64,000 bases of DNA from a virus (lineage: Duplodnaviria > Caudoviricetes), in IMG/VR virus record IMGVR_UViG_3300033073_001332, positions 64,001 to 128,000 of that record; one strand, 5' to 3'. Shown here piece by piece: positions 1 to 64,000 of the stretch (position 1 is the stretch's first letter; every line of letters starts with the position of its first letter). Position numbers and translations under genes: made by a program. The notes under the pieces were generated by a model. That model was not told the origin of the DNA and ran no database searches. It saw only the letters and a list, made by a program, of their open reading frames with translations.

Positions 1-4
1 GTAT

Positions 5-1483
5 ATGTTACAAATATACTCTGAATCAAAACGAATCAAATCAATTTTAACAGAATTATTTAACAATCGTTTGGATATTAATACAAACCTACCAATGTGG
101 ACAAGAAACACATGTAAGTTTGGTGATAACTTTGTTTATTTAAAATTAGACCCAGAAAAAGGTATTGTTGGATGTCAACAATTACCTAACATACAAATTG
201 AAAGGTTAGAAAAAGGAATGAGATTCCAACCTGACAAATATTCTCAAGAAATGGAAAACGACGCGTTGAAGTTTACGTGGAAAGAGAAAAACATGGAATT
301 TAACGTTTGGGAGATAGCTCACTTTAGAATATTAGGTGATGATAGAAAATTACCTTACGGAACATCTATGTTAGAAAAGGCTCGTCGTATTTGGAAACAA
401 CTTTTATTATCTGAAGACGCGATGTTAATCTATCGTGTATCAAGAGCACCTGAAAGAAGAGTATTTAAAGTTTTTGTTGGTAACATGGACGATAAAGATG
501 TTGACCCATACGTACAAAGAGTTGCTAGTAAATTTAAAAGAGACCAAATTTCTGACCCAGCAACAGGGAATGTAGATATGAGATATAATCAATTGGCAGT
601 TGACCAAGATTACTTTATCCCTGTTAGAGATGCTGCAGCAACAAACCCAATAGAAACTCTACCAGGTGGAACAAACTTAGCTGAAATTGCAGATATAGAA
701 TATATCCAAAAGAAATTAGTTACAGCTCTTAGAATACCTAAAGCATATTTAGGATTTGAAGAAGCTGTTGGTGATGGTAAAAACTTATCATTATTAGATA
801 TTCGTTTTGCTAGAACAATTAATAGAATTCAAAAATCTATGATTGCAGAATTAAATAAAATTGCAATTGTTCATTTATTCTTATTAGGGTATGAAGACGA
901 ATTAACAAACTTTACATTAGCATTAACTAACCCATCTAAACAATCTGACTTATTAGGTATCGAAGTGTGGAAAGAGAAAATACTTCTTTACAAAGATGCG
1001 GTTGCGGAAATACCAAACGCTTTAGCCCCTGTATCATCTTCATGGGCTAAAAAACATATTTTAGGATTCTCTGATGAAGAAATTAGATTAGACATCCAAC
1101 AACAAAGAGTTGAAAGAGCAGTGGCGGCTGAACTTGGTAAAACTGCAGAAGTTATTACTAACACAGGTTTATTTGATAACATAGATAAGTTATATGGTAA
1201 AAAAGATGGTGCGGCACCTGCGGAAGGTGGAGAATCACCTGAAGATGGAGGGGCTCCTGATATGGGAGGAGGAGTACCACCTATGGGCGGTGAAATGCCA
1301 TCAGAACCACCAGCGCCTGAGGCAGGAGGTGCAGAATTAGCACCTGAAAGTTTTCTAAAAGATGATTTAAATTTATTATTAGAAAAGGGTCTTTTTGGAA
1401 ATGATGATTTTATGAACTTAGGTAAAGGTAGAAATTCCTTAGTTGAAATAGATGAAAGATTGAAAGATTTATTAAATGGGTAA
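5..1483 (+). CDS. gp20: Portal protein, T4 gp20-like (5' end truncated by window)
   Basis: PYGTSMLEKARRIWKQL, EDAMLIYRVSRAPERRVFKVFVGNM, DYFIPVR, IETLPGG, DIEYIQKKLVTALRIP motifs typical of gp20 portals. Confidence 0.93.
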   Translation: MLQIYSESKRIKSILTELFNNRLDINTNLPMWTRNTCKFGDNFVYLKLDPEKGIVGCQQLPNIQIERLEKGMRFQPDKYSQEMENDALKFTWKEKNMEFNVWEIAHFRILGDDRKLPYGTSMLEKARRIWKQLLLSEDAMLIYRVSRAPERRVFKVFVGNMDDKDVDPYVQRVASKFKRDQISDPATGNVDMRYNQLAVDQDYFIPVRDAAATNPIETLPGGTNLAEIADIEYIQKKLVTALRIPKAYLGFEEAVGDGKNLSLLDIRFARTINRIQKSMIAELNKIAIVHLFLLGYEDELTNFTLALTNPSKQSDLLGIEVWKEKILLYKDAVAEIPNALAPVSSSWAKKHILGFSDEEIRLDIQQQRVERAVAAELGKTAEVITNTGLFDNIDKLYGKKDGAAPAEGGESPEDGGAPDMGGGVPPMGGEMPSEPPAPEAGGAELAPESFLKDDLNLLLEKGLFGNDDFMNLGKGRNSLVEIDERLKDLLNG

Positions 1484-1490
1484 TATTTAT
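1484..1490 (+). promoter_or_regulatory. TATTTAT putative late promoter
   Basis: Motif recurs upstream of 18 late genes. Confidence 0.65.
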
Positions 1491-1504
1491 ATAAAAAACT
1501 TGAA

Positions 1505-2236
1505 ATGAATAACTTTGGAACGATTAAAAGTAAATTAGAAAGGGCGAGTGTAGACTTGTTTGGTAAAAAAGAGTTTTCATCCTTTATGAATAACTTCAAA
1601 AGGGACATTTTAGAAAACAAAGATATAAGTGAAATTTATTTTATATATGACGACCTATCTTCAAAAAAAGGTATCGCAAAAGATATTGCAACTGACTATG
1701 TAAACGAATCGATTGAATATTGCCAAATCTTAATTGAAGGTAATAGAACAAAAATTAACCAAATCGATAAATGGATTTCTGATATTATTTCTGAAGTAGA
1801 TAACTCATATAATGTAATTGATACTTTAATTTACCAAAACTCTATAAAAAATTTAGAAAGCGTTTTAGAGTGTAAGAGAAAAGTTATCTCAACAATCATA
1901 TCTGAAGAAAACAAAAAACAAGTAAAAGAATCCATTCAACTACCTATTAAAACTATGGTTAAAGTTGCTGAAGATAATATTAAAAACCAACTTGAGTCTT
2001 TAACTGAATCCGAAAGAAAAGAAATAATCTCAATAGTATCCCTATCTAATGAAGAATTAAATAAGGAATTTAATGAGTTAAAAGAAAGTGTGATTTCAAA
2101 TTTAAAAACGTCTTTAAATGAATCTAAAGAAGATGATATGAAAAGTGTTATTGATAAAACAATATCAAAAATTTCAGATTCTAAATGCACACCATACGAC
2201 GTTTACAAACTTAGAAAGTTAAATTCAGGATTATGA
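1505..2236 (+). CDS. Hypothetical helical protein of head module
   Basis: 243-aa ORF after portal, preceded by TATTTAT motif. Confidence 0.7.
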   Translation: MNNFGTIKSKLERASVDLFGKKEFSSFMNNFKRDILENKDISEIYFIYDDLSSKKGIAKDIATDYVNESIEYCQILIEGNRTKINQIDKWISDIISEVDNSYNVIDTLIYQNSIKNLESVLECKRKVISTIISEENKKQVKESIQLPIKTMVKVAEDNIKNQLESLTESERKEIISIVSLSNEELNKEFNELKESVISNLKTSLNESKEDDMKSVIDKTISKISDSKCTPYDVYKLRKLNSGL

Positions 2237-2532
2237 GTTCAAAAAAATATTTCTTCGGGTGGGGTAATATTAAAAAAGGACTAACTGAATTAATAAGAAT
2301 ATATTCACACAAACCTTCATTTTTCTCCAAAAAAAGAATTGAGTCTGGAATAGCATTTATTATTGCGCAATGGGGGATGGTTTTTTATCTTTTAAAGAAA
2401 TACCCTGATTTATCTATGACAGATATAATTATGTGGGCATCCATAGAATTTGGGATATCAGGTTATATCCTACATCAAATCCAAAAAGAAAAAAAGGTTG
2501 AGGAGCCGACCGACAAAAATCAAGAAAGTTGA
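2233..2532 (+). CDS. Small membrane protein, 2 predicted TM helices (holin-like topology possible)
   Basis: Hydrophobic segments GIAFIIAQWGMVFYLL and IIMWASIEFGISGYIL, charged C-tail; ATGA overlap with upstream gene. Confidence 0.55.
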   Translation: MSSKKYFFGWGNIKKGLTELIRIYSHKPSFFSKKRIESGIAFIIAQWGMVFYLLKKYPDLSMTDIIMWASIEFGISGYILHQIQKEKKVEEPTDKNQES

Positions 2533-2711
2533 TTTCTTTTTTTCTGTAAGTAAATTGCCTTATTAACCTGACTTCTTTTTTTAACCGACTTCTTTGTAAA
2601 TTCTTGTCTATCACGCAATTGCTCTGATTGTTTTGTTTTATAAACTTTGAATTTATATTGTTTCAAAGCTTGTTCAATAGACGAGGCATTTTTTACTTTA
2701 ATAATAATCAT
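2520..2711 (-). CDS. rpsU: Phage-encoded 30S ribosomal protein bS21
   Basis: 63 aa, basic; IEQALKQYK..K, LRDRQEFTKKSVKKR, KAIY (Tyr54) match Bacteroidia-type bS21. Confidence 0.9.
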   Translation of the reverse strand: MIIIKVKNASSIEQALKQYKFKVYKTKQSEQLRDRQEFTKKSVKKRSQVNKAIYLQKKRNQLS

Positions 2712-2731
2712 ATTTTTTTTACTTTATTAAT

Positions 2732-2738
2732 ATAAATA
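2732..2738 (-). promoter_or_regulatory. TATTTAT putative late promoter (bS21)
   Basis: 20 nt upstream of bS21 ATG. Confidence 0.65.
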
Positions 2739-2755
2739 TACCAAAAAAATCCATT

Positions 2756-2787
2756 TTTGACAATTATCTTTTTTACAACTACATTTA
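2756..2787 (+). promoter_or_regulatory. Host-sigma (early/middle) promoter
   Basis: TTGACA(2757)-N17-TACATT(2780); also reads TTTG-N20-TACATTTA, similar to the Bacteroidota -33/-7 consensus. Confidence 0.6.
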
Positions 2788-2816
2788 ATAAAAAATAAAC
2801 TTGTAAGTTATGATTA

Positions 2817-3260
2817 ATGAAAAAAGGAAAAACATCAAAATTAAACATTTTTGATGATGCGAAATGTTTCTACGGAACGGTAGATTCAAAAAATATGAAA
2901 TCAATTTATGTAGTATTACAGACTTGGATAGAACCCATAACCATAGACGAAAATTGGAACAGATTAGTTGGTGAAATAAAAAGACAAATCCAACACACAC
3001 TTTTAGAAGTTATAGATACCCACACATTTGAAAGAAAACAAATAGTAGATTTAGATTTAAGGACAAGTGGAATTCAAAAGAACAAAAAAAGTTTTATGAA
3101 TTTAGAAATTACACTATTTGTTCATAATAAAACATTAGATTTCAAATCCCACATTTTAAGAGATAAAATTAAAAAAATGTTATCATCAATATATGTCGAT
3201 GATTTGAAAAACAATAAACATTTTACACTAAGTAAGACAAAAGTTGTAGAATTCAAATAA
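2817..3260 (+). CDS. Hypothetical protein
   Basis: 147-aa ORF downstream of a sigma70-like promoter. Confidence 0.7.
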   Translation: MKKGKTSKLNIFDDAKCFYGTVDSKNMKSIYVVLQTWIEPITIDENWNRLVGEIKRQIQHTLLEVIDTHTFERKQIVDLDLRTSGIQKNKKSFMNLEITLFVHNKTLDFKSHILRDKIKKMLSSIYVDDLKNNKHFTLSKTKVVEFK

Positions 3261-3266
3261 CCCTAA

Positions 3267-3273
3267 TATTTAT
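3267..3273 (+). promoter_or_regulatory. TATTTAT putative late promoter (prohead protease)
   Basis: In short intergenic gap. Confidence 0.65.
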
Positions 3274-3287
3274 TCATAAAAGAACTT

Positions 3288-3998
3288 ATGAGAATTTTAG
3301 GACCTAGTGATACAGGTAAAGGAATATTAGTCGAGTGGGATGCGGGGATTATTAACCCTAACGAAGCACGTAACCAAAGCGTTATTCAAGAATCTTATGG
3401 ACAATTAGAACATTCAAAACCATTTGTGTTTTATGCAACTCTACAGAAGTGGGGTGTTCCAAATAGAAACGGAAGGGTTTACCCTGAAAAAATATTAAGA
3501 AGAGAAGCTGAAAAATACCAAGATACCATTAAACGTGGTATGGCTATTTCGGAACTAAACCACCCTGAATCATCACTGATAGATTTAGATAGAGTTTCTC
3601 ACCTTATTACTGATATGTGGTGGGAAGGTAATGTTTTGATGGGTAAAATTAAATTACTTACAACACCAGGTTTCCATGAGAGAGGGGTTGTTTCATCAAA
3701 AGGTGATGTTGCAGCTAACTTAATGAGACAAGGTGTTACTATGGGTGTTTCATCTCGTGGGGTTGGTTCCTTAGTTAAAAATGGAGATAAGAATGAAGTT
3801 CAAGATGATTTTGAATTAATATGCTTTGACCTTGTATCTTCACCATCAACACCAGGTGCATATCTTTATTTGAATAAAGAAGATAGACCTAAATATGAAG
3901 AGAAGCTTGCAGAACATGACGCAACTAACTTCTCAGGTGGTGGGATGGAAAAATCTGTTGACTTAATGAAAAGATTAACCGATTATTTAGGAAGATAA
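3288..3998 (+). CDS. gp21: Prohead protease, T4 gp21-like
   Basis: NRNGRVYP, ELNHP (His), GVSSRGVGS (Ser), FDLVSSPSTPGA. Confidence 0.93.
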   Translation: MRILGPSDTGKGILVEWDAGIINPNEARNQSVIQESYGQLEHSKPFVFYATLQKWGVPNRNGRVYPEKILRREAEKYQDTIKRGMAISELNHPESSLIDLDRVSHLITDMWWEGNVLMGKIKLLTTPGFHERGVVSSKGDVAANLMRQGVTMGVSSRGVGSLVKNGDKNEVQDDFELICFDLVSSPSTPGAYLYLNKEDRPKYEEKLAEHDATNFSGGGMEKSVDLMKRLTDYLGR

Positions 3999-4008
3999 AA
4001 ATTTATAT

Positions 4009-4218
4009 ATGGACGAAAAATATTTTGTAGCAAAAATCACAACTGATATGGTTGATGATAACACAGGAAAAATTAAAAAAATTAGAGAAGAAAAACTTGT
4101 AAGAGGATTTTCACCTACAGATGTGGAAGCTAAAGTCACTAAGGCTTACGAAAGTTACTCAATGGATTGGAGAATTACTGCAATTGTTGAGAGCAAAATT
4201 GATGAGGTGATTGAATAA
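4009..4218 (+). CDS. Small protein resembling one DUF4494 half-domain (Bacteroidota family)
   Basis: YFVAKI..GKIKKIREEKLV..SPTDVEAKV..ITAIVESKIDEVI pattern. Confidence 0.5.
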   Translation: MDEKYFVAKITTDMVDDNTGKIKKIREEKLVRGFSPTDVEAKVTKAYESYSMDWRITAIVESKIDEVIE

Positions 4219-4236
4219 TTTTTTTTGTTATTTTCT

Positions 4237-4263
4237 AAGAGGGAACTTCGGTTCCCTTTTTTT
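4237..4263 (+). terminator. Rho-independent terminator
   Basis: AGAGGGAAC-TTCG-GTTCCCTTT plus T run; cUUCGg tetraloop. Confidence 0.9.
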
Positions 4264-4322
4264 ATGCCTTAATTTTTTTGGGATAAAAAACCTATTATAC
4301 GAATTTTTTTGAAAGAAGGATA

Positions 4323-4329
4323 TATTTAT
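4323..4329 (+). promoter_or_regulatory. TATTTAT putative late promoter (scaffold-capsid operon)
   Basis: After terminator, before scaffold ATG. Confidence 0.65.
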
Positions 4330-4368
4330 TTAGTAAAAATAAACGCGTAACGCATTGCATACAAAAAA

Positions 4369-5904
4369 ATGAGTTTAGAAAAAAACGAAAATTTAGTAGA
4401 GAAAGCTTTATTACAAATGAAGTCTATCGAGGAAGCTATAAGCGAAAATGCAAAAGGAATACTTGCTTCTACAATGAAGGAAGAAATCAGTGAACTAGTA
4501 AAAGAGTCATTATTTGGCTCAAAATCTAAAACATCTTTACACGAACAAGAAGAAGAAGGTTCTGAGGTCGAAATCGACACAGACGACGAAACAAACGATG
4601 GTGTAGAGGTAGACGACGCAGAAATTGAAGTGTCCCCTGAAGGAGATGAAGACATCTCTATGATGATGGGCATTGAAGGACCTGCCGATAACGAAGACGA
4701 ATTACCTCCTCTCGATATGACAGGTGCAAAACCTGACGAAGTGTTGAAAGTATTTAAGGCTATGGGTGATGAAGATGGGATTATTGTTGTTAAAGACGGT
4801 AATAACATTCACTTAACTGATAATAACACAGACACTGAATATTTTATCGATTTAGGTGACGATTCAGATATATCTATGGATGAACCTATGGAAGATATGA
4901 ATGAGAGTGTAATTTATGAATTAGTCTTCGAAGAAAAAGAAGGTGACGAAGAAATGGATGAATCATATGAAGATATGGACGAATCTTATGACGAAATGGA
5001 TGAATCATATGAAGATATGGACGAATCTTATGACGAAATGGATGAATCATATGAAGATATGGATGAGACTATTTATGAGTTGGAAGTTAACGAAACTATG
5101 AAACCTAAAGGTATGGGATTCGGAAAAATGAAGAATGGTTTACCTAAATCATCAGTTAATAACAAAGGGTTTGATGAAGATATGAAAGACGGGACAAAAT
5201 CTGAGAAAAAAGGTAAAGGTCCTAAATTTTCTTTCGGTAAAATCAAACATGGAGTTACTGAATCTGAAATGGACGAAGAGTTCATGGAAGGATGGATGGA
5301 TGAAGAAATGGTTGACGATTACAAAATGGAATCTGATTACATGGAAGGTGACTACATGGAAGGTGACTACATGGAAGGTGACTACATGGAGTCTGAACAC
5401 ATGGATGACAATACAGGTGAAACTACAGAAGCTTCAAGAACTATGACTTATAAAAGAAGAGCAGAAAGAGACAGAGTTGCGGCACCAAGTCAATTAAGAA
5501 AAGAATCATACAACAAAGAATTAAGTTTATTAAAAGAAAAGAACGAAGAGTACAAAAAGGCTTTAGACTTTTTCAGAAATAAATTAAATGAAGTTGCAGT
5601 ATTCAATTCTAATTTGGCATATTCTACAAGATTGTTCACTGAACACTCAACAACAAAACAAGAAAAAATAAACATACTTAGAAGATTTGATAACGTTGAG
5701 TCTATCAAAGAATCTAAATCTCTTTACAAGACAATTAAATCTGAACTTGATGGTAACAAATCAACTGACGTTGTTACGGAATCCATCCAAAGACAAGTTG
5801 TTAAAACACCTTCAAATGGTTCAGCATCTAATTTGATTGAAAGTAAAACTTATGAAAATCCTCAATTCTTAAGAATGAGAGATTTGATGTCAAAAATTAA
5901 ATAA
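4369..5904 (+). CDS. Prohead core/scaffold protein (gp22-like)
   Basis: Very acidic low-complexity middle, C-terminal coiled coil, position between protease and major capsid. Confidence 0.8.
   Translation: MSLEKNENLVEKALLQMKSIEEAISENAKGILASTMKEEISELVKESLFGSKSKTSLHEQEEEGSEVEIDTDDETNDGVEVDDAEIEVSPEGDEDISMMMGIEGPADNEDELPPLDMTGAKPDEVLKVFKAMGDEDGIIVVKDGNNIHLTDNNTDTEYFIDLGDDSDISMDEPMEDMNESVIYELVFEEKEGDEEMDESYEDMDESYDEMDESYEDMDESYDEMDESYEDMDETIYELEVNETMKPKGMGFGKMKNGLPKSSVNNKGFDEDMKDGTKSEKKGKGPKFSFGKIKHGVTESEMDEEFMEGWMDEEMVDDYKMESDYMEGDYMEGDYMEGDYMESEHMDDNTGETTEASRTMTYKRRAERDRVAAPSQLRKESYNKELSLLKEKNEEYKKALDFFRNKLNEVAVFNSNLAYSTRLFTEHSTTKQEKINILRRFDNVESIKESKSLYKTIKSELDGNKSTDVVTESIQRQVVKTPSNGSASNLIESKTYENPQFLRMRDLMSKIK
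4951..5063 (+). repeat. In-frame 42-bp tandem repeat (~2.7 copies) encoding (EMDESYEDMDESYD)n
   Basis: GAAATGGATGAATCATATGAAGATATGGACGAATCTTATGAC at 4951 and 4993, partial at 5035. Confidence 0.95.
5326..5390 (+). repeat. In-frame 15-bp tandem repeat encoding (MEGDY)n
   Basis: ATGGAAGGTGACTAC at 5341, 5356, 5371; degenerate copy at 5326. Confidence 0.95.
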
Positions 5905-5937
5905 ACAAATAAATAAACTCAAATTAAAAAAAATAAA

Positions 5938-7776
5938 ATGGGAGCATTATTAGAATCAGGTCTTGTTGGTAACATTGGTTTGAAACACCTTAAAGTTATC
6001 AAAGAAGATACAATTAACAAATGGGATAAATTAGGATTCCTAGATGGTCTTAAAGGACACATTAAAGAGAACATGGCTCAATTATATGAGAACCAAGCAT
6101 CTCACCTTATTAACGAAGCAGCGTCTACAGATAGCTCAGGTTCTTTCGAAACTGTAGTTTTCCCTATCGTAAGACGTGTATTCTCTAAATTGTTGGCTAA
6201 TGATTTAGTATCTGTACAGGCTATGAACTTACCAATCGGTAAATTGTTCTACTTTGTACCTAAGATTCAAAATTACAACACTGCAACTGCATATGACAAT
6301 CCTCACTTTGCACCAATCGGAGCACAAAACGGACCAACACCTGCAGAATCACAAGCGGCATATCCAGCATCATCTAAAAACCTTTATGATAGATTTTATG
6401 AAGGTACTGAGCCGGATTTAGACCCAGCAGGTTTGTGGGATTATTCTAAAGGTGCTTACACAGCTATCACTAAAGCGGCTGTTACTTATGTATGGTCAAG
6501 TGGACAATTAGTTGAAGGTGCTTACACTACAACTAATGGTGGTACTGTTAACGGAGCTACTACAGGTGGTCCTGTTCACAGAAAAGTAATTATCGCTCTT
6601 TCTGGTTTCACATCAGGTGGTGCTGGTAAATTAATCGGACCTGATGGTCAAGTTATGGATAACGAAGCATTCTTATCTGACTTACAAGTTAAGGCTTATG
6701 CTAACACTGTAGCTCAAGCGGCGTTCTCAGGTTTAGGTGTAAATACACCATTACTTTTCAGAGTTGTTACTCAAAAATATGGTAAAGGTATTGTTCAATA
6801 TGGTACTCAAACGACTACTACATGGCCAGGTACTGGTAACGGTGGTTCTTATGATAACCTTTGTGACGCAGCTGGTATCATCTACTTAGAAGTTGATACT
6901 CAAGTTCCTGCAGCAATCGGAGCAGCATCTTTAGATGGTTACTCAGGATTTACTTTAGGTGCTTCTGCAACACAAACTGACGGACAATTCTACTGTACTT
7001 ACAGAATCTACCAAGAATTGGAATTCGAAGACAGAATTGGTGAAGTTTCTTTTGACCTTGAGTCAGTTACTGTATCTGTTACAGAAAGAAAACTAAGAGC
7101 ACAATGGTCTCCTGAATTAGCTCAAGACGTTGCGGCGTTCCATAACATCGATGCTGAGGCTGAGTTAACTGCATTGTTATCTGAGCAAGTAGCTGCTGAG
7201 ATTGACCGTGAAATTTTACGTGACTTACGTAAAGGAGCGGCTTGGAATTTACGTTGGGATTACAACGGATGGAGAAGAATCAACGCAACTACTGCGTATA
7301 CACAAAAAGACTGGAACCAAACATTGATTACTGCTATCAACCAATTGTCAGCACAAATCCACAAGTCAACACTTCGTGGTGGAGCTAACTGGATTGTTGT
7401 ATCTTCTGAGGTTTCTGCGATTTTTGATGATTTAGAATACTTCCACGTATCTAACGCGTCTCCTGAGCAAGACCAATACAACATGGGTATTGAAAGAGTT
7501 GGTACATTAGCTGGTCGTTACCAAGTTTACCGTGACCCTTATTTCCCACCAAACACAGTATTGTTGGGTCACAAAGGTACGTCATTGTTAGACACTGGTT
7601 ACGTTTACGCACCATATGTTCCTCTACAATTAACACCTACAATGTATAACCCATTCAACTTTACACCAATCAAAGGTATCATGACAAGATACGCTAAGAA
7701 AATGGTTAACAACCGTTTCTATGGTAAAATCACAGTTGATGGAGTTAGAACATTTGACTTAAGAGAATTGAGATAA
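5938..7776 (+). CDS. gp23: Major capsid protein, T4 gp23-like, with large central insertion
   Basis: VSVQAMNLPIGKLFY, RKLRAQWSPELAQD, DAEAELTALLSEQVAAEIDREI, GYVYAPYVPL, GIMTRYA. Confidence 0.96.
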   Translation: MGALLESGLVGNIGLKHLKVIKEDTINKWDKLGFLDGLKGHIKENMAQLYENQASHLINEAASTDSSGSFETVVFPIVRRVFSKLLANDLVSVQAMNLPIGKLFYFVPKIQNYNTATAYDNPHFAPIGAQNGPTPAESQAAYPASSKNLYDRFYEGTEPDLDPAGLWDYSKGAYTAITKAAVTYVWSSGQLVEGAYTTTNGGTVNGATTGGPVHRKVIIALSGFTSGGAGKLIGPDGQVMDNEAFLSDLQVKAYANTVAQAAFSGLGVNTPLLFRVVTQKYGKGIVQYGTQTTTTWPGTGNGGSYDNLCDAAGIIYLEVDTQVPAAIGAASLDGYSGFTLGASATQTDGQFYCTYRIYQELEFEDRIGEVSFDLESVTVSVTERKLRAQWSPELAQDVAAFHNIDAEAELTALLSEQVAAEIDREILRDLRKGAAWNLRWDYNGWRRINATTAYTQKDWNQTLITAINQLSAQIHKSTLRGGANWIVVSSEVSAIFDDLEYFHVSNASPEQDQYNMGIERVGTLAGRYQVYRDPYFPPNTVLLGHKGTSLLDTGYVYAPYVPLQLTPTMYNPFNFTPIKGIMTRYAKKMVNNRFYGKITVDGVRTFDLRELR

Positions 7777-7794
7777 TCAATTAAATTGAATAAG

Positions 7795-7825
7795 AAAAAG
7801 GTCGGTTTATCCGACCTTTTTTTTT
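7795..7825 (+). terminator. Rho-independent terminator after major capsid gene
   Basis: AAAAAGGTCGG-TTTAT-CCGACC followed by T9. Confidence 0.9.
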
Positions 7826-7844
7826 GTCTAAGATATTTATTAAT

Positions 7845-8783
7845 ATGAAAAGAAAAATAAATGAGGCTACAGTAACAGGTGGTTCTAGAGGTTCATACAT
7901 CGCCCCATTATTACCTGGTGAAAGATATTTTAAAAAAAATATATTAGCTCCGTTTACAATACAAGATTCAAAGTATAAAAGCCCTGATTTGCAATATGAT
8001 TCATATGACGGTAAAATGGAAAGAAGTAAAAAACAAATAGGTAAAGAAGAAAAGATAGCTAATAAAATATATAATTTTATTAAGTATCATCCTGATGCCA
8101 CTTATAGTGACACTGAGGGTAATCCTATAAATCAGTATCCTGGTAAAAACAAAAATATTGTTCCAATTAAAGAATGGGTAGAATTAGATAGTATTAATTT
8201 GAACGAGACATCAACTTCAACAAGTGCTGGTATATATAATGGACCTGTTGCTATCGGTTTAAAAAAATGGAAAAAAAATGAATTAGACCCATATACTGAA
8301 TTTGTCGACACCACATTTAATCATAGTAAAAAACAAAAAACACTTAAAAACAATAAAAAAGGGTATGTTGGTCATTGGGAACCTAATAAAGATGGTTCTT
8401 ATAGATTAGACAATCATGAAGCGTATGCAATAAATGAAGATTTGGCGGTTTGGTTTGGAAAAAAGAAAAAACCAAAGGGGTCAAAACAACCAAAAGGGCC
8501 ATGGGTGAACATATGTAGAAAAGTGGATGGAAAACATCCACCTTGTGGTAGACCTGACACTTCTAAAGGTGCATATCCTAAATGTAGGGCTGCAGGTGTT
8601 GCTGGTAAAATGAGTGATTCTGCTAAAAGAGCTGCGTGTGCACAAAAAAGAAAGGCTGAAAAAAATGACCCACAATCGGGTAAAGGTCAAAAACCTGTGA
8701 TGACTTCATACAAACCAAAAAAGAAAAGGACCCAAAATGAGTCCTTAGAAAAAATTATTAGAAATATATTAAGTTCACTTTAA
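7845..8783 (+). CDS. Basic modular protein, probable internal head protein (start ATG 7845)
   Basis: TATTTAT 4 nt upstream of ATG; modules separated by INE/IKE/LNE; Cys-containing basic C-module (CGR..YPKC). Confidence 0.65.
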   Translation: MKRKINEATVTGGSRGSYIAPLLPGERYFKKNILAPFTIQDSKYKSPDLQYDSYDGKMERSKKQIGKEEKIANKIYNFIKYHPDATYSDTEGNPINQYPGKNKNIVPIKEWVELDSINLNETSTSTSAGIYNGPVAIGLKKWKKNELDPYTEFVDTTFNHSKKQKTLKNNKKGYVGHWEPNKDGSYRLDNHEAYAINEDLAVWFGKKKKPKGSKQPKGPWVNICRKVDGKHPPCGRPDTSKGAYPKCRAAGVAGKMSDSAKRAACAQKRKAEKNDPQSGKGQKPVMTSYKPKKKRTQNESLEKIIRNILSSL

Positions 8784-9247
8784 CAATAAGTTCCTGAACA
8801 TCTTTTTTTACCATCTAATCCTGGCATTCGACCTTTACATACTTGGACTGCATAACCATTGGCGTATGCACTTGGGTAAACATCGAACTTAGATTTAGCA
8901 GCCGCTTTACCACGAGCACATAATTTAGTACCTGTTTTCTTACGACCTTCAGACATAACCATATCTTTATCGTCTATGTTCATAGAAAGTTCCATACCAT
9001 CTCTTTTTGATTCATTCATTATAAAATCAAATACTTGGTCCATATTATTTTTTGCTTCAGCAATGTGGTCTTGAGCCCAATCATGACCATTATCTAAAAT
9101 ACCCTCTACCATTGATTGGTCTAAGTCTAATAACAAATCACATTGTCTTCTCATTTGTTCTAAATTAGAAAAGAACATATATCTATTAGACCTCATATCG
9201 TGGTCTTCTTTCAACACTTTTTTAATGATTGAATCTAAATTTTTCAT
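8780..9247 (-). CDS. Hypothetical head-associated protein with KFDVYPSAYANG module
   Basis: N-terminal IIKKVLKE; conserved-looking LCARGKAAAKSKFDVYPSAYANGYAVQVCKG. Confidence 0.6.
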   Translation of the reverse strand: MKNLDSIIKKVLKEDHDMRSNRYMFFSNLEQMRRQCDLLLDLDQSMVEGILDNGHDWAQDHIAEAKNNMDQVFDFIMNESKRDGMELSMNIDDKDMVMSEGRKKTGTKLCARGKAAAKSKFDVYPSAYANGYAVQVCKGRMPGLDGKKRCSGTYC

Positions 9248-9249
9248 AA

Positions 9250-10728
9250 TTATTTTTTATTAACGATTTGGAACTGAAGTTCCCTTTTATAAGTATCTAC
9301 ATTTCTATCTGAAACGACCTTTAAATCAATGAAATATTCATTTGGTATTTTGTCTGTGGTATCAAATATAAAATAGTATGAATCAGGTGTTTTATTTATC
9401 CTTGTCCAATCTTGAACTTGAACTTCGGTATTACCACCTTCTTTAACGTATACTCTATAATACGCCTCAATATTATTTAATACTTTATTTGGTGAATATG
9501 CTTGTTTTATTGTGACGTCAACTTTTCTTATGTCGGTATTTAAAATCTGTTCATTTTGTTTTATACCCCCAAAAGAAAACCCGTATATCTTAGGTGTGTT
9601 TGTTGTTGAACCGATAGTATAATTTCCATTTTTAGCTAACATTACAAATTCATTTTGTACGTTTGCAATAGATGTTGAACCAATTGATAATCCTTTCCAT
9701 AAATCATAATACAAACATGGAATGGTTGTTCCCGTCAATCCACTAACAACCACTTTATATACCCCTTTTGTGACCTGACACGTTGTTAAACCTGTGAAGC
9801 CTTGTATTGGGGTTTCATTACTATCTAAAATGTCTACAGTGGGGTTAGAATTCAAATTAACCGCATTACCATTCTCATAAACATATAGGTATAAGTTATT
9901 TACGTTTCCAGCATAAAAAGAATTTCTATCATCATCGATAAAATCATTATAGTTTGTTTCTAAAAATGGTTCATAGAATGTTTGTGTATGTGGGGAAAAG
10001 AACCCAACCGAATAATTTTCAGTTAGACCTGAAATATTCTCAACTGACGGAAGATAAGAAATAATCCATCCTGCTGGTGCCGGTGTATTTCCTGTTAATA
10101 TTGAATTAATTTCGTTAGTCATATCAAACTCAATATCTTCATTACCGAATTCAAAATGTTGTGTGTCGATAACCGTAAGTGCTGAGTAATTTAATCCTGT
10201 TAAACCTGTTAAGGAATTTGTGTTGTTGTAGATACCAGGAGTTGACCAACCTGATATAGTTGTTGCTTGAAACCAATTCGATGGTCTATTAGAAAATGAC
10301 CTATCATTGAAGTTTGTTACACCAAAGTCATAATAGTCATACCCAACACCACTATCCCAACTTTGAGTGGTTCCTGTTGAACCTGAATATCTTGGTATTC
10401 TTAATAATTGTAAATCAAAAGATGTTGCTCTTCTTCTACCTTGACTTGTTTTATCATTCAATAATTCGTTATCAAAAAATGAAGTGTTTGTCATCCTTAA
10501 AGTATGTGTTGGGTTAACACTGCAACCCGTTACAATTACTTTATTATTATAGTTTGCAGTTAACCCCGATAAATCAATATTAAAAATATATCTACTAAAT
10601 CCTGTAGGGTTTGCAGAATTACTTAAGTTACCATAAAATAACTCAACAATTGGGTTTCTACCCGTATTAGTATATGAGTTAAATAATATTGTATTTGACT
10701 TACTGAAATAAGACCTATAAATTGACAT
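9250..10728 (-). CDS. Putative virion structural protein (Ser/Thr/Gly-rich, beta-rich)
   Basis: 492 aa, TATTTAT upstream, about 12 [ST]-G-x-[ST] motifs. Confidence 0.6.
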   Translation of the reverse strand: MSIYRSYFSKSNTILFNSYTNTGRNPIVELFYGNLSNSANPTGFSRYIFNIDLSGLTANYNNKVIVTGCSVNPTHTLRMTNTSFFDNELLNDKTSQGRRRATSFDLQLLRIPRYSGSTGTTQSWDSGVGYDYYDFGVTNFNDRSFSNRPSNWFQATTISGWSTPGIYNNTNSLTGLTGLNYSALTVIDTQHFEFGNEDIEFDMTNEINSILTGNTPAPAGWIISYLPSVENISGLTENYSVGFFSPHTQTFYEPFLETNYNDFIDDDRNSFYAGNVNNLYLYVYENGNAVNLNSNPTVDILDSNETPIQGFTGLTTCQVTKGVYKVVVSGLTGTTIPCLYYDLWKGLSIGSTSIANVQNEFVMLAKNGNYTIGSTTNTPKIYGFSFGGIKQNEQILNTDIRKVDVTIKQAYSPNKVLNNIEAYYRVYVKEGGNTEVQVQDWTRINKTPDSYYFIFDTTDKIPNEYFIDLKVVSDRNVDTYKRELQFQIVNKK

Positions 10729-10749
10729 GTTTGTTTTATCTATAAATAC

Positions 10750-12318
10750 TTAGTTAAGTCGAATATTACTATTCAAAACTTTTTGATAAGCATTTAACAT
10801 ATTTGATAATAAATCATCGACCGTAGTTCCGTCAACCGTAGTTGGTGTTGGAGGTAATCCTGGATATGGGTGAACGTGAGTTATACAAAATTTAACAATT
10901 AGTTGGAGTAGTTCTAATAATTCCTCACCTCTAACCATTGATGATGTATTTGGTTCTATGTCATTTGTTATTCTATCTTGGTCGATACCATAGATTGAGT
11001 CATCAAAATTAATTCTTGTTTTACCAGGAATTTCACTTTCATTTGATAACAAATACAATTTAGTCCCACCTAAAAGTGCTACGGTGTTTTCAGAAAGGTT
11101 TGATGTTGATGGTGCGTATGCAGAACTTTGTAATTCAAATGGTATGTTTGGTGAAAGTTTACTATCTAACACTAACCCATAACCCGGTATTTTCTGAGAT
11201 GAGGATATTTTGACCATTGATGAAAGTTTAATCATATTAGCCGATGAGGTTAATTGATTTGTAACTGGTTTTGTAATTAGGTCAAATATTTTTTTGGAGG
11301 GTCTATAATAGAATGGGTATTGTTGATTTTTTTGTACGGTAGGTGAAAGTAATGCTGACGACGGGTCAGTTATAATACTTCTTAATCTTTGATTAATTTG
11401 TGTTGAAAGGTCATCTAAATTTAAACCTAATGGGAAATTAATCATTCTGATAAGTTGGACACCGTCAGTTGTTCCTGTTAAATCTAAATTTGTTGTAACA
11501 TTAAAATTACCTGTTAATGTTTTTTCAGCTTGCCTTTCAGTACGTAATTGGTAAATGTATAAAACCCCTGTGAATGCTGAAAATTGGTTTTCAGGATTTA
11601 AAACATCATATTCAACAAGGTATTTTATAGGTTTTTTATTCTGTACTAACTTTGTCCTACTTTCAGCATTACCAAAAGTAATATTTGTGTCATATTTTGA
11701 AAGTTGTAAAAAGGCTCTTTTACTATCTGCCTCAGGGATTTGTCCTGTTGAGAAATTTTTGTGTTTTCCTGCTCTTATTAAAACTTCTTTTTCTTTTACA
11801 ATAACGTCTGCAGAATCCCTACCATTTAATGAAATATCTACAGGTTCAGGAAATACCCCTTTATTTTTATTATTCTTGTAAGTGCCGTCTTGATTCTTGA
11901 TAGGAGGAATCTTTTTTGTGGAGTTCCCATAACCTGAATTCAATCTTGTTTGTGACGAAGATGAATCTTCAAATTTTATAGTTGTTGGAGATGAGAAGGT
12001 ACTAATCATGTAGAATTTATTTCTACCTGTTTTTGTATTTGTATTATAATAAAACAACATCACCTTTTCTCCTTTTTTTGGTACTTGATTTACAAAGTAA
12101 GGTAGAAGAGGTAGATAAATAAATGGGTCAACATCAGACCAAGGACCATTTTTATTTGGGTCTGTTGAATTTGCATCAAATTTTGAATTTGAATTTTGTA
12201 ACGCGGTGATATTCATAGTTTCAGGTTCAACCCTAACTCTACCCAACATAAGTGGGTCATCACTATCAATACAGGTCCCAAAAAATATTTGTTGTCCGTC
12301 TATATATTTTTCAGCCAT
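10750..12318 (-). CDS. Baseplate central spike, gp5/VgrG-like
   Basis: N-terminal DDPLMLGRVRV OB-fold motif, PKKGEKV; C-terminal HVHPY (HxH spike-tip motif). Confidence 0.7.
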   Translation of the reverse strand: MAEKYIDGQQIFFGTCIDSDDPLMLGRVRVEPETMNITALQNSNSKFDANSTDPNKNGPWSDVDPFIYLPLLPYFVNQVPKKGEKVMLFYYNTNTKTGRNKFYMISTFSSPTTIKFEDSSSSQTRLNSGYGNSTKKIPPIKNQDGTYKNNKNKGVFPEPVDISLNGRDSADVIVKEKEVLIRAGKHKNFSTGQIPEADSKRAFLQLSKYDTNITFGNAESRTKLVQNKKPIKYLVEYDVLNPENQFSAFTGVLYIYQLRTERQAEKTLTGNFNVTTNLDLTGTTDGVQLIRMINFPLGLNLDDLSTQINQRLRSIITDPSSALLSPTVQKNQQYPFYYRPSKKIFDLITKPVTNQLTSSANMIKLSSMVKISSSQKIPGYGLVLDSKLSPNIPFELQSSAYAPSTSNLSENTVALLGGTKLYLLSNESEIPGKTRINFDDSIYGIDQDRITNDIEPNTSSMVRGEELLELLQLIVKFCITHVHPYPGLPPTPTTVDGTTVDDLLSNMLNAYQKVLNSNIRLN

Positions 12319-12511
12319 TTATTCTTTTTTTATATTCTTCGTATATTTTATTATATTCTTTTTCTGCCATATCCATGTGGTAGGTCAGTTTGATAATTAA
12401 TTCTTTTGTTTTCTCAAAATCGTCTTTCAAAAAATCCATTACATCTGCCAAACTTTTATTTGGTTTACTTTTGTAATTTGCTAGTATGTCTTTTATTTCT
12501 TCAGGTTCCAT
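12311..12511 (-). CDS. Hypothetical small coiled-coil protein
   Basis: 66-aa ORF coupled to neighbours. Confidence 0.6.
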   Translation of the reverse strand: MEPEEIKDILANYKSKPNKSLADVMDFLKDDFEKTKELIIKLTYHMDMAEKEYNKIYEEYKKRING

Positions 12512-12512
12512 A

Positions 12513-14510
12513 TTAAAACGATTTTCCGTATCCTTTTGTTGGTTTAGTTATGCCAGGTCCTGCTAAACCTGGTACAACAACTTTTAATGGTGGTATATAA
12601 ACTTCAGTTTTACCATTTTCAGCTTGTTCTTTATTCATTCCATCAATAATACCCTTGAATGCGTTGTTCATAAAATTTGGACTACCGTCAGGTAAGTCAC
12701 CTGTAGGTAAACCTGATTTTTGAAGGTTTTCAACAACGTTTGCAAATGCTCTGGTATCTGAAACACCGCCAAGTAATTTAGAAGAAGCTAACGCAAATAA
12801 AGGTAATCCAAGATTAAGTTGACTTAATCCTAAATTCAATAGTTTCAATATTTCATCAATAACACTTTTACAATTTCTAAAATCAATGAATGCCTCACCT
12901 AATATTAGTAACGCGTAAAGTATTGATGAATACATTTGTAATTGTTTTGTTTTTGCTTCTTTTATAATGTCTTGTAATAATTGCTCAACTAATTTTTTAA
13001 TGTCTCTTTTAATTATCTTAAAAAGTTCTTCAACATAGATTGCAAAAATTCTTTGTATCATGTTAATGTTGAACTTTCTAAATGTTTTCATAAAATCATT
13101 CAAATTGTCATATGCACTATCTAAATTCTGTGACAAATTATTATTTAATGCTTTTACCATTATTAGAAACCCTAACATTACTTTAGGTGATAGTACCGTT
13201 CTATAAATTACTTTAGCCATTTGACTAATCACATTGAAATCGACATCTGCCTTTATATTCAAATCAATTCCAATTTTTGGTACTAAATTGGCAAAGTTGG
13301 GGTCTTGGGATAAATCATCAAGTGTGTTCTCTATAGTTGTTATTTTACCAGGTACACTATTCTCACTTATTACTTGGTCTAAAGAACTAAACATCCCTTG
13401 TGGATTAATTGGTAATTTTACGTCTCCACAAGATTCAAATTCCACCAAACCTGAAACAATATTATTTATATCGTTTTCAATCCCTCTTAACTCTTGGTTG
13501 GATATTTCAAAAAACGAATCGTCTATTAAATCTAAATCGTTAAGTTTTGCAGTTCCAGCCACATCAATTTTTTTGGTGGGGTCTGAACATATACCCATTA
13601 TTCTTTTAATTATTAAATCAAATTTTTTCTCTTCTCTTAATTTGTCGGTTGATAAACCTAAACTGAAATCAAAACCTCCAAAAAGTTGGTTTAACATTTC
13701 TGTATAAATTGTATCTAAACCTAAAATTTCTATACTACCATAATAATCTTCCAAGAAATCAACAACCGTAGTCGTACTATTAGGTTGTTGTGCTAAAACA
13801 ATTTTATAATAATCACCGAAGTTTGTAGGGTTATTAGAAGGGTAATTTTGAACATATTCAATATCAAATAATTGGTTACCTGATGCTCCAAAATACTTAC
13901 TACCATATTCTGTGTCGTAAGACTGACCTAAGTTCTGTAATCTATTGTATAATTCCCTATTCATACTATAAGGAACCGCACCAACAGATGTATTTTTAGT
14001 TTCGTAGTAATATTTGGCAACGTCATCGTTTGGAGAATATACAAGTCTTTTAAATAAATCGATTTGACTTACCTTAATGTATATTTCTTGACCTACTTTA
14101 TCTTGGTACGATTGTTCTTCCGAACAACCTAATGTAGATACTATTTCATCAACTAAAATTGATTTCACTTGTCCTTTTGTTGTTTCAGCTGCCTCTAAAA
14201 AAACTCTTCTAACTGAGTTAAGAGATTTGTTTTCTGAAGGTGGAAAAGTTTGTTTAAGTAAATCGAGTAGTTGTTCTAATTGATTTTTTATTTGACTCTT
14301 TATTTCATTTTTTTGACCACTTAAAAATTGCTTGGTTTTGTTTTCAATTTCACTAATTTGTTTTACTACATCACTTTTTTTATTATCGAGAGATGTTGTT
14401 GCCTTTTCTTTTTTGTCAAGCACTTTTGTTTTTTTAGTCTCTACTGTTGTTTTGTAGGCACTAACTTTACTTTTAGCTTTTTCGTAGTCGTTTTGAAGGT
14501 CAAGTCCCAT
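12513..14510 (-). CDS. Hypothetical large helical protein (putative virion/baseplate component)
   Basis: 665-aa ORF in late operon with spike gene. Confidence 0.6.
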   Translation of the reverse strand: MGLDLQNDYEKAKSKVSAYKTTVETKKTKVLDKKEKATTSLDNKKSDVVKQISEIENKTKQFLSGQKNEIKSQIKNQLEQLLDLLKQTFPPSENKSLNSVRRVFLEAAETTKGQVKSILVDEIVSTLGCSEEQSYQDKVGQEIYIKVSQIDLFKRLVYSPNDDVAKYYYETKNTSVGAVPYSMNRELYNRLQNLGQSYDTEYGSKYFGASGNQLFDIEYVQNYPSNNPTNFGDYYKIVLAQQPNSTTTVVDFLEDYYGSIEILGLDTIYTEMLNQLFGGFDFSLGLSTDKLREEKKFDLIIKRIMGICSDPTKKIDVAGTAKLNDLDLIDDSFFEISNQELRGIENDINNIVSGLVEFESCGDVKLPINPQGMFSSLDQVISENSVPGKITTIENTLDDLSQDPNFANLVPKIGIDLNIKADVDFNVISQMAKVIYRTVLSPKVMLGFLIMVKALNNNLSQNLDSAYDNLNDFMKTFRKFNINMIQRIFAIYVEELFKIIKRDIKKLVEQLLQDIIKEAKTKQLQMYSSILYALLILGEAFIDFRNCKSVIDEILKLLNLGLSQLNLGLPLFALASSKLLGGVSDTRAFANVVENLQKSGLPTGDLPDGSPNFMNNAFKGIIDGMNKEQAENGKTEVYIPPLKVVVPGLAGPGITKPTKGYGKSF

Positions 14511-14878
14511 TATAATTTATAATTTTCACCTTTGTTATTATCTACGTCTTTTTTGATTAAAGATTGTAAAGTATCTTCATCCATATCTGACAAACTAAAA
14601 GACTCCTCTTTATTGTTGTTAGATTTTTCCCATATGGTTGATTGTAATTTAGAGAGAGTTAACTTCTTTTCAATTGTGTCGTTAATTATTTTTTGCTGCT
14701 CTTTAATCACAGGACCTATTAAGGTCATGTCTTCAGGGTCTTTTAATAAAGCCAACATTTTGTTTTGGATTCTAATTGCAGTTGCTCTTTGTTCAACTAA
14801 CTCATTGTAGATTTCCTGCATAAGACCTAATACAGAATCTTTATTAAGATTAATTTCCTTTTTTCTTGTTCTATTCAT
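14510..14878 (-). CDS. Hypothetical coiled-coil protein
   Basis: 122 aa; TATTTAT 4 nt upstream of ATG. Confidence 0.65.
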   Translation of the reverse strand: MNRTRKKEINLNKDSVLGLMQEIYNELVEQRATAIRIQNKMLALLKDPEDMTLIGPVIKEQQKIINDTIEKKLTLSKLQSTIWEKSNNNKEESFSLSDMDEDTLQSLIKKDVDNNKGENYKL

Positions 14879-14894
14879 ATCAATAAATATTTTA

Positions 14895-15647
14895 TTATTG
14901 ATTATGTATTTTTCTTAAAGTATCTAAATATAATGTTTTATATTTTTTTAGATATGACCTTATTTCTTTTGTGTTAAGGTTAGTCATTTCTCTTAAGGTT
15001 AGTAATACAATATTTTTATTGAATTTATTATTGTCGTTACCTATAAAAATATTCCCATAATCCTCAAAAAGTTCAATTAAAGCGTACCCTAACTTACTTT
15101 CATTATCTTGTAGGTCTGTATCGTTTACATATTTTTTCAAATCGTTTAAAAAAACGTCTATAATCTTTTCAGCATCTATTTTTTCAAACTCTAAATAATA
15201 GACCATATCCGGTCTATTTTCTAATGTACCGGATATGTCCTCATATGAAATTTTTCTATTAGTTTCTTTTTGGTCTTTCAGAATTTGACCCATCAAGTAA
15301 TTTTTACAGATGGTACCAAAATAAGAATATGCTTTTTTATTTTTGGCAGGTTTAAACTTATCGACTTTAGTCATTAGGAAAGAATGGGTATCACTATGAA
15401 TATCATTATAATTCATATCCTTCCTATAAAGTTTATACCTTCTTATGATTGATTCAATCATCTTATCAAGAGGTTCTCTTAAAAATTGGTTATATATAAC
15501 TTCTTTTTCTTGTTTGGTGTCGGCTATTATATAAGCCTTTACCGCCTCTTCTTCACGTACATCGAAGTAATTATTTTTTTTTACTTTCTTTTCCGTCTTA
15601 TTCTCTTCGTAAGTAACTTCTAAAACAGTTCCTGACGATACAAACAT
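14895..15647 (-). CDS. Late-transcription sigma factor, T4 gp55-like
   Basis: Sigma region-2-like KFKPAKNKKAYSYFGTICKNYL resembles gp55-family NFD..K..NPFAYFTQ; N-terminal NYF motif; 250 aa. Confidence 0.65.
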   Translation of the reverse strand: MFVSSGTVLEVTYEENKTEKKVKKNNYFDVREEEAVKAYIIADTKQEKEVIYNQFLREPLDKMIESIIRRYKLYRKDMNYNDIHSDTHSFLMTKVDKFKPAKNKKAYSYFGTICKNYLMGQILKDQKETNRKISYEDISGTLENRPDMVYYLEFEKIDAEKIIDVFLNDLKKYVNDTDLQDNESKLGYALIELFEDYGNIFIGNDNNKFNKNIVLLTLREMTNLNTKEIRSYLKKYKTLYLDTLRKIHNQ

Positions 15648-16453
15648 TATATTTCCTGTGGTTCATATTTTATATTTCTATCTGATGTGAAAAAATGTTC
15701 TTTTTTCGCGGCTTCAATCCAAAAAGTAACCTCATCATCTGAAATTTTATTCTGACCATTTTTGTAATTCCAGAATATTGAACCTTCTCTTAGGTTCATG
15801 TGTTTGTAACCTATTCTAGGAATAGTCATGATTTGTGCTGAGTTATAAGTCAATCTTAATAAAAATTCATATACAAACGTAAGTTTGAATGATGGTTTAA
15901 ATCCTCCATTATCTTGGTATGTTGATTTTTTCACAACCATTCCACTTGTTTGGAAGTTTTGATAATTCATCAAAACGTCATTAGTTAAATAACCAATTTC
16001 AGAATTTAAACTGGCTGCAAATGTTGCTTCATTTGTAAATCCAACAAACATACCTTTTTCGTCAGTATCGACAACTAATGGTAAGAATGCATCTACTTCA
16101 GGATAAGCGTTAATAAATCTTTTTACATTTTTAAACCAAATTGTAGAGTACTCATCATCAAATTCTAAAACACTAATCCATTCCTCTTTTGAGTTTTCAA
16201 CACCAAGATTGACTTGTGAACAAAAATCAACTTTACCTTTATTTTCCACAAAGTTCATAGTAAGACCACTATAATCGAATGCCTCTAACAAAGTTTTTAG
16301 ACCATCTTCATCTGAATGTACCACAATAACTTCTGAAGGTTTTGTATCCTGAATTTGTAAGGATTTAATTGCTCTTTCATAAAACAAATCGAAATCTTTT
16401 TGTTTCGATGAGTTAATCGGGATAATTACCGATACGTTTAAATTATTTTCCAT
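15647..16453 (-). CDS. Glycosyltransferase family 2
   Basis: VSVIIP, EVIVV, NLGV, LEFDD (DxD-like) GT-A motifs. Confidence 0.8.
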   Translation of the reverse strand: MENNLNVSVIIPINSSKQKDFDLFYERAIKSLQIQDTKPSEVIVVHSDEDGLKTLLEAFDYSGLTMNFVENKGKVDFCSQVNLGVENSKEEWISVLEFDDEYSTIWFKNVKRFINAYPEVDAFLPLVVDTDEKGMFVGFTNEATFAASLNSEIGYLTNDVLMNYQNFQTSGMVVKKSTYQDNGGFKPSFKLTFVYEFLLRLTYNSAQIMTIPRIGYKHMNLREGSIFWNYKNGQNKISDDEVTFWIEAAKKEHFFTSDRNIKYEPQEI

Positions 16454-16457
16454 AATA

Positions 16458-17525
16458 TTATCTTGTTTCTTCTGTTACGTTTAGTTTATTTAGTTGTTCT
16501 TTAAATACCTCTTTTCGTGTTGTAAAATATTCATTGAATAATTCTAAAACTGAAGATTCAAATTTAGATTTATCTGAGTAAGATGATGACGTTTTTTCCA
16601 TCCCTTCGTATAAACTTTCAGAAATATTATCCTCTAACCAATTTTGAATGAAATTTGCAATAACATCTACAATATCATTAAATTGATTTAACCAAATACC
16701 ATTTTCTTCTGTTATCCATTCTGGTACCATGTTAGGAATTTTACCTAAAACAGGAGTACCGACTAACATAGATTCTAATGGGTATGTACCAAATGATGAT
16801 TCATTATCAACCCACACACTCAAAAATGATTCTTTTAAGAATTTAGAAAAATCATTCATGTTAATACCTCTCATATCTCTAAAGGTAATCCATCTATATT
16901 GTGGATACTTTAGATAAAAAGTTTTAATAATTTTAGCTGTATCTCTTTGGTCGCGAGTATGAATAGAAATAATTGGTTTTGAAGGTTTATCTTTTTTAGA
17001 AAAAACTTCAGAAATGTAAGGTGTTAATACATCAACACTAACATTTTTCATTACTTCTGAAATATATTTTTTCTGATTTTCAGACGTTGTAATACATTTG
17101 AAAAATCCAAGTTGTGTCCATGTAACACCAGGTGCTAATGTTTCTAACATATGGTCATATGCTTGACACAATACTATTTTACCACATGGTAAGTTTTTAA
17201 TTTGTTCCATAACATGACCATAAAGTTCAGGTAATACGATTATATCTTCAGGTGAAATTGCTAAATTTTGACCATCGATACATTGATGAGGTAATTCCAT
17301 ATAACTTTCGTTTAACCAAGATGAAACACCTTCATACTCTTTTGTTTCGTGGATAATGATTGGGTTATAACCTGAATTTTTCAAGGTTAATGCCATATCA
17401 TAAATGTATTTTATGGATGCTTTTGGGTTACCTTTAGTATCCTGTACTAAAAAATAAATTCTTGCAGTTTTTTCTTCTAAGTTTTTAATCGAACCTTCAA
17501 TTTTTGTAATTTTATCTAATTCCAT
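16458..17525 (-). CDS. GT-B fold glycosyltransferase (GT4-like)
   Basis: DIIVLPE, ESSFGTYPLESMLVGTPV (Ex7E-like). Confidence 0.75.
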   Translation of the reverse strand: MELDKITKIEGSIKNLEEKTARIYFLVQDTKGNPKASIKYIYDMALTLKNSGYNPIIIHETKEYEGVSSWLNESYMELPHQCIDGQNLAISPEDIIVLPELYGHVMEQIKNLPCGKIVLCQAYDHMLETLAPGVTWTQLGFFKCITTSENQKKYISEVMKNVSVDVLTPYISEVFSKKDKPSKPIISIHTRDQRDTAKIIKTFYLKYPQYRWITFRDMRGINMNDFSKFLKESFLSVWVDNESSFGTYPLESMLVGTPVLGKIPNMVPEWITEENGIWLNQFNDIVDVIANFIQNWLEDNISESLYEGMEKTSSSYSDKSKFESSVLELFNEYFTTRKEVFKEQLNKLNVTEETR

Positions 17526-17528
17526 TTT

Positions 17529-17810
17529 TTATAGTTTTTTGATTATTTTATTTAATAATAGAGTATTAAAAGAAATTTTGAATGGTATTGATAAATCTTT
17601 TGCGGAGTGCATACCAAGTGATTCATCAACACCTTCTCTTTCAGTTAATACAACATCCAATAATAACTTAAATGTTTCATATCTAGTAACACTTATTTGT
17701 TCGTTTTCAGTTTCCCCCGATGGGACAACAATTTTAGATTTTAATAGACTTACTTGAGTCTCTAACTCATCTACATCTATGTAGTAATTTTCATTTAAAA
17801 AAGGAATCAT
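17529..17810 (-). CDS. Hypothetical protein
   Basis: 93-aa ORF, coupled to neighbours. Confidence 0.6.
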   Translation of the reverse strand: MIPFLNENYYIDVDELETQVSLLKSKIVVPSGETENEQISVTRYETFKLLLDVVLTEREGVDESLGMHSAKDLSIPFKISFNTLLLNKIIKKL

Positions 17811-18460
17811 AATATAATATCATTTATTAATTTATCTAACTCACCCAATTGTGTTATTTTGTAATTATGATTCATAGTATCATTATATGGTGTAACATAT
17901 TGAACTACAATTTTTTCAGATGGATGTTCGTTTATTAGGTTTGGGTTTGCTGTTAATAAAATATCAACACTATCCCACATATCGTTTATAGTTGCATTAG
18001 AGTAAAACTTTATATTTTCAATTAAACAACCAAATTTAGAAAGGAAAAATAATGTAGCTGGTTTTGACCTACCTATCTCGTCTGATATAATATAAATCTC
18101 AAACTTTTCTCTGTTAGATATGTAAAACTCATTCAACTCATTAAATGAATAAGTTTCTGTTGAACCAGCGTGTCCAAACAATTGCATTGGGAAATCTTCA
18201 AACATGAAGTCATATAGTTCGTCATCGGATTTGAATGTAAAATGGTTTTTTAAATCAAAACTATTAATTGGTTCTATAATTTCATATTTAAAATCCTCCA
18301 CTTTTTCCTCCAAACTGGTATTACCTGAAATGTCAATTTTGAAAGTTTGGTTTGAGTTTTCTGATTCGTAATTTTCAATCATATGTTTTTCATATAATTG
18401 TTTAAATTTACCAAACGTATCCCTTAAGACCCCATTAACTTCAATCCCTATTCTCTTCAT
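17807..18460 (-). CDS. 5'(3')-deoxyribonucleotidase-like HAD protein with degenerate motif I
   Basis: RIGIEVNGVLRD (canonical IGIDxDGVL), C-terminal PYN. Confidence 0.6.
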   Translation of the reverse strand: MKRIGIEVNGVLRDTFGKFKQLYEKHMIENYESENSNQTFKIDISGNTSLEEKVEDFKYEIIEPINSFDLKNHFTFKSDDELYDFMFEDFPMQLFGHAGSTETYSFNELNEFYISNREKFEIYIISDEIGRSKPATLFFLSKFGCLIENIKFYSNATINDMWDSVDILLTANPNLINEHPSEKIVVQYVTPYNDTMNHNYKITQLGELDKLINDIIL

Positions 18461-19178
18461 CGTATTTTTGTAAAATTTTACTAATTAATGGATTTCTTAC
18501 GTTTTTAGCATTTCTGAAATCATATATACCAACATCAGGAATATTATTAAACCTTTGTAAGGCATCATATAATCCTGATTGTTTTTTATCTTTATATCTG
18601 TCAGTTTGCTCTAAGTCTCCTGATATGAAGAATTTACTATTGAATCCGATTCTTGTCAATAGTAATTTCATTTGGTTTGGAGTTGCGTTTTGACCCTCCT
18701 CAAATATTAATATCGAGTTGTCAATATTCATACCCCTCATATAAGCCAATGCAAATACCTCAATAATTTCAGCTTCTTTTAATTTTTCTCTAGCCTCTTT
18801 ACCTATAATTTTATTTAATAGATAATAAGACGGGAAAATATATGGGTCTAATTTTTCTTCTAAATTCCCTGGTAAAGAACCAAGTTTTTCTTCAGCTTCA
18901 ACTGCTGGTCTAACAATAATTAATTTTTCATAAGCATTATTAGGGTCCATTAATAAATCAACCGCAGCCTTCATTGAAATATAACTTTTACCAACACCTG
19001 CGGGACCCGAACATATTGTTATCTGATTAGAAACTAAAGTATCGTAATACTCTTTTTGATTATCAGATAAAAACTTGCTTTTTTGTTTTCTTTTAATTAC
19101 CGAATTAATAAAATCTTTTCTCGATATTGTCTTCGGTATTACCGGCTCCTCCGATTGTGCTACTTTCCTTCTTGTCAT
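18441..19178 (-). CDS. phoH: PhoH-family ATPase
   Basis: GPAGVGKS, RPAVEAEEKLGSLPG, AYMRG, EGQN, LTRIG, GDLEQTD. Confidence 0.95.
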   Translation of the reverse strand: MTRRKVAQSEEPVIPKTISRKDFINSVIKRKQKSKFLSDNQKEYYDTLVSNQITICSGPAGVGKSYISMKAAVDLLMDPNNAYEKLIIVRPAVEAEEKLGSLPGNLEEKLDPYIFPSYYLLNKIIGKEAREKLKEAEIIEVFALAYMRGMNIDNSILIFEEGQNATPNQMKLLLTRIGFNSKFFISGDLEQTDRYKDKKQSGLYDALQRFNNIPDVGIYDFRNAKNVRNPLISKILQKYDEENRD

Positions 19179-19186
19179 TTAATGAA

Positions 19187-20164
19187 TTATTTATTTTTAT
19201 AGAAATCCAACCAATATTCAATCATTTCATCTAACATAGATTCAAACGTATATTTAGGTTCCCATCCTAAGTTATATTTTAGTTTTGAAGAATCACCTTT
19301 TAAGTCATGTAACTCTTCAGGTCTAAAATGTTTTTCATCTATTATAATATAATCATAATAGTTTAAACCTAATTTTGAAAATGTGTATTCACATAAATCT
19401 TTTACTGAGTGTGATATTCCAGTTGCACATACATAATCATCTGGTGTGTCTGTTTGTAACATTAACCACATGGCTTCAACATAATCTTTTGCGTGTCCCC
19501 AATCTCTTGTTGCATCTAAATTACCGATATGTAATTTATCTTGTAATCCCAAACTAATTCTAACCGCCGCCTTTACAACCTTATTGGTTACGAAATTTGT
19601 TCCTCGTCTTGGTGATTCATGGTTAAATAAAATACCATTCCATATTTTCATTCCATATGAGTTACGATAGTTTCTACAAATGTTATATGAAAAAACTTTA
19701 GCACATCCATATGGTGATACAGGATTCATTGGGGTGGATTCTCTTTGAAATCCATCCTCATCAATTGTATTACCAAACATCTCAGAAGATGATGCTTGAT
19801 ATATTTTAATGTCTTTATTTAGTAACTTAACCGCTTCTAATAAATTTAAAGTTCCTAAACCTGTAACATTTGCTGTGTAAATAGGTTGGTCAAATGAAAT
19901 TCTAACATGGGATTGTGCTGCTAAATTATAAATTTCAATAGGTTCAATTTCTTGTATTACTCGAGTTAATGATGATAAATCTGTTAAATCTGCGTAATGC
20001 AATTTTAATTTATCAAAAACAGAATCAATTCTACTTGTTTGATTTTCAGACACTGAGTTTCTTTTCAAAGTTCCATGAACTTCATAACCTTTTTCTAAAA
20101 GGAATTCTGCGAGATATGAACCATCTTGTCCATTAATCCCTGTTATAAGTGCTACTTTCTTCAT
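19187..20164 (-). CDS. gmd: GDP-mannose 4,6-dehydratase
   Basis: ALITGINGQDGSYLAEFLL, LAAQSHV, YQASSSEMFG, SPYGCAK, LFNHESPRRG, RDWGHA. Confidence 0.97.
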   Translation of the reverse strand: MKKVALITGINGQDGSYLAEFLLEKGYEVHGTLKRNSVSENQTSRIDSVFDKLKLHYADLTDLSSLTRVIQEIEPIEIYNLAAQSHVRISFDQPIYTANVTGLGTLNLLEAVKLLNKDIKIYQASSSEMFGNTIDEDGFQRESTPMNPVSPYGCAKVFSYNICRNYRNSYGMKIWNGILFNHESPRRGTNFVTNKVVKAAVRISLGLQDKLHIGNLDATRDWGHAKDYVEAMWLMLQTDTPDDYVCATGISHSVKDLCEYTFSKLGLNYYDYIIIDEKHFRPEELHDLKGDSSKLKYNLGWEPKYTFESMLDEMIEYWLDFYKNK

Positions 20165-21309
20165 TCGTTAATTATTGATACAATAGTTTGAATTTCATCT
20201 AAAGTCAATCCTTGATGATTAGGGATATAAAATCCATATTGGTTAATTAATTCGCAGTTTTTTAATGATACTTCCCCGTATTTTTTTACCCACATCGGTT
20301 TTTTAGACATATCACCAGCAATGAGAGGTCTGACTTCTATATTTTTAGACATCAATTTATTAACAATCATGTCCCTGTTTTCGTCAACTATCGGATATGC
20401 GAAATTTGAAACAAAATCACCTTCTTTTTGGTTAACATTAATTTTGTTATTTTTGATTAGGTTTTTATAATGATTAAAGTTTAGGTTTCTTTTTTCACCA
20501 TAACCATCAAGTTTATCTATTGCCATTAGTCCAATAAAGGCTTGTAAATCAGTTGCTCTCAAATTAAAACCAGGTAAATAGAAGGTATATAATGAATCAA
20601 ACTCACTTACTTTATTTTCATTTCTAAGTTTATTTTGAATGTGTTTTGGTAAGTCTCTATCCCACCCATGACTTCTCATCATCAAAAGTGAGTAATAGAA
20701 ATCTTTATCATTAGTATTAATGAATCCACCTTCAATTGTACTTAAATGATGACCAAAATACATTGAGAAAAATGATGCAAACCCAAAAGAGCCGAGATAT
20801 TGTTCTTGGTATTTTGACCCCATACTTTCACAAACATCTTCTAATAATATTACATTATACTTTTCACAAAGTTCAACAACTTTTTCCATGTTGGGAACTA
20901 ACCCTAATGGTGAAACAAGTATCATACATGATGGGTCATGATTTTTAAATAACTCCTCTAAATGATTTAAATCACATGACAAATCTTCTAAATTACAATC
21001 ACAGAGAATTGGTTCCATACCTAACAACATAGGTGAGCTAACATCAGTTGCCCAACTTAATCCTGGTACAACAATTTTATTATTTCTTAATTTGTCAGTG
21101 TGAAGTAAAGCCGCAAGTGCAAGTAAAATTGCTGAAGACCCTGAGTTTACGTAAACAGAATATTTTGTTCCAATCTTTTCAGCCCATTTTGATTCTAACT
21201 CCCAAGTTAAATTCCCTTTTGTTAATCTAGGAATTTCATCTTGTCCTAACCATTCGATTAATTTATTAATGTCGTTTTTATCTATTGTGTCTTTAACTAA
21301 CTTTATCAT
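20161..21309 (-). CDS. colD: PLP-dependent GDP-4-keto-6-deoxymannose 3-dehydratase (ColD-type DegT family)
   Basis: VNSGSSA, EDVCESMG, FSMYFGHHLSTIEGG (His in place of the DegT catalytic Lys), RSHGWDR. Confidence 0.8.
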   Translation of the reverse strand: MIKLVKDTIDKNDINKLIEWLGQDEIPRLTKGNLTWELESKWAEKIGTKYSVYVNSGSSAILLALAALLHTDKLRNNKIVVPGLSWATDVSSPMLLGMEPILCDCNLEDLSCDLNHLEELFKNHDPSCMILVSPLGLVPNMEKVVELCEKYNVILLEDVCESMGSKYQEQYLGSFGFASFFSMYFGHHLSTIEGGFINTNDKDFYYSLLMMRSHGWDRDLPKHIQNKLRNENKVSEFDSLYTFYLPGFNLRATDLQAFIGLMAIDKLDGYGEKRNLNFNHYKNLIKNNKINVNQKEGDFVSNFAYPIVDENRDMIVNKLMSKNIEVRPLIAGDMSKKPMWVKKYGEVSLKNCELINQYGFYIPNHQGLTLDEIQTIVSIINE

Positions 21310-22210
21310 AATACGTTTCGTAAACTATTTTTATACCATCACTAAGTGGTGTGAATTTAAAATCCGGAAATAAACCCTTGAACTTATCTATTGATACATC
21401 TTTTCTGAACTGACCATTAGGTTTTTCTTTGTCCCATAAAATCTTTATGTTTTTATTATCTGTAACATCAAGTGCGATTTCTGCCATTTGTCTAATTGAA
21501 AGATTTTCTTCCGTAGCTACATTAAAACTATCTGTAATATTATTTTCAATAGTTTGTTTTATTATTTCTGCAAAATCACCAGCATACATAAATTGTCTTA
21601 ATGGTGTGCCATCACCATATAATGTAATATTATCTAATCCATTTTTCTTTGATTCATGTATCTTTTTAATCAAAGATGTTAAAAAATGACTTTTATTCTC
21701 ATCGTCTTTATCTTCAATACCATAAAGATTACATGGTATTAAATACTGGTAGTCTAATTTATATTGTTGGTTATAAGCATCAATCTGTGCTCCCATTGAA
21801 CGTTTTGAATACCCATATGAAAAATTTGTTATGGTTGGGGGTCCTTCGTGTAACATCGACTCATCCATTGGGTAATGTTTAGCAACATCAGGGTAAATAC
21901 AAGTACTTAAAATACCTATAAATTTTTTAACTTTAAAAACCCTCGAATATTCCACCATTAAAGTGTTCATCAATACATTTTGAGTAAAGTATTCTGCGGG
22001 GTGGTTGAGGTTATCGATTATACCTCCAACTCTTGCTGCTAGATGTACAACAACTTCTGGTTTATGTTTTAAAAACATTCTTTTTACACCATCTTCACTA
22101 GTTAAATCATAATCTTTTGATGATATATAGATAGCGTCAGGTAATATCTTTTTAAGATACTTACCAACTAATCCTGACCCACCCGTCACTAATATTTTTT
22201 TATTTTCCAT
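21293..22210 (-). CDS. fcl: GDP-L-fucose/colitose synthase (epimerase-reductase, Fcl/ColC)
   Basis: GGSGLVG, HLAARVGGI, STCIYP, YGYSKR, PCNLYG, GDGTPLRQF. Confidence 0.9.
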   Translation of the reverse strand: MENKKILVTGGSGLVGKYLKKILPDAIYISSKDYDLTSEDGVKRMFLKHKPEVVVHLAARVGGIIDNLNHPAEYFTQNVLMNTLMVEYSRVFKVKKFIGILSTCIYPDVAKHYPMDESMLHEGPPTITNFSYGYSKRSMGAQIDAYNQQYKLDYQYLIPCNLYGIEDKDDENKSHFLTSLIKKIHESKKNGLDNITLYGDGTPLRQFMYAGDFAEIIKQTIENNITDSFNVATEENLSIRQMAEIALDVTDNKNIKILWDKEKPNGQFRKDVSIDKFKGLFPDFKFTPLSDGIKIVYETYYDKVS

Positions 22211-22212
22211 TG

Positions 22213-23076
22213 TTACAAAAATGAATTTGCGGAGTTTATTATTTCTTCAAATGTATTATCATGAATAAAATTTGCCTTTAAATGAACTTTTGTGGTTTCT
22301 TTAGGTAACCAATCAACAATCGACATTTTATTTCGACAGCTAGTCATATTTGTTAAAACCATATTTTTTTTCATACCACCAACCATTGGCCAAATACCAC
22401 TATCGGTTGATATGAAAACTTTACATTTGGATAATAAGTATAAATCATCATTTATTGTTTTATTTTCCACTTTGGTAAAATCAACTATATTTTCATGTAT
22501 AGGCATGGGAGTTTGATTTTTATCACCAATCCTATAAACTTTGTATCCTAAATTTGCATAATGTAACGCAATATTAAAAAACGTATTAATATCCACAAAC
22601 CTTGATGGTTCAGAATCGTTACCATCAATTCTTTTCCAAAATGTGTTTTTTTCTCTGAATTGTAGAACTATCGTATCACTTGGTATGTTGTGAACGTTAG
22701 AATAATTTTCTTCGTTAAATATTAATCTTGTTTCAGGTGATAATTTAAGGTCTTCCCACATACCGTTATATGTCAAACCGTGATGTGCATATGCGGATGG
22801 CATGTATATATCTTTAAATTCTTCCGTACCGTATAAATTATTATTTAATATATCACCGATATTTTGAATATTTAATCCATCAAAAATTTTTGGGAAGAAT
22901 TTAATATTATTTTCATTAATGTTTGGTATACATAACGCAAAATATTTTTGGAATTCGTGTTCCACATAAATTGTAGGATTATCGTCAGGATTTACATCCA
23001 AGTATTGAGCTAAACCATATACATGTTCGGCGGAATTTCCTAATGCGTCGTCATGTCTCCATATTCCATATTTCAT
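22213..23076 (-). CDS. Putative glycosyltransferase (GT9/TIGR04372-like C-terminal domain)
   Basis: LGN N-motif, LQFRE, YRIGD, FISTDSG. Confidence 0.55.
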   Translation of the reverse strand: MKYGIWRHDDALGNSAEHVYGLAQYLDVNPDDNPTIYVEHEFQKYFALCIPNINENNIKFFPKIFDGLNIQNIGDILNNNLYGTEEFKDIYMPSAYAHHGLTYNGMWEDLKLSPETRLIFNEENYSNVHNIPSDTIVLQFREKNTFWKRIDGNDSEPSRFVDINTFFNIALHYANLGYKVYRIGDKNQTPMPIHENIVDFTKVENKTINDDLYLLSKCKVFISTDSGIWPMVGGMKKNMVLTNMTSCRNKMSIVDWLPKETTKVHLKANFIHDNTFEEIINSANSFL

Positions 23077-23714
23077 TGAGGCCAGTTTTTATAATGTTTA
23101 TAATTCATAGGGTCTGAATTTATTTTTTTGTTAACTAACAAAGAAATATACTTATCAATTCCGTGAACCAACATAGGTCTCTTTTCTTTAAACAGAGACT
23201 CTGATTTTTTTCTCAATGTCAATAACTCGTTATCATTATCAGTAGATGCCATAGCGTCTTCTAAATACCAATAACGAATATGTACTATACATAATTTGTC
23301 AATTAATTCAGAAAAAGTATCAGTAATGATATTATCATAATTTGGGAATTTATTCTTATTAAGTAGTAAGTTAACTTTATTTTCGATGTATGTATCTATG
23401 ATATTACCGATTGATTCCTCGTTAAAAAAATCCTTATCGTTCATTGCTTTGTCATCAACTACAATATCGTAATTAAGTTTTTTACCAACCCTTACTTCAT
23501 TATATTTAACTCCCCATTTTTCAAGTTGGGAAATGGTTAATTCTTGCCAATCTATTCCGGTGGTTGCACCTCTAGCGGTATCAATTATAATGTGATGACC
23601 CTCACTAAAAAGTTTATTTACCTTTTCAATTCTTTTCTCGTATGGTTTTGCTATTTCATAATTACCCTCTGTGTTTGTACATAAGGTACCATCTAAATCA
23701 AAGCAATATATCAT
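23073..23714 (-). CDS. HAD phosphatase (capsule-biosynthesis type) fused to C-terminal helical domain
   Basis: FDLDGTL, TARG, K, VDDKA; second domain FSELIDKLCIVHIRYWYLED (DUF4254-like, tentative). Confidence 0.75.
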   Translation of the reverse strand: MIYCFDLDGTLCTNTEGNYEIAKPYEKRIEKVNKLFSEGHHIIIDTARGATTGIDWQELTISQLEKWGVKYNEVRVGKKLNYDIVVDDKAMNDKDFFNEESIGNIIDTYIENKVNLLLNKNKFPNYDNIITDTFSELIDKLCIVHIRYWYLEDAMASTDNDNELLTLRKKSESLFKEKRPMLVHGIDKYISLLVNKKINSDPMNYKHYKNWPQ

Positions 23715-24534
23715 TTGTTTTTCTTAGTTTTTTAGCTATTGGTTTTTCTGTTTCATAAACCACCTTTATACCATCACCTAAGACGGTTTCCATTTTACGA
23801 ATACCTGAAACTAACTCAGAAACATGTTCGATAGATGCTGCTTGGTCTGAACCATACATTGTTCTATCTTTAGTAATATGAAATTCAACACACTCAGAAC
23901 CAAGAGCAACCGCACCATAACAAGGGATAAGCCCACTTGCGTGGTTTGAAAATCCAATTTTGTATTGTGGGTATTTTTGTTTTAATGTGGTGATATAATT
24001 TAAATTAATTTCTTCGTCTTTTGTTGGGTATGTACTGGTACATGCTAAAACATAATCAACATTATTTAATATATTTAAAGCTCCATCAATTTCCTCTTCT
24101 GTTGACATACCAGTTGAGACAATAATACGTTTACCCGTTTCGTTAAGTCTTTGTAAAAAAGATTTGTCAGTCAAAAGTGCTGACGCAACTTTATGATATT
24201 TTACATTTAAATTAGATTCAATTAAATCCACACTATTTAAATCCCAACAAGATACAATAAAGTCCAAGCCTAAATCATTTGAGAATGACTCTAGTTCTTT
24301 ATATTGTTCAATACTGAACTCAAGACCCATTTTTTGTTCACGGTTTGTTGTGCCCCACGGCGATTCTCTGTATGCGTCTAATTCTTCTTTAGTATAAACT
24401 AAATCAATATCACGTTTTTGAAATTTAACGGCATCACAACCACTTGATTTGGCGGTAACAATTAATTCTTTCGCCAAATTAAGGTCACCATTGTGGTTAA
24501 TACCGATTTCTGCAATTACATAAGTTTTTTTCAT
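23698..24534 (-). CDS. neuB: NeuB-family PEP-dependent ulosonic acid synthase (short, no C-terminal AFL domain)
   Basis: IAEIGINHNGD, DAVKFQKR, KVAS, STGMS, CTSTYP, GFSNH, EFHIT, GSDQAAS. Confidence 0.92.
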   Translation of the reverse strand: MKKTYVIAEIGINHNGDLNLAKELIVTAKSSGCDAVKFQKRDIDLVYTKEELDAYRESPWGTTNREQKMGLEFSIEQYKELESFSNDLGLDFIVSCWDLNSVDLIESNLNVKYHKVASALLTDKSFLQRLNETGKRIIVSTGMSTEEEIDGALNILNNVDYVLACTSTYPTKDEEINLNYITTLKQKYPQYKIGFSNHASGLIPCYGAVALGSECVEFHITKDRTMYGSDQAASIEHVSELVSGIRKMETVLGDGIKVVYETEKPIAKKLRKTNDILL

Positions 24535-24538
24535 TTTT

Positions 24539-25108
24539 TTATTTTTTAAACATTTTATTTTCTACGATTTCTAATATTGTGTGTCCAAGTAGAGTATGAC
24601 ATTCTTGTATTCTTGCCGTGTTATTTGATGGTATTATTAAACTAACATCTGAAATATCTTTCATTTCACCACCATCATTTCCTATAAATGAAATTACATA
24701 TGAGCCTTTAGATTTTGCAACATCAATCGCTTTAATAACATTTTTAGATTTACCTGATGTTGAAAAACAAATTAAAATATCACCTTCTTTAACTGATGAT
24801 TTTATTTCACGATAAAAGATGTCTGAGTAAGAATAGTCATTTCCTACTGCAGTCAAATAAGAAACGTTGGAGGCCAATAAAACAACCTCTAACGGTTCCC
24901 TATCAAAGTAAAAACGACCACTTAATTCTGCTGATAAATGTTGAGCATCTGCAAAACTACCACCATTACCACAAAAGAATACTTTATTACCTCTATTATA
25001 ACATTCTATAATTTTTTCAGCAATTATATTTGAGTTATTTATAATAACCTCATCATTCAAAAGTTTAGTTTTTAATTCAATAGACTCTTGAATGTTTTTT
25101 ATAATCAT
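24539..25108 (-). CDS. gmhA: Phosphoheptose isomerase GmhA-like SIS protein (start probably 25108 or 25117)
   Basis: CGNGGSFADAQHLSAELSGRF, TAVGNDY, STSGKSKNV, RIQECH. Confidence 0.88.
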   Translation of the reverse strand: MIIKNIQESIELKTKLLNDEVIINNSNIIAEKIIECYNRGNKVFFCGNGGSFADAQHLSAELSGRFYFDREPLEVVLLASNVSYLTAVGNDYSYSDIFYREIKSSVKEGDILICFSTSGKSKNVIKAIDVAKSKGSYVISFIGNDGGEMKDISDVSLIIPSNNTARIQECHTLLGHTILEIVENKMFKK

Positions 25109-25110
25109 TT

Positions 25111-25929
25111 CTACCATACTGTTTTCCCTCCGTCGATTACCACATTTGAACCTGTCATATATGAACTTGCGTCTGAACACATAAAAACAATTGCTCCTTT
25201 ATATTCATCAATATGAGCCATTCTACCCATTGGTATAATATTAGATAACTTGGTAACAAAATCAACAGGATGGTCATTATAAACTCCCGTTGGACTTAAA
25301 CAATTTACTCTAATATTATTTTTAGCAAAATATGTAGAAAGATATTTTGTCATACCGATAACCGCCCATTTAGCTGCAGAATATGTAATTGGTTTTACAT
25401 TTTGTTCATCTTCGGATTTTGTTTCATCTCGATATATTCTTTGGTCGGGAGCAATTACACCTAAATCTGATGATATATTTAATACAACACCACCACCCGT
25501 TTGCAACATCTTATTACAGATTATTTGTGATGTAAGAAAAGTACCATTAATAATTGCATCAATACCCTCTTTAAAATAAGATTCAGTCATTACCTCAAAT
25601 CTAGTTTCAGGTGTTAAACTTTTATCATCTTTTGTTACTTTTGGGTCTTTAGCCGCGTTGTTTATTAAAATATCAATCCTATCATATTTTTCTGAGACCT
25701 GTAAGATTGTTTCTTTTTTTGTGACATCCATATATTCCCAAAAAACATTCTCTTCACCATAGATTGATGAAAGTTTTTGATGTTTTTCGGATAACGATTT
25801 TGTATCAACATCTGTAAGAATAACTTTAGCACCGTACTCTAAAAGTGCTTCGGCATGTTTAGGACCTAATAATCCACCCGCACCTGTCACTAAAGCTACC
25901 TTACCATCTAAATCAAATAAATTTCTCAT
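25111..25929 (-). CDS. SDR oxidoreductase, PtmA-like (ulosonate-cluster associated)
   Basis: TGAGGLLG, NNAA, YSAAK, IRVNCLSP, SYMTGSNVVIDGG. Confidence 0.85.
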   Translation of the reverse strand: MRNLFDLDGKVALVTGAGGLLGPKHAEALLEYGAKVILTDVDTKSLSEKHQKLSSIYGEENVFWEYMDVTKKETILQVSEKYDRIDILINNAAKDPKVTKDDKSLTPETRFEVMTESYFKEGIDAIINGTFLTSQIICNKMLQTGGGVVLNISSDLGVIAPDQRIYRDETKSEDEQNVKPITYSAAKWAVIGMTKYLSTYFAKNNIRVNCLSPTGVYNDHPVDFVTKLSNIIPMGRMAHIDEYKGAIVFMCSDASSYMTGSNVVIDGGKTVW

Positions 25930-26696
25930 AATAGTTCTTTGATTTTATTGTATGTGTTTTTTATGTAGTTTATCTCATCACCATCAACATCCCTTGCTAA
26001 TTGTAAGATGATGTTATCATGGTAGTTATTTTTTTTTAATGTATCAATTATTGTTTTGAAATCGGTTTGACCTAACCCAAAATGTTTTGTTTGTCCATCA
26101 TAAGTTCTATCTTTAAAGTGGACATTTTTAATTTTATAACCAAAAAAGTTTATTAATTCTTCATGGTTTATTTTTTCTTTATATGTTGATGTAAAATTAC
26201 CAGTGTCGTAGGTGATATAAAAATTATCTCTTTTACTAACCACATCCATAACAATTTCCTTATCACATTCAAACTCAAAACAAAAATTTATATTAGGGTA
26301 GTTTTCAGAAATAGGGACAAAGTTTTTTAAAAATTCATGTCTGATGTATTCATTTTCAACTGAACTATCTTCGAGTAATGGGATAACTATTTTATTTAAA
26401 CCTAACTCCATCATTCGATTCAAAACAGGTACTAAATTTTCATTCATAAACTCTAGTTTATAAAATGAATTACAAACCATAGTATCAACACAAACGGAAA
26501 GAATGTTTGATGGTAGGGATTGCTCAACAAAAAAGGGATTAGTTAAATTATCTTTTGGCGTAATTAACCATTCTATACCTGATAGGTTTATTTGATTAAG
26601 ATTTTGAAATTCATATTCCCAATCATTTGTTGGGAATTCTTGCATTTTTCCATTTACAGGTTTACTTAATCTACCTTGTAATATTCCAAAAATCAT
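25926..26696 (-). CDS. Sugar-phosphate isomerase/epimerase (xylose isomerase-like TIM barrel)
   Basis: GILQGRLS, IEW, FE, YDTGN, VHFKDR, G.GQTDF. Confidence 0.8.
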   Translation of the reverse strand: MIFGILQGRLSKPVNGKMQEFPTNDWEYEFQNLNQINLSGIEWLITPKDNLTNPFFVEQSLPSNILSVCVDTMVCNSFYKLEFMNENLVPVLNRMMELGLNKIVIPLLEDSSVENEYIRHEFLKNFVPISENYPNINFCFEFECDKEIVMDVVSKRDNFYITYDTGNFTSTYKEKINHEELINFFGYKIKNVHFKDRTYDGQTKHFGLGQTDFKTIIDTLKKNNYHDNIILQLARDVDGDEINYIKNTYNKIKELL

Positions 26697-27661
26697 TTCT
26701 TACCGAAATTATAAGGTGTTGGTGCGGTTGGGGAAAGTTGGAACTCGTTATTAAAATCTTTAATCTGTTTTTCAATATCTAATCCCACATTTTCACTCCA
26801 TTTGTTTAGTAATTTTCTTGTAATATCACCCATACCTGAAGTTATCTCAATATAGTTAATTGATGTCATGGGTAGTATACAGAATGGGGTGGCAGTCATA
26901 AAACATTCATCGGAGGTGTATGCGTCATAAGGGGTTAAATCAGATTCAATACATTCAATACCTAATTCATTACATAGGTCAAAAATATAATCTCGACTAA
27001 TACCACGTAATATATTGTGTCCTTTTGGTGTTAAAACTTTTCCGTCTTTAACAAAGAATATATTATCACCACTACCTTCAGCAATGAAACCATTTTCATC
27101 TAATAATACCGCCCAATTGTTTTCACCTTTATAAAAAGATGCTTCAATATTTGCCATTTGGTAATGTAGTCGACTTCTATTTTTAATTCTCGGGTCTAAA
27201 AGGTTGTTACTGATTGCTTTTTGTTGTGTGATAACCCCATTTACTCCACCATCAAATAATTTACCCATACCATTTACGGTCCACTTTAAAGGGAAGTCGG
27301 CAATAATAACGGTAGGTTGGGGGTTTTCAAAAAGGTGTGAGTATAAACCTAAAGGGCCTCGACTCACATTAATCATCAATCGATGCTCATCTGTAGGTAG
27401 AAAATTAGGTTCGTTTATTTCAACTACTTGATTACAAAATTCAATCATTTGTTCTTTTGAATATTGTATAGGTATTCTTAGTATTTTCAAACCATTAAAT
27501 AACCTATCGATATGTTCTTCTAATTTAAATTGTTTTTTATTAAATGACCTAGTCATTTCAAAAACCATATCTCCAAACATCAAAGCTGAATCGTAAATTG
27601 AAATTTTAGCATCCATTTCATCTACAAACTCACCATTATAAAAAACTTTTCTATTACTCAT
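26693..27661 (-). CDS. Class IV PLP aminotransferase (BCAT/D-amino-acid aminotransferase fold)
   Basis: DSALMFGDMVFE, LEEHIDRL, RIKNRSR (catalytic Lys), AEGSGDN, LRGISR. Confidence 0.88.
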   Translation of the reverse strand: MSNRKVFYNGEFVDEMDAKISIYDSALMFGDMVFEMTRSFNKKQFKLEEHIDRLFNGLKILRIPIQYSKEQMIEFCNQVVEINEPNFLPTDEHRLMINVSRGPLGLYSHLFENPQPTVIIADFPLKWTVNGMGKLFDGGVNGVITQQKAISNNLLDPRIKNRSRLHYQMANIEASFYKGENNWAVLLDENGFIAEGSGDNIFFVKDGKVLTPKGHNILRGISRDYIFDLCNELGIECIESDLTPYDAYTSDECFMTATPFCILPMTSINYIEITSGMGDITRKLLNKWSENVGLDIEKQIKDFNNEFQLSPTAPTPYNFGKK

Positions 27662-28329
27662 TTTAATTTATTTTTAAAAATCAGTTCGCAAAGTTCTAAA
27701 TCCTCTAAACTATCAATCTCGAACATTTTCCAACCGTCCATTAATGATAAACCAATTTTACCAAATAATCTATTATTATTTTCAATAAACCCTTCTTTTT
27801 TGAAGACATATATTGAACCATTTTCGACATATTGTATTTCAGAATCCTGTCTCCTTTTTCTATTTTTATAATCATAATTGACACTCTCAAGGGAATCATT
27901 ATTAGATTTCCAAATTAACATATCCTCTAATATGCTGGCAGAAAAAACACTATCTAAATTATTGTTTATTAGTGACTCTATGCTGTTGTCTATATCTTTA
28001 GTTGTTCTTAATGGTGAAGTTGCTTGTAAAAAAACAATATAATCGTAATCTTTGTTTAATGTTTTAATCGTATGGATTAAAGCACTTTCACTTGACGATG
28101 TGTCGGTTGATAATTCTTCAGGTCTTTTTAATGTGGTTGCCCCATATAATTTAGATACTTCTAATATTTCATCAGAATCACTACTAACCACAACATCGGT
28201 AATGTATTTTGAATTTAATGCTTGATTAATTGAGTGACTAATTAATGGTTTACCCGCAAACTCAATTATATTTTTTTTAGGTATTCCTTTACTACCTCCT
28301 CTTGCGGGGATTATACATAGAATTTTCAT
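27658..28329 (-). CDS. neuA: CMP-ulosonic acid synthetase (acylneuraminate cytidylyltransferase)
   Basis: IPARGGSKGIPKKN, LQATSPLR, RRQD, ENGSIY, EIDSLED. Confidence 0.93.
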   Translation of the reverse strand: MKILCIIPARGGSKGIPKKNIIEFAGKPLISHSINQALNSKYITDVVVSSDSDEILEVSKLYGATTLKRPEELSTDTSSSESALIHTIKTLNKDYDYIVFLQATSPLRTTKDIDNSIESLINNNLDSVFSASILEDMLIWKSNNDSLESVNYDYKNRKRRQDSEIQYVENGSIYVFKKEGFIENNNRLFGKIGLSLMDGWKMFEIDSLEDLELCELIFKNKLK

Positions 28330-29054
28330 AAACTTTCAGTTTTTAACACTTTCGTTAAATGTGAAGATTGATTTAGGTTGATTATTTCTACTCCTATTTT
28401 TTTAGCACTTTCATTAATTATATTAAAGTCATTTAAAATATTATTTAAAAATGGGTCAAATTCCGTAACTAAAGTAGGTTGTCTATAAGAACCAAAATAA
28501 CCTTTTTTATAATCTAAATCTACCCCTGTAATATATATTTTTTTACAACCCAATAAAATAGACAAAGCAACCATATGTACAGCAACAGTATCCCCTGCAC
28601 TATATTTTTCGTTATGACCTGTAAATTTTTGTAATTCTTCTTGTATTGTTAATCTATCACTTATGAAGTTATCACACGTGTTTGGACAATTATTACATTT
28701 TTTGTTATTGAAATGTCTTTGGTCATATCCGATATAATTAAAATTTTTCATCCATTCCTCAATCCACCATCTTGGGGTTACATCGACAGAGTCTGAATGG
28801 ACAATCGTAGTGTTAGGAAATTTTTTGAACCTATTAAACATGAAATGTGCTGTCTGATGAGAGTTGGCAAAAACCCAATAGTCGGGTTGTAAATCAGTTA
28901 ATAAGTCAATATCATTACAAGAGACTAAAACTATGTCGTCTCTTTTTGTTTTTATGTAATCGATATTTTCAGAAAACGAAGGACCAAGACCACACACAAA
29001 TGCAATCTTATCTGAATGTTTATTTTTTACTTGGTCAAAATTATATTGTATCAT
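28326..29054 (-). CDS. Maf/DUF115 (MptE-like fold) putative CMP-ulosonate transferase
   Basis: AFVCGLGPSF, SCN, PDYWV, GDTVAVHM..LSILLGCKKIYITGVDL. Confidence 0.7.
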   Translation of the reverse strand: MIQYNFDQVKNKHSDKIAFVCGLGPSFSENIDYIKTKRDDIVLVSCNDIDLLTDLQPDYWVFANSHQTAHFMFNRFKKFPNTTIVHSDSVDVTPRWWIEEWMKNFNYIGYDQRHFNNKKCNNCPNTCDNFISDRLTIQEELQKFTGHNEKYSAGDTVAVHMVALSILLGCKKIYITGVDLDYKKGYFGSYRQPTLVTEFDPFLNNILNDFNIINESAKKIGVEIINLNQSSHLTKVLKTESL

Positions 29055-30024
29055 TATTCAATAATTTTTTTATATCGTATATCCAGTTATTTAGATTTGT
29101 TATTTCATAGTCTTCTACAATATTATTTTCATATAATTTTTCATATACTTTTAATAAATCGTCTTCTATTGATTTATTTTCTAACTTAATTTTTTCTAGT
29201 ATATCTATAAGTTTTGGAACATTTTTATACATTGATATTTCATCAATAAAGTCCACATAAAAATCATGGTAGTTTCTAACTTGATACGTATTTGGTCCAT
29301 GAAACCCAACATGGTAGTTATAATCCCACATAATTCTTTGTGTTACATATCCTTTTAATATATCAGAAAATCTAAAATCAACTGATATTGGGACATACAA
29401 TAAAATAAAAAATAGATTATTCCACAAGGTACTTTGTGTGTTAAAAGGGGCGTAACAATTTTTTTCTAACGATATATCTTCAGATTGATTAAATTTAATA
29501 TGTTTATTAATTGTTAATCTATATATTGCGTCAAAATCGGAGTCATCATTAATAACCCCTTGCCATACACCTATGTTTGTATTTTTTTTATCTTTGGTGT
29601 ATTTGGGTTCATTGTTAATATGTCGTATGTCCATCCCTCTCGGCCAACACTTTTCATCGGTAAAAAAAGTATAAGGATTAACTATTTTTGGTGATGTTAT
29701 TATATTTTCACAATTAAAATTCTTAATACCCCAATTGTCGTAAGGTATTGTATCATCGTCGGTGTCATAAATTAATGATGCACCTTTATTAATTGCGTAT
29801 AAATACCCTATGTTTTTTCTGGAGTAATGGTTATAGGGTGTCGTGTCTGTAATTTTATAACCTAAACTTTTTTGTTGTTCAACATCTAAAAAAGTAACAT
29901 TTGTATGGTTGTATTTTTTACTCTTTAAATCACCAACAACAATGACGTGCCAATCTTTTTTTTCTGAAAATTTAATTACAGATTCTGTTAAATCATTAAT
30001 TGATGTTATTACTACATAATTCAT
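29041..30024 (-). CDS. STELLO/DUF288-like glycosyltransferase
   Basis: VVITSIN, VVGDLKS, PYNHYSRKNIGYLYAI..GA..IYDTDDD, WPRG, PFNTQSTLW, FRFSDI. Confidence 0.8.
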   Translation of the reverse strand: MNYVVITSINDLTESVIKFSEKKDWHVIVVGDLKSKKYNHTNVTFLDVEQQKSLGYKITDTTPYNHYSRKNIGYLYAINKGASLIYDTDDDTIPYDNWGIKNFNCENIITSPKIVNPYTFFTDEKCWPRGMDIRHINNEPKYTKDKKNTNIGVWQGVINDDSDFDAIYRLTINKHIKFNQSEDISLEKNCYAPFNTQSTLWNNLFFILLYVPISVDFRFSDILKGYVTQRIMWDYNYHVGFHGPNTYQVRNYHDFYVDFIDEISMYKNVPKLIDILEKIKLENKSIEDDLLKVYEKLYENNIVEDYEITNLNNWIYDIKKLLNNDTI

Positions 30025-30859
30025 TGTATATCTCGTCCGTATTAGGTATGTGATTTATGAAATTAAATTTTACTCGTGAAAAATTAATACAATTATTATA
30101 AAAAGAAGGGTCTCCACCATGTTGTTTCATAAGACCCGTGTTATCGATAATTGTCATGTTTATGTTTTCATGACCAAATATCAAACATGGGTAAACCCCA
30201 CCGGTCATTGTGCTCATAACTTTTTTACAATTTTCATTCTTAACAATAGTACACCAATCCCTATAATTTTTAATAAAAGTTATATTATGGTTGTCACACC
30301 ATTTTTCAGTTTCTTTACCAAAAACAAATGTTTTAACATTGTTCGTTTTTAATTTTTCAATAAGGTTATCCCAAAACTCATCGCTCATATTTTTTTCAGA
30401 CCAAGCTGCTCTTTTTCTTATTACAAGACATATAAAAGGAGAACTTAAATCATATTCCTCTAAATCACTCCAATCTACGTTGGTAATAATGTGTTTGTCT
30501 CTCTCCCAATTTTGATAAAATGTTGAGTATGGGATTAATCTTTGGTCCAAAGGGCCTGAAGACATTTGTAAAAAAATACCTCTTTCTAATAAATCTATAG
30601 TTTCGTTATTTGAGAGTTCCATCGATTGATATTCTTGGTAACTTATCACGTTGTCAAATATTTTAGTATAAAGACACTTTCGTTCTTCTATGGTTACAAC
30701 ACAATCTGTCTTATCTATTTTACCCTCTTGTAAAAGCATAATTAAATATAGTCTAGTAATAACTAATTCTGTTGCAATCTCTGTGATACTCAACGGGTCT
30801 TTACCATCACTCACGGAATCTCCTTTGTATTTATCTTTTGCAACTATTATGTATTTCAT
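29996..30859 (-). CDS. Hypothetical protein, possible GT-B glycosyltransferase
   Basis: ICLVIRKR..KN pattern, STMTGG; context in glycan cluster. Confidence 0.45.
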   Translation of the reverse strand: MKYIIVAKDKYKGDSVSDGKDPLSITEIATELVITRLYLIMLLQEGKIDKTDCVVTIEERKCLYTKIFDNVISYQEYQSMELSNNETIDLLERGIFLQMSSGPLDQRLIPYSTFYQNWERDKHIITNVDWSDLEEYDLSSPFICLVIRKRAAWSEKNMSDEFWDNLIEKLKTNNVKTFVFGKETEKWCDNHNITFIKNYRDWCTIVKNENCKKVMSTMTGGVYPCLIFGHENINMTIIDNTGLMKQHGGDPSFYNNCINFSRVKFNFINHIPNTDEIYNELCSNNIN

Positions 30860-32436
30860 TTTTTTCTAAAAATTTTATTTTTAATGACTAAAAAGTCTAA
30901 CTCAGTGTTATCCAAAACATAAAATGCGTCCTCATATCTTGTTAGGATTGGTAACCCTTTAATGTTAAATGAAGTATTCAATATGATTGGGATATGGTTT
31001 AATTCCTCAAGTTTATCTAAAATATCATTAAATAACTTATGAGTTTTATTAGTTGTTGTTTGTAATCTTGTTGTTTTGTCCTCATGCACTATTGATTTTA
31101 CTTTATCGATATATTCGTCTTTAATCATCGGCGCGTAACTCATGTAATTAGATACTTTAGGGTTTTCAAAATACTTTTCCATATCTTGAACTCGACAAAC
31201 AGGTGCGAACGGTCTAAACCATTCCCTAAATTTTACTTTAGCGTTTAATATGTCTTTCATATTAGGAAACGATGGGTCACAAATAATACTTCTATTACCT
31301 AACGCTCTTGGGCCAACTTCAGAATAACCATCAATCAACCCCATTATTTTACCATCTTTTAAATAACCTACAATTTTTTCAATAGTTAAATCCTCGTTAG
31401 GGTAATCATTTAAAAATTTATCATATAACTCTTCATCTAATATTTCAATACCGCTATAACAAATTTCTTGTTTACCTAAATTTGGAAACTTAGTTAAAAA
31501 CATACCATATGATTCTCCACAATCATTTGGGTTTGACGGAACATGTAAATCTAAATTAATGGTTTTTAGATATTCTTGTAATTTTTGATTGTAGAGTACG
31601 TTTAGAGCACAACCACCAACCAATACAACATTAGTTTTATGTTCCTCAACAAAAGGTAATATTAATTCATCCATTTTTTTTTCAAAAACATATTGTGATG
31701 TTGCTGCGGCGTCATACGAGTCTTGACCACTAAGTATATCTTTATCACACGGGATACCAATTGATGAACATAATGACTCTAAACTTTTGTCGTTATAATA
31801 TTGTTCAAAATATTGAACCCATTCCTGTCTAACTTTACCGTACGCACATAAGCCCATAACTTTACCCGCATTGGTTAAAGAGTGTTTTGTTTTGTGTACA
31901 GAACTAATTTCTGAAATTAGCCAACCTATTGCGGAATAAGGATTACCAAAGTCATAATTATGACAATTTAATTGCATAATATCATCACCGTTACCTAAAT
32001 ACGCTCTTGTGGTATAAACTTCACTAAAATCATAACCACCTCCGTCTACTGAAAAAATTAAGGATTGATTAAAATTCGATGTATAGTAACCTGAAGCTGC
32101 GTGAGAAAAATGGTGCTTCATTAATTCAAACTCGGCGTTTGGGAAAAAACTTTTTATTAGATTTTTATCTTGGTTATTTAACTCTAAATATAAAACTAAT
32201 TTTATATCGGTGTTTTGAAGATTGTTTTTTACATGTGTTAAAAAGTCTATTCGTTCGTTTTGATTGGACCCCATTAAATCCCATTTATCAAATCGGGACG
32301 AAAACATCGCATATCTTTTTTTGACAAATCTTTCGTATTCATAAACTCGTAAGGTATTGTTTTTATCGATAAAAGTTAATGATGCATCGTGTGAACCATA
32401 AATTGATATCACTTCATTTGGAATGTAGTCTTGCAT
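30856..32436 (-). CDS. O-carbamoyltransferase (NodU/CmcH/TobZ family)
   Basis: HDAS, ERF, HHFSHAAS, DGGG, GKVMGL, GGCALN, GPRALGNRS, KFREWFRPFAP, LNTSFN. Confidence 0.93.
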   Translation of the reverse strand: MQDYIPNEVISIYGSHDASLTFIDKNNTLRVYEYERFVKKRYAMFSSRFDKWDLMGSNQNERIDFLTHVKNNLQNTDIKLVLYLELNNQDKNLIKSFFPNAEFELMKHHFSHAASGYYTSNFNQSLIFSVDGGGYDFSEVYTTRAYLGNGDDIMQLNCHNYDFGNPYSAIGWLISEISSVHKTKHSLTNAGKVMGLCAYGKVRQEWVQYFEQYYNDKSLESLCSSIGIPCDKDILSGQDSYDAAATSQYVFEKKMDELILPFVEEHKTNVVLVGGCALNVLYNQKLQEYLKTINLDLHVPSNPNDCGESYGMFLTKFPNLGKQEICYSGIEILDEELYDKFLNDYPNEDLTIEKIVGYLKDGKIMGLIDGYSEVGPRALGNRSIICDPSFPNMKDILNAKVKFREWFRPFAPVCRVQDMEKYFENPKVSNYMSYAPMIKDEYIDKVKSIVHEDKTTRLQTTTNKTHKLFNDILDKLEELNHIPIILNTSFNIKGLPILTRYEDAFYVLDNTELDFLVIKNKIFRKK

Positions 32437-32492
32437 TTAATATTATTTTTAATAAAAATAGATTAATAGAATTAAAAATGAAGATTAAGGTG

Positions 32493-33263
32493 TTATAATA
32501 TAACCCAATTTTCACAATACACGTCCTTTGTATCCATACCTTGTTTAGCAGGACCAAACCAATTTTTAGGTGATACTACAATTTTGTTTTCATTCGTATT
32601 TAACCAAGAACCCCACCAAGAAAAAGATGAGTTTGCAATTATATTGTTTTCACACAAAGACATTAAATATAAATCTTCATAATCTTCATTATTTTCACAA
32701 TAAACAACTTTATCTAAAAAGTTAAAATTTTCTTTACACCACCCAATGTCGTCAGAAAATATAAAAAATGTTTTATCGTCACCAATTATACCAATGGATT
32801 TTTTATAGTAATCGATATCTTGGACAGGGTGGTGTTCTGACAAATTAAGATAGTCACCTCTTCTGATATGTATTGAACAACTATTATTTAATTTATCGCT
32901 ATATTTTTTTTTAAGTTCATTAATCACTTCATCACATAAAAACAATTCTAAAATTTTTTCTCTGTTGTGATTAAAATATTTTTCAGATTGAAAATACCCA
33001 TGAATGTATGTTGGTAACATAAAATCAGGTATTGGAGAAAAGTGAAAATGAGGTTCGTAATAAACTTGTGTAGTGTTAAAGTTTGAGTCAAATGTGATAT
33101 TCTTTAAAATATTATTTGTGTAATTCGTTATTGGTTTGTGAACCACTTGAATGTTATTTGGGTTAATTACGAATTTTTCACCCAAATCAATAGATTTAGA
33201 ATACCCAGCAGCAATTTGAAATAAGTAATTACCAAGACCCCCCATCAAAAAAGAAGAGACCAT
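32493..33263 (-). CDS. GT11 alpha-1,2-fucosyl/colitosyltransferase
   Basis: GGLGNYLFQ, GYFQSEKYF, HIRRGDY, FSDD, ANSSFSWW. Confidence 0.92.
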   Translation of the reverse strand: MVSSFLMGGLGNYLFQIAAGYSKSIDLGEKFVINPNNIQVVHKPITNYTNNILKNITFDSNFNTTQVYYEPHFHFSPIPDFMLPTYIHGYFQSEKYFNHNREKILELFLCDEVINELKKKYSDKLNNSCSIHIRRGDYLNLSEHHPVQDIDYYKKSIGIIGDDKTFFIFSDDIGWCKENFNFLDKVVYCENNEDYEDLYLMSLCENNIIANSSFSWWGSWLNTNENKIVVSPKNWFGPAKQGMDTKDVYCENWVIL

Positions 33264-33265
33264 AC

Positions 33266-34078
33266 CTATAACGTTTTTATAAAATTATAGACATGTTCGT
33301 CTGGTAACAAAAAGTTCTTACACTTTTCAAAATTCTCTTTAATTGACTCTAATTTGGACTCATATAATGATTCATTACAACTATCTAAAATAGATTCTAA
33401 CTCCTCCATATTGTTAAAAATTAACATACCGTCTACATTAAAGAAATCACCGATAGAAGGACAACCCCAATAGATTGGAATTGTACCTGTGGCAAAACAA
33501 TCGATAAGTTTTTCAGTAAACCAATAATCCCTTTTACAATTTTCAATAACAACGGAAAATTTATAATCTTTTAACCCTTCTATTTTAAATTCAACAGGAG
33601 TATAACCTCTACCGAATACATCCATTTTACTTCCAAACTTTTGAATTACTTCATGTCTTAATTTGTGTCCATCAGTAAATGTTTTATTGGATGATATTAT
33701 TGAAATGTTTTTGTTTTTGTTGTAGATTTTTTGTTCTTCTTTAGGAATCCAACAACAACCAAATGGTATAAATTGTGTTGGGTAAAAAATATCTAATAAG
33801 GTCTTTTCGTGTGTTAAAATATAATCAAACTTCATTAAATTGTTTTTCACATATTCATAGTGTTGAGGTGCAACACACATAGGTTCAATTAACCAAGCAA
33901 TTTTATTTTTACTTGGTGGTATATTTGATGATAAAAAATTGTCGGTGATGACGACATTGTCTTCTTTATTTAATGGACCTCTATCCCAACTAAAATTTTC
34001 AGATACTTGAAAATCTGAACAATATCCTAATATCGAGTGTGAAAATGTATTATCTATTATTTTTATACGTTCTTTCAT
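33266..34078 (-). CDS. GT10-like fucosyltransferase
   Basis: YKFSVVIEN, FTEKLIDCF..GTIPIYWG. Confidence 0.8.
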   Translation of the reverse strand: MKERIKIIDNTFSHSILGYCSDFQVSENFSWDRGPLNKEDNVVITDNFLSSNIPPSKNKIAWLIEPMCVAPQHYEYVKNNLMKFDYILTHEKTLLDIFYPTQFIPFGCCWIPKEEQKIYNKNKNISIISSNKTFTDGHKLRHEVIQKFGSKMDVFGRGYTPVEFKIEGLKDYKFSVVIENCKRDYWFTEKLIDCFATGTIPIYWGCPSIGDFFNVDGMLIFNNMEELESILDSCNESLYESKLESIKENFEKCKNFLLPDEHVYNFIKTL

Positions 34079-34800
34079 CTAACCAATTTTTCGTATGGTT
34101 TATATCCTCTTATGATTTGATTCATTTTTTGAACCTCAGGAAAATTAACTTTGTGTTCGTTTAACGGGTTACTTTCATTATATATGTAGTTTACGTCGTA
34201 CATAAATTTATAGTGTTCTGGTCCACACATTTCAACCATAGGAAACATAAATGCTAAATCACATGCAATTTTCCAATAGTTATTGTTTGAGTCTTTTAAA
34301 TCCTCTTGTTTTATACTTCTCCATAAAAATGATTTCCAAGTTCTTAAGTGTGATAATGTAAATGGTTTTTGTCTTATATCCTCAAACGTGGTATGTGGTT
34401 GTGAAAAACCTGGTCTACCATCATGGTACTTAAAGCTTCCATTTGCTAACCAAACATCACCTGAATTATATGTGTCAACGACTCTTTGAAAAACTTTTGA
34501 ATCGGGTAACCAATCATCCCCATCAACTTCAATACAGATATCTTCATCAGAAATATCATAATCGCCACGAATAACTTGGTCATAATTTCCTGCTTGGTAC
34601 ATTTTTGTTTTATTTTCGATTAACACAAAACGATTATCGTTTTTGATAAATTCTTTAATTTTTTCTACCGTATTGTCTGTTGAAATGTCATCAGTTATAA
34701 AACATCTGAAATCTTTGTATGTCTGTGACATTATTGTCGATAATGAACGCTCAATAAATTTTTCACAATTGTAAGATGTGGTTAAAACAATTACTCCCAT
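34075..34800 (-). CDS. Glycosyltransferase family 2
   Basis: YNCEKFI, DDISTD, VDGDDW. Confidence 0.88.
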   Translation of the reverse strand: MGVIVLTTSYNCEKFIERSLSTIMSQTYKDFRCFITDDISTDNTVEKIKEFIKNDNRFVLIENKTKMYQAGNYDQVIRGDYDISDEDICIEVDGDDWLPDSKVFQRVVDTYNSGDVWLANGSFKYHDGRPGFSQPHTTFEDIRQKPFTLSHLRTWKSFLWRSIKQEDLKDSNNNYWKIACDLAFMFPMVEMCGPEHYKFMYDVNYIYNESNPLNEHKVNFPEVQKMNQIIRGYKPYEKLVR

Positions 34801-34803
34801 TTT

Positions 34804-36441
34804 TTAATTTAAAATTTTAATATATTCCTCTTTTATTTTTTTTGCTACCTCATCAGAGTTAAACTTATTTACATCAGAAGGAACTTCGTGTTTATTTTTA
34901 TCTATTATATTACCATAGTTATCGACATTGTAAATCCATCCTGGTTTACCACATAACCACCCTTCTATTGTTGTTCTACCTAAAAGAATTCCTGCGGTCT
35001 CACTACAATTCTTTACATATTCCTCAACTTTATTGGTTGCTCCAAAATGTTTAACATGTGGATTGTCTAATAACTCAGGCAAGTAATTTGATTTGTTTTC
35101 ACCAACTAACCAAAGTTCTTTACCTATTGATTTTGAGTACTCAACTAAATCTCTAATAGTTTTTTCTCGTAAGTAATCAATTGTCCCAACAAATAACACA
35201 TACGGATATATCTTCGTATTTTGAGTATTAAATCTTTTAGTGTCTATTGGATTATAAATAACTTCAGTGTCGGACGAATTAATATTGAAGTTATCAATTA
35301 TATGTTTTTGTATTTCTGGTCTAATACAAATATATTTTTTTATTGATTCATGAATGAACGGATTTTCTAATTCAATTACCTCAGAGTGTATCGTTGATAT
35401 CTTTGGGGTGTTTGGATACATCTCGGTTATTTGCTTTGAAATTGGGTTGTGTTGGACATGCATTATGTCAAAGTTAACGTCTGACATTTTATACATCATA
35501 TTTGGTTGACTTGTAACTACACCTTGAGGGGTGTTGAATCCCCATTTACCATCGCCCATTTTATAACCTGGTGGATTAGAGAAGGGTAATACTTTAATTC
35601 CTTGTTGAGTTGCTAACTTTGACAACGGACCTTCAATATCTGAAAGTACGGTAACATCACAATTTAATTTTTTCAAACCTTTAGCTAACTCATAAACATA
35701 CATTTCTGAACCAGTAAATGTTTTAAAAAATAAACAAGACAATAATACTTTGATTGGTGAATCTAATGTTAGGTTTCTTTTTATTTTAATAGGTAAAATG
35801 TCCTTATGTTTTTCTGCGAATACAATTCTATTTTTTTCCCATTCTTCATTTGTTGCTCCGATTGATTTATGTGTTACTCTTACATCATAAATCACCCCAA
35901 CTTTTACATCCTCAATAAAGTTTCTAAATGAAAAATCAACATCATAAAAGTGAAACCCTTTTATTTCTTCATTGAATGTTTGCCTAATGTTATTTTTATT
36001 AATAACAATAAAAAGACCATCAACTAAAACAACATCATCTATTTGATTTCCCAAACTCGATGAGTATTTTGATTCCCATTTTTTACCATCATGTTCGTGA
36101 TTAACAATACCTTTCATTTTTGAAAAATCTTCCCACCACTTTGCAGAAGAAGGTAGTTGTGTTGAACCTGCTAAACCTAAAATTCCATAATTTGGGTTAC
36201 GTTTAAAATGTTTTAAAATTTTACTACCCCAATTTTTACTATCAAAGTAGATGTCATCATGACATAAAACAACAATATCATTTGTTGCTTGTTCTAAAAT
36301 CATGTTGTACGCTTCAGGTAATGAATATTTACCATCATTTTCTATTCCAATAATTTGGGGGTTTGATACCCCACAAGTCTTTTTTAATAGTTCTTTAAAA
36401 CTATCATCAACCTTTCTCGATGAAAATCCTATTGTTATCAT
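34804..36441 (-). CDS. Two-domain glycosyltransferase (GT-A N-terminal, GT-B C-terminal)
   Basis: AYN, HDD, FHFYDVD in first half; TGSEMYVYELA, HSE, NPID, GRTTIEG in second half. Confidence 0.8.
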   Translation of the reverse strand: MITIGFSSRKVDDSFKELLKKTCGVSNPQIIGIENDGKYSLPEAYNMILEQATNDIVVLCHDDIYFDSKNWGSKILKHFKRNPNYGILGLAGSTQLPSSAKWWEDFSKMKGIVNHEHDGKKWESKYSSSLGNQIDDVVLVDGLFIVINKNNIRQTFNEEIKGFHFYDVDFSFRNFIEDVKVGVIYDVRVTHKSIGATNEEWEKNRIVFAEKHKDILPIKIKRNLTLDSPIKVLLSCLFFKTFTGSEMYVYELAKGLKKLNCDVTVLSDIEGPLSKLATQQGIKVLPFSNPPGYKMGDGKWGFNTPQGVVTSQPNMMYKMSDVNFDIMHVQHNPISKQITEMYPNTPKISTIHSEVIELENPFIHESIKKYICIRPEIQKHIIDNFNINSSDTEVIYNPIDTKRFNTQNTKIYPYVLFVGTIDYLREKTIRDLVEYSKSIGKELWLVGENKSNYLPELLDNPHVKHFGATNKVEEYVKNCSETAGILLGRTTIEGWLCGKPGWIYNVDNYGNIIDKNKHEVPSDVNKFNSDEVAKKIKEEYIKILN

Positions 36442-37055
36442 AGACCGGTACTTCCGAAACCTTTATCGTTTCTATCTTTTTCTTTTATTTCTTTAACTTG
36501 TACTAAGTTTACTAATTTACCATTCACAACAGGACATAAAACCGCTTGACCGACCTTTTGACCTTTTTCTATTTTTACTTTTTGGTTTGTTGTGTTAAAG
36601 ATAATGACTTTGATTTCTCCTTGATATCCACTATCAACCGTACCTGGTGAATTTAAAACCATTAGACCCTGATTTAACGCTAAACCACTTTTTGACCTTA
36701 CTTGTATTTCATATCCCTCAGGGATATCAAATCTCAATCCTGTTGGTACTAATGCCCTATCAAATGGATGTAACCAAACATCTTCATTTGCTCTTAAATC
36801 AAAACCTGAGTCTGATTCATATGCGTATGATGGATTTTTATTTTCACTATCATTAACGTAATTTAAATTTACCTTAATAAATTCCGATGACATTTCATCA
36901 TTTAAATCCTCAAAATGTTTATTTAAATCTTCCATATTAATACCCAAAGATTTAAACATCTCTTCAGGACTATTCATATCAATATTTCCTAACTTAGATT
37001 GTAAATCTTTTAACATTTTGAATTGCTCTTTCGCTTCTCTAAATCCTTTAAACAT
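36438..37055 (-). CDS. dut: Trimeric dUTPase with N-terminal extension
   Basis: SGFDL, RSKSGLA, GTVDSGYQGE, GQ, RNDKGFGSTG. Confidence 0.95.
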   Translation of the reverse strand: MFKGFREAKEQFKMLKDLQSKLGNIDMNSPEEMFKSLGINMEDLNKHFEDLNDEMSSEFIKVNLNYVNDSENKNPSYAYESDSGFDLRANEDVWLHPFDRALVPTGLRFDIPEGYEIQVRSKSGLALNQGLMVLNSPGTVDSGYQGEIKVIIFNTTNQKVKIEKGQKVGQAVLCPVVNGKLVNLVQVKEIKEKDRNDKGFGSTGL

Positions 37056-37056
37056 A

Positions 37057-37785
37057 TTACTTTAATGATTTTAATTTTAAAATTGCGTTTATTAAAACAT
37101 CAACGTCTTTTTCACAATACTCAACAATTTCAGATAACCTGTTTTGTGTCCAATAAGCATCATGAACCATAGAACCATTTATTGGACCATCTTTTGGTGT
37201 GGGAATATCCAAACAAGTACACATTAAATCTAAAGACCCGATAGCGGTATATGCACCATATTGCCATATTTCTTTAGTGTCAATTGCTTTAACCTCCCAA
37301 GGCTTAGTATCGTAAGAAGGTAACATTTTAGATGGTCTTATTCCGTTGATAATCATACGTTTTGCCAACATAGGGATATCAAAGTTTTTTAGATTATGAC
37401 CACATAAGTAGAAATCTAATTTACTACATCTATCTAAAAGTGTTCTTACCCCCATCAATAAGTCATATTCATTATCTCCTGAAAAACTTTGTTTTTTTAC
37501 TTCACCATTTTCCATAACAAATGCAACAGAAACACAAACAATTTTTGCAAACTCAGGAACTAATGCTGTTCGTCTAGAATAAACATCATTCATTTTTTGC
37601 ATTTCTTCCTCAAGACCATTTGTTTCCACATTGTCTTCAGGAAATCTTTTTAAGAACCAATCGAAATATTTAACGAATTGTTCTGCAATTTTTGGGTTAG
37701 ATTCTTGACAAGTTGACCAATCTTTACAAAGACCAACGGTTTCAATATCTAAAAATAAAATTTTGTTAATAGGTACGTTTATCAT
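37057..37785 (-). CDS. Stand-alone DnaQ-like 3'-5' exonuclease (PolB-exo2 type)
   Basis: FLDIET, GHNLKNFDIP, YCEKDV. Confidence 0.88.
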   Translation of the reverse strand: MINVPINKILFLDIETVGLCKDWSTCQESNPKIAEQFVKYFDWFLKRFPEDNVETNGLEEEMQKMNDVYSRRTALVPEFAKIVCVSVAFVMENGEVKKQSFSGDNEYDLLMGVRTLLDRCSKLDFYLCGHNLKNFDIPMLAKRMIINGIRPSKMLPSYDTKPWEVKAIDTKEIWQYGAYTAIGSLDLMCTCLDIPTPKDGPINGSMVHDAYWTQNRLSEIVEYCEKDVDVLINAILKLKSLK

Positions 37786-38996
37786 TTTACTAAGGATTTA
37801 TATAATTCAGCTCTATCTTTTGTTACTTTATTTAAATCGTATGTGTCTTTAACGGTTTCATACAATCTTTGTCCTAAATCATATGCAAAATTAGGGTTAT
37901 CTATAAGTTTTTTCATGTACTTCGCCCAATCACTATGACTTCTTGCTTCATCAACAAGTAATGCGTTACCATCTGTAAACTCACCATTTTTAAGTGCGTG
38001 TTTTAAATCAATGGTATATGGTCCGACATTTGATGCGATAATTGCTTTTTTGTAAAAACCAGCTTCAATAACTTTAAGTTGTGATTTAACTCTGTTAAAT
38101 ACGTGATTTTTAATTGGAGCTAAAGATACATCAAACCATTTATAGTTGTTAGCATAACTTGTTACTGGTTTTGTCCAAACACGATTATAGAATGGTAATT
38201 CGTTGGATTTATATTCTTCTTCTGAGAACTTCATCAAATATTCTTTGTGTGATGGGTCGACTAATTTATAGTTGTCTGTAAAAATTTCTTCATATCGAGC
38301 CCAAACCGTTTCTTCAGGTTTAATCGGTCTTTGTTTTTGTTCCCCTGTTTGTTGGTTGATTTCTGTTACGGTTCCTCTAATATCAAACCCACACAAATAC
38401 ATACTAAATTTATCTTTCATAGGTGTCAATTTGTTCATTGTCCCATCAAGTAATTTTAAATCATGTAAATGCGATGAACCACCTAACCACCCAAATCTTA
38501 ATTTATCTGAAGGTTCAGACTTTGCATTAAACTGAGATTCTTTAGGGTTTATGGCATTAGGTAATACATAAACGTTTTTATTAAATTTTGAAATTTCTTT
38601 AGCAAAAATAGAAGTTGTTGTTGTAACGTGACCTGCAACTTTTAGATTGTTAATTATTTTTTTATGAAGTTCTGTTTGTACTACCATTTGGTGGACAGGG
38701 TGTTCCTTAGTTGGTAACCAATAGTCATCTAAATCCATAATAGTCACAATACCTAAACTATTTAGTTTTTGGATTAGGTTTACTGAATTTTCATAATCAT
38801 GACCTACGGTTCTATGGAAATGAACAATATCATATTGCTTCCAATAATTTAAATCATTCACTCTTGGCTCGTAATCTATATCAACATGGAATTCATCTGA
38901 ATGGTTATTTTGTAACATAACGTGGGGGTCAACACTCCTAAATTTCCCTACACCCGTTTTGTCTGATGGTAATACTAATACTTTTATTAAACTCAT
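37782..38996 (-). CDS. GT-B glycosyltransferase (GT4-like)
   Basis: DLDDYW, PNAI, GWLGGSSH..DL, FNRVKSQLKVIEAG, ASNVGPY. Confidence 0.85.
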   Translation of the reverse strand: MSLIKVLVLPSDKTGVGKFRSVDPHVMLQNNHSDEFHVDIDYEPRVNDLNYWKQYDIVHFHRTVGHDYENSVNLIQKLNSLGIVTIMDLDDYWLPTKEHPVHQMVVQTELHKKIINNLKVAGHVTTTTSIFAKEISKFNKNVYVLPNAINPKESQFNAKSEPSDKLRFGWLGGSSHLHDLKLLDGTMNKLTPMKDKFSMYLCGFDIRGTVTEINQQTGEQKQRPIKPEETVWARYEEIFTDNYKLVDPSHKEYLMKFSEEEYKSNELPFYNRVWTKPVTSYANNYKWFDVSLAPIKNHVFNRVKSQLKVIEAGFYKKAIIASNVGPYTIDLKHALKNGEFTDGNALLVDEARSHSDWAKYMKKLIDNPNFAYDLGQRLYETVKDTYDLNKVTKDRAELYKSLVK

Positions 38997-39034
38997 ATTT
39001 TCAATTTTTACAATAAAAGTAGTTGATTAAAAAC

Positions 39035-39063
39035 AAAAAATCCACCCCTTTTGAGGGTGGATT
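39035..39063 (-). terminator. Rho-independent terminator separating the late operon from the glycan locus
   Basis: Minus strand AATCCACCCTC-AAAA-GGGGTGGATT followed by TTTT. Confidence 0.85.
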
Positions 39064-39083
39064 AACTATTGAGTTTTATTTAT

Positions 39084-39701
39084 TTATTGTAGTTTTTTAA
39101 TCTTATTTACTTTACCTACAAATAAGTGATTACCCACTTTAAATTGTATTGTATCATTAGAGTTACTTGTAGATTCTACTAACATACCAGCTTCTTTCAA
39201 TTCTTCTCTTACGACATCTCTTACTGTGTCTCTAACCACATCACGTATCATAGATTTCATTTCATTTATATTGAAATTAGACGGAGATGATTGTTGTTGG
39301 TTAGTTGTTGGAATCTTAACTGATTGTGGTTGTTGAGCCGATGTGCTTTTATTCATATTCATTAATCTTTGGGCTCCTTCAATAATATCATCACTAATTG
39401 CTGCACCACCACCCATAGAACTTGGTTGAACTATTGGTTGTTCAATCATTAGTCTTTTAATCTCATCGGGTAGTTTTGAATTTTTAATTCTACTTTCATC
39501 TAATGGTTGTGTTGGGTCAAAATTTGATTTTTGTTGTGAAACTTCACCCATAAATTCTTGTGGGATATTGTAAGAAGCGTTTGGTGTTTCAAAATTTTCT
39601 ACAATAGGTGTTGATGGTGTTGCGGTTCCTCTTTGTATACCAGAATGAACATCCATTATTTTTTTTGATATTGCTAATTTTTGCATTAAATCGTTTGACA
39701 T
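39084..39701 (-). CDS. Hypothetical protein
   Basis: 205-aa ORF, last gene of a late operon. Confidence 0.65.
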   Translation of the reverse strand: MSNDLMQKLAISKKIMDVHSGIQRGTATPSTPIVENFETPNASYNIPQEFMGEVSQQKSNFDPTQPLDESRIKNSKLPDEIKRLMIEQPIVQPSSMGGGAAISDDIIEGAQRLMNMNKSTSAQQPQSVKIPTTNQQQSSPSNFNINEMKSMIRDVVRDTVRDVVREELKEAGMLVESTSNSNDTIQFKVGNHLFVGKVNKIKKLQ

Positions 39702-39702
39702 A

Positions 39703-40104
39703 TTATGCTAAGTTTTCAGTATTATCGTCAAATTTTGCATTTACAATAACCCTAACCATAGACTTGTCACCGTTAGGATTATATAAAGGTCTGACTTCAG
39801 TAAACTTATCTCCTTGTAATTGATAAGTCAATATTTTATCTATTCTAAAAAGTCTCCATCCAGGAATTGGATTACCATCGACTTTGTTTGAGTGAGATGC
39901 TCCTCCTCTTTCCCAAGCCCTCAATACCATGTTTCCTTTTTTACTAACCCCTAAGCAAACCGGCTCGATATCACGATATCCTTTACCATATTCGTCACCA
40001 TCATAATTAATTGTAATCACATTTTTTTGTTTGATGCTTTTTTGAACATCATCAATCGATGCGACTTCGGTAATAAGTTTACTTAAAGTTTTAATTAACT
40101 TCAT
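39703..40104 (-). CDS. Stand-alone WYL-domain protein
   Basis: ITINY..G.RDIEPVCLG..VLRAW..GWRLFRIDKI. Confidence 0.8.
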   Translation of the reverse strand: MKLIKTLSKLITEVASIDDVQKSIKQKNVITINYDGDEYGKGYRDIEPVCLGVSKKGNMVLRAWERGGASHSNKVDGNPIPGWRLFRIDKILTYQLQGDKFTEVRPLYNPNGDKSMVRVIVNAKFDDNTENLA

Positions 40105-40394
40105 GATACGGTGTAGTAAGGATTGTTTTGTGAAAATTTATTTATTTTTAAATCATCTTTTCTTTCTGTGATATCTGTGGATGTTCCTGCTTTCTGATTG
40201 TATACATCTAAATCACCACCAGTACCTCTACCAATTTTATCACCATCAGCAATTGCATCAGGGTGCACTGATGAATATTGGTCAGCGGGATTAAAATCAT
40301 TTCTTGGAAATAACTTTTTTCTTTGTTCTTCTGCGATTCTGGATAATTCGTTGTTTGGTTGTGAAAAATCCATTTTATCTGATTGAACTGCCAT
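40101..40394 (-). CDS. Hypothetical protein
   Basis: 97-aa ORF coupled to neighbours. Confidence 0.6.
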   Translation of the reverse strand: MAVQSDKMDFSQPNNELSRIAEEQRKKLFPRNDFNPADQYSSVHPDAIADGDKIGRGTGGDLDVYNQKAGTSTDITERKDDLKINKFSQNNPYYTVS

Positions 40395-40858
40395 TATAAT
40401 AATTTTTTATATAGTTTATTCATTTCATCAATTTCTTCATTAACTCTTGGGTCAATATCTGAATTTGTTTTTGTGTGTGAATCTAATGGATTCTTTATTA
40501 GTTGGTCTTTTTGATGGTTATCAATAAATTGATTTTGCATCCCTGCATTCATTTTAACCGTTTTACCGTTTTTATCATTTTCTCTCCAAACCCTTAATAC
40601 CTCATCACACCAATTTCTCATTCTGTCACCACCATTTAATATAAATGGAGCGTCTTCTTTTTTTCCTGAATAGTTGTCAAACCAACTTTTTATTCTTTTA
40701 ATTTGTTGATACGTTGCTTTCTTTGATTGTCTTAGTTGTTGGTTCCTGTTATAACCCTCAATGTTTTGATTACCTTGAACCGAACCAAAACAATCATTAA
40801 GATGTTTAACTAAACTATCTGGAATAATTGCAATCCTATCGTATAAATTTTTATTCAT
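40394..40858 (-). CDS. Hypothetical protein
   Basis: 154-aa ORF coupled to neighbours. Confidence 0.6.
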   Translation of the reverse strand: MNKNLYDRIAIIPDSLVKHLNDCFGSVQGNQNIEGYNRNQQLRQSKKATYQQIKRIKSWFDNYSGKKEDAPFILNGGDRMRNWCDEVLRVWRENDKNGKTVKMNAGMQNQFIDNHQKDQLIKNPLDSHTKTNSDIDPRVNEEIDEMNKLYKKLL

Positions 40859-41594
40859 CCTTTAACATATCTATTAATTCTTTCACAGAAACACCATGCT
40901 CCTTAGCCATTTTTTTCAATGACCTAATGTTTCTAATTAAAAGAGGATTAATTAAATCTTTTAATTGTTTTTTTTCAGTATTATCTTCATCTTTTTCTTT
41001 ATTTAATAATACTTCCTCACCTATCTCTTTTTCTTTTAAAATAGGTCTACCTATAAAACCTTTTTTATTTTTGTATCGTGATTTCTTATCTCTTTCAGGA
41101 CTTTTACCAAATTCGTCATCAACTCTCTCTTCCGCCTTCTCATCATCCATACCCAATTCATCTTTGAAATATTTTAGAGTTTCTTTAGCGTCCATGTCTT
41201 TTGTGTCTTTCCACCCAAATGCTTTGGTCATGTTTTCTTCTTTTACATGACCTTCACCGTAATAACCATACCATCCTCTTAACAATGGGTCTCTTGGGTT
41301 TCTTGCTGCTTGTACTATTTGGTCTGTTGTGTTAGTACCAATACCTGCACTTGCGGGTGATAAGATAGGAATATCGGATGATAACCATGTTCCATCGTCA
41401 TCAACAAGCTCAGTCACTTCCTGTTCCTTAGGTTTTTCATCAGAAGATTTTATTTTTTTTAAAAATATTTCGTGGGACTTACAAGGCATGTATTTTCTGT
41501 CACCATTTTCATTATGGTAGTGTGAACCAGTACAACCAAGAGTTTTTGCAACTCTCTCAGCCCTTTCTTCTGTTGAGTATTTGTAGGTTTTCAT
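40851..41594 (-). CDS. Hypothetical protein with N-terminal Cys/His module
   Basis: LGCTGSHYH..YMPCKSH; TATTTAT upstream. Confidence 0.6.
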   Translation of the reverse strand: MKTYKYSTEERAERVAKTLGCTGSHYHNENGDRKYMPCKSHEIFLKKIKSSDEKPKEQEVTELVDDDGTWLSSDIPILSPASAGIGTNTTDQIVQAARNPRDPLLRGWYGYYGEGHVKEENMTKAFGWKDTKDMDAKETLKYFKDELGMDDEKAEERVDDEFGKSPERDKKSRYKNKKGFIGRPILKEKEIGEEVLLNKEKDEDNTEKKQLKDLINPLLIRNIRSLKKMAKEHGVSVKELIDMLKDE

Positions 41595-41608
41595 CTGAGC
41601 TTTTACCT

Positions 41609-41634
41609 ATAAATACTCCAAACAAAGTATTTAT
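41609..41634. promoter_or_regulatory. Back-to-back divergent TATTTAT promoters
   Basis: ATAAATA 41609-41615 (minus gene) and TATTTAT 41628-41634 (plus gene), each oriented toward its own gene. Confidence 0.72.
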
Positions 41635-41645
41635 CATAAAAAAGA

Positions 41646-43796
41646 ATGCCCACTCAGAATTTAAATACATATTATTATCCGAAGTATAAAACTTTTTTGA
41701 ATTCAAGGCAATATTTTGACCTTACATTGGCTGCGGATGAAAGAGATTACGATGAAGAAGTTGTTTTCTCTAATGACATAATCGCTGCGAACGATGGGAA
41801 TAGATTACCTATTAGTTTAGATTTGAATAATACTAACTCTTGTCCTCAGTTGTCAATGTCTTTTGACGTGTTTTATAGTGGTGCAACATTGGTATCTAAA
41901 AATTATTATAATCCTGATAATTTAGACTTAAATTGTTTATCCTCGTTTACAGGAACATGTGATATTGGTTTGACTGCAACCGATAACGGTTTATTTACAG
42001 GAATGACCGGTGAAACATTATACTATACTATGGGTATAAGAGATGACTATAAGTTTCATCCACATTACTATGATAGAAGAATGAAACTTCACATGGTTAC
42101 AGGTTATACCACACCACCTAATACCGTATTTTCAGGTAGACCAAAAACATCCATTTATAATATAGTTTCTAAAAATGAACCAACAATTGGGTATTACCAA
42201 GAATTGTACGGAGGTTTTTATCAAGGGTTTTATAAATTGTTTGGTTATGATTATGAAGTTTTCCCTGAAAGACTAAATAAAGGGTGGACTATGGAAACCG
42301 TAATCAAACCTAGAATTTTAGACCAATACAACATCAATACAAATACTGAAGAATATTTAAACACAAGATATCCTGAAAACGAGGGAACATTTTTTTATTT
42401 TGGAACAAGAGCTGAAAACAAATACTACCATTATGCTGATGGGAACCCCGCTAGTGATAGTGGATATACAAGGGTTACTTCAGGATTAACATCTTTAAGT
42501 AGTTGTACATGTAATGAAAGTGGATATACAAATGCTAATTGTGTAAAACTTTACCCAACAAGTGCAACAACCGCATATCACAACATCGGTTGTAAATGTG
42601 GAGGTTGTTCATCAAGAGTACCTGTTCCACCATTAGACCCTAAGTTTGATGTATTATCAAATGCGTTATCAATCAGATTTAGTGGTTGTGCTGCAGACCC
42701 AAGAATTTGTGTTAAGTCAATAATCATTACAGGTGATTGTGTGACCACAGGTTCTTGTTCTACTACAGGTTTGACGTGGCAAACAGGTTATACTATATCT
42801 GAAGTTTGTAGCCCACCGATATATGAGATATGTGATTATATATGTTCGGCGATTACCGAAGACAGATGGGTTATGGTTACTGCGGTTTTTGAAAGGTATA
42901 CAACCATAGAAGAGTGTGACCTGTTTAATTTAGGTGGGTTGGGTGATATTAGAGAAGTTACATATCAATCTAATCTTAATGGAACTTCTTATAATTTAAT
43001 AATGCCACCTGAAACACATTCAGGAGGAACTAAAGAAGATAAAGTTTATCGAGTTGTTTTTGATAGAAGATGGTTTGATGATGAGTGGTACAGATTAGGC
43101 CGATTGAAAATCTACATCAATGGTTATTACTTTATGGTTATTGAAAACTTCGAGGAAATTATACCAAGAGAATTAAATTGTGAAAAGGAAAAACAATTAG
43201 GAGTTCCTTTTAACATATCATGGGGTGGAGGTTCACAAGGACTTCACGACCATTTGATTTTCAAAGAGTGCTCGAGTTGGACTTGGTCTGTTGGTAATAT
43301 TGATACGAATTTAGTATATACCGCTTGTAGTGGAAATGTAATAACACTAAGCGGTTTGACAGGTCAATCCGGAACAATATATACCAAATATAATACAACA
43401 CCTTATTTTACATCTGCATCGACAGCAACCACATTAACATATACTGGAAATTACGTACCATTAGAGGGGTCATACATTCAAGACCCTGAATTATTTCCTG
43501 ATGAAATTTTATCAGCAACAACATATAGTGGATTAACAACCCAAATTTTAATGGAACAAAATTTTGGGGGTTCGTTTATGGGTGGATTATCTCAGTTTAG
43601 GATGTATACAGAGGCATTTAATAGTTCACAAGTACAACACAACTTTAGAATACTAAAAGATAGATTTAATTTATTTGACTATTGGTGTCCTAATTGTTTA
43701 ACACCATCAATTAATGCTGGTTTTGAAAATCCAATTTTATTCGGTGAAAACACATTCTTCCAAGTTGGTGAGAACGAATACGTTATGTTTACATAA
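41646..43796 (+). CDS. Cys-rich putative virion protein with split LamG/ConA-like beta-sandwich
   Basis: WTMETVIKP, WVMVTAVF, LKIYING, FMGGLSQFRMY..V.HNF; about 13 [ST]-G-x-[ST] motifs. Confidence 0.6.
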   Translation: MPTQNLNTYYYPKYKTFLNSRQYFDLTLAADERDYDEEVVFSNDIIAANDGNRLPISLDLNNTNSCPQLSMSFDVFYSGATLVSKNYYNPDNLDLNCLSSFTGTCDIGLTATDNGLFTGMTGETLYYTMGIRDDYKFHPHYYDRRMKLHMVTGYTTPPNTVFSGRPKTSIYNIVSKNEPTIGYYQELYGGFYQGFYKLFGYDYEVFPERLNKGWTMETVIKPRILDQYNINTNTEEYLNTRYPENEGTFFYFGTRAENKYYHYADGNPASDSGYTRVTSGLTSLSSCTCNESGYTNANCVKLYPTSATTAYHNIGCKCGGCSSRVPVPPLDPKFDVLSNALSIRFSGCAADPRICVKSIIITGDCVTTGSCSTTGLTWQTGYTISEVCSPPIYEICDYICSAITEDRWVMVTAVFERYTTIEECDLFNLGGLGDIREVTYQSNLNGTSYNLIMPPETHSGGTKEDKVYRVVFDRRWFDDEWYRLGRLKIYINGYYFMVIENFEEIIPRELNCEKEKQLGVPFNISWGGGSQGLHDHLIFKECSSWTWSVGNIDTNLVYTACSGNVITLSGLTGQSGTIYTKYNTTPYFTSASTATTLTYTGNYVPLEGSYIQDPELFPDEILSATTYSGLTTQILMEQNFGGSFMGGLSQFRMYTEAFNSSQVQHNFRILKDRFNLFDYWCPNCLTPSINAGFENPILFGENTFFQVGENEYVMFT

Positions 43797-43836
43797 ACAA
43801 TACAACAATGATTAATATATTTATAAAATAAAAATT

Positions 43837-45906
43837 ATGGCACTTACAGGTAAAACTATATCAGAATTAAATTATTTATCGGCAGCAACAAGCAATACTC
43901 TGTTTCCTGTTGAATTATCGGGTTTAACTTATTATGTCCCGTATTCTGGTATGACCGGAATTGTAGGTGGGAATACACCAATATCTATCACATATGATGA
44001 ATTATATTCACTATACACTGGAGGAACTTTAAGTGCCGGTAGACTTTATTTAATTACAGATTTTCAAACCTGTTACGACCAACCAAATTATGATAGTCAA
44101 GGAACACCTATTACTACTGGAAATTTTAAATCAGGTAATACAGAACAAATTGTTGTTTTAGCAACGGCAAGTAATAAATTATCACCACAAGCTTATTCAT
44201 TGGATTATCCTGATGATATATTAAAATATGACATAACTTTCAGATTTACTGAGGTAACTAATACCCGAGCAAAAGGAAGGATAACAGAACGTATTGATAG
44301 ATTTAATAATAGAACAGACTATGATTTTAGAGCAGTTCAATTTATTAGATATGTTGGGTATTTCTCTGAAAGATTTTATGATGGTAAAATTACCTTAACA
44401 TCAAGTAATGGTCTTGTCACAGGTACAACAACGTTGTTTTTAAGTAATTTCTCTAACGGCGATATTTTTGGTGTTTACTACCCTTATGGAGCAACTTTAT
44501 CTTGCTTCAAATATTACGAAATTACATCAATAGTTAGTGATACTGAAATGTATGTCACAGGTAGGACTTTAACAGATATAAGTAATACCTATTTCTCAAG
44601 AGGTTTAACATTACCTAATTATAGTAGTCCTTTTCAAAACAACGTTACGGGAGGTACAAACGATGATTTTGCAGAATATTATACATTTGATGAAAATAGC
44701 TACGGAACTTATATCGGAAATAATAGTGATTATTACGTCTTTATACTTTCAAATAATGTATTCAAAGCTGGAAATTATTACAATAATATTTTTGGGGAAA
44801 ACTCAATTTGTAACACTTTAGATGATGATATGGATTCAAACACATTCGGACCTTTTTCATCATTTAATATTTTAACTAATGATTTTGACAGGAATACGGT
44901 AGGTCCTTTCTTTGAAAGTAATATTATCGATTGTGATATGGAAGGTAATATTATAGGTGAAAGATTTTCATTTAATATGATTGGTGATGCAGACGGACCC
45001 GACTTTGATTACAATAGAATTGGTTTTGGTTATAGATATAATTTTTTAACCTTGAATAATAATTCGTTTAGTAATAATGATATTGGGTATAATTTTTCAA
45101 GTAATATTATTGATAGTGGTTTTAGAAATAATGTTGTAGTTGGGGACTTTACTCTGAACGTAATTGTTTATAATGATTTTAATGATAATTTTATAGGTAA
45201 TAATTTCTACAATAATAATATCCCTGTTGGATTCTCAAATAACAATATAGGGGGTCAATTTTATGACAACAATATTTGGAGTGTTTTTAATGACAATACT
45301 TTAGGTGAAAATGTTTTTACAAATAACTTTGGTAATCCAAATAGTATAGGAACATACCAATTCAATGGTAATAAAATCGGAGGAGACTTTGGGAATAATT
45401 ATTTTTCAGGTAATACTCAATTCAATACTATTGGTTTTTCATGTACGACTAATCATGTGGACAATAATTTTTCATATAATCAAATAGGTTATGGTTTTTA
45501 TAATAATACGATAGCTAATGATTTTGGCTTTGGTGGCGGTAACTACAGAGGAAATATTATTGGTAACGGATTTGTGTCTAATGTGATAGGGGAATATTGT
45601 TATGATAATACATTTGGTGACGAATGTGCTTCTAATAATCTTGGGAACTATTTCACAAACAATAAGATTTCACACTCTTTTAACAATGTAACTACAGTTG
45701 ACTTAGACACTTCAGGTTATTTTCAAAATAATAATTTTACCTACGGATTTTTCAATGTGAATTTAACGTTAACAGGAGGAACAGGTGGAAACCCAATATT
45801 TTACACACAAATAACTACTAATGTTGTAAAAGACTCGGTGGATAATACGGGTTACGTTACCTTCTTGAGTGGTGGTACAATAGTTGCCAGAACAATAATT
45901 GTTTAA
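43837..45906 (+). CDS. Tail fibre/appendage-like protein with C-terminal beta-helix repeats
   Basis: KTISEL N-terminus, YLITDFQT, many N-x-I-G-x-x-F-x-x-N repeats. Confidence 0.65.
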   Translation: MALTGKTISELNYLSAATSNTLFPVELSGLTYYVPYSGMTGIVGGNTPISITYDELYSLYTGGTLSAGRLYLITDFQTCYDQPNYDSQGTPITTGNFKSGNTEQIVVLATASNKLSPQAYSLDYPDDILKYDITFRFTEVTNTRAKGRITERIDRFNNRTDYDFRAVQFIRYVGYFSERFYDGKITLTSSNGLVTGTTTLFLSNFSNGDIFGVYYPYGATLSCFKYYEITSIVSDTEMYVTGRTLTDISNTYFSRGLTLPNYSSPFQNNVTGGTNDDFAEYYTFDENSYGTYIGNNSDYYVFILSNNVFKAGNYYNNIFGENSICNTLDDDMDSNTFGPFSSFNILTNDFDRNTVGPFFESNIIDCDMEGNIIGERFSFNMIGDADGPDFDYNRIGFGYRYNFLTLNNNSFSNNDIGYNFSSNIIDSGFRNNVVVGDFTLNVIVYNDFNDNFIGNNFYNNNIPVGFSNNNIGGQFYDNNIWSVFNDNTLGENVFTNNFGNPNSIGTYQFNGNKIGGDFGNNYFSGNTQFNTIGFSCTTNHVDNNFSYNQIGYGFYNNTIANDFGFGGGNYRGNIIGNGFVSNVIGEYCYDNTFGDECASNNLGNYFTNNKISHSFNNVTTVDLDTSGYFQNNNFTYGFFNVNLTLTGGTGGNPIFYTQITTNVVKDSVDNTGYVTFLSGGTIVARTIIV

Positions 45907-45919
45907 AACTTTTTAAATT

Positions 45920-46273
45920 TTGGAATTTTTTATTAAACAAAACACAACTTTACCAATCATCAAAATGGATGTCGTTTTTGATGGAAGAACCGATGCTGGT
46001 GAAAATTTTTATTCAGTTTTAGATAATGCCACTTTGAGGTTTTCTATGGTAAATGAAAGTAACGGAATACCAAAGGTAAGTATGAAGCAAGCATATATTG
46101 TTGCAAAAGATAAAAGAAATCCCGATGCGCCATGGGAATACTACATTTACTATAAATGGGGTTCAAAAGATACAAATACAAAAGGAAGATTTTTAGGACA
46201 ATTTTTAGTTATATTAGAGTCGGGAGAACTGATTTCACCAATTAGAGAAAATCTTTATATCAATATTATTTGA
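45920..46273 (+). CDS. Hypothetical beta-sandwich protein (TTG start)
   Basis: FFIKQN.TLP..YYKW..DT..G.F.GQF pattern. Confidence 0.6.
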   Translation: MEFFIKQNTTLPIIKMDVVFDGRTDAGENFYSVLDNATLRFSMVNESNGIPKVSMKQAYIVAKDKRNPDAPWEYYIYYKWGSKDTNTKGRFLGQFLVILESGELISPIRENLYINII

Positions 46274-46300
46274 CATGGGTAAATTTTACCTATATATTTA
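46269..46300 (+). promoter_or_regulatory. Host-sigma promoter of DNA polymerase with palindromic spacer
   Basis: TTGACA(46270)-N17-TATATT(46293); spacer contains GGTAAA-T-TTTACC. Confidence 0.65.
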
Positions 46301-46360
46301 AGACGAAGGTAAATGTCGAACCTATTCGACAGCAAATACACCAAACTTAAATATAAAATT

Positions 46361-49186
46361 ATGGTTCCACAAGAAGAAATTGAACGCTTTTTATTAGGCG
46401 AAGACGACGAAAAATATATCGTTTCACTCGAATACGATTACAAATCCTCAAAAATTTATAAAGTAATACAAGACCCTATTAAGGGTAAGTTGTTACGTCC
46501 TGACACATTTATCCCATTTGCTTGGGTTGGTGACTTAAAGGGTAAAAACTTTTATAAAAACGATAAACACGCACAAAAACGTGCGATGAGTGAGAACGGT
46601 ATTATCATAGAAAAATTAGATACTCACGGAGACGAACGTTTAGAGAACGGATTAAAATACATCGTTAAAACAACAAAATCATATTCAAACCTTGTAAACT
46701 TCTTTAAGGGTGGAGGTTTAGACCCGTGGGGTAGAGATAATACGGATAGTATCCAAATCCTATCACCGGTAGAACAATACTTAATTCAAAAAAACAAACG
46801 ACTATTCAAAGGGTTTGAGGAATACGATGAAATCCACAGGTTCGTATTCGATATCGAGACCACAGGTCTTGACCCCAAAACAAGTAAGATATTCTTGATA
46901 GGGATGAAAGACAATCGTGGCTTCTTAAAATTATTATCAGCACAAAATGAAGATGAAGAACGTCAAATGATTGTTGACTTCTTTAAGACTATTGATGAAT
47001 TGAAACCATCTTTAGTTGGTGGTTACAACTCAGCATTCTTTGACTTCCCATTCATTTTGAAACGTGCTGAGATTTTGAAATTGAACATCAAAAAAATATG
47101 TAAGACATTACATCCTGATTATACTTTGAAACAAAAAGATGGTATCCTAAAGTTAGCAAACGAAATGGAACCATATGTACAAACACAAATGTGGGGATAT
47201 AACATTGTAGATATCGCACATGCTGTTCGTAGAGCTCAAGCAATCAACTCAGATATTAAGAGTTGGTCTTTGAAGTACATCACCAAATTTATTGAAGCCG
47301 AAAAAGCGAGTCGTGTTTATGTAGAAGGGGATAAGATTGGTAAAATATATTTTGAAAATGAGGATTACTTTTTGAATCCTGAAAGTGGTGGATTTAAGAA
47401 GGTAGGTATGCCAGGTACTGAAAATCTATTGGAAAGATTTCCTGGTAAGTTTTTAGAAGTAAAAGGTTCAAACATTATTGAACGATACTTGGACGATGAC
47501 CTTTATGAAACGATGGTAGTTGACGAGCAGTTCAATCAAGCAAACTTCTTATTGTCAAAGCTTGTACCAACAACATACGAAAGACTTTCAACGATGGGAA
47601 CTGCAACATTATGGAAAATGATTATGTCCGCATGGTCTTATAAACATAATTTAGCAATCCCAAGAAAGTTAGAGAAACGAAAGTTTACAGGTGGTCTTTC
47701 TCGTTTAGTACAGGTAGGTTATTCTAAAAACGTATTGAAACTTGACTACTCTTCACTATATCCTTCTATTCAGTTGGTTCATGATGTGTTCCCCGCTTGT
47801 GATGTAACGGGAGCAATGAAAAGTATGTTAAAGTACTTCCGAGACACTCGTATCAAGTACAAGAATTTGGCAAGTGAATATAAAACAATTGACCCGAAAC
47901 TTGCAATTTCATATGACAGAAAGCAGTTACCAATCAAAATCTTTATTAACGCATTCTTTGGTTCGTTATCTGCACCACAAGTATTTCCGTGGGGTGATAT
48001 TGATATGGGTGAACAAATTACTTGTACAGGTAGACAATACCTTCGTCAGATGATTATGTTCTTTATGAAAAGAGGTTATGTTCCATTAGTAATGGACACC
48101 GATGGTGTGAACTTTGAAACCCCACAAGATAGAATTGACTACAAGTATATTGGTAAGGGTCTTAACGGGTTAGTAAAAGAAGGAAAAGAATATGTTGGAG
48201 CAGAGGCTGATGTTGCTGAGTATAATGACCTATTCTTACGTGGAGAAATGGGTCTCGATATTGATGGGGTATGGCCTTCAACCATTAACGTGGCTCGTAA
48301 AAACTACGCACTTCTAACAGACAAAGGAAAAGTTAAACTTACAGGTAATACCATTAAATCTAAAAAACTTCAAACATATGTTGCAGAATTTTTGGATACT
48401 GGTCTACGAATGTTATTAGACGGTAAGGGTGGTGAGTTTTTAGATTTCTACTACGAATATGTAGAAAAACTTTACTATAGGCAAATTCCTTTGGCTAAAA
48501 TCGCAAACAAAGCCCGTGTTAAACAATCTATTGATGATTACAAAGTTCACATTACTAAAACAACAAAGGCTGGTAATATGATGTCCCGTCAAGCACACAT
48601 GGAACTTTTAATTAAAGAAGGTAAAAATCCTGGTCTTGGTGATACTATTTTTTACGTAAACAATGGAGAAAAGAAATCACATGGTGATGTACAAAAAAAG
48701 AAAGATGAACTTGTTTTGAATTGTTATCTGATTGATGAGAGGGATATTGAAATGAATCCTGATTTATTAGGTGAATATAATGTCCCAAGATATTTGGCAG
48801 CTTTCAATAAAAGAATTGAACCTCTATTGGTTGTCTACAAACCTGAAATCAGAGAAGACATTCTAATTGAAGACCCTAAGGATAGACCAATATTTACAAA
48901 ATCACAAACTGAATTGGTTCGTGGTTATCCTATGAAAGAAGCACATCAAGATACTTTAGATGAGGTACTTTCATTATCTGATATGGAGTTAACATTTTGG
49001 CAGAGTGTTGGAATTGACCCATACTACATGTATTTAGAAAATACTTTAGATTTAGTGGATATGGATTGGGTTGGAAAAAATAGACATATGATGGATGAGT
49101 ATGTAAAACAAAACAAGAAAGTAGACCAAGACGAATATTATGAATTTGATGCTGATGGAGATTTGATGGCTCTTAGTTTCGACTAA
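46361..49186 (+). CDS. polB: Family B DNA polymerase (start likely ATG 46361)
   Basis: ExoI FDIETTG, GYNSAFFD; LDYSSLYPS, KIFINAFFG, MDTDG, KNYA. Confidence 0.96.
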   Translation: MVPQEEIERFLLGEDDEKYIVSLEYDYKSSKIYKVIQDPIKGKLLRPDTFIPFAWVGDLKGKNFYKNDKHAQKRAMSENGIIIEKLDTHGDERLENGLKYIVKTTKSYSNLVNFFKGGGLDPWGRDNTDSIQILSPVEQYLIQKNKRLFKGFEEYDEIHRFVFDIETTGLDPKTSKIFLIGMKDNRGFLKLLSAQNEDEERQMIVDFFKTIDELKPSLVGGYNSAFFDFPFILKRAEILKLNIKKICKTLHPDYTLKQKDGILKLANEMEPYVQTQMWGYNIVDIAHAVRRAQAINSDIKSWSLKYITKFIEAEKASRVYVEGDKIGKIYFENEDYFLNPESGGFKKVGMPGTENLLERFPGKFLEVKGSNIIERYLDDDLYETMVVDEQFNQANFLLSKLVPTTYERLSTMGTATLWKMIMSAWSYKHNLAIPRKLEKRKFTGGLSRLVQVGYSKNVLKLDYSSLYPSIQLVHDVFPACDVTGAMKSMLKYFRDTRIKYKNLASEYKTIDPKLAISYDRKQLPIKIFINAFFGSLSAPQVFPWGDIDMGEQITCTGRQYLRQMIMFFMKRGYVPLVMDTDGVNFETPQDRIDYKYIGKGLNGLVKEGKEYVGAEADVAEYNDLFLRGEMGLDIDGVWPSTINVARKNYALLTDKGKVKLTGNTIKSKKLQTYVAEFLDTGLRMLLDGKGGEFLDFYYEYVEKLYYRQIPLAKIANKARVKQSIDDYKVHITKTTKAGNMMSRQAHMELLIKEGKNPGLGDTIFYVNNGEKKSHGDVQKKKDELVLNCYLIDERDIEMNPDLLGEYNVPRYLAAFNKRIEPLLVVYKPEIREDILIEDPKDRPIFTKSQTELVRGYPMKEAHQDTLDEVLSLSDMELTFWQSVGIDPYYMYLENTLDLVDMDWVGKNRHMMDEYVKQNKKVDQDEYYEFDADGDLMALSFD

Positions 49187-49515
49187 GAGTTTTTCAAACC
49201 ATCTGATGAAAGAATATACCAGTAATCCCCAATTTTACGATATTCAACACAAGCACCCTTATCAAGTTCTATTATATCAAATTCTTCATCAATTAAAGAG
49301 TCTGCGGTAACATCAACTCTTGTTAAAGCCTTTATAACTACATGGTCAGTTGTTTTGGAATCTAAAAATAATTCACATAAGTCGATTCCTTTTATTACAA
49401 TTGCAGATTCACCATTAGTTGTATACTTAGGGTTTGTCACAACAGCAACATCGGACGTCACGATTTCATGACCATTAATAATTCTTTTTGATGGAATAGA
49501 CCTAAAAATTGACAT
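49183..49515 (-). CDS. Hypothetical beta-rich protein
   Basis: 110-aa ORF downstream of neck gene. Confidence 0.6.
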   Translation of the reverse strand: MSIFRSIPSKRIINGHEIVTSDVAVVTNPKYTTNGESAIVIKGIDLCELFLDSKTTDHVVIKALTRVDVTADSLIDEEFDIIELDKGACVEYRKIGDYWYILSSDGLKNS

Positions 49516-49522
49516 AACAAAA

Positions 49523-50644
49523 TTATATAACGGTATATGGACTTGTAAATGCTCGGAATTTTAAAAGTTTGTTTAAGTTTTCCGCCTGTAATGCTTTTTG
49601 TTCCATCATTTTTTCAGGACGAAGTCTTTCAAGTCTTGCTTTTAATTCTTCCCATAACATTGTTTTTTCATCTTTGGCTTCAGTGGCTAATGATGAATAA
49701 TCCATAGTTAATTCTGAATCAGGAGTTTTTAAATTACCACTAAATTTACCTCTAACTCTCGCTAATGTTTCTTTACAATATGCTGTAAACCATCTTCTAA
49801 CCCAAATTTGTGCAGGAGCATTAAGTTTGTCCCATCTCAATCTATCTAATGGAATATCTGAAGGTAATCTAACCACGTCAGGGTTTTTAGAAAGACAATC
49901 TTCTCTATCGTATGTATCATAGTACCAATACCAAACTCTATATTGATTTCTTTGGATGTTACCAAAGTCAAACTTACCACCGGGTACATTCATAAGGTGA
50001 ACTGCTTTTTTACCTTCAGGTAATGCCGTTACTCTATAAGTTAAGTCTCCTGTAATAATTCTTCTTTTCATTTGAATGTCAGCCATTCTCAAAAGAATAT
50101 CAAATGCTGGGGTAATAAAATAATTACCTGTCGTTCCCATCTGAGAAAAACCTGCTCCACCACCTAAACCAATACCACCGAATCCACCGAATCCACCCAT
50201 GAATGGGTCAAAGTATGCCGCATCTAACTCGGGTCTCGCAAACCATAAAAGTTCGTTTAATTCTCTACCCGCAGGTATTTCATATATTTGTTGACCTGGT
50301 ACTAAATCAATATAATCTTTTTTCAAAACCCAATCACCACCTGCTTGTAAACCAACAATTTTAGAATATGCGTAAGTATATTGGGTTTCCCAATCCATAC
50401 TTCTTGTTGATAATGCTCTTGTAATTGATTGCTCATCTAAGTTAAGACCATAGATTGAAGTCCATTGAGATTCAATTAACCAGTCTTGAACGTGTTGTTC
50501 ATAATCTTCAATAGATAACTCTAAAAGAGAATCCATCATTTCATCCTCTAATTCTACTGAACGTAAAGGTGCCCCCAAAAGATTACGTATTCTTTTGTAA
50601 AGTTTACTTCTATCTGGCTCGTTGATTATAATTGGTGTTGACAT
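49523..50644 (-). CDS. Neck/head-tail adaptor, T4 gp13-like
   Basis: LLGAPLRSVEL, WVRRWFTAYCKETLARVRGKFSG..L. Confidence 0.75.
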   Translation of the reverse strand: MSTPIIINEPDRSKLYKRIRNLLGAPLRSVELEDEMMDSLLELSIEDYEQHVQDWLIESQWTSIYGLNLDEQSITRALSTRSMDWETQYTYAYSKIVGLQAGGDWVLKKDYIDLVPGQQIYEIPAGRELNELLWFARPELDAAYFDPFMGGFGGFGGIGLGGGAGFSQMGTTGNYFITPAFDILLRMADIQMKRRIITGDLTYRVTALPEGKKAVHLMNVPGGKFDFGNIQRNQYRVWYWYYDTYDREDCLSKNPDVVRLPSDIPLDRLRWDKLNAPAQIWVRRWFTAYCKETLARVRGKFSGNLKTPDSELTMDYSSLATEAKDEKTMLWEELKARLERLRPEKMMEQKALQAENLNKLLKFRAFTSPYTVI

Positions 50645-50679
50645 AGATTTTTTTATATAAATATCTAGTCAAAATAATT

Positions 50680-51768
50680 CTACACAGACTTCTTTTTAAT
50701 TTGAGTGGTATATTGGTCGTTCACAAATCCCCAATTCACTACTTTCCAAAAGTTAGAGATATATTCGTCTCTTTTATTTTTATATTTTAAATAATAAGCG
50801 TGTTCCCATAAATCCAAACCTAAAAGTGGATATCCACCATCTTTTTCGGTATTCATCAGTGGGTTATCTTGGTTTGATGTAGTCATAACCTTCAACCTAT
50901 TATTCTTGGTTAAAACTAACCAAACCCAACCTGAACCAAATTTTGATTTCGCTTCAGAACTAAATAATTCTTTAAATTTTTCAAAAGAACCAAAGTCTTT
51001 TTTAATTTTAGAAAGAATTGGGTCAGAAACTTCTTGTTTTTTTGGTGACAACATTTTCCAAAATAATGCGTGATTAAATGCTCCCCCACCATTATTTTTA
51101 ACAACTTTGTTAAATTTTGATATTTTTTCTATGATTTCTTCTAAGTCTAAATCCTTTCCTTTGATTTTTTCTAATTCAACATTTAATTTCTCAACATAAC
51201 CCTTGTAATGTTTGTTATAGTGAGTGTTCATTGTTTCACTATCAATAAATTTCTCCAATGAATTATATTCGTATGGTAACTTATCGATACTGACTTTTTT
51301 TATTTCAGTTATTAAATGATTATTATTAGATGATTTGATTTCTAACAAACTTTCTAAATTTTCAATTCTTTCTGAAAATAGTTTGTATATTGATTTTTCT
51401 AAATTTTTGTGAGACTTCTCAAATTTTTTCATTTCTTGGGATGCCGTTGCGCTAGCATCGTCTTCATTCTTACCTCCAATATCTTTTCCTTTTTTTCTTT
51501 TTAAAACGGTTCTTTGATATTCGTGAGACCACTCATGTGCTAATGTTCTTAATACATCTCGGTTCATTCTGTCTTTTGCCAATATCTTAAGACGATGTTT
51601 ATCTGTTCTAACTCCCGTCGTCATATTTTTGGTTTTCTTTTTAAGGAACAAAATTTCAACATCATCCTTTAGGGGATAATGTCTTTTTAATTGTGAAATA
51701 AAATTGTCGATTAATTCTTTTTCTTTTTTACTTGGTTCTAAATCAACGTATTCAACATTTACCTTCAT
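50680..51768 (-). CDS. sodA: Fusion of N-terminal HExxH zincin-like domain and Mn-type superoxide dismutase
   Basis: LRTLAHEWSHE..EDDA; LPYEYNSLE, HYNKH, NGGGAFNHALFW, FGSGWVWL, NQDNP, DLWEHAYY. Confidence 0.9.
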   Translation of the reverse strand: MKVNVEYVDLEPSKKEKELIDNFISQLKRHYPLKDDVEILFLKKKTKNMTTGVRTDKHRLKILAKDRMNRDVLRTLAHEWSHEYQRTVLKRKKGKDIGGKNEDDASATASQEMKKFEKSHKNLEKSIYKLFSERIENLESLLEIKSSNNNHLITEIKKVSIDKLPYEYNSLEKFIDSETMNTHYNKHYKGYVEKLNVELEKIKGKDLDLEEIIEKISKFNKVVKNNGGGAFNHALFWKMLSPKKQEVSDPILSKIKKDFGSFEKFKELFSSEAKSKFGSGWVWLVLTKNNRLKVMTTSNQDNPLMNTEKDGGYPLLGLDLWEHAYYLKYKNKRDEYISNFWKVVNWGFVNDQYTTQIKKKSV

Positions 51769-51780
51769 GATATATAAATA

Positions 51781-53544
51781 TCAACGACGCTTAGAAATCA
51801 TATTTAACATTTCTTCAATTACCGTTGCTTCATCAAATATATCATCACCCATAACCGTTGAAATGATTTTCTTTTTTCTATTTAATATGTCGTATATGGC
51901 ACCTTCAATTGTGTTTTCAAATAGTGGGTAATAAACAGATGTTGAGTTTTTCTGACCAATTCTATGAGACCTGTCTTCTGCTTGTGAGTGTTCTGCCGGT
52001 ACAAATGATAAGTCGTTCATAATCACGGCCTCCGCTGAGGTTAGAGTAATACCTACACCTGCAGCTTTTAAGTTACCAACAAATACTTTTATCTTATCGT
52101 TTGTTTGGAATTCATCTACAGCATTTTGTCTGTGAAACTTAGTACAACTACCATCTAAATAAACCGCTTGTTTTCCAAAATGGTTATATATTTCGTTTAA
52201 TGTGTCCGTAAAGTTTGTGAATATGATTACCTTTTTACCTTGTTCAATAATATTTTCAGCCAGTTCGATTGTGTTTTTAATTTTTTCCTGTGCAATAACT
52301 TTTCTAACTTTCATCAATTTAGAAAACTGAATTGTTAAAGATGCTGACTCTTCGGGATTTTCATCGTACCAATCAAAGTATTCACCCATCAAATCTTCAT
52401 AATCTTTAGATTTCAATCTTAAATAAACAGGTGTAATGATTTTTTCAGGTAAATCTAAAACGTCTTCCTTCAACCTTCTAAGAATATGAGTTGATGTCCG
52501 TTCTCTTAATTCATCGAGGTTTGATGCTCCCGTGACATTCCAAACTTTTCTTTTACCAACACTAAATTGAAACCCATTACAATATCTTTTAGCGTAAGCC
52601 ATCCAATTCATAGCAACAGGACTATCAACAAGATTTAATAAGTTGTAATAATTCATAGGTCTTGAAGTCATTGGGGTTCCTGATAACAACCATACCCTTG
52701 TTGATTTTTGTGCAATGTCGTTTGCAATTTTTGTTCTTTGTGCTTGTGGGTTTGAAATCATGTGTGCTTCATCCATGATTACCAAATCAAATTCTGTTTT
52801 TAATATTTCTGATTCTTCTTTCTTTTTTGGGTCATGAAAATTTTTCAAGATATCATAATTGATGATAACAAAATCGTGTTCGGTTGAAAATTTCTTTCCT
52901 TCCGCAATAAAAACAGACCTATCAGAATAATTTGCAATTTCACGTTCCCAATTTATCTTTAAAGATGCAGGACATACTATTAATATTTTTTTAGCTCCCG
53001 TTTCTAACGCAGCAACGATTGTGGAAGTTGTTTTACCAAGACCCATATCGTCAGCTAAAATAAACTTTTTATTCTTAACCAGTTTTTCAATCGCTTCTTT
53101 CTGATGTGTCATTGGTGGTCTGTGAGAATATTTTTCATATTCTATTTGGACATTCTTTACTTCGTTGTCTTTAATAAGTGCCGATTTAGGCATCCAAAAC
53201 TCATGTATTGTTTCACCACTGAATATTTTACCCCAAATATGATAGGACTTATCTTTCTCAACCAACAACTTCTCAACGTATATTTCTGTTGGTTCTTTTG
53301 TATACATCTTATCTTCCATAAGTTTTTTACCAAAATATGAATCTAATTTGACCCATTTTTTTGCAACTTTTGGATTTGTGTTTTGATAATTTATAATATA
53401 TTCAGCCTGACTTCTTGTTGGTGTGAAAGTCTTACTATTTTCCTTTTTATGTTTTAAATTTAGGATATAGTTATTTGACCCTTCATAATTTTCTAAAATT
53501 GTGAGGGCTTTTGATTCAGGAGTCTTCGGTACAAAATCTTCCAT
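51781..53544 (-). CDS. SNF2-family (SMARCAL1/HARP-like) helicase/translocase
   Basis: LADDMGLGKT, CPASLK.NW, DEAH, LSGTP, GVGITLT, QAEDRSHRIGQ. Confidence 0.93.
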   Translation of the reverse strand: MEDFVPKTPESKALTILENYEGSNNYILNLKHKKENSKTFTPTRSQAEYIINYQNTNPKVAKKWVKLDSYFGKKLMEDKMYTKEPTEIYVEKLLVEKDKSYHIWGKIFSGETIHEFWMPKSALIKDNEVKNVQIEYEKYSHRPPMTHQKEAIEKLVKNKKFILADDMGLGKTTSTIVAALETGAKKILIVCPASLKINWEREIANYSDRSVFIAEGKKFSTEHDFVIINYDILKNFHDPKKKEESEILKTEFDLVIMDEAHMISNPQAQRTKIANDIAQKSTRVWLLSGTPMTSRPMNYYNLLNLVDSPVAMNWMAYAKRYCNGFQFSVGKRKVWNVTGASNLDELRERTSTHILRRLKEDVLDLPEKIITPVYLRLKSKDYEDLMGEYFDWYDENPEESASLTIQFSKLMKVRKVIAQEKIKNTIELAENIIEQGKKVIIFTNFTDTLNEIYNHFGKQAVYLDGSCTKFHRQNAVDEFQTNDKIKVFVGNLKAAGVGITLTSAEAVIMNDLSFVPAEHSQAEDRSHRIGQKNSTSVYYPLFENTIEGAIYDILNRKKKIISTVMGDDIFDEATVIEEMLNMISKRR

Positions 53545-53599
53545 AATATATTAAAATATAGTAAACATCTATAAAAAATCAATCAAAGTATTTATAGGT

Positions 53600-54115
53600 A
53601 TGGCAGACAATAGAGTTCCGATAACAAGACTAAACAAATTTTTCTCAGAAGAGGATTTCAATTTAGAAATTTCTATGGGTGACGAATGGTTAGGTGGTGA
53701 TATGAATTTCACACTTGTTTTATATCGTATTGATAGACAAAGAACACTTAGTGATGATGTGTATGGTGAAACATTAGAAGACGGAATCCAATTTTTACCA
53801 CCTGTCGAGTTTAAGGGATATGTTCAAATTGAGGCACCTTCTAATGTTGATTACGGTGGTTCACGTCTTTCACAATCAGAACCTGGTAACTTGAAAGTTG
53901 GGGTTTATCAAAAACAACTTGAGGAGTTGGGTATTGATATTAACTATGGTGACTACATTGGATATTACGAAAATGAAACAAGAGTTAGATATTATAGTGT
54001 GGTTGACGATGGTCGTGTATTAAGTGATAATAGACACACTTACGGTGGATATAAACCATTCTATCGTTCGATTGTTGCTGCACCTGCTACGGATAACGAA
54101 TTTAGAGGATTATAA
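53600..54115 (+). CDS. Head closure/neck protein (gp14-like)
   Basis: DDVYGE, GDYI; position before tail terminator and sheath. Confidence 0.55.
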   Translation: MADNRVPITRLNKFFSEEDFNLEISMGDEWLGGDMNFTLVLYRIDRQRTLSDDVYGETLEDGIQFLPPVEFKGYVQIEAPSNVDYGGSRLSQSEPGNLKVGVYQKQLEELGIDINYGDYIGYYENETRVRYYSVVDDGRVLSDNRHTYGGYKPFYRSIVAAPATDNEFRGL

Positions 54116-54117
54116 AA

Positions 54118-55158
54118 ATGGCATTACCAAAAAAAATAAAAAAACATTTACCTTTAATACCTGAGAAGGTTGGTCGTGAAAGAAGACAACAAATGTTGGA
54201 TGATATTACAGACCACGGCACTTTTCTACCTAAAGGTGTTTTACATGCGGATTTAGATTTGGGGATGTTGGATTTTGTAAAAGAAAGATTAAAATTAGTC
54301 GTAACTGAAAAATTAGTCCCTACCGTCGATAAAATTATTACAAATCAAAACTGGTCACAATTTACTGAGACGTGGGATTTCCAAGATTTAGATAAGAACA
54401 TTTCTCTACCTTTTATTGCTACGGTTAGAACACCTGAAGTTAAATACGGAACGTTTCAAGGAGGAGCTGCGAATATACCTAATAGAAGACAATTTTTTTA
54501 TTACACGGTACCAACATGGGACGGGCAAAGAAAAGGTGCGGACGTATATAAAATACCGCAACCAATCCCTGTAGATATTACTTATAATGTAAAACTATTT
54601 TGTAATCGAATGCGAGAACTTAATGAGTTCAACAAAATAGTGATGCAAACTTTCACATCAAAACAAGCATACACACAAATCAAAGGTCATTACATTCCAA
54701 TTACAATGGACGGAGTTGCTGATGAATCGGCAAAGGAGATTGGTAAAAGAAAATATTACATTGCAAGTTATACATTCATTATGAAGGGACTTCTTATTGA
54801 TGAAGCTGAATTTCAAATATCCCCCGCAATTACAAGACAAGTAACTTTATTTGAAACCGAAGATAAAGTTAAAACTAAAAAGGTAGATATAAAACCACCG
54901 AGACCAAATAACTTTGATTTGGATTTATTATTCATCACAGGTAACACCCAACTTACCGAAGTTTTTAGATACGCGGTTGATTTGAAGACAACTGAAATAT
55001 CAAACGTAAGTTCGTATGATGTTTATATAAATTCTAATTTTGTTGGTAGTAACTTAACAACAATACAAATTAATGATGGTGATACTTTTTTAATTAGTGT
55101 TACAAAAATCGATAACACTAAGGAGTCTATTATTAAAACGGTCGCGTATTTGGTTTAG
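54118..55158 (+). CDS. Tail terminator/sheath stabilizer (gp15-like)
   Basis: LPFI, PQPIPVDITYNV motif; position before sheath. Confidence 0.6.
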   Translation: MALPKKIKKHLPLIPEKVGRERRQQMLDDITDHGTFLPKGVLHADLDLGMLDFVKERLKLVVTEKLVPTVDKIITNQNWSQFTETWDFQDLDKNISLPFIATVRTPEVKYGTFQGGAANIPNRRQFFYYTVPTWDGQRKGADVYKIPQPIPVDITYNVKLFCNRMRELNEFNKIVMQTFTSKQAYTQIKGHYIPITMDGVADESAKEIGKRKYYIASYTFIMKGLLIDEAEFQISPAITRQVTLFETEDKVKTKKVDIKPPRPNNFDLDLLFITGNTQLTEVFRYAVDLKTTEISNVSSYDVYINSNFVGSNLTTIQINDGDTFLISVTKIDNTKESIIKTVAYLV

Positions 55159-55320
55159 TTATTCGCCGTATATATCCTTAACTTCTTTGCAGTTTTCTGT
55201 AATAATTTTCTCTAAATATTTATACATCTTTAACCCATGTTTATCACAATAGTTCTTCAATAACATGTGAACTTCGGGTTTTATTTTAAGATTTTTTATT
55301 TTTTTTTGGTCTGTTTTCAT
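55159..55320 (-). CDS. Small ribbon-helix-helix DNA-binding protein (53 aa, not in ORF track)
   Basis: Manual translation MKTDQKKIKNLKIKPEVHMLLKNYCDKHGLKMYKYLEKIITENCKEVKDIYGE; beta-alpha-G-alpha RHH pattern; own TATTTAT motif. Confidence 0.7.
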   Translation of the reverse strand: MKTDQKKIKNLKIKPEVHMLLKNYCDKHGLKMYKYLEKIITENCKEVKDIYGE

Positions 55321-55358
55321 AAAGGTAGAAAAAAGGCAGAATTTATTCTTACTCCTTG

Positions 55359-55408
55359 ATAAATATTATCCTAAGGGAAAGTTTTTTGTAATCTGACGAT
55401 GTATTTAT
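55359..55408. promoter_or_regulatory. Back-to-back divergent TATTTAT promoters (RHH gene / tail sheath)
   Basis: ATAAATA 55359-55365 and TATTTAT 55402-55408. Confidence 0.7.
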
Positions 55409-55442
55409 ATAGAAAAATAAATTCTAAAACTATATTATTAAA

Positions 55443-58400
55443 ATGGCATCATCTAATAAAGTTTTTGTTTCACCAGGTGTATACACATCTGAAAGAGACT
55501 TAACGTTTGTAGCACAAAGTGTAGGTGTAACTACTTTAGGAGTTGTTGGTGAAACTTTACAAGGACCAGCATTTGAACCTATTTTCATCACTAACTTTGA
55601 CGAATTCCAAACGTATTTCGGTGGAACAAGTCCTGAAAAATTCGTTAACACCCAAATTCCAAAATATGAGTTAGGTTATATTGCAAAATCATACCTATCA
55701 CAATCCAATCAATTATTTGTAACAAGAGTACTTGGACTTTCAGGTTATGATGCGGGTCCATCTTGGTCAATTGTAACTATTGGTAATGTTAACCCCGCTA
55801 CAATTGCTGCGACAGGTACTACGGGTCCTGTAGCTGTTACATTTACAGGTACAACTGGAGGAACGGTAACATTAACTTCTGTACCATCATCAATCAACGT
55901 AGGGGGTAATTTTTATAACCCTTACACTGAATTCAATGGTGGAACTTCATCAATTGCATCTGATTTACAAAGTTATTTATCAACACAAATTAATTTATTT
56001 GCAACATCTTCATCTGCATCAGGAGCAACATCTATATTGTGGGGAACTTCAAGTGCATCAACACTGACTAGTGTTACTGGTGTTACTTCCCTTAACACTA
56101 TTACAGGTTCTACTGAAATGTTTGGTGTGAATAATGTGAATTTAGCGTACGCTAATTTATCAGCAGCAACAAACGACGCATGGTACTATGGATTATTTAA
56201 CTACTATCAAGGTACTAATGATGTGAATACTTACTACGGTCAAAGTTTAGGGGCATCCCTTTCAGGTATTTCAACAACACCTACAAGTGGTGTTTACTCA
56301 GGAACGGTTGCATTCTTTACTACCGCTTATTCAGGAGCACCTTATTCAACATACGATGATATGGTAGTTGCTACTTTAAGGTCTCGTGGTATATCAAACT
56401 ATAGTTCATCACAATCAGGACCATCATATGAAGTAACAGGATTAACTGATGTTTCAATGATTTGTACTGGTGGATATTCAGCGGTTACTAAAAACCCATA
56501 TTCGACATTCCAAATCTCAGGTGTTACATATGACGGAAATCCGTTCACGTTTGAAACTTCTATGTTGAATACAAACAAAAATTATGTTAGAAACGTATTT
56601 GGAGCATCTAACTTTGGTAAAGATAGAACTGAAGTTCCATTATTTGTTGAGGAAACGTATTCAGCACTTTTACAAACAGGATACAGAGCAGGTCAAATTA
56701 GAGGTTTATATTGTGATTTAGTTGCTCTTGATAAAGCACGTTCATTGAATACAGATAGTATTGGTTTCTACTTAGAACAATACCAAACACCAGAAACACC
56801 ATTTGTGGTTTCAGAACTTAGAGGTAATAAAGTATTCAAACTATTTAAGTTTGTTTTAATCTCAGACGGAAACGCGGCTAACACATACGTTAAACTTTCA
56901 ATTGGTAATATTTCATTCAATACTGGTACATTTGATGTATTTGTAAGAGACTTCTTTGATAATGACCAAAATGTTAAAGTATTAGAAAGTTTTACAAATT
57001 GTTCATTAGACCCATCACAAAACAATTATATCGCAAACAAAATTGGTACATCGAATGGTGAATACCAAGTTAAATCAAAATTTGTGATGTTAGAAATGAG
57101 TGATGAGGCACCGATAGACGCATTACCATGTGGTTTTGAAGGATACATTATGAGAGAATATGCAAATGCTACTCCTCCGTTTGTCCCTTACAAAACAAAA
57201 TATTACACAGCTGGTGAAACAATTTATAACCCACCATTCGGTTCAACAAGTGGAGGTGATAATCCTGTAATATCAAGTGGTGAAAATCCAAGAAGAGCTT
57301 ACTTAGGTATATCTAACATTACAGGATATGACTATGACTTCTTCCAATATAAAGGAAAACAATTACCAACAAACTTAGCAACAGATACAACAGGACCAGC
57401 ATGGGGTTACCTTACTAAAGGTTTCCACATGGATAGTGGAGCTACTGTAGTTACTATCACAAACGCATACGCAACTTCAGGACAATCCGCATTTGAAGTA
57501 GGAGTTGGAGCATTTAATTCAGAACCGACAGATACTTCAAATCCTTACTATAAATTAAACACTCGTAAATTTACGGTATTAGCTTACGGAGGTTTTGATG
57601 GTTGGGATATCTACAGAGAGTATAGAACAAATAGTGATTCATATGCTTTAGGTCAAACAGGTTTCAAATACGGAGCAGCAAGTTCACCAACATACCCAAC
57701 AGCAACAGGATGGGGAGCATTCAAAGCAATCTCAGGTCCTAACCAAGAAAGTTGGGCAAATACTGACTACTACGCTTACAAATGGGGTCAATCAACATTT
57801 GCAAATCCTGAATCAACAAATATTAACGTATTTGCAACACCAGGAATTGATTATGTAAACAACTCAAACTTAGTTGAGGATGCGATTGATATGATTGAAA
57901 CAGATAGAGCTGACTCAATTTACATTACAACTACACCTGACTTTAACATGTTCTTACCTTCATACCAAGACATTAGTGAAGGTTTGATTTACCCACAAGA
58001 GGCAGTTGACAACTTAGAAGGAACAGGAATTGATTCTAACTACACGGCAACTTACTACCCGTGGGTATTGACAAGAGATACGGTTAATAACACTCAAATC
58101 TACATTCCTGCAACTTCAGAGGTTGTAAGAAACTTAGCATTAACTGATAACATCGCGTTTCCTTGGTTCGCTTCAGCGGGTTACACAAGAGGTCTTGTAA
58201 ATGCAATTAGAGCAAGACGTAAGTTGACTCAAGATGATAGAGACACTCTATACAAAGGAAGAATCAACCCAATCGCTACTTTCTCTGATGTGGGTACGGT
58301 AATTTGGGGTAACAAAACAATGCAAATTAGAGAATCTGCGCTTGACAGAATTAATGTAAGAAGGTTGTTGTTACAAGCTCGTAAATTGATTTCAGCAGTA

Positions 58401-58655
58401 GCGGTTAGATTATTGTTTGAACAAAACGACAACAAAGTAAGACAAGACTTCTTAGATTCAGTTAACCCAATCTTAGACCAAATTAGAAGAGACAGAGGTT
58501 TGATTGACTTTAGAGTTCAAGTTTCTAACACACCTGAAGATTTAGATTCAAATACATTGACAGGTAAAATCTTCTTAAAACCAACAAGAGCGTTAGAATA
58601 CATTGATATCGAATTTGTTATCACACCAACAGGAGCGTCATTTGACAACATCTAA
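55443..58655 (+). CDS. gp18: Contractile tail sheath protein with large insertion
   Basis: SPGVYTSERD, GPAFEP, F..YFG, WFASAGYTRG, RINPI, WGNKT, RINVRRLL, PTRALEYI. Confidence 0.95.
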   Translation: MASSNKVFVSPGVYTSERDLTFVAQSVGVTTLGVVGETLQGPAFEPIFITNFDEFQTYFGGTSPEKFVNTQIPKYELGYIAKSYLSQSNQLFVTRVLGLSGYDAGPSWSIVTIGNVNPATIAATGTTGPVAVTFTGTTGGTVTLTSVPSSINVGGNFYNPYTEFNGGTSSIASDLQSYLSTQINLFATSSSASGATSILWGTSSASTLTSVTGVTSLNTITGSTEMFGVNNVNLAYANLSAATNDAWYYGLFNYYQGTNDVNTYYGQSLGASLSGISTTPTSGVYSGTVAFFTTAYSGAPYSTYDDMVVATLRSRGISNYSSSQSGPSYEVTGLTDVSMICTGGYSAVTKNPYSTFQISGVTYDGNPFTFETSMLNTNKNYVRNVFGASNFGKDRTEVPLFVEETYSALLQTGYRAGQIRGLYCDLVALDKARSLNTDSIGFYLEQYQTPETPFVVSELRGNKVFKLFKFVLISDGNAANTYVKLSIGNISFNTGTFDVFVRDFFDNDQNVKVLESFTNCSLDPSQNNYIANKIGTSNGEYQVKSKFVMLEMSDEAPIDALPCGFEGYIMREYANATPPFVPYKTKYYTAGETIYNPPFGSTSGGDNPVISSGENPRRAYLGISNITGYDYDFFQYKGKQLPTNLATDTTGPAWGYLTKGFHMDSGATVVTITNAYATSGQSAFEVGVGAFNSEPTDTSNPYYKLNTRKFTVLAYGGFDGWDIYREYRTNSDSYALGQTGFKYGAASSPTYPTATGWGAFKAISGPNQESWANTDYYAYKWGQSTFANPESTNINVFATPGIDYVNNSNLVEDAIDMIETDRADSIYITTTPDFNMFLPSYQDISEGLIYPQEAVDNLEGTGIDSNYTATYYPWVLTRDTVNNTQIYIPATSEVVRNLALTDNIAFPWFASAGYTRGLVNAIRARRKLTQDDRDTLYKGRINPIATFSDVGTVIWGNKTMQIRESALDRINVRRLLLQARKLISAVAVRLLFEQNDNKVRQDFLDSVNPILDQIRRDRGLIDFRVQVSNTPEDLDSNTLTGKIFLKPTRALEYIDIEFVITPTGASFDNI

Positions 58656-58668
58656 AAAATAAAATGAG

Positions 58669-58690
58669 TGGGGGGTAGAAATATCCCCCA
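58669..58690 (+). other. Stable RNA hairpin after sheath gene (no U-tract)
   Basis: TGGGGGGTA-GAAA-TATCCCCCA, GNRA loop. Confidence 0.7.
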
Positions 58691-58713
58691 TAAATTATTT
58701 AAATAAAAAAACT

Positions 58714-58851
58714 ATGAAAATAGAGAAAAAATTAATCAAAGAATCTTTAGGTTATAAAACCGAAGGAAAAAAAATGTTTGCAACAAAAAAACAAAATATT
58801 GTTATTACTGAAGCACAATTAGAAAAATTATTAGAGAAACTAAAAAAATAA
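58714..58851 (+). CDS. Small protein (45 aa, not in ORF track)
   Basis: MKIEKKLIKESLGY...KQNIVITEAQLEKLLEKLKK; TAATG overlap with next gene. Confidence 0.6.
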   Translation: MKIEKKLIKESLGYKTEGKKMFATKKQNIVITEAQLEKLLEKLKK

Positions 58852-59723
58852 TGGATATTAGTAAACACATTAAAGAATTTGTTAAATCTCGTAGATTGAA
58901 TGAGGGTTTTACTGAAGAGGGTAACCCTGATACAAAATACTACGCGTTTGATTGGGACGACAACATTATGTTTATGCCAACCTCTATAATTGTACTTAGT
59001 GAAAACGATGAAGAAGTTCCGATGTCTACTGAAGATTTTGCTGAACACAGACACCAAATAGGTAAAGAACCATTCCCATATAAAGGAACAACGGTTGTGG
59101 ATTTTGCACCTGATGCGTTTAGAAATTTTGGAGTTAAGGGTGATAAGAGATTTGTGTTAGATACAATGATGGCACCTTTGGGTCCTTCTTGGAATGACTT
59201 TGTAGAGTGTATAAATGGGGGTTCAATCTTCTCAATCATCACAGCTAGAGGTCACGACCCAAAAACATTAAAAGAGGCTGTATACAACCTTATAATGGCT
59301 AATAAGAATGGTATTAATAGTAGAACATTAGCTGAAAACTTATACAGATACAGACATATTGGAAATGAAGTTGGTGATAGTAAAAAAGTTAAAGCGTTAA
59401 CACCAAAAGAACTTCGTGAATATTTGGACTTATGTCGTTTTTATCCCGTGACTTTTGGGGAAGGTTCTGCAACCAACCCTGAAGAAGGTAAAATCAAAGC
59501 GATGAAGGAATTTATCTCTTATTGTAAGGAAATGGCAAAAGAGGTCGGGGAAAAAGCGTATTTCAAAAACGACGTCGAAAATAATGAGATACTACCAATG
59601 ATTGGTTTTTCAGATGACGACCAGAGAAATATAGAAAAGATGAAAGACTTTTTAGATACACATGATACTGAAAAACTAGTAAAAACTTATTTAACTAAAG
59701 GAGGAGAAAAGAAAGAATACTAG
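58851..59723 (+). CDS. HAD-superfamily phosphatase-like protein
   Basis: FDWDDNI (motif I), ITARGH (motif II), K, GFSDDD (motif IV). Confidence 0.75.
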   Translation: MDISKHIKEFVKSRRLNEGFTEEGNPDTKYYAFDWDDNIMFMPTSIIVLSENDEEVPMSTEDFAEHRHQIGKEPFPYKGTTVVDFAPDAFRNFGVKGDKRFVLDTMMAPLGPSWNDFVECINGGSIFSIITARGHDPKTLKEAVYNLIMANKNGINSRTLAENLYRYRHIGNEVGDSKKVKALTPKELREYLDLCRFYPVTFGEGSATNPEEGKIKAMKEFISYCKEMAKEVGEKAYFKNDVENNEILPMIGFSDDDQRNIEKMKDFLDTHDTEKLVKTYLTKGGEKKEY

Positions 59724-59792
59724 AAAGTTATTTATAATGCAACGATAATTTTTAAAAAATACAAAGTAAATAGAAAAAAATTTAGTTGACGA

Positions 59793-59799
59793 TATTTAT
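59793..59799 (+). promoter_or_regulatory. TATTTAT putative late promoter (tail tube)
   Basis: TGACGA-TATTTATA context shared with sheath promoter. Confidence 0.65.
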
Positions 59800-59833
59800 A
59801 ATAAAAATAAAAGAAACAAAAAAATAGATAGAC

Positions 59834-60322
59834 ATGGCTGATTTGTTAATGAAAATGCCCTTTCAATATGAACCTAAAAGAAAAAATAGGTTTATTATTA
59901 CATTCCCATCTTCTTTGGGGATTAATTCTTGGTATGTAGAAAGTGCTTCAAGACCAAAAATTGAGATTAAAGAAACACCAATTCCATTTTTGAATACTGA
60001 AACTTATGTTGCTGGTCAATTTAAATGGGGTTCAATTGATGTTACTTTCCGTGACCCAATCGGACCTTCTGCTTCTCAAGCTTTAATGGAGTGGGTACGT
60101 TTACACGCTGAGTCTGTAACAGGTCGTATGGGTTATGCTGCTGGTTATAAAAAAGATATTGACCTTGAAATGTTGGACCCAACAGGTGTAGCTGTTGAAA
60201 AATGGATTCTACAAGGTACATTCTTAACAAGTGTTGATTTTGATTCTTTAGGTTATAGTGAAGATGGTTTAGTTACGGTTAAAGCAACTTTAAGACCTGA
60301 CAGATGTATCTTAGTTTACTAA
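59834..60322 (+). CDS. gp19: Tail tube protein, gp19-like
   Basis: EPKRKNRF, RP, YVAG...W, YKKDI.LEMLDPTG..VEKWIL.G.F. Confidence 0.88.
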   Translation: MADLLMKMPFQYEPKRKNRFIITFPSSLGINSWYVESASRPKIEIKETPIPFLNTETYVAGQFKWGSIDVTFRDPIGPSASQALMEWVRLHAESVTGRMGYAAGYKKDIDLEMLDPTGVAVEKWILQGTFLTSVDFDSLGYSEDGLVTVKATLRPDRCILVY

Positions 60323-60344
60323 AAACAAAATAAAAATATTATTC

Positions 60345-60373
60345 AATCCCATCTATTTTAGGTGGGATTTTTT
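60345..60373 (+). terminator. Rho-independent terminator after tail tube gene
   Basis: AATCCCATCTA-TTT-TAGGTGGGATT followed by TTTT. Confidence 0.85.
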
Positions 60374-60416
60374 ATTTACATAAACTAAAGTCAAGTTATT
60401 TTTAAAGAAAAAAATT

Positions 60417-61175
60417 ATGGACAAAAGCGCTCAATACGGTCAAATGGATTTTAATCTTCCACATGATATGGTATCATTACCATCTAAAGGTATTTTTTAC
60501 AAACCAAAAAAAGAAAGTTTAAAAGTTGGGTATCTCACTGCGACTGATGAAAATATTTTGATGTCAAACATCATATCACAAGAAGGATTCGTTCAAACGT
60601 TATTAAGACAAAAAGTTTATGAACCTGGCTTTGACGTTTTACAATTATTGAATTGTGATGTGGAAGCTATTTTAATTTATTTAAGAAATACTTCTTTTGG
60701 TGATTTATATGAATTTAAAGTTAATGACCCCAAAACTAATATCAAGTTTGATGTATCAATAAAATTAGACAGAATAAGCGTTAAAGATGCAGAACAAACC
60801 CCTGATGAGAGTGGACTATTTAACTTTAGATTGCCTAAGTCTGGTAATAATGTAAAACTAAGATTATTAAATTTAGGTGATACAATTTATTTAGAAAAAT
60901 TACAAGACAAATACCCACAAGGTATGGTTGCACCGATTATCACTAGTCGTTTAGAAAGAGCAATTGTTAGTATTGATGGAAATGAAGACAGAGAATTTAT
61001 TTCAAAATTCATTACTCAAATGCCGATTATAGACTCCAAAGAAATAAGAAGATTCCTTAAAACATGTGAACCACAATTAGACTTAAACAGAAAAGTAAAA
61101 GCCCCGTCAGGAGAAGAAGTGACTATAGATTTCACTTTTGGGGTTGAATTTTTTCGTCCTTTCTTCTCAATATAA
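60417..61175 (+). CDS. Tail assembly chaperone / baseplate hub assembly protein (gp26-like)
   Basis: LPSKG..Y, LTATDENIL, LIYLRNTSFG, LPKSG, ends EFFRPFF; lies between tube and tape measure. Confidence 0.7.
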   Translation: MDKSAQYGQMDFNLPHDMVSLPSKGIFYKPKKESLKVGYLTATDENILMSNIISQEGFVQTLLRQKVYEPGFDVLQLLNCDVEAILIYLRNTSFGDLYEFKVNDPKTNIKFDVSIKLDRISVKDAEQTPDESGLFNFRLPKSGNNVKLRLLNLGDTIYLEKLQDKYPQGMVAPIITSRLERAIVSIDGNEDREFISKFITQMPIIDSKEIRRFLKTCEPQLDLNRKVKAPSGEEVTIDFTFGVEFFRPFFSI

Positions 61176-61185
61176 AAAAAATTTA

Positions 61186-61308
61186 ATGGATGAAATGTAT
61201 TACTTGGTTAAGTATGCCAATTTTTCTTACGAGGATTTATTAAAAATGCCAACTTTTGAAAGAAAGTATTTTGTCGAGAAGTTGATTGAAGAGTCAACTA
61301 AAAAATAA
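61186..61308 (+). CDS. Small ORF (40 aa), probable frameshift extension of the tail chaperone (gp51/GT-like)
   Basis: MDEMYYLVKYANFSYEDLLKMPTFERKYFVEKLIEESTKK; this frame is open from 61129, overlapping the end of the upstream gene. Confidence 0.7.
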   Translation: MDEMYYLVKYANFSYEDLLKMPTFERKYFVEKLIEESTKK

Positions 61309-61336
61309 TTTTTTATCTATTTATAATTAAAAAGCT

Positions 61337-63139
61337 ATGTTTTTTGAAGTAGATGGTAATACAGATGCATCAGTCTCTAAATTTGAAAATCTTTCAAAAC
61401 AAATTGATACTTTACAAAGTAAATTAAAAAGTTTTGTAATTGGTACTGATATGGAGGCGGTTTATGAAAACGTCTCAAAACAATTTGTTTCAATGAACGA
61501 TAATGCCACCAAACTTGTTAGAAGTATGGGTGGTGTATTTTTGTCAACAAAAGATTCTGCTACATATGCGAATGCATTCAGAAGCAGATTAATGGAGGCT
61601 GTTGAGGTTAATAAAGAGTTAGGAGCAACCTTCAAAGATGCTAATGAAACGGTTCAATCATTATCCGCCGCGATGGGCAGAATGGTAAACCCAAGTGCTG
61701 CGGTGGTTTCAGATATGATAGTAATGGCAAAATCAACGGGACTATCAAACGCTGAAATTGGAGGTATGGTTGCCAACATTTCTAAGTTTAAAGGTACACA
61801 AGCAGATGCCTTAGATATGATGAGTGACATTGCAATGGAAGCAAGAAAAACGGGTATTAATACTGCTGCTTACATGAAGTCAGTTAATGAAAATATTAAA
61901 AAAGCATCAGGATTTGGTTTTAAAAGTGGTATTGAAGGTGTAAAAAACATGGCAAAACAAGCGGCGATGCTTAGAACCAATATTGAAAGTATCGGAGCAA
62001 AAGGTCTACAAGCTAAGATTTTAGACCCTGAAGGTGCTATTGAAGCTGCGGCACAATTTCAAATGTTAGGAGGAGCGGTAGGGAAATTAGCAGACCCATT
62101 CCAACTATTGAATATGGCTCAAACAGACATGGAAGGTTTACAAAATGAATTAGTCAAGTCAACTTCATCCGCATTTAAATTTAATCAAGAATCTGGTAGA
62201 TTTGAGGCTTCAACTCAAGATTTATATAGATTAAGACAACAAGCGGAAATTACAGGTGCAAACTTCGATGAGATGTTAGAAGCAGGAAAAGAGGCAGCTA
62301 AGTTAGATTTTTTGAAAAATGCTGTTGATTTATCTGGATTAAATGAGGAACAAAAAGGTTTAATCACAAGTTTGTCCGAAATTGGTACAGACGGAAAAAT
62401 AATGTTTGATTTACCAGGTTACGATGAGCAAGGTAAAAATCTTCAAGAATTGATGAAAGACGCTAAATTCAAAGCCGAATTAGATAAATATCAAATGAAG
62501 GAAGGTTTATCTGAAAAACAAATTGCTATTGATTCGATGACTATCGAAGAAGACCAATTAGCCGCTTTATTGGAAATACAACAGGCGGTTGTTTTAGGTT
62601 TAGATTCCTCATCTCAAGAAAAGTTTAGAGAAAATTTAATGACGGCAAATAAAAACGCCGCAGCTCAAGGAACATCATTGGCTAATGAACTTAAAAAAAT
62701 GTCAGGTGAATATGCGGGTTTAAGAGCTGGTGTTGATGCTAAATTTCCCGAAAAAAAGGTTGAAATTGCTGAAGATACAAAAAACGAAGCGGAAAATGCA
62801 ATTACAGCTTTAAAAGAAAAACTTGGAATTGAGGATGGTCTTTTTCCTGCAAACGGCTCCGCCCCAACAATTTTAAAAAGAGGTGCAATTTACAAAGGAA
62901 TTGCAACTGATGATGTTGCTGTTGGTGAAGGGTTAGGTAAAGCACTTAATACTATTTCAAGTGGAGGTGGAAATGTAGGTGGAAAAATAGATATCAATAT
63001 TAATTTAAATGGCTCAATTGCGGGAGACCCGGGTCAAATTACAAAAATGTTTAATTCACCACAAGTTCAAAAACAAATAATGGATACTGTATTGTACAAG
63101 TTGAATGATTATAAAAAACAACAAGGGGTTCTCGCCTAA
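61337..63139 (+). CDS. Tape measure-like protein
   Basis: Ala/Met-rich helical 600 aa following tube and chaperone. Confidence 0.7.
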   Translation: MFFEVDGNTDASVSKFENLSKQIDTLQSKLKSFVIGTDMEAVYENVSKQFVSMNDNATKLVRSMGGVFLSTKDSATYANAFRSRLMEAVEVNKELGATFKDANETVQSLSAAMGRMVNPSAAVVSDMIVMAKSTGLSNAEIGGMVANISKFKGTQADALDMMSDIAMEARKTGINTAAYMKSVNENIKKASGFGFKSGIEGVKNMAKQAAMLRTNIESIGAKGLQAKILDPEGAIEAAAQFQMLGGAVGKLADPFQLLNMAQTDMEGLQNELVKSTSSAFKFNQESGRFEASTQDLYRLRQQAEITGANFDEMLEAGKEAAKLDFLKNAVDLSGLNEEQKGLITSLSEIGTDGKIMFDLPGYDEQGKNLQELMKDAKFKAELDKYQMKEGLSEKQIAIDSMTIEEDQLAALLEIQQAVVLGLDSSSQEKFRENLMTANKNAAAQGTSLANELKKMSGEYAGLRAGVDAKFPEKKVEIAEDTKNEAENAITALKEKLGIEDGLFPANGSAPTILKRGAIYKGIATDDVAVGEGLGKALNTISSGGGNVGGKIDININLNGSIAGDPGQITKMFNSPQVQKQIMDTVLYKLNDYKKQQGVLA

Positions 63140-63176
63140 AAAATCTAAAACAATCTATTTATCATAAAAAGACTAA

Positions 63177-64000
63177 ATGGAGAGTCCACTATCATTTAAT
63201 TCAAGTGAAAATTTTAGAAAAAAACTTTTGGTGCGTAATTTACCACCATACAAAGTGGATAATGCGTTTTCTAATAATAGTAAACCCGGGTCATCAGAAT
63301 TTACCGTTAATGACCTAACACCGATTGATTCACCAAGTGTGGAACAAATTGGAAATCAACAAGAAAAAGTTTTATTACCAATAAATCAATATGGACCACA
63401 AAACAATCAAGGTGATTTTGGTAACATGGTTCCAATTAATGATAATCTTAATTATAAACCAAATGAAGGTGTTTATGGATATCCTGATAGTATCGGTAGT
63501 GATTTAGAGGTAATAGGTAACAATACAGAAAAACAACTGATTATAAAAAATGTTTATAGACCTGAAAATGGTGTTTCAGATTTTGGTTCAACCGCGTGGT
63601 ATATAAATAACGATAAAGTAATCAATACTGTAGGTGAAGGTGAATACTCAATTCAAGATACGGTTGGTAGTAATTTAGAAACAACTGCCAATTTAGATAG
63701 ACCCGCATTAATTACTAATAACCAATACGGACCTGAAACTCAAACTAATGTTGAAGTTCCAATTAATAACAATTACCAATCTAACCCTAATGAAGGGGAG
63801 TATGGTTTTCCTGATACATTCGGAAGTCAATTAGAAACCGTAGGTGATAATGATAGACCTGTATTGTTTGCTATTAATCAATATGGACCTGACAACATTC
63901 CAACAAATGAGGTACAAATCAATCAAAATCTTCAAACTAATTCAAACGAAGGTGAATATGGTTTCTCTGATACCGTTGGTAGTGAATTACAAATAATTGG
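63177..64000 (+). CDS. Large repeat-containing protein, 3' end truncated by window
   Basis: Open from ATG 63177 (MESPLSFNSSENFRKKLLVRNLPPY) to window end; ~50-57-aa repeats NQYGP..IN.N....NEGEYG..D..GS.LE. Confidence 0.8.
   Translation, partial: MESPLSFNSSENFRKKLLVRNLPPYKVDNAFSNNSKPGSSEFTVNDLTPIDSPSVEQIGNQQEKVLLPINQYGPQNNQGDFGNMVPINDNLNYKPNEGVYGYPDSIGSDLEVIGNNTEKQLIIKNVYRPENGVSDFGSTAWYINNDKVINTVGEGEYSIQDTVGSNLETTANLDRPALITNNQYGPETQTNVEVPINNNYQSNPNEGEYGFPDTFGSQLETVGDNDRPVLFAINQYGPDNIPTNEVQINQNLQTNSNEGEYGFSDTVGSELQII

Follow-up and report, generated by a model that had tools for sequence, protein, structure and literature searches.

Several described pathways share part of their logic with the phage gene set analysed here. 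The Kdo pathway (KdsD, KdsA, KdsC, KdsB) follows a logic that corresponds at each step: an SIS-fold isomerase yields an aldose phosphate, PEP condensation a 3-deoxy-ulosonate phosphate, a HAD phosphatase then dephosphorylates it and a CTP_transf_3 enzyme attaches CMP. However the phage isomerase is GmhA-type and not KdsD and has no CBS domains, its synthase is of the NeuB family and not KdsA, its HAD is not KdsC-type, and three tailoring enzymes (SDR, TIM barrel, aminotransferase) are added. The Kdn-9-phosphate/Neu5Ac-9-phosphate route (Bacteroides thetaiotaomicron BT1714/BT1713; animal NANS/NANP) shares a NeuB-family synthase acting on a sugar phosphate, a phosphatase and a CMP-synthetase. 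Here the phage differs in having a synthase without SAF/AFP, a phosphatase of another HAD subfamily, an added isomerase, added oxidation, epimerisation and amination, and a substrate that may be a heptose phosphate.

In Shewanella, Kdo8N is made by the dehydrogenase KdnB and the aminotransferase KdnA, which oxidise a ulosonic acid hydroxyl and then transaminate, as proposed below. These two enzymes belong to families other than SDR and fold-type-IV aminotransferases, whereas the phage uses an SDR and a fold-type-IV aminotransferase, plus a TIM-barrel epimerase. The E. coli YcjS/YcjR pair (3-keto-glucoside formation, 4-epimerisation) also couples a dehydrogenase with a xylose-isomerase-like TIM barrel working on the adjacent carbon; the Ycj dehydrogenase is not of the SDR type, whereas that of the phage is, and the phage substrate is proposed to be a ulosonate. 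With the GDP-/ADP-D-glycero-D-manno-heptose pathways (GmhA, HddA/HldE, GmhB, HddC) the phage module shares the GmhA active site and a HAD family that serves the GmhB step, but it is without kinase or nucleotidyltransferase and has NeuB between the isomerase and HAD genes. The cyanophage P-SSM2, likewise a lytic T4-like aquatic phage with a large surface-polysaccharide block, carries LPS gene clusters (PMC1079782); a ulosonic acid pathway like the present module is not described in that paper.

The 64-kb stretch of DNA analysed (the window) belongs to a 219.5 kb record of a large uncultured T4-like phage and is not cellular. The window contains T4-type genes for portal, protease, capsid, sheath and PolB, and PhoH and dUTPase are situated inside the co-directional sugar-gene array. 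This phage nature was missed by the original prediction, as was the broad spread of the cassette, which was matched in 331 prokaryote species, bacteria and archaea. The features of the array are:

19187..23076, minus strand: second donor pathway (GDP-mannose 4,6-dehydratase, DegT aminotransferase, NAD epimerase/reductase)
within 19187..23076, minus strand: TIGR04372 glycosyltransferase, then phage PhoH
23073..23714, minus strand: small HAD phosphatase plus second module, 213 aa (DLDGT motif, HMM, structure match)
23698..24534, minus strand: SAF-less NeuB-family PEP-aldose condensing synthase, 278 aa (PF03102)
24539..25117, minus strand: GmhA-type SIS sugar-phosphate isomerase, 192 aa, revised start (TIGR00441)
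25111..25929, minus strand: classical SDR oxidoreductase (PF13561)
25926..26696, minus strand: putative metal-dependent TIM-barrel epimerase, ketose-3-epimerase/UlaE/YcjR-like (PF01261 and predicted structure)
26693..27661, minus strand: fold-type-IV (class IV) aminotransferase of a highly conserved non-BCAT family (PF01063)
27658..28329, minus strand: probable CMP-ulosonate synthetase, CTP_transf_3, nearest family PseF (PF02348)
28326..29054, minus strand: CstII/Cst-I/Maf-like transferase with MptE-like domain, 242 aa (PF01973 and predicted structure)
29041..38996, minus strand: upstream, co-directional part of the array (STELLO-like GT, uncharacterised 287-aa protein, carbamoyltransferase, GT11, GT10, GT2, GT2+GT4, dUTPase, PolB-exo-like protein, phrog_7162 GT)

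All eight genes that had been named between 23073 and 29054 are present there on the minus strand. They are tightly packed, with neighbours overlapping by 4-17 nt or leaving a 4-nt gap, and their order recurs in ~14 related viral contigs and in the 80 cellular loci examined; the set is far from a chance assembly. The order of the second donor pathway and the TIGR04372 glycosyltransferase is also common to related viral contigs.

The product of the cassette is probably a CMP-activated amino-3-deoxy-ulosonic acid, formed by a "phosphorylated" route and passed to a sialyltransferase-like enzyme. In the scheme proposed from sequence and comparison, the GmhA-type isomerase would convert a ketose phosphate to an aldose phosphate, which the SAF-less NeuB would condense with PEP, and the small HAD would take off the terminal phosphate. 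The SDR would then oxidise one hydroxyl, the TIM-barrel enzyme epimerise the neighbouring carbon, the class IV aminotransferase turn the ketone into an amine and the PseF-like enzyme add CMP. Lastly the CstII/Maf-like enzyme would place the sugar on a glycan or protein produced by the 25 kb phage glycan locus in which the module lies. The combination of synthase, phosphatase and CMP-synthetase supports the non-canonical CMP-ulosonic acid pathway with a phosphorylated intermediate put forward in the original prediction. Absences reported for the window were followed by profile search into the whole 219.5 kb record. In this record, which is ~75% complete, PF00483, PF00288, PF02350, PF01467, PF00294 and PF00132 have zero matches; it thus shows no NeuC/LegG/PseG-type hydrolysing 2-epimerase or nucleotidase (PF02350), no hexapeptide-repeat protein and no heptose kinase or nucleotidyltransferase. 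With no N-acyltransferase found among hexapeptide-repeat proteins, the amine may remain free or be otherwise modified.

The SIS protein matches gmhA TIGR00441 with E 9.7e-53 and 178.4 bits, below the curated cut-off of 209.45. It should be noted that this cut-off is strict, since among the 24 best GmhA-like genes of the cassette-bearing genomes searched only one passes it. The start is most likely the ATG at 25117 (192 aa) rather than the GTG at 25180, and the protein is 38% identical to E. coli GmhA. By E. coli numbering, the catalytic and metal-binding residues H61, E65, Q172 and H180 of GmhA, together with its phosphate loop (S119-S124), are kept in the phage and are conserved in 27-29 of the 29 cassette SIS proteins; D169, also an active-site residue, has been lost by deletion from the phage protein and from those of the cassettes.

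The NeuB protein (PF03102 E 6.5e-61, 206 bits) consists, with its 278 aa, of the NeuB domain only. A canonical Neu5Ac/Pse/Leg synthase with C-terminal SAF/AFP was rejected, as the protein is SAF-less and scores below the NeuB/PseI equivalog cut-offs (TIGR03569, 230 versus 400; TIGR03586, 157 versus 340). Its nearest structure, 6ncs, is SAF-less too. In the NeuB phylogeny it belongs to a clade of 17 that contains viral sequences only and whose sister is the cellular SAF-less clade.

The HAD protein gives a weak HMM match (E 0.004) but has an intact DLDGT motif, and it matches the small "capsule biosynthesis phosphatase" HADs 9iqw and 1xpj. It is proposed to be the ulosonate-phosphate phosphatase. 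The KdsC/Kdn-9-P phosphatase subfamily was rejected in favour of TIGR01689/9iqw-type small HADs. The 213 aa form two modules, a HAD core (residues 1-100) and an uncharacterised C-terminal domain (residues 100-213). The core is found in 71 viral contigs, with NeuB nearby in 25, and the NDP-heptose operons of other phages encode it as a fusion with a CTP_transf_like domain. Judged by gene context, this family also supplies the GmhB step in phage NDP-heptose pathways, a role newly recognised here. In phages a small HAD directly follows NeuB in three NeuB clades. It is unrelated to the KdsC-like HAD of cellular loci, which occurs together with SAF-less NeuB in 18 of 19 loci and never with the SAF-containing fusion type, and which also has a match, at 61.8 bits, to NF058599, the family of Kdn-9-P phosphatases.

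For the tailoring steps, the SDR (PF13561 E 1e-35) would oxidise one ulosonate hydroxyl to a ketone; the earlier label "PtmA-like" holds as a distant resemblance only (99.8 bits versus a cut-off of 350). The TIM protein scores barely above the PF01261 cut-off (31.3 bits), but its predicted model (pLDDT 94) matches UlaE and ketose 3-epimerases, with best Foldseek matches 3cqj, 2zvr, 5b7y and the YcjR structure 6wn6 (TM 0.66-0.77); sequence identity to YcjR is ~14%. E141, D164 and H193 are invariant, and the presumed fourth metal/base site, placed by strand order, is a nearly invariant Q232. With Gln instead of Glu at this position a classical two-base epimerase mechanism may not apply. Wherever a cellular locus has the TIM protein (50 loci), it has the SDR family as well, which supports the predicted dehydrogenase/aminotransferase amination step.

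The aminotransferase (PF01063 E 2e-48) has archaeal BCATs as closest solved structures (178 bits) and BCAT families as best NCBIfam matches, but lies below every BCAT, DAAT and PabC cut-off (TIGR01122, 189 versus 246). The catalytic K160, E195 and R53 are retained, the lysine lying in an invariant IKNRSR motif. Six positions of E. coli IlvE that presumably serve the substrate carboxylate are altered (Y31F, G38M, Y95 to E92, Y129N, Y164 to R164, A258 to P259), and with the sub-cut-off score this led to rejection of an IlvE branched-chain aminotransferase identity. That the type is unusual for sugars, as originally predicted, is supported. In related phages the same slot is held by class IV, class III (with VOC) or DegT aminotransferases, and this interchange indicates that the enzyme does aminate the sugar.

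The cytidylyltransferase (PF02348 E 5e-29) has PseF as best NCBIfam match (TIGR03584, 149 versus a cut-off of 206); of the 80 cellular loci, 73 have its gene next to the one for the aminotransferase, and the two are fused in L004/L005 and P0008. The last protein carries an MptE-like (DUF115) domain (PF01973 E 1e-15, 58 bits), and the best Foldseek matches of its model (pLDDT 86) are the CstII and Cst-I sialyltransferases and Maf 5mu5. From sequence and model it is proposed to transfer the CMP-sugar. The "Maf-like" gene of the original prediction is however a CstII-sized transferase of 242 aa and not a full-length Maf (~600 aa with flanking domains). It covers just 23% of 5mu5 (TMt 0.23), and as a short, phage-encoded protein it does not fit a Maf flagellin nonulosonic-acid transferase with full-length architecture and a flagellin partner.

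By its gene content the phage module is a phage copy of a widespread, uncharacterised prokaryote cassette, on which no publication was found in the literature. Among the 80 loci examined, the aminotransferase is present in 79, the cytidylyltransferase in 73, the SDR in 56, SAF-less NeuB in 53, TIM in 50 and SIS in 29. Loci without TIM/SDR mostly have a SPASM radical-SAM protein immediately after the aminotransferase, and fusion-type sister cassettes contain HddA- and HddC-like genes. A GmhA-like gene is found in 24 of 24 cassette genomes and in 3 of 14 controls. SIS itself is accessory: L003/L113, the closest relative by aminotransferase, has none, nor do half of the cellular loci of TIM/SDR type. 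New here is that all seven TIM/SDR-type loci from archaea, monoderms and CPR bring their own GmhA-like gene, versus 21 of 42 others (Fisher p 0.014, phylogeny ignored); six of these seven genomes lack a GT9 heptosyltransferase.

The most likely aldose phosphate, though at somewhat less than even odds, is D-glycero-D-manno-heptose 7-phosphate, from which a ten-carbon acid would result. This part of the original prediction is strengthened by the GmhA residues, by the HAD family as GmhB step and by the HddA/HddC-like genes, and gains support from the GmhA-like genes found in every cassette genome searched, above all those supplied by the loci of archaea, monoderms and CPR, lineages without LPS, and from the absence of a heptose kinase or nucleotidyltransferase in the phage record. 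CMP-linked ten-carbon keto acids with unassigned genes have been detected by mass spectrometry (PMC8157484; bioRxiv 10.64898/2026.04.20.719630). The ten-carbon species of Magnetospirillum bears two N-acetyl groups, for which the present module has no obvious source.

A nine-carbon product is less likely but has evidence of its own. Here SIS or a host phosphomannose isomerase would give mannose 6-phosphate, NeuB would form Kdn-9-phosphate, the HAD would release Kdn, and oxidation and transamination would yield an aminated Kdn-like acid, such as a 5-amino sugar that resembles neuraminic acid but does not derive from ManNAc. Kdn-type acids are common among environmental microbes (PMC8157484). The trio of synthase, phosphatase and CMP-synthetase is the known Kdn-9-P logic, the cellular KdsC-like HAD matches NF058599, and SIS is dispensable in many loci. 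However, nearly all cells produce mannose 6-phosphate anyway, so that a GmhA-type isomerase devoted to it would be superfluous; yet each archaeal, monoderm and CPR TIM/SDR-type cassette supplies one. The unchanged GmhA phosphate loop and catalytic residues of SIS, and the HddA- and HddC-like partners in sister cassettes, also argue against this product. Another consumer of the GmhA product is possible, since the phage record encodes a TibC/Aah-type heptosyltransferase (298 bits, above the curated cut-off) 46 kb from the module. SIS and HAD could act as GmhA and GmhB that boost host ADP-heptose for this enzyme, with NeuB using a host aldose. The TibC/Aah domain accompanies SIS in the phage record and in the sister phage G107, whereas no such domain was found in G111, which is 91% complete and without SIS. 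Complete phage NDP-heptose operons, moreover, draw their phosphatase from this HAD family. This is nonetheless improbable: SIS and HAD flank NeuB (4-nt spacing, 17-nt overlap) far from the TibC-like gene, and heptose kinase, adenylyltransferase and HldD are absent from the phage record, whereas NDP-heptose-making phages encode the entire set. In addition, NeuB-HAD adjacency occurs in three NeuB clades, some without SIS, cellular cassettes pair SIS with NeuB in genomes without GT9, and TibC is absent from 20 other viral records, five with full heptose operons among them. Heptose-activating genes elsewhere that account for GmhA had been named in the original prediction as a finding that would speak against it; with the heptosyltransferase this is partly the case.

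It is very improbable that the class IV enzyme makes D- or branched-chain amino acids for N-acyl decoration, or is a PLP-dependent lyase, instead of a sugar aminotransferase. Its nearest structures and families are BCATs, but against this stand its scores under all BCAT, DAAT and PabC cut-offs, the altered carboxylate-recognition positions and IKNRSR motif, its fusion to the cytidylyltransferase in some genomes, its substitution by DegT or class III enzymes, and the apparent absence of a ligase or acyltransferase able to attach an amino acid. A misjoin of host DNA to the phage contig is hardly credible, even though the cassette is typical of cellular genomes: G+C is uniform across the array (28-31%), PhoH, dUTPase and exonuclease genes are interspersed among the sugar genes, identical junctions occur in many independent viral contigs, G107 is collinear with the window, and NeuB is placed in a virus-only clade.

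Returning to the aminated CMP-ulosonate pathway, the proposed order of steps rests on a comparison with G107, a 121 kb contig collinear with the window over ~60 kb, and on the aminotransferase-cytidylyltransferase fusions. TIM, SDR, SIS and NeuB are 81-92% identical between the two phages, whereas the G107 cytidylyltransferase is only 38% identical to that of the window and the class IV aminotransferase is replaced by a class III aminotransferase set. From these sequences, phages that are otherwise nearly identical differ in the genes for amination, activation and transfer, and this end of the pathway is newly recognised here as an exchangeable unit, which suggests selection for glycan diversity.

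The eight genes of the original prediction are all real and lie where it had placed them, as judged from gene calls, HMM searches and structure models. They occupy window positions 23073-29054.

23073-23714, minus strand, small HAD phosphatase (weak by HMM; DLDGT nucleophile motif)
23698-24534, minus strand, NeuB-type synthase without a C-terminal SAF domain (strong HMM support)
24539-25117, minus strand, GmhA-type SIS isomerase (strong HMM support)
25111-25929, minus strand, SDR (strong HMM support)
25926-26696, minus strand, TIM barrel of ketose-3-epimerase-like type (weak by HMM; structure model)
26693-27661, minus strand, class IV aminotransferase (strong HMM support)
27658-28329, minus strand, cytidylyltransferase (strong HMM support)
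28326-29054, minus strand, MptE-like transferase (strong HMM support and structure model)

HMM support is strong for six of the eight, the TIM barrel and the HAD being the weak pair. The TIM barrel model (pLDDT 94) has its best structural matches in UlaE, ketose 3-epimerases and the 3-keto-glucoside 4-epimerase YcjR, and the HAD matches 9iqw and 1xpj, two small HADs of the "capsule biosynthesis phosphatase" type. The likely start of the SIS gene is an ATG that overlaps the SDR stop codon. The MptE-like protein (model pLDDT 86) matches the CMP-sialic-acid transferases CstII and Cst-I as well as the Maf transferase 5mu5; at 242 aa it is the size of CstII, unlike a full Maf.

The absence of NeuC-type epimerase and heptose kinase/nucleotidyltransferase families, first noted for the window, extends to the entire 219,553-base record (estimated completeness 75%), where no NTP_transferase, GHMP kinase, PfkB kinase, CTP_transf_like nucleotidyltransferase, NeuC-type epimerase or hexapeptide acyltransferase was found. 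Epim305, a protein of the phage, was considered as the heptose epimerase HldD and rejected (34.9 bits against a cut-off of 274.6). Campylobacter PtmF was likewise dropped as a GmhA-like partner of PtmA, as it is listed as a 326-aa oxidoreductase (PMC4481668).

The aminotransferase keeps the lysine K160, within an invariant IKNRSR motif, the glutamate E195 and the arginine R53, which we take to be the catalytic, PLP-N1 and phosphate-binding residues. At the presumed carboxylate-recognition positions of E. coli IlvE, as in eBCAT structures, it displays Y31F, G38M, Y95 to E92 (in a DEH insert), Y129N, Y164 to R164 and A258 to P259. It also scores below every BCAT, DAAT and PabC cut-off. By these features the enzyme is not a BCAT. 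Its close homologues number in the thousands, at about 63-65% identity; among 15 diverse members the mean column identity is 76%. When a single genome was scanned for each species, relatives turned up in 331 species, which include Omnitrophota, Elusimicrobia, Flavobacteriaceae, SAR11, Prochlorococcus, Leptospira perolatii and Nitrosopumilus. Full-text literature searches did not find the gene set: NeuB with "class IV aminotransferase" in one paper, the combination of nonulosonic, branched-chain aminotransferase and cytidylyltransferase, a phage sialic acid synthase, and deculosonic acid all returned none.

Open reading frames within 8 kb of the aminotransferase were clustered for the best 80 cellular loci. 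The aminotransferase is found in 79 of these, the cytidylyltransferase in 73, SDR in 56, SAF-less NeuB in 53, TIM in 50, SIS in 29, methyltransferases in 27, a KdsC-like HAD in 19, a SPASM radical-SAM protein in 17, a NeuB-SAF-TIM fusion in 15 and a CBS-GHMP kinase in 14. The synthase types keep different partners. SAF-less NeuB accompanies the KdsC-like HAD in 18 of 19 HAD loci and almost never occurs with the CBS-GHMP kinase, whereas the fusion is found with a kinase (best family HddA) and a nucleotidyltransferase (best family HddC) in 13 of 15 loci and never with the KdsC-like HAD. The two types parallel the sugar-phosphate routes (animal NANS, Bacteroides Kdn-9-P) on the one hand and the nucleotide-sugar routes (bacterial NeuB) on the other; thus the phage module falls in the sugar-phosphate class. 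A cellular example of the fusion type is that of Leptospira perolatii (L073:3860-14836), which has HddC-like and CBS-HddA-like genes, the fusion, SIS, TIM, cytidylyltransferase, class IV aminotransferase, two SDRs, a methyltransferase and a Gfo/Idh/MocA oxidoreductase.

All 50 cellular loci with TIM also have SDR. Loci lacking both mostly carry, in cells and viruses alike, the SPASM protein directly after the aminotransferase, and SDR is missing in 14 of the 17 SPASM loci. In most loci, then, the aminotransferase stands with either of two candidate oxidising partners, as a putative oxidise-then-transaminate scheme predicts.

Among viral contigs, 18 carry the class IV enzyme and 71 the small HAD. 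In a quick maximum-likelihood tree 17 viral sequences, the window NeuB among them, form a fully supported clade that contains viruses only and whose sister is the main cellular SAF-less clade; the fusion type forms a separate clade. GenBank phage records hold only two relatives of this NeuB, both uncultured, and none of the aminotransferase. The 121 kb sister contig G107 keeps the gene order of the window (collinear) for about 60 kb, and the proteins there are 75-93% identical. TIM (81%), SDR (92%), SIS (89%) and NeuB (88%) are all conserved, but the cytidylyltransferases are only 38% identical and identities of neighbouring glycosyltransferases drop to 40-66%. In place of the class IV enzyme G107 has a 444-aa protein and, after it, a 137-aa counterpart of the glyoxalase-fold (VOC) protein of the sister locus L106. 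We take the 444-aa protein to be a class III aminotransferase, as at the same slot of L106 (442 aa, PF00202), on which the assignment was checked with Pfam. This pair, at 442-444 and 137-138 aa, stands at the class IV slot in L106:1279-3008 and L114:323-2049; across related phages the slot holds class IV, class III with the glyoxalase-fold protein, or DegT. The G107 locus lacks the carbamoyltransferase, a 287-aa unknown protein and a STELLO-like glycosyltransferase.

The enzymes expected to meet the amino group, namely the aminotransferase, cytidylyltransferase and transferases, are thus exchanged together and those that build the backbone kept; on this basis we place amination later than condensation and no later than CMP activation. 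Single 545-aa fusions of cytidylyltransferase and class IV aminotransferase (L004:3796-5433, L005:1220-2857 and protein P0008) fit such a placement.

The interpretation originally proposed is partly supported. A phosphorylated CMP-ulosonate route with oxidation and amination is probable, and its ten-carbon part is held with less assurance. We infer every step from sequence and comparison. The route would resemble those of Kdo or Kdn-9-P but be built from other enzyme families, with oxidation, epimerisation and amination added to it, and its end product would be a CMP-sugar transferred by the CstII-like enzyme. The acceptor could be either a virion protein or the host surface.

A backbone of ten carbons, with heptose 7-phosphate as the precursor, is a real possibility, if a little short of an even call. 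Over its full length the phage SIS shares 38% identity with E. coli GmhA, and it retains H61, E65, Q172, H180, S55, R69, D94 and the S119-S124 phosphate loop, presumably the GmhA active site, with D169 deleted. Cassette SIS proteins keep most of these residues in 27-29 of 29 cases, the exceptions being R69 (24) and S119 (20, the remainder Thr). The 178 bits of the phage SIS lie under the curated GmhA cut-off; this counts for little, as only 1 of the 24 best GmhA-like genes of cassette-bearing genomes passes. A GmhA-like gene is found in 24/24 cassette genomes (23/23 without the unpublished genome G101) versus 3/14 controls. SIS is in the locus in 7/7 archaeal, monoderm or CPR loci having both TIM and SDR versus 21/42 others (Fisher one-sided p 0.014, with no phylogenetic correction), and of the 21 SIS-less loci, all 17 whose genomes were checked belong to diderm lineages that have a GmhA-like gene at another genomic site. 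Two Nitrosopumilus genomes and one CPR genome have GmhA-like genes at the cassette only, and a GT9 heptosyltransferase is lacking in 6 of the 7 archaeal, monoderm or CPR genomes. HddA- and HddC-like genes are part of the fusion-type cassettes, and the small HAD supplies the phosphatase step in the viral NDP-heptose operons described below. Ten-carbon ulosonic acids, some CMP-linked, have been reported by mass spectrometry in Magnetospirillum gryphiswaldense and Methanococcus, without assigned genes (PMC8157484; bioRxiv 10.64898/2026.04.20.719630). Counted against ten carbons, the reported ten-carbon species is di-N-acetylated, and SIS is an accessory, missing in the aminotransferase-closest relative and in half of the cellular loci with TIM and SDR. 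A nine-carbon backbone is rated less likely than one of ten.

A further point against ten carbons is that SIS and HAD might instead serve heptosylation. One protein of 1535 aa, encoded 46 kb from the module, contains a heptosyltransferase domain of the TibC/Aah autotransporter type (TIGR04414, 298 bits, over cut-off), and the domain is also found in G107.

G000:C1:40887-41912, TibC/Aah domain in the record containing the window, about 23 kb before the window start
G107:C1:109930-110934, TibC/Aah domain in the sister contig

The domain is a possible second consumer of GmhA-derived heptose. As such an enzyme would draw on ADP-heptose, the GmhA and GmhB-like HAD of the phage might simply supply the host heptose pathway. 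A complete NDP-heptose operon is found in about 30 other viral contigs (L126-L172; e.g., L152:4554-7595), with GHMP kinase, SIS, the small HAD as phosphatase step fused to a CTP_transf_like domain, and an extended-SDR epimerase/dehydratase; these operons often adjoin GT11- or GT25-like transferases. However, the kinase, adenylyltransferase and HldD are missing from this phage, whereas other phages carry the full set, SIS and HAD flank NeuB within the module, NeuB-HAD adjacency is seen in three NeuB clades, and cellular loci tie SIS to NeuB. On these grounds heptosylation in place of the ulosonate pathway is rated lower and appears improbable, but the two uses could exist side by side. When co-occurrence with SIS was looked at across phages, the TibC-like gene was in none of 20 further viral records, most of which are fragments.

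The most specific form of the ulosonate reading is tentative, and we hold it with some doubt: that the module makes a CMP-activated amino-3-deoxy-dec-2-ulosonic acid (a C10 "super-sialic acid") from sedoheptulose 7-phosphate and PEP, decorating virion fibres or the infected cell surface. If so, the cassette would explain the orphan ten-carbon mass-spectrometry signals of bacteria and archaea, and the aminotransferase/cytidylyltransferase exchange between near-identical phages would yield stereo- or regio-isomers in a surface-glycan arms race. Sialic-acid-like sugars cap cell surfaces and govern recognition by immune systems and phages. To our knowledge the known pathways are few (Kdo, Kdn, Neu5Ac, Pse, Leg and isomers), and we know of no action of this aminotransferase fold on sugars. 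The cassette would add a route, with that unusual fold and possibly a longer backbone, in about 331 species of bacteria and archaea and in an entire clade of large aquatic phages. A virus of prokaryotes that encodes its own sialic-acid-type sugar and transferase would, in addition, be a rarity. The phage module is a compact, self-contained set that can be directly expressed and assayed, and near-identical phages differing only in amination and activation genes let one ask, as in a natural experiment, which enzyme determines the final structure.

The module lies in a single co-directional minus-strand array, from about 38996 down to 12513, that mixes phage genes (dUTPase, a PolB-exonuclease-like gene, PhoH) with sugar genes: about 10 glycosyltransferases, a carbamoyltransferase, a GDP-mannose dehydratase/DegT/epimerase trio and the eight genes described here. 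Between 21.5 and 33.5 kb, promoter-like sites were scarcer than in shuffled sequence and terminators as frequent as expected by chance, which gave no information on transcription, and PHROGs gave no match for 9 of 10 unknown proteins. The trio (19187-22210; GDP-mannose 4,6-dehydratase, DegT aminotransferase and NAD epimerase/reductase) is a second donor pathway, whose product may be GDP-perosamine-like or another 4-amino-6-deoxy sugar; mannose-1-P guanylyltransferase is absent, and GT10/GT11 fucosyltransferase-family genes are upstream. The carbamoyltransferase (30856-32436, NodU/CmcH-type) is missing in three sister contigs and thus is not a core pathway component.

The window, bases 64001-128000 of the IMG/VR virus record and at 28-34% G+C throughout, encodes a T4-type portal, prohead protease, gp23 capsid protein, tail sheath and family B DNA polymerase. 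The capsid protein comes closest (about 42%) to its counterparts in Flavobacterium phage immuto and in Microcystis phage Mel-JY01. A 522-aa protein (10750-12318) starts with a DPLMLGRVRV-type motif, which may resemble the OB-fold of gp5/VgrG-like baseplate spikes; if this resemblance is right, the genes immediately downstream of the array would be structural. A Fe/Mn superoxide dismutase domain (50680-51768; residues 161-351) stands behind a 160-aa uncharacterised N-terminal extension. The gp23-like capsid protein (5938-7776; 612 aa, best Pfam stretch only residues 356-599) and the tail sheath (55443-58655; 1070 aa) are both unusually long.
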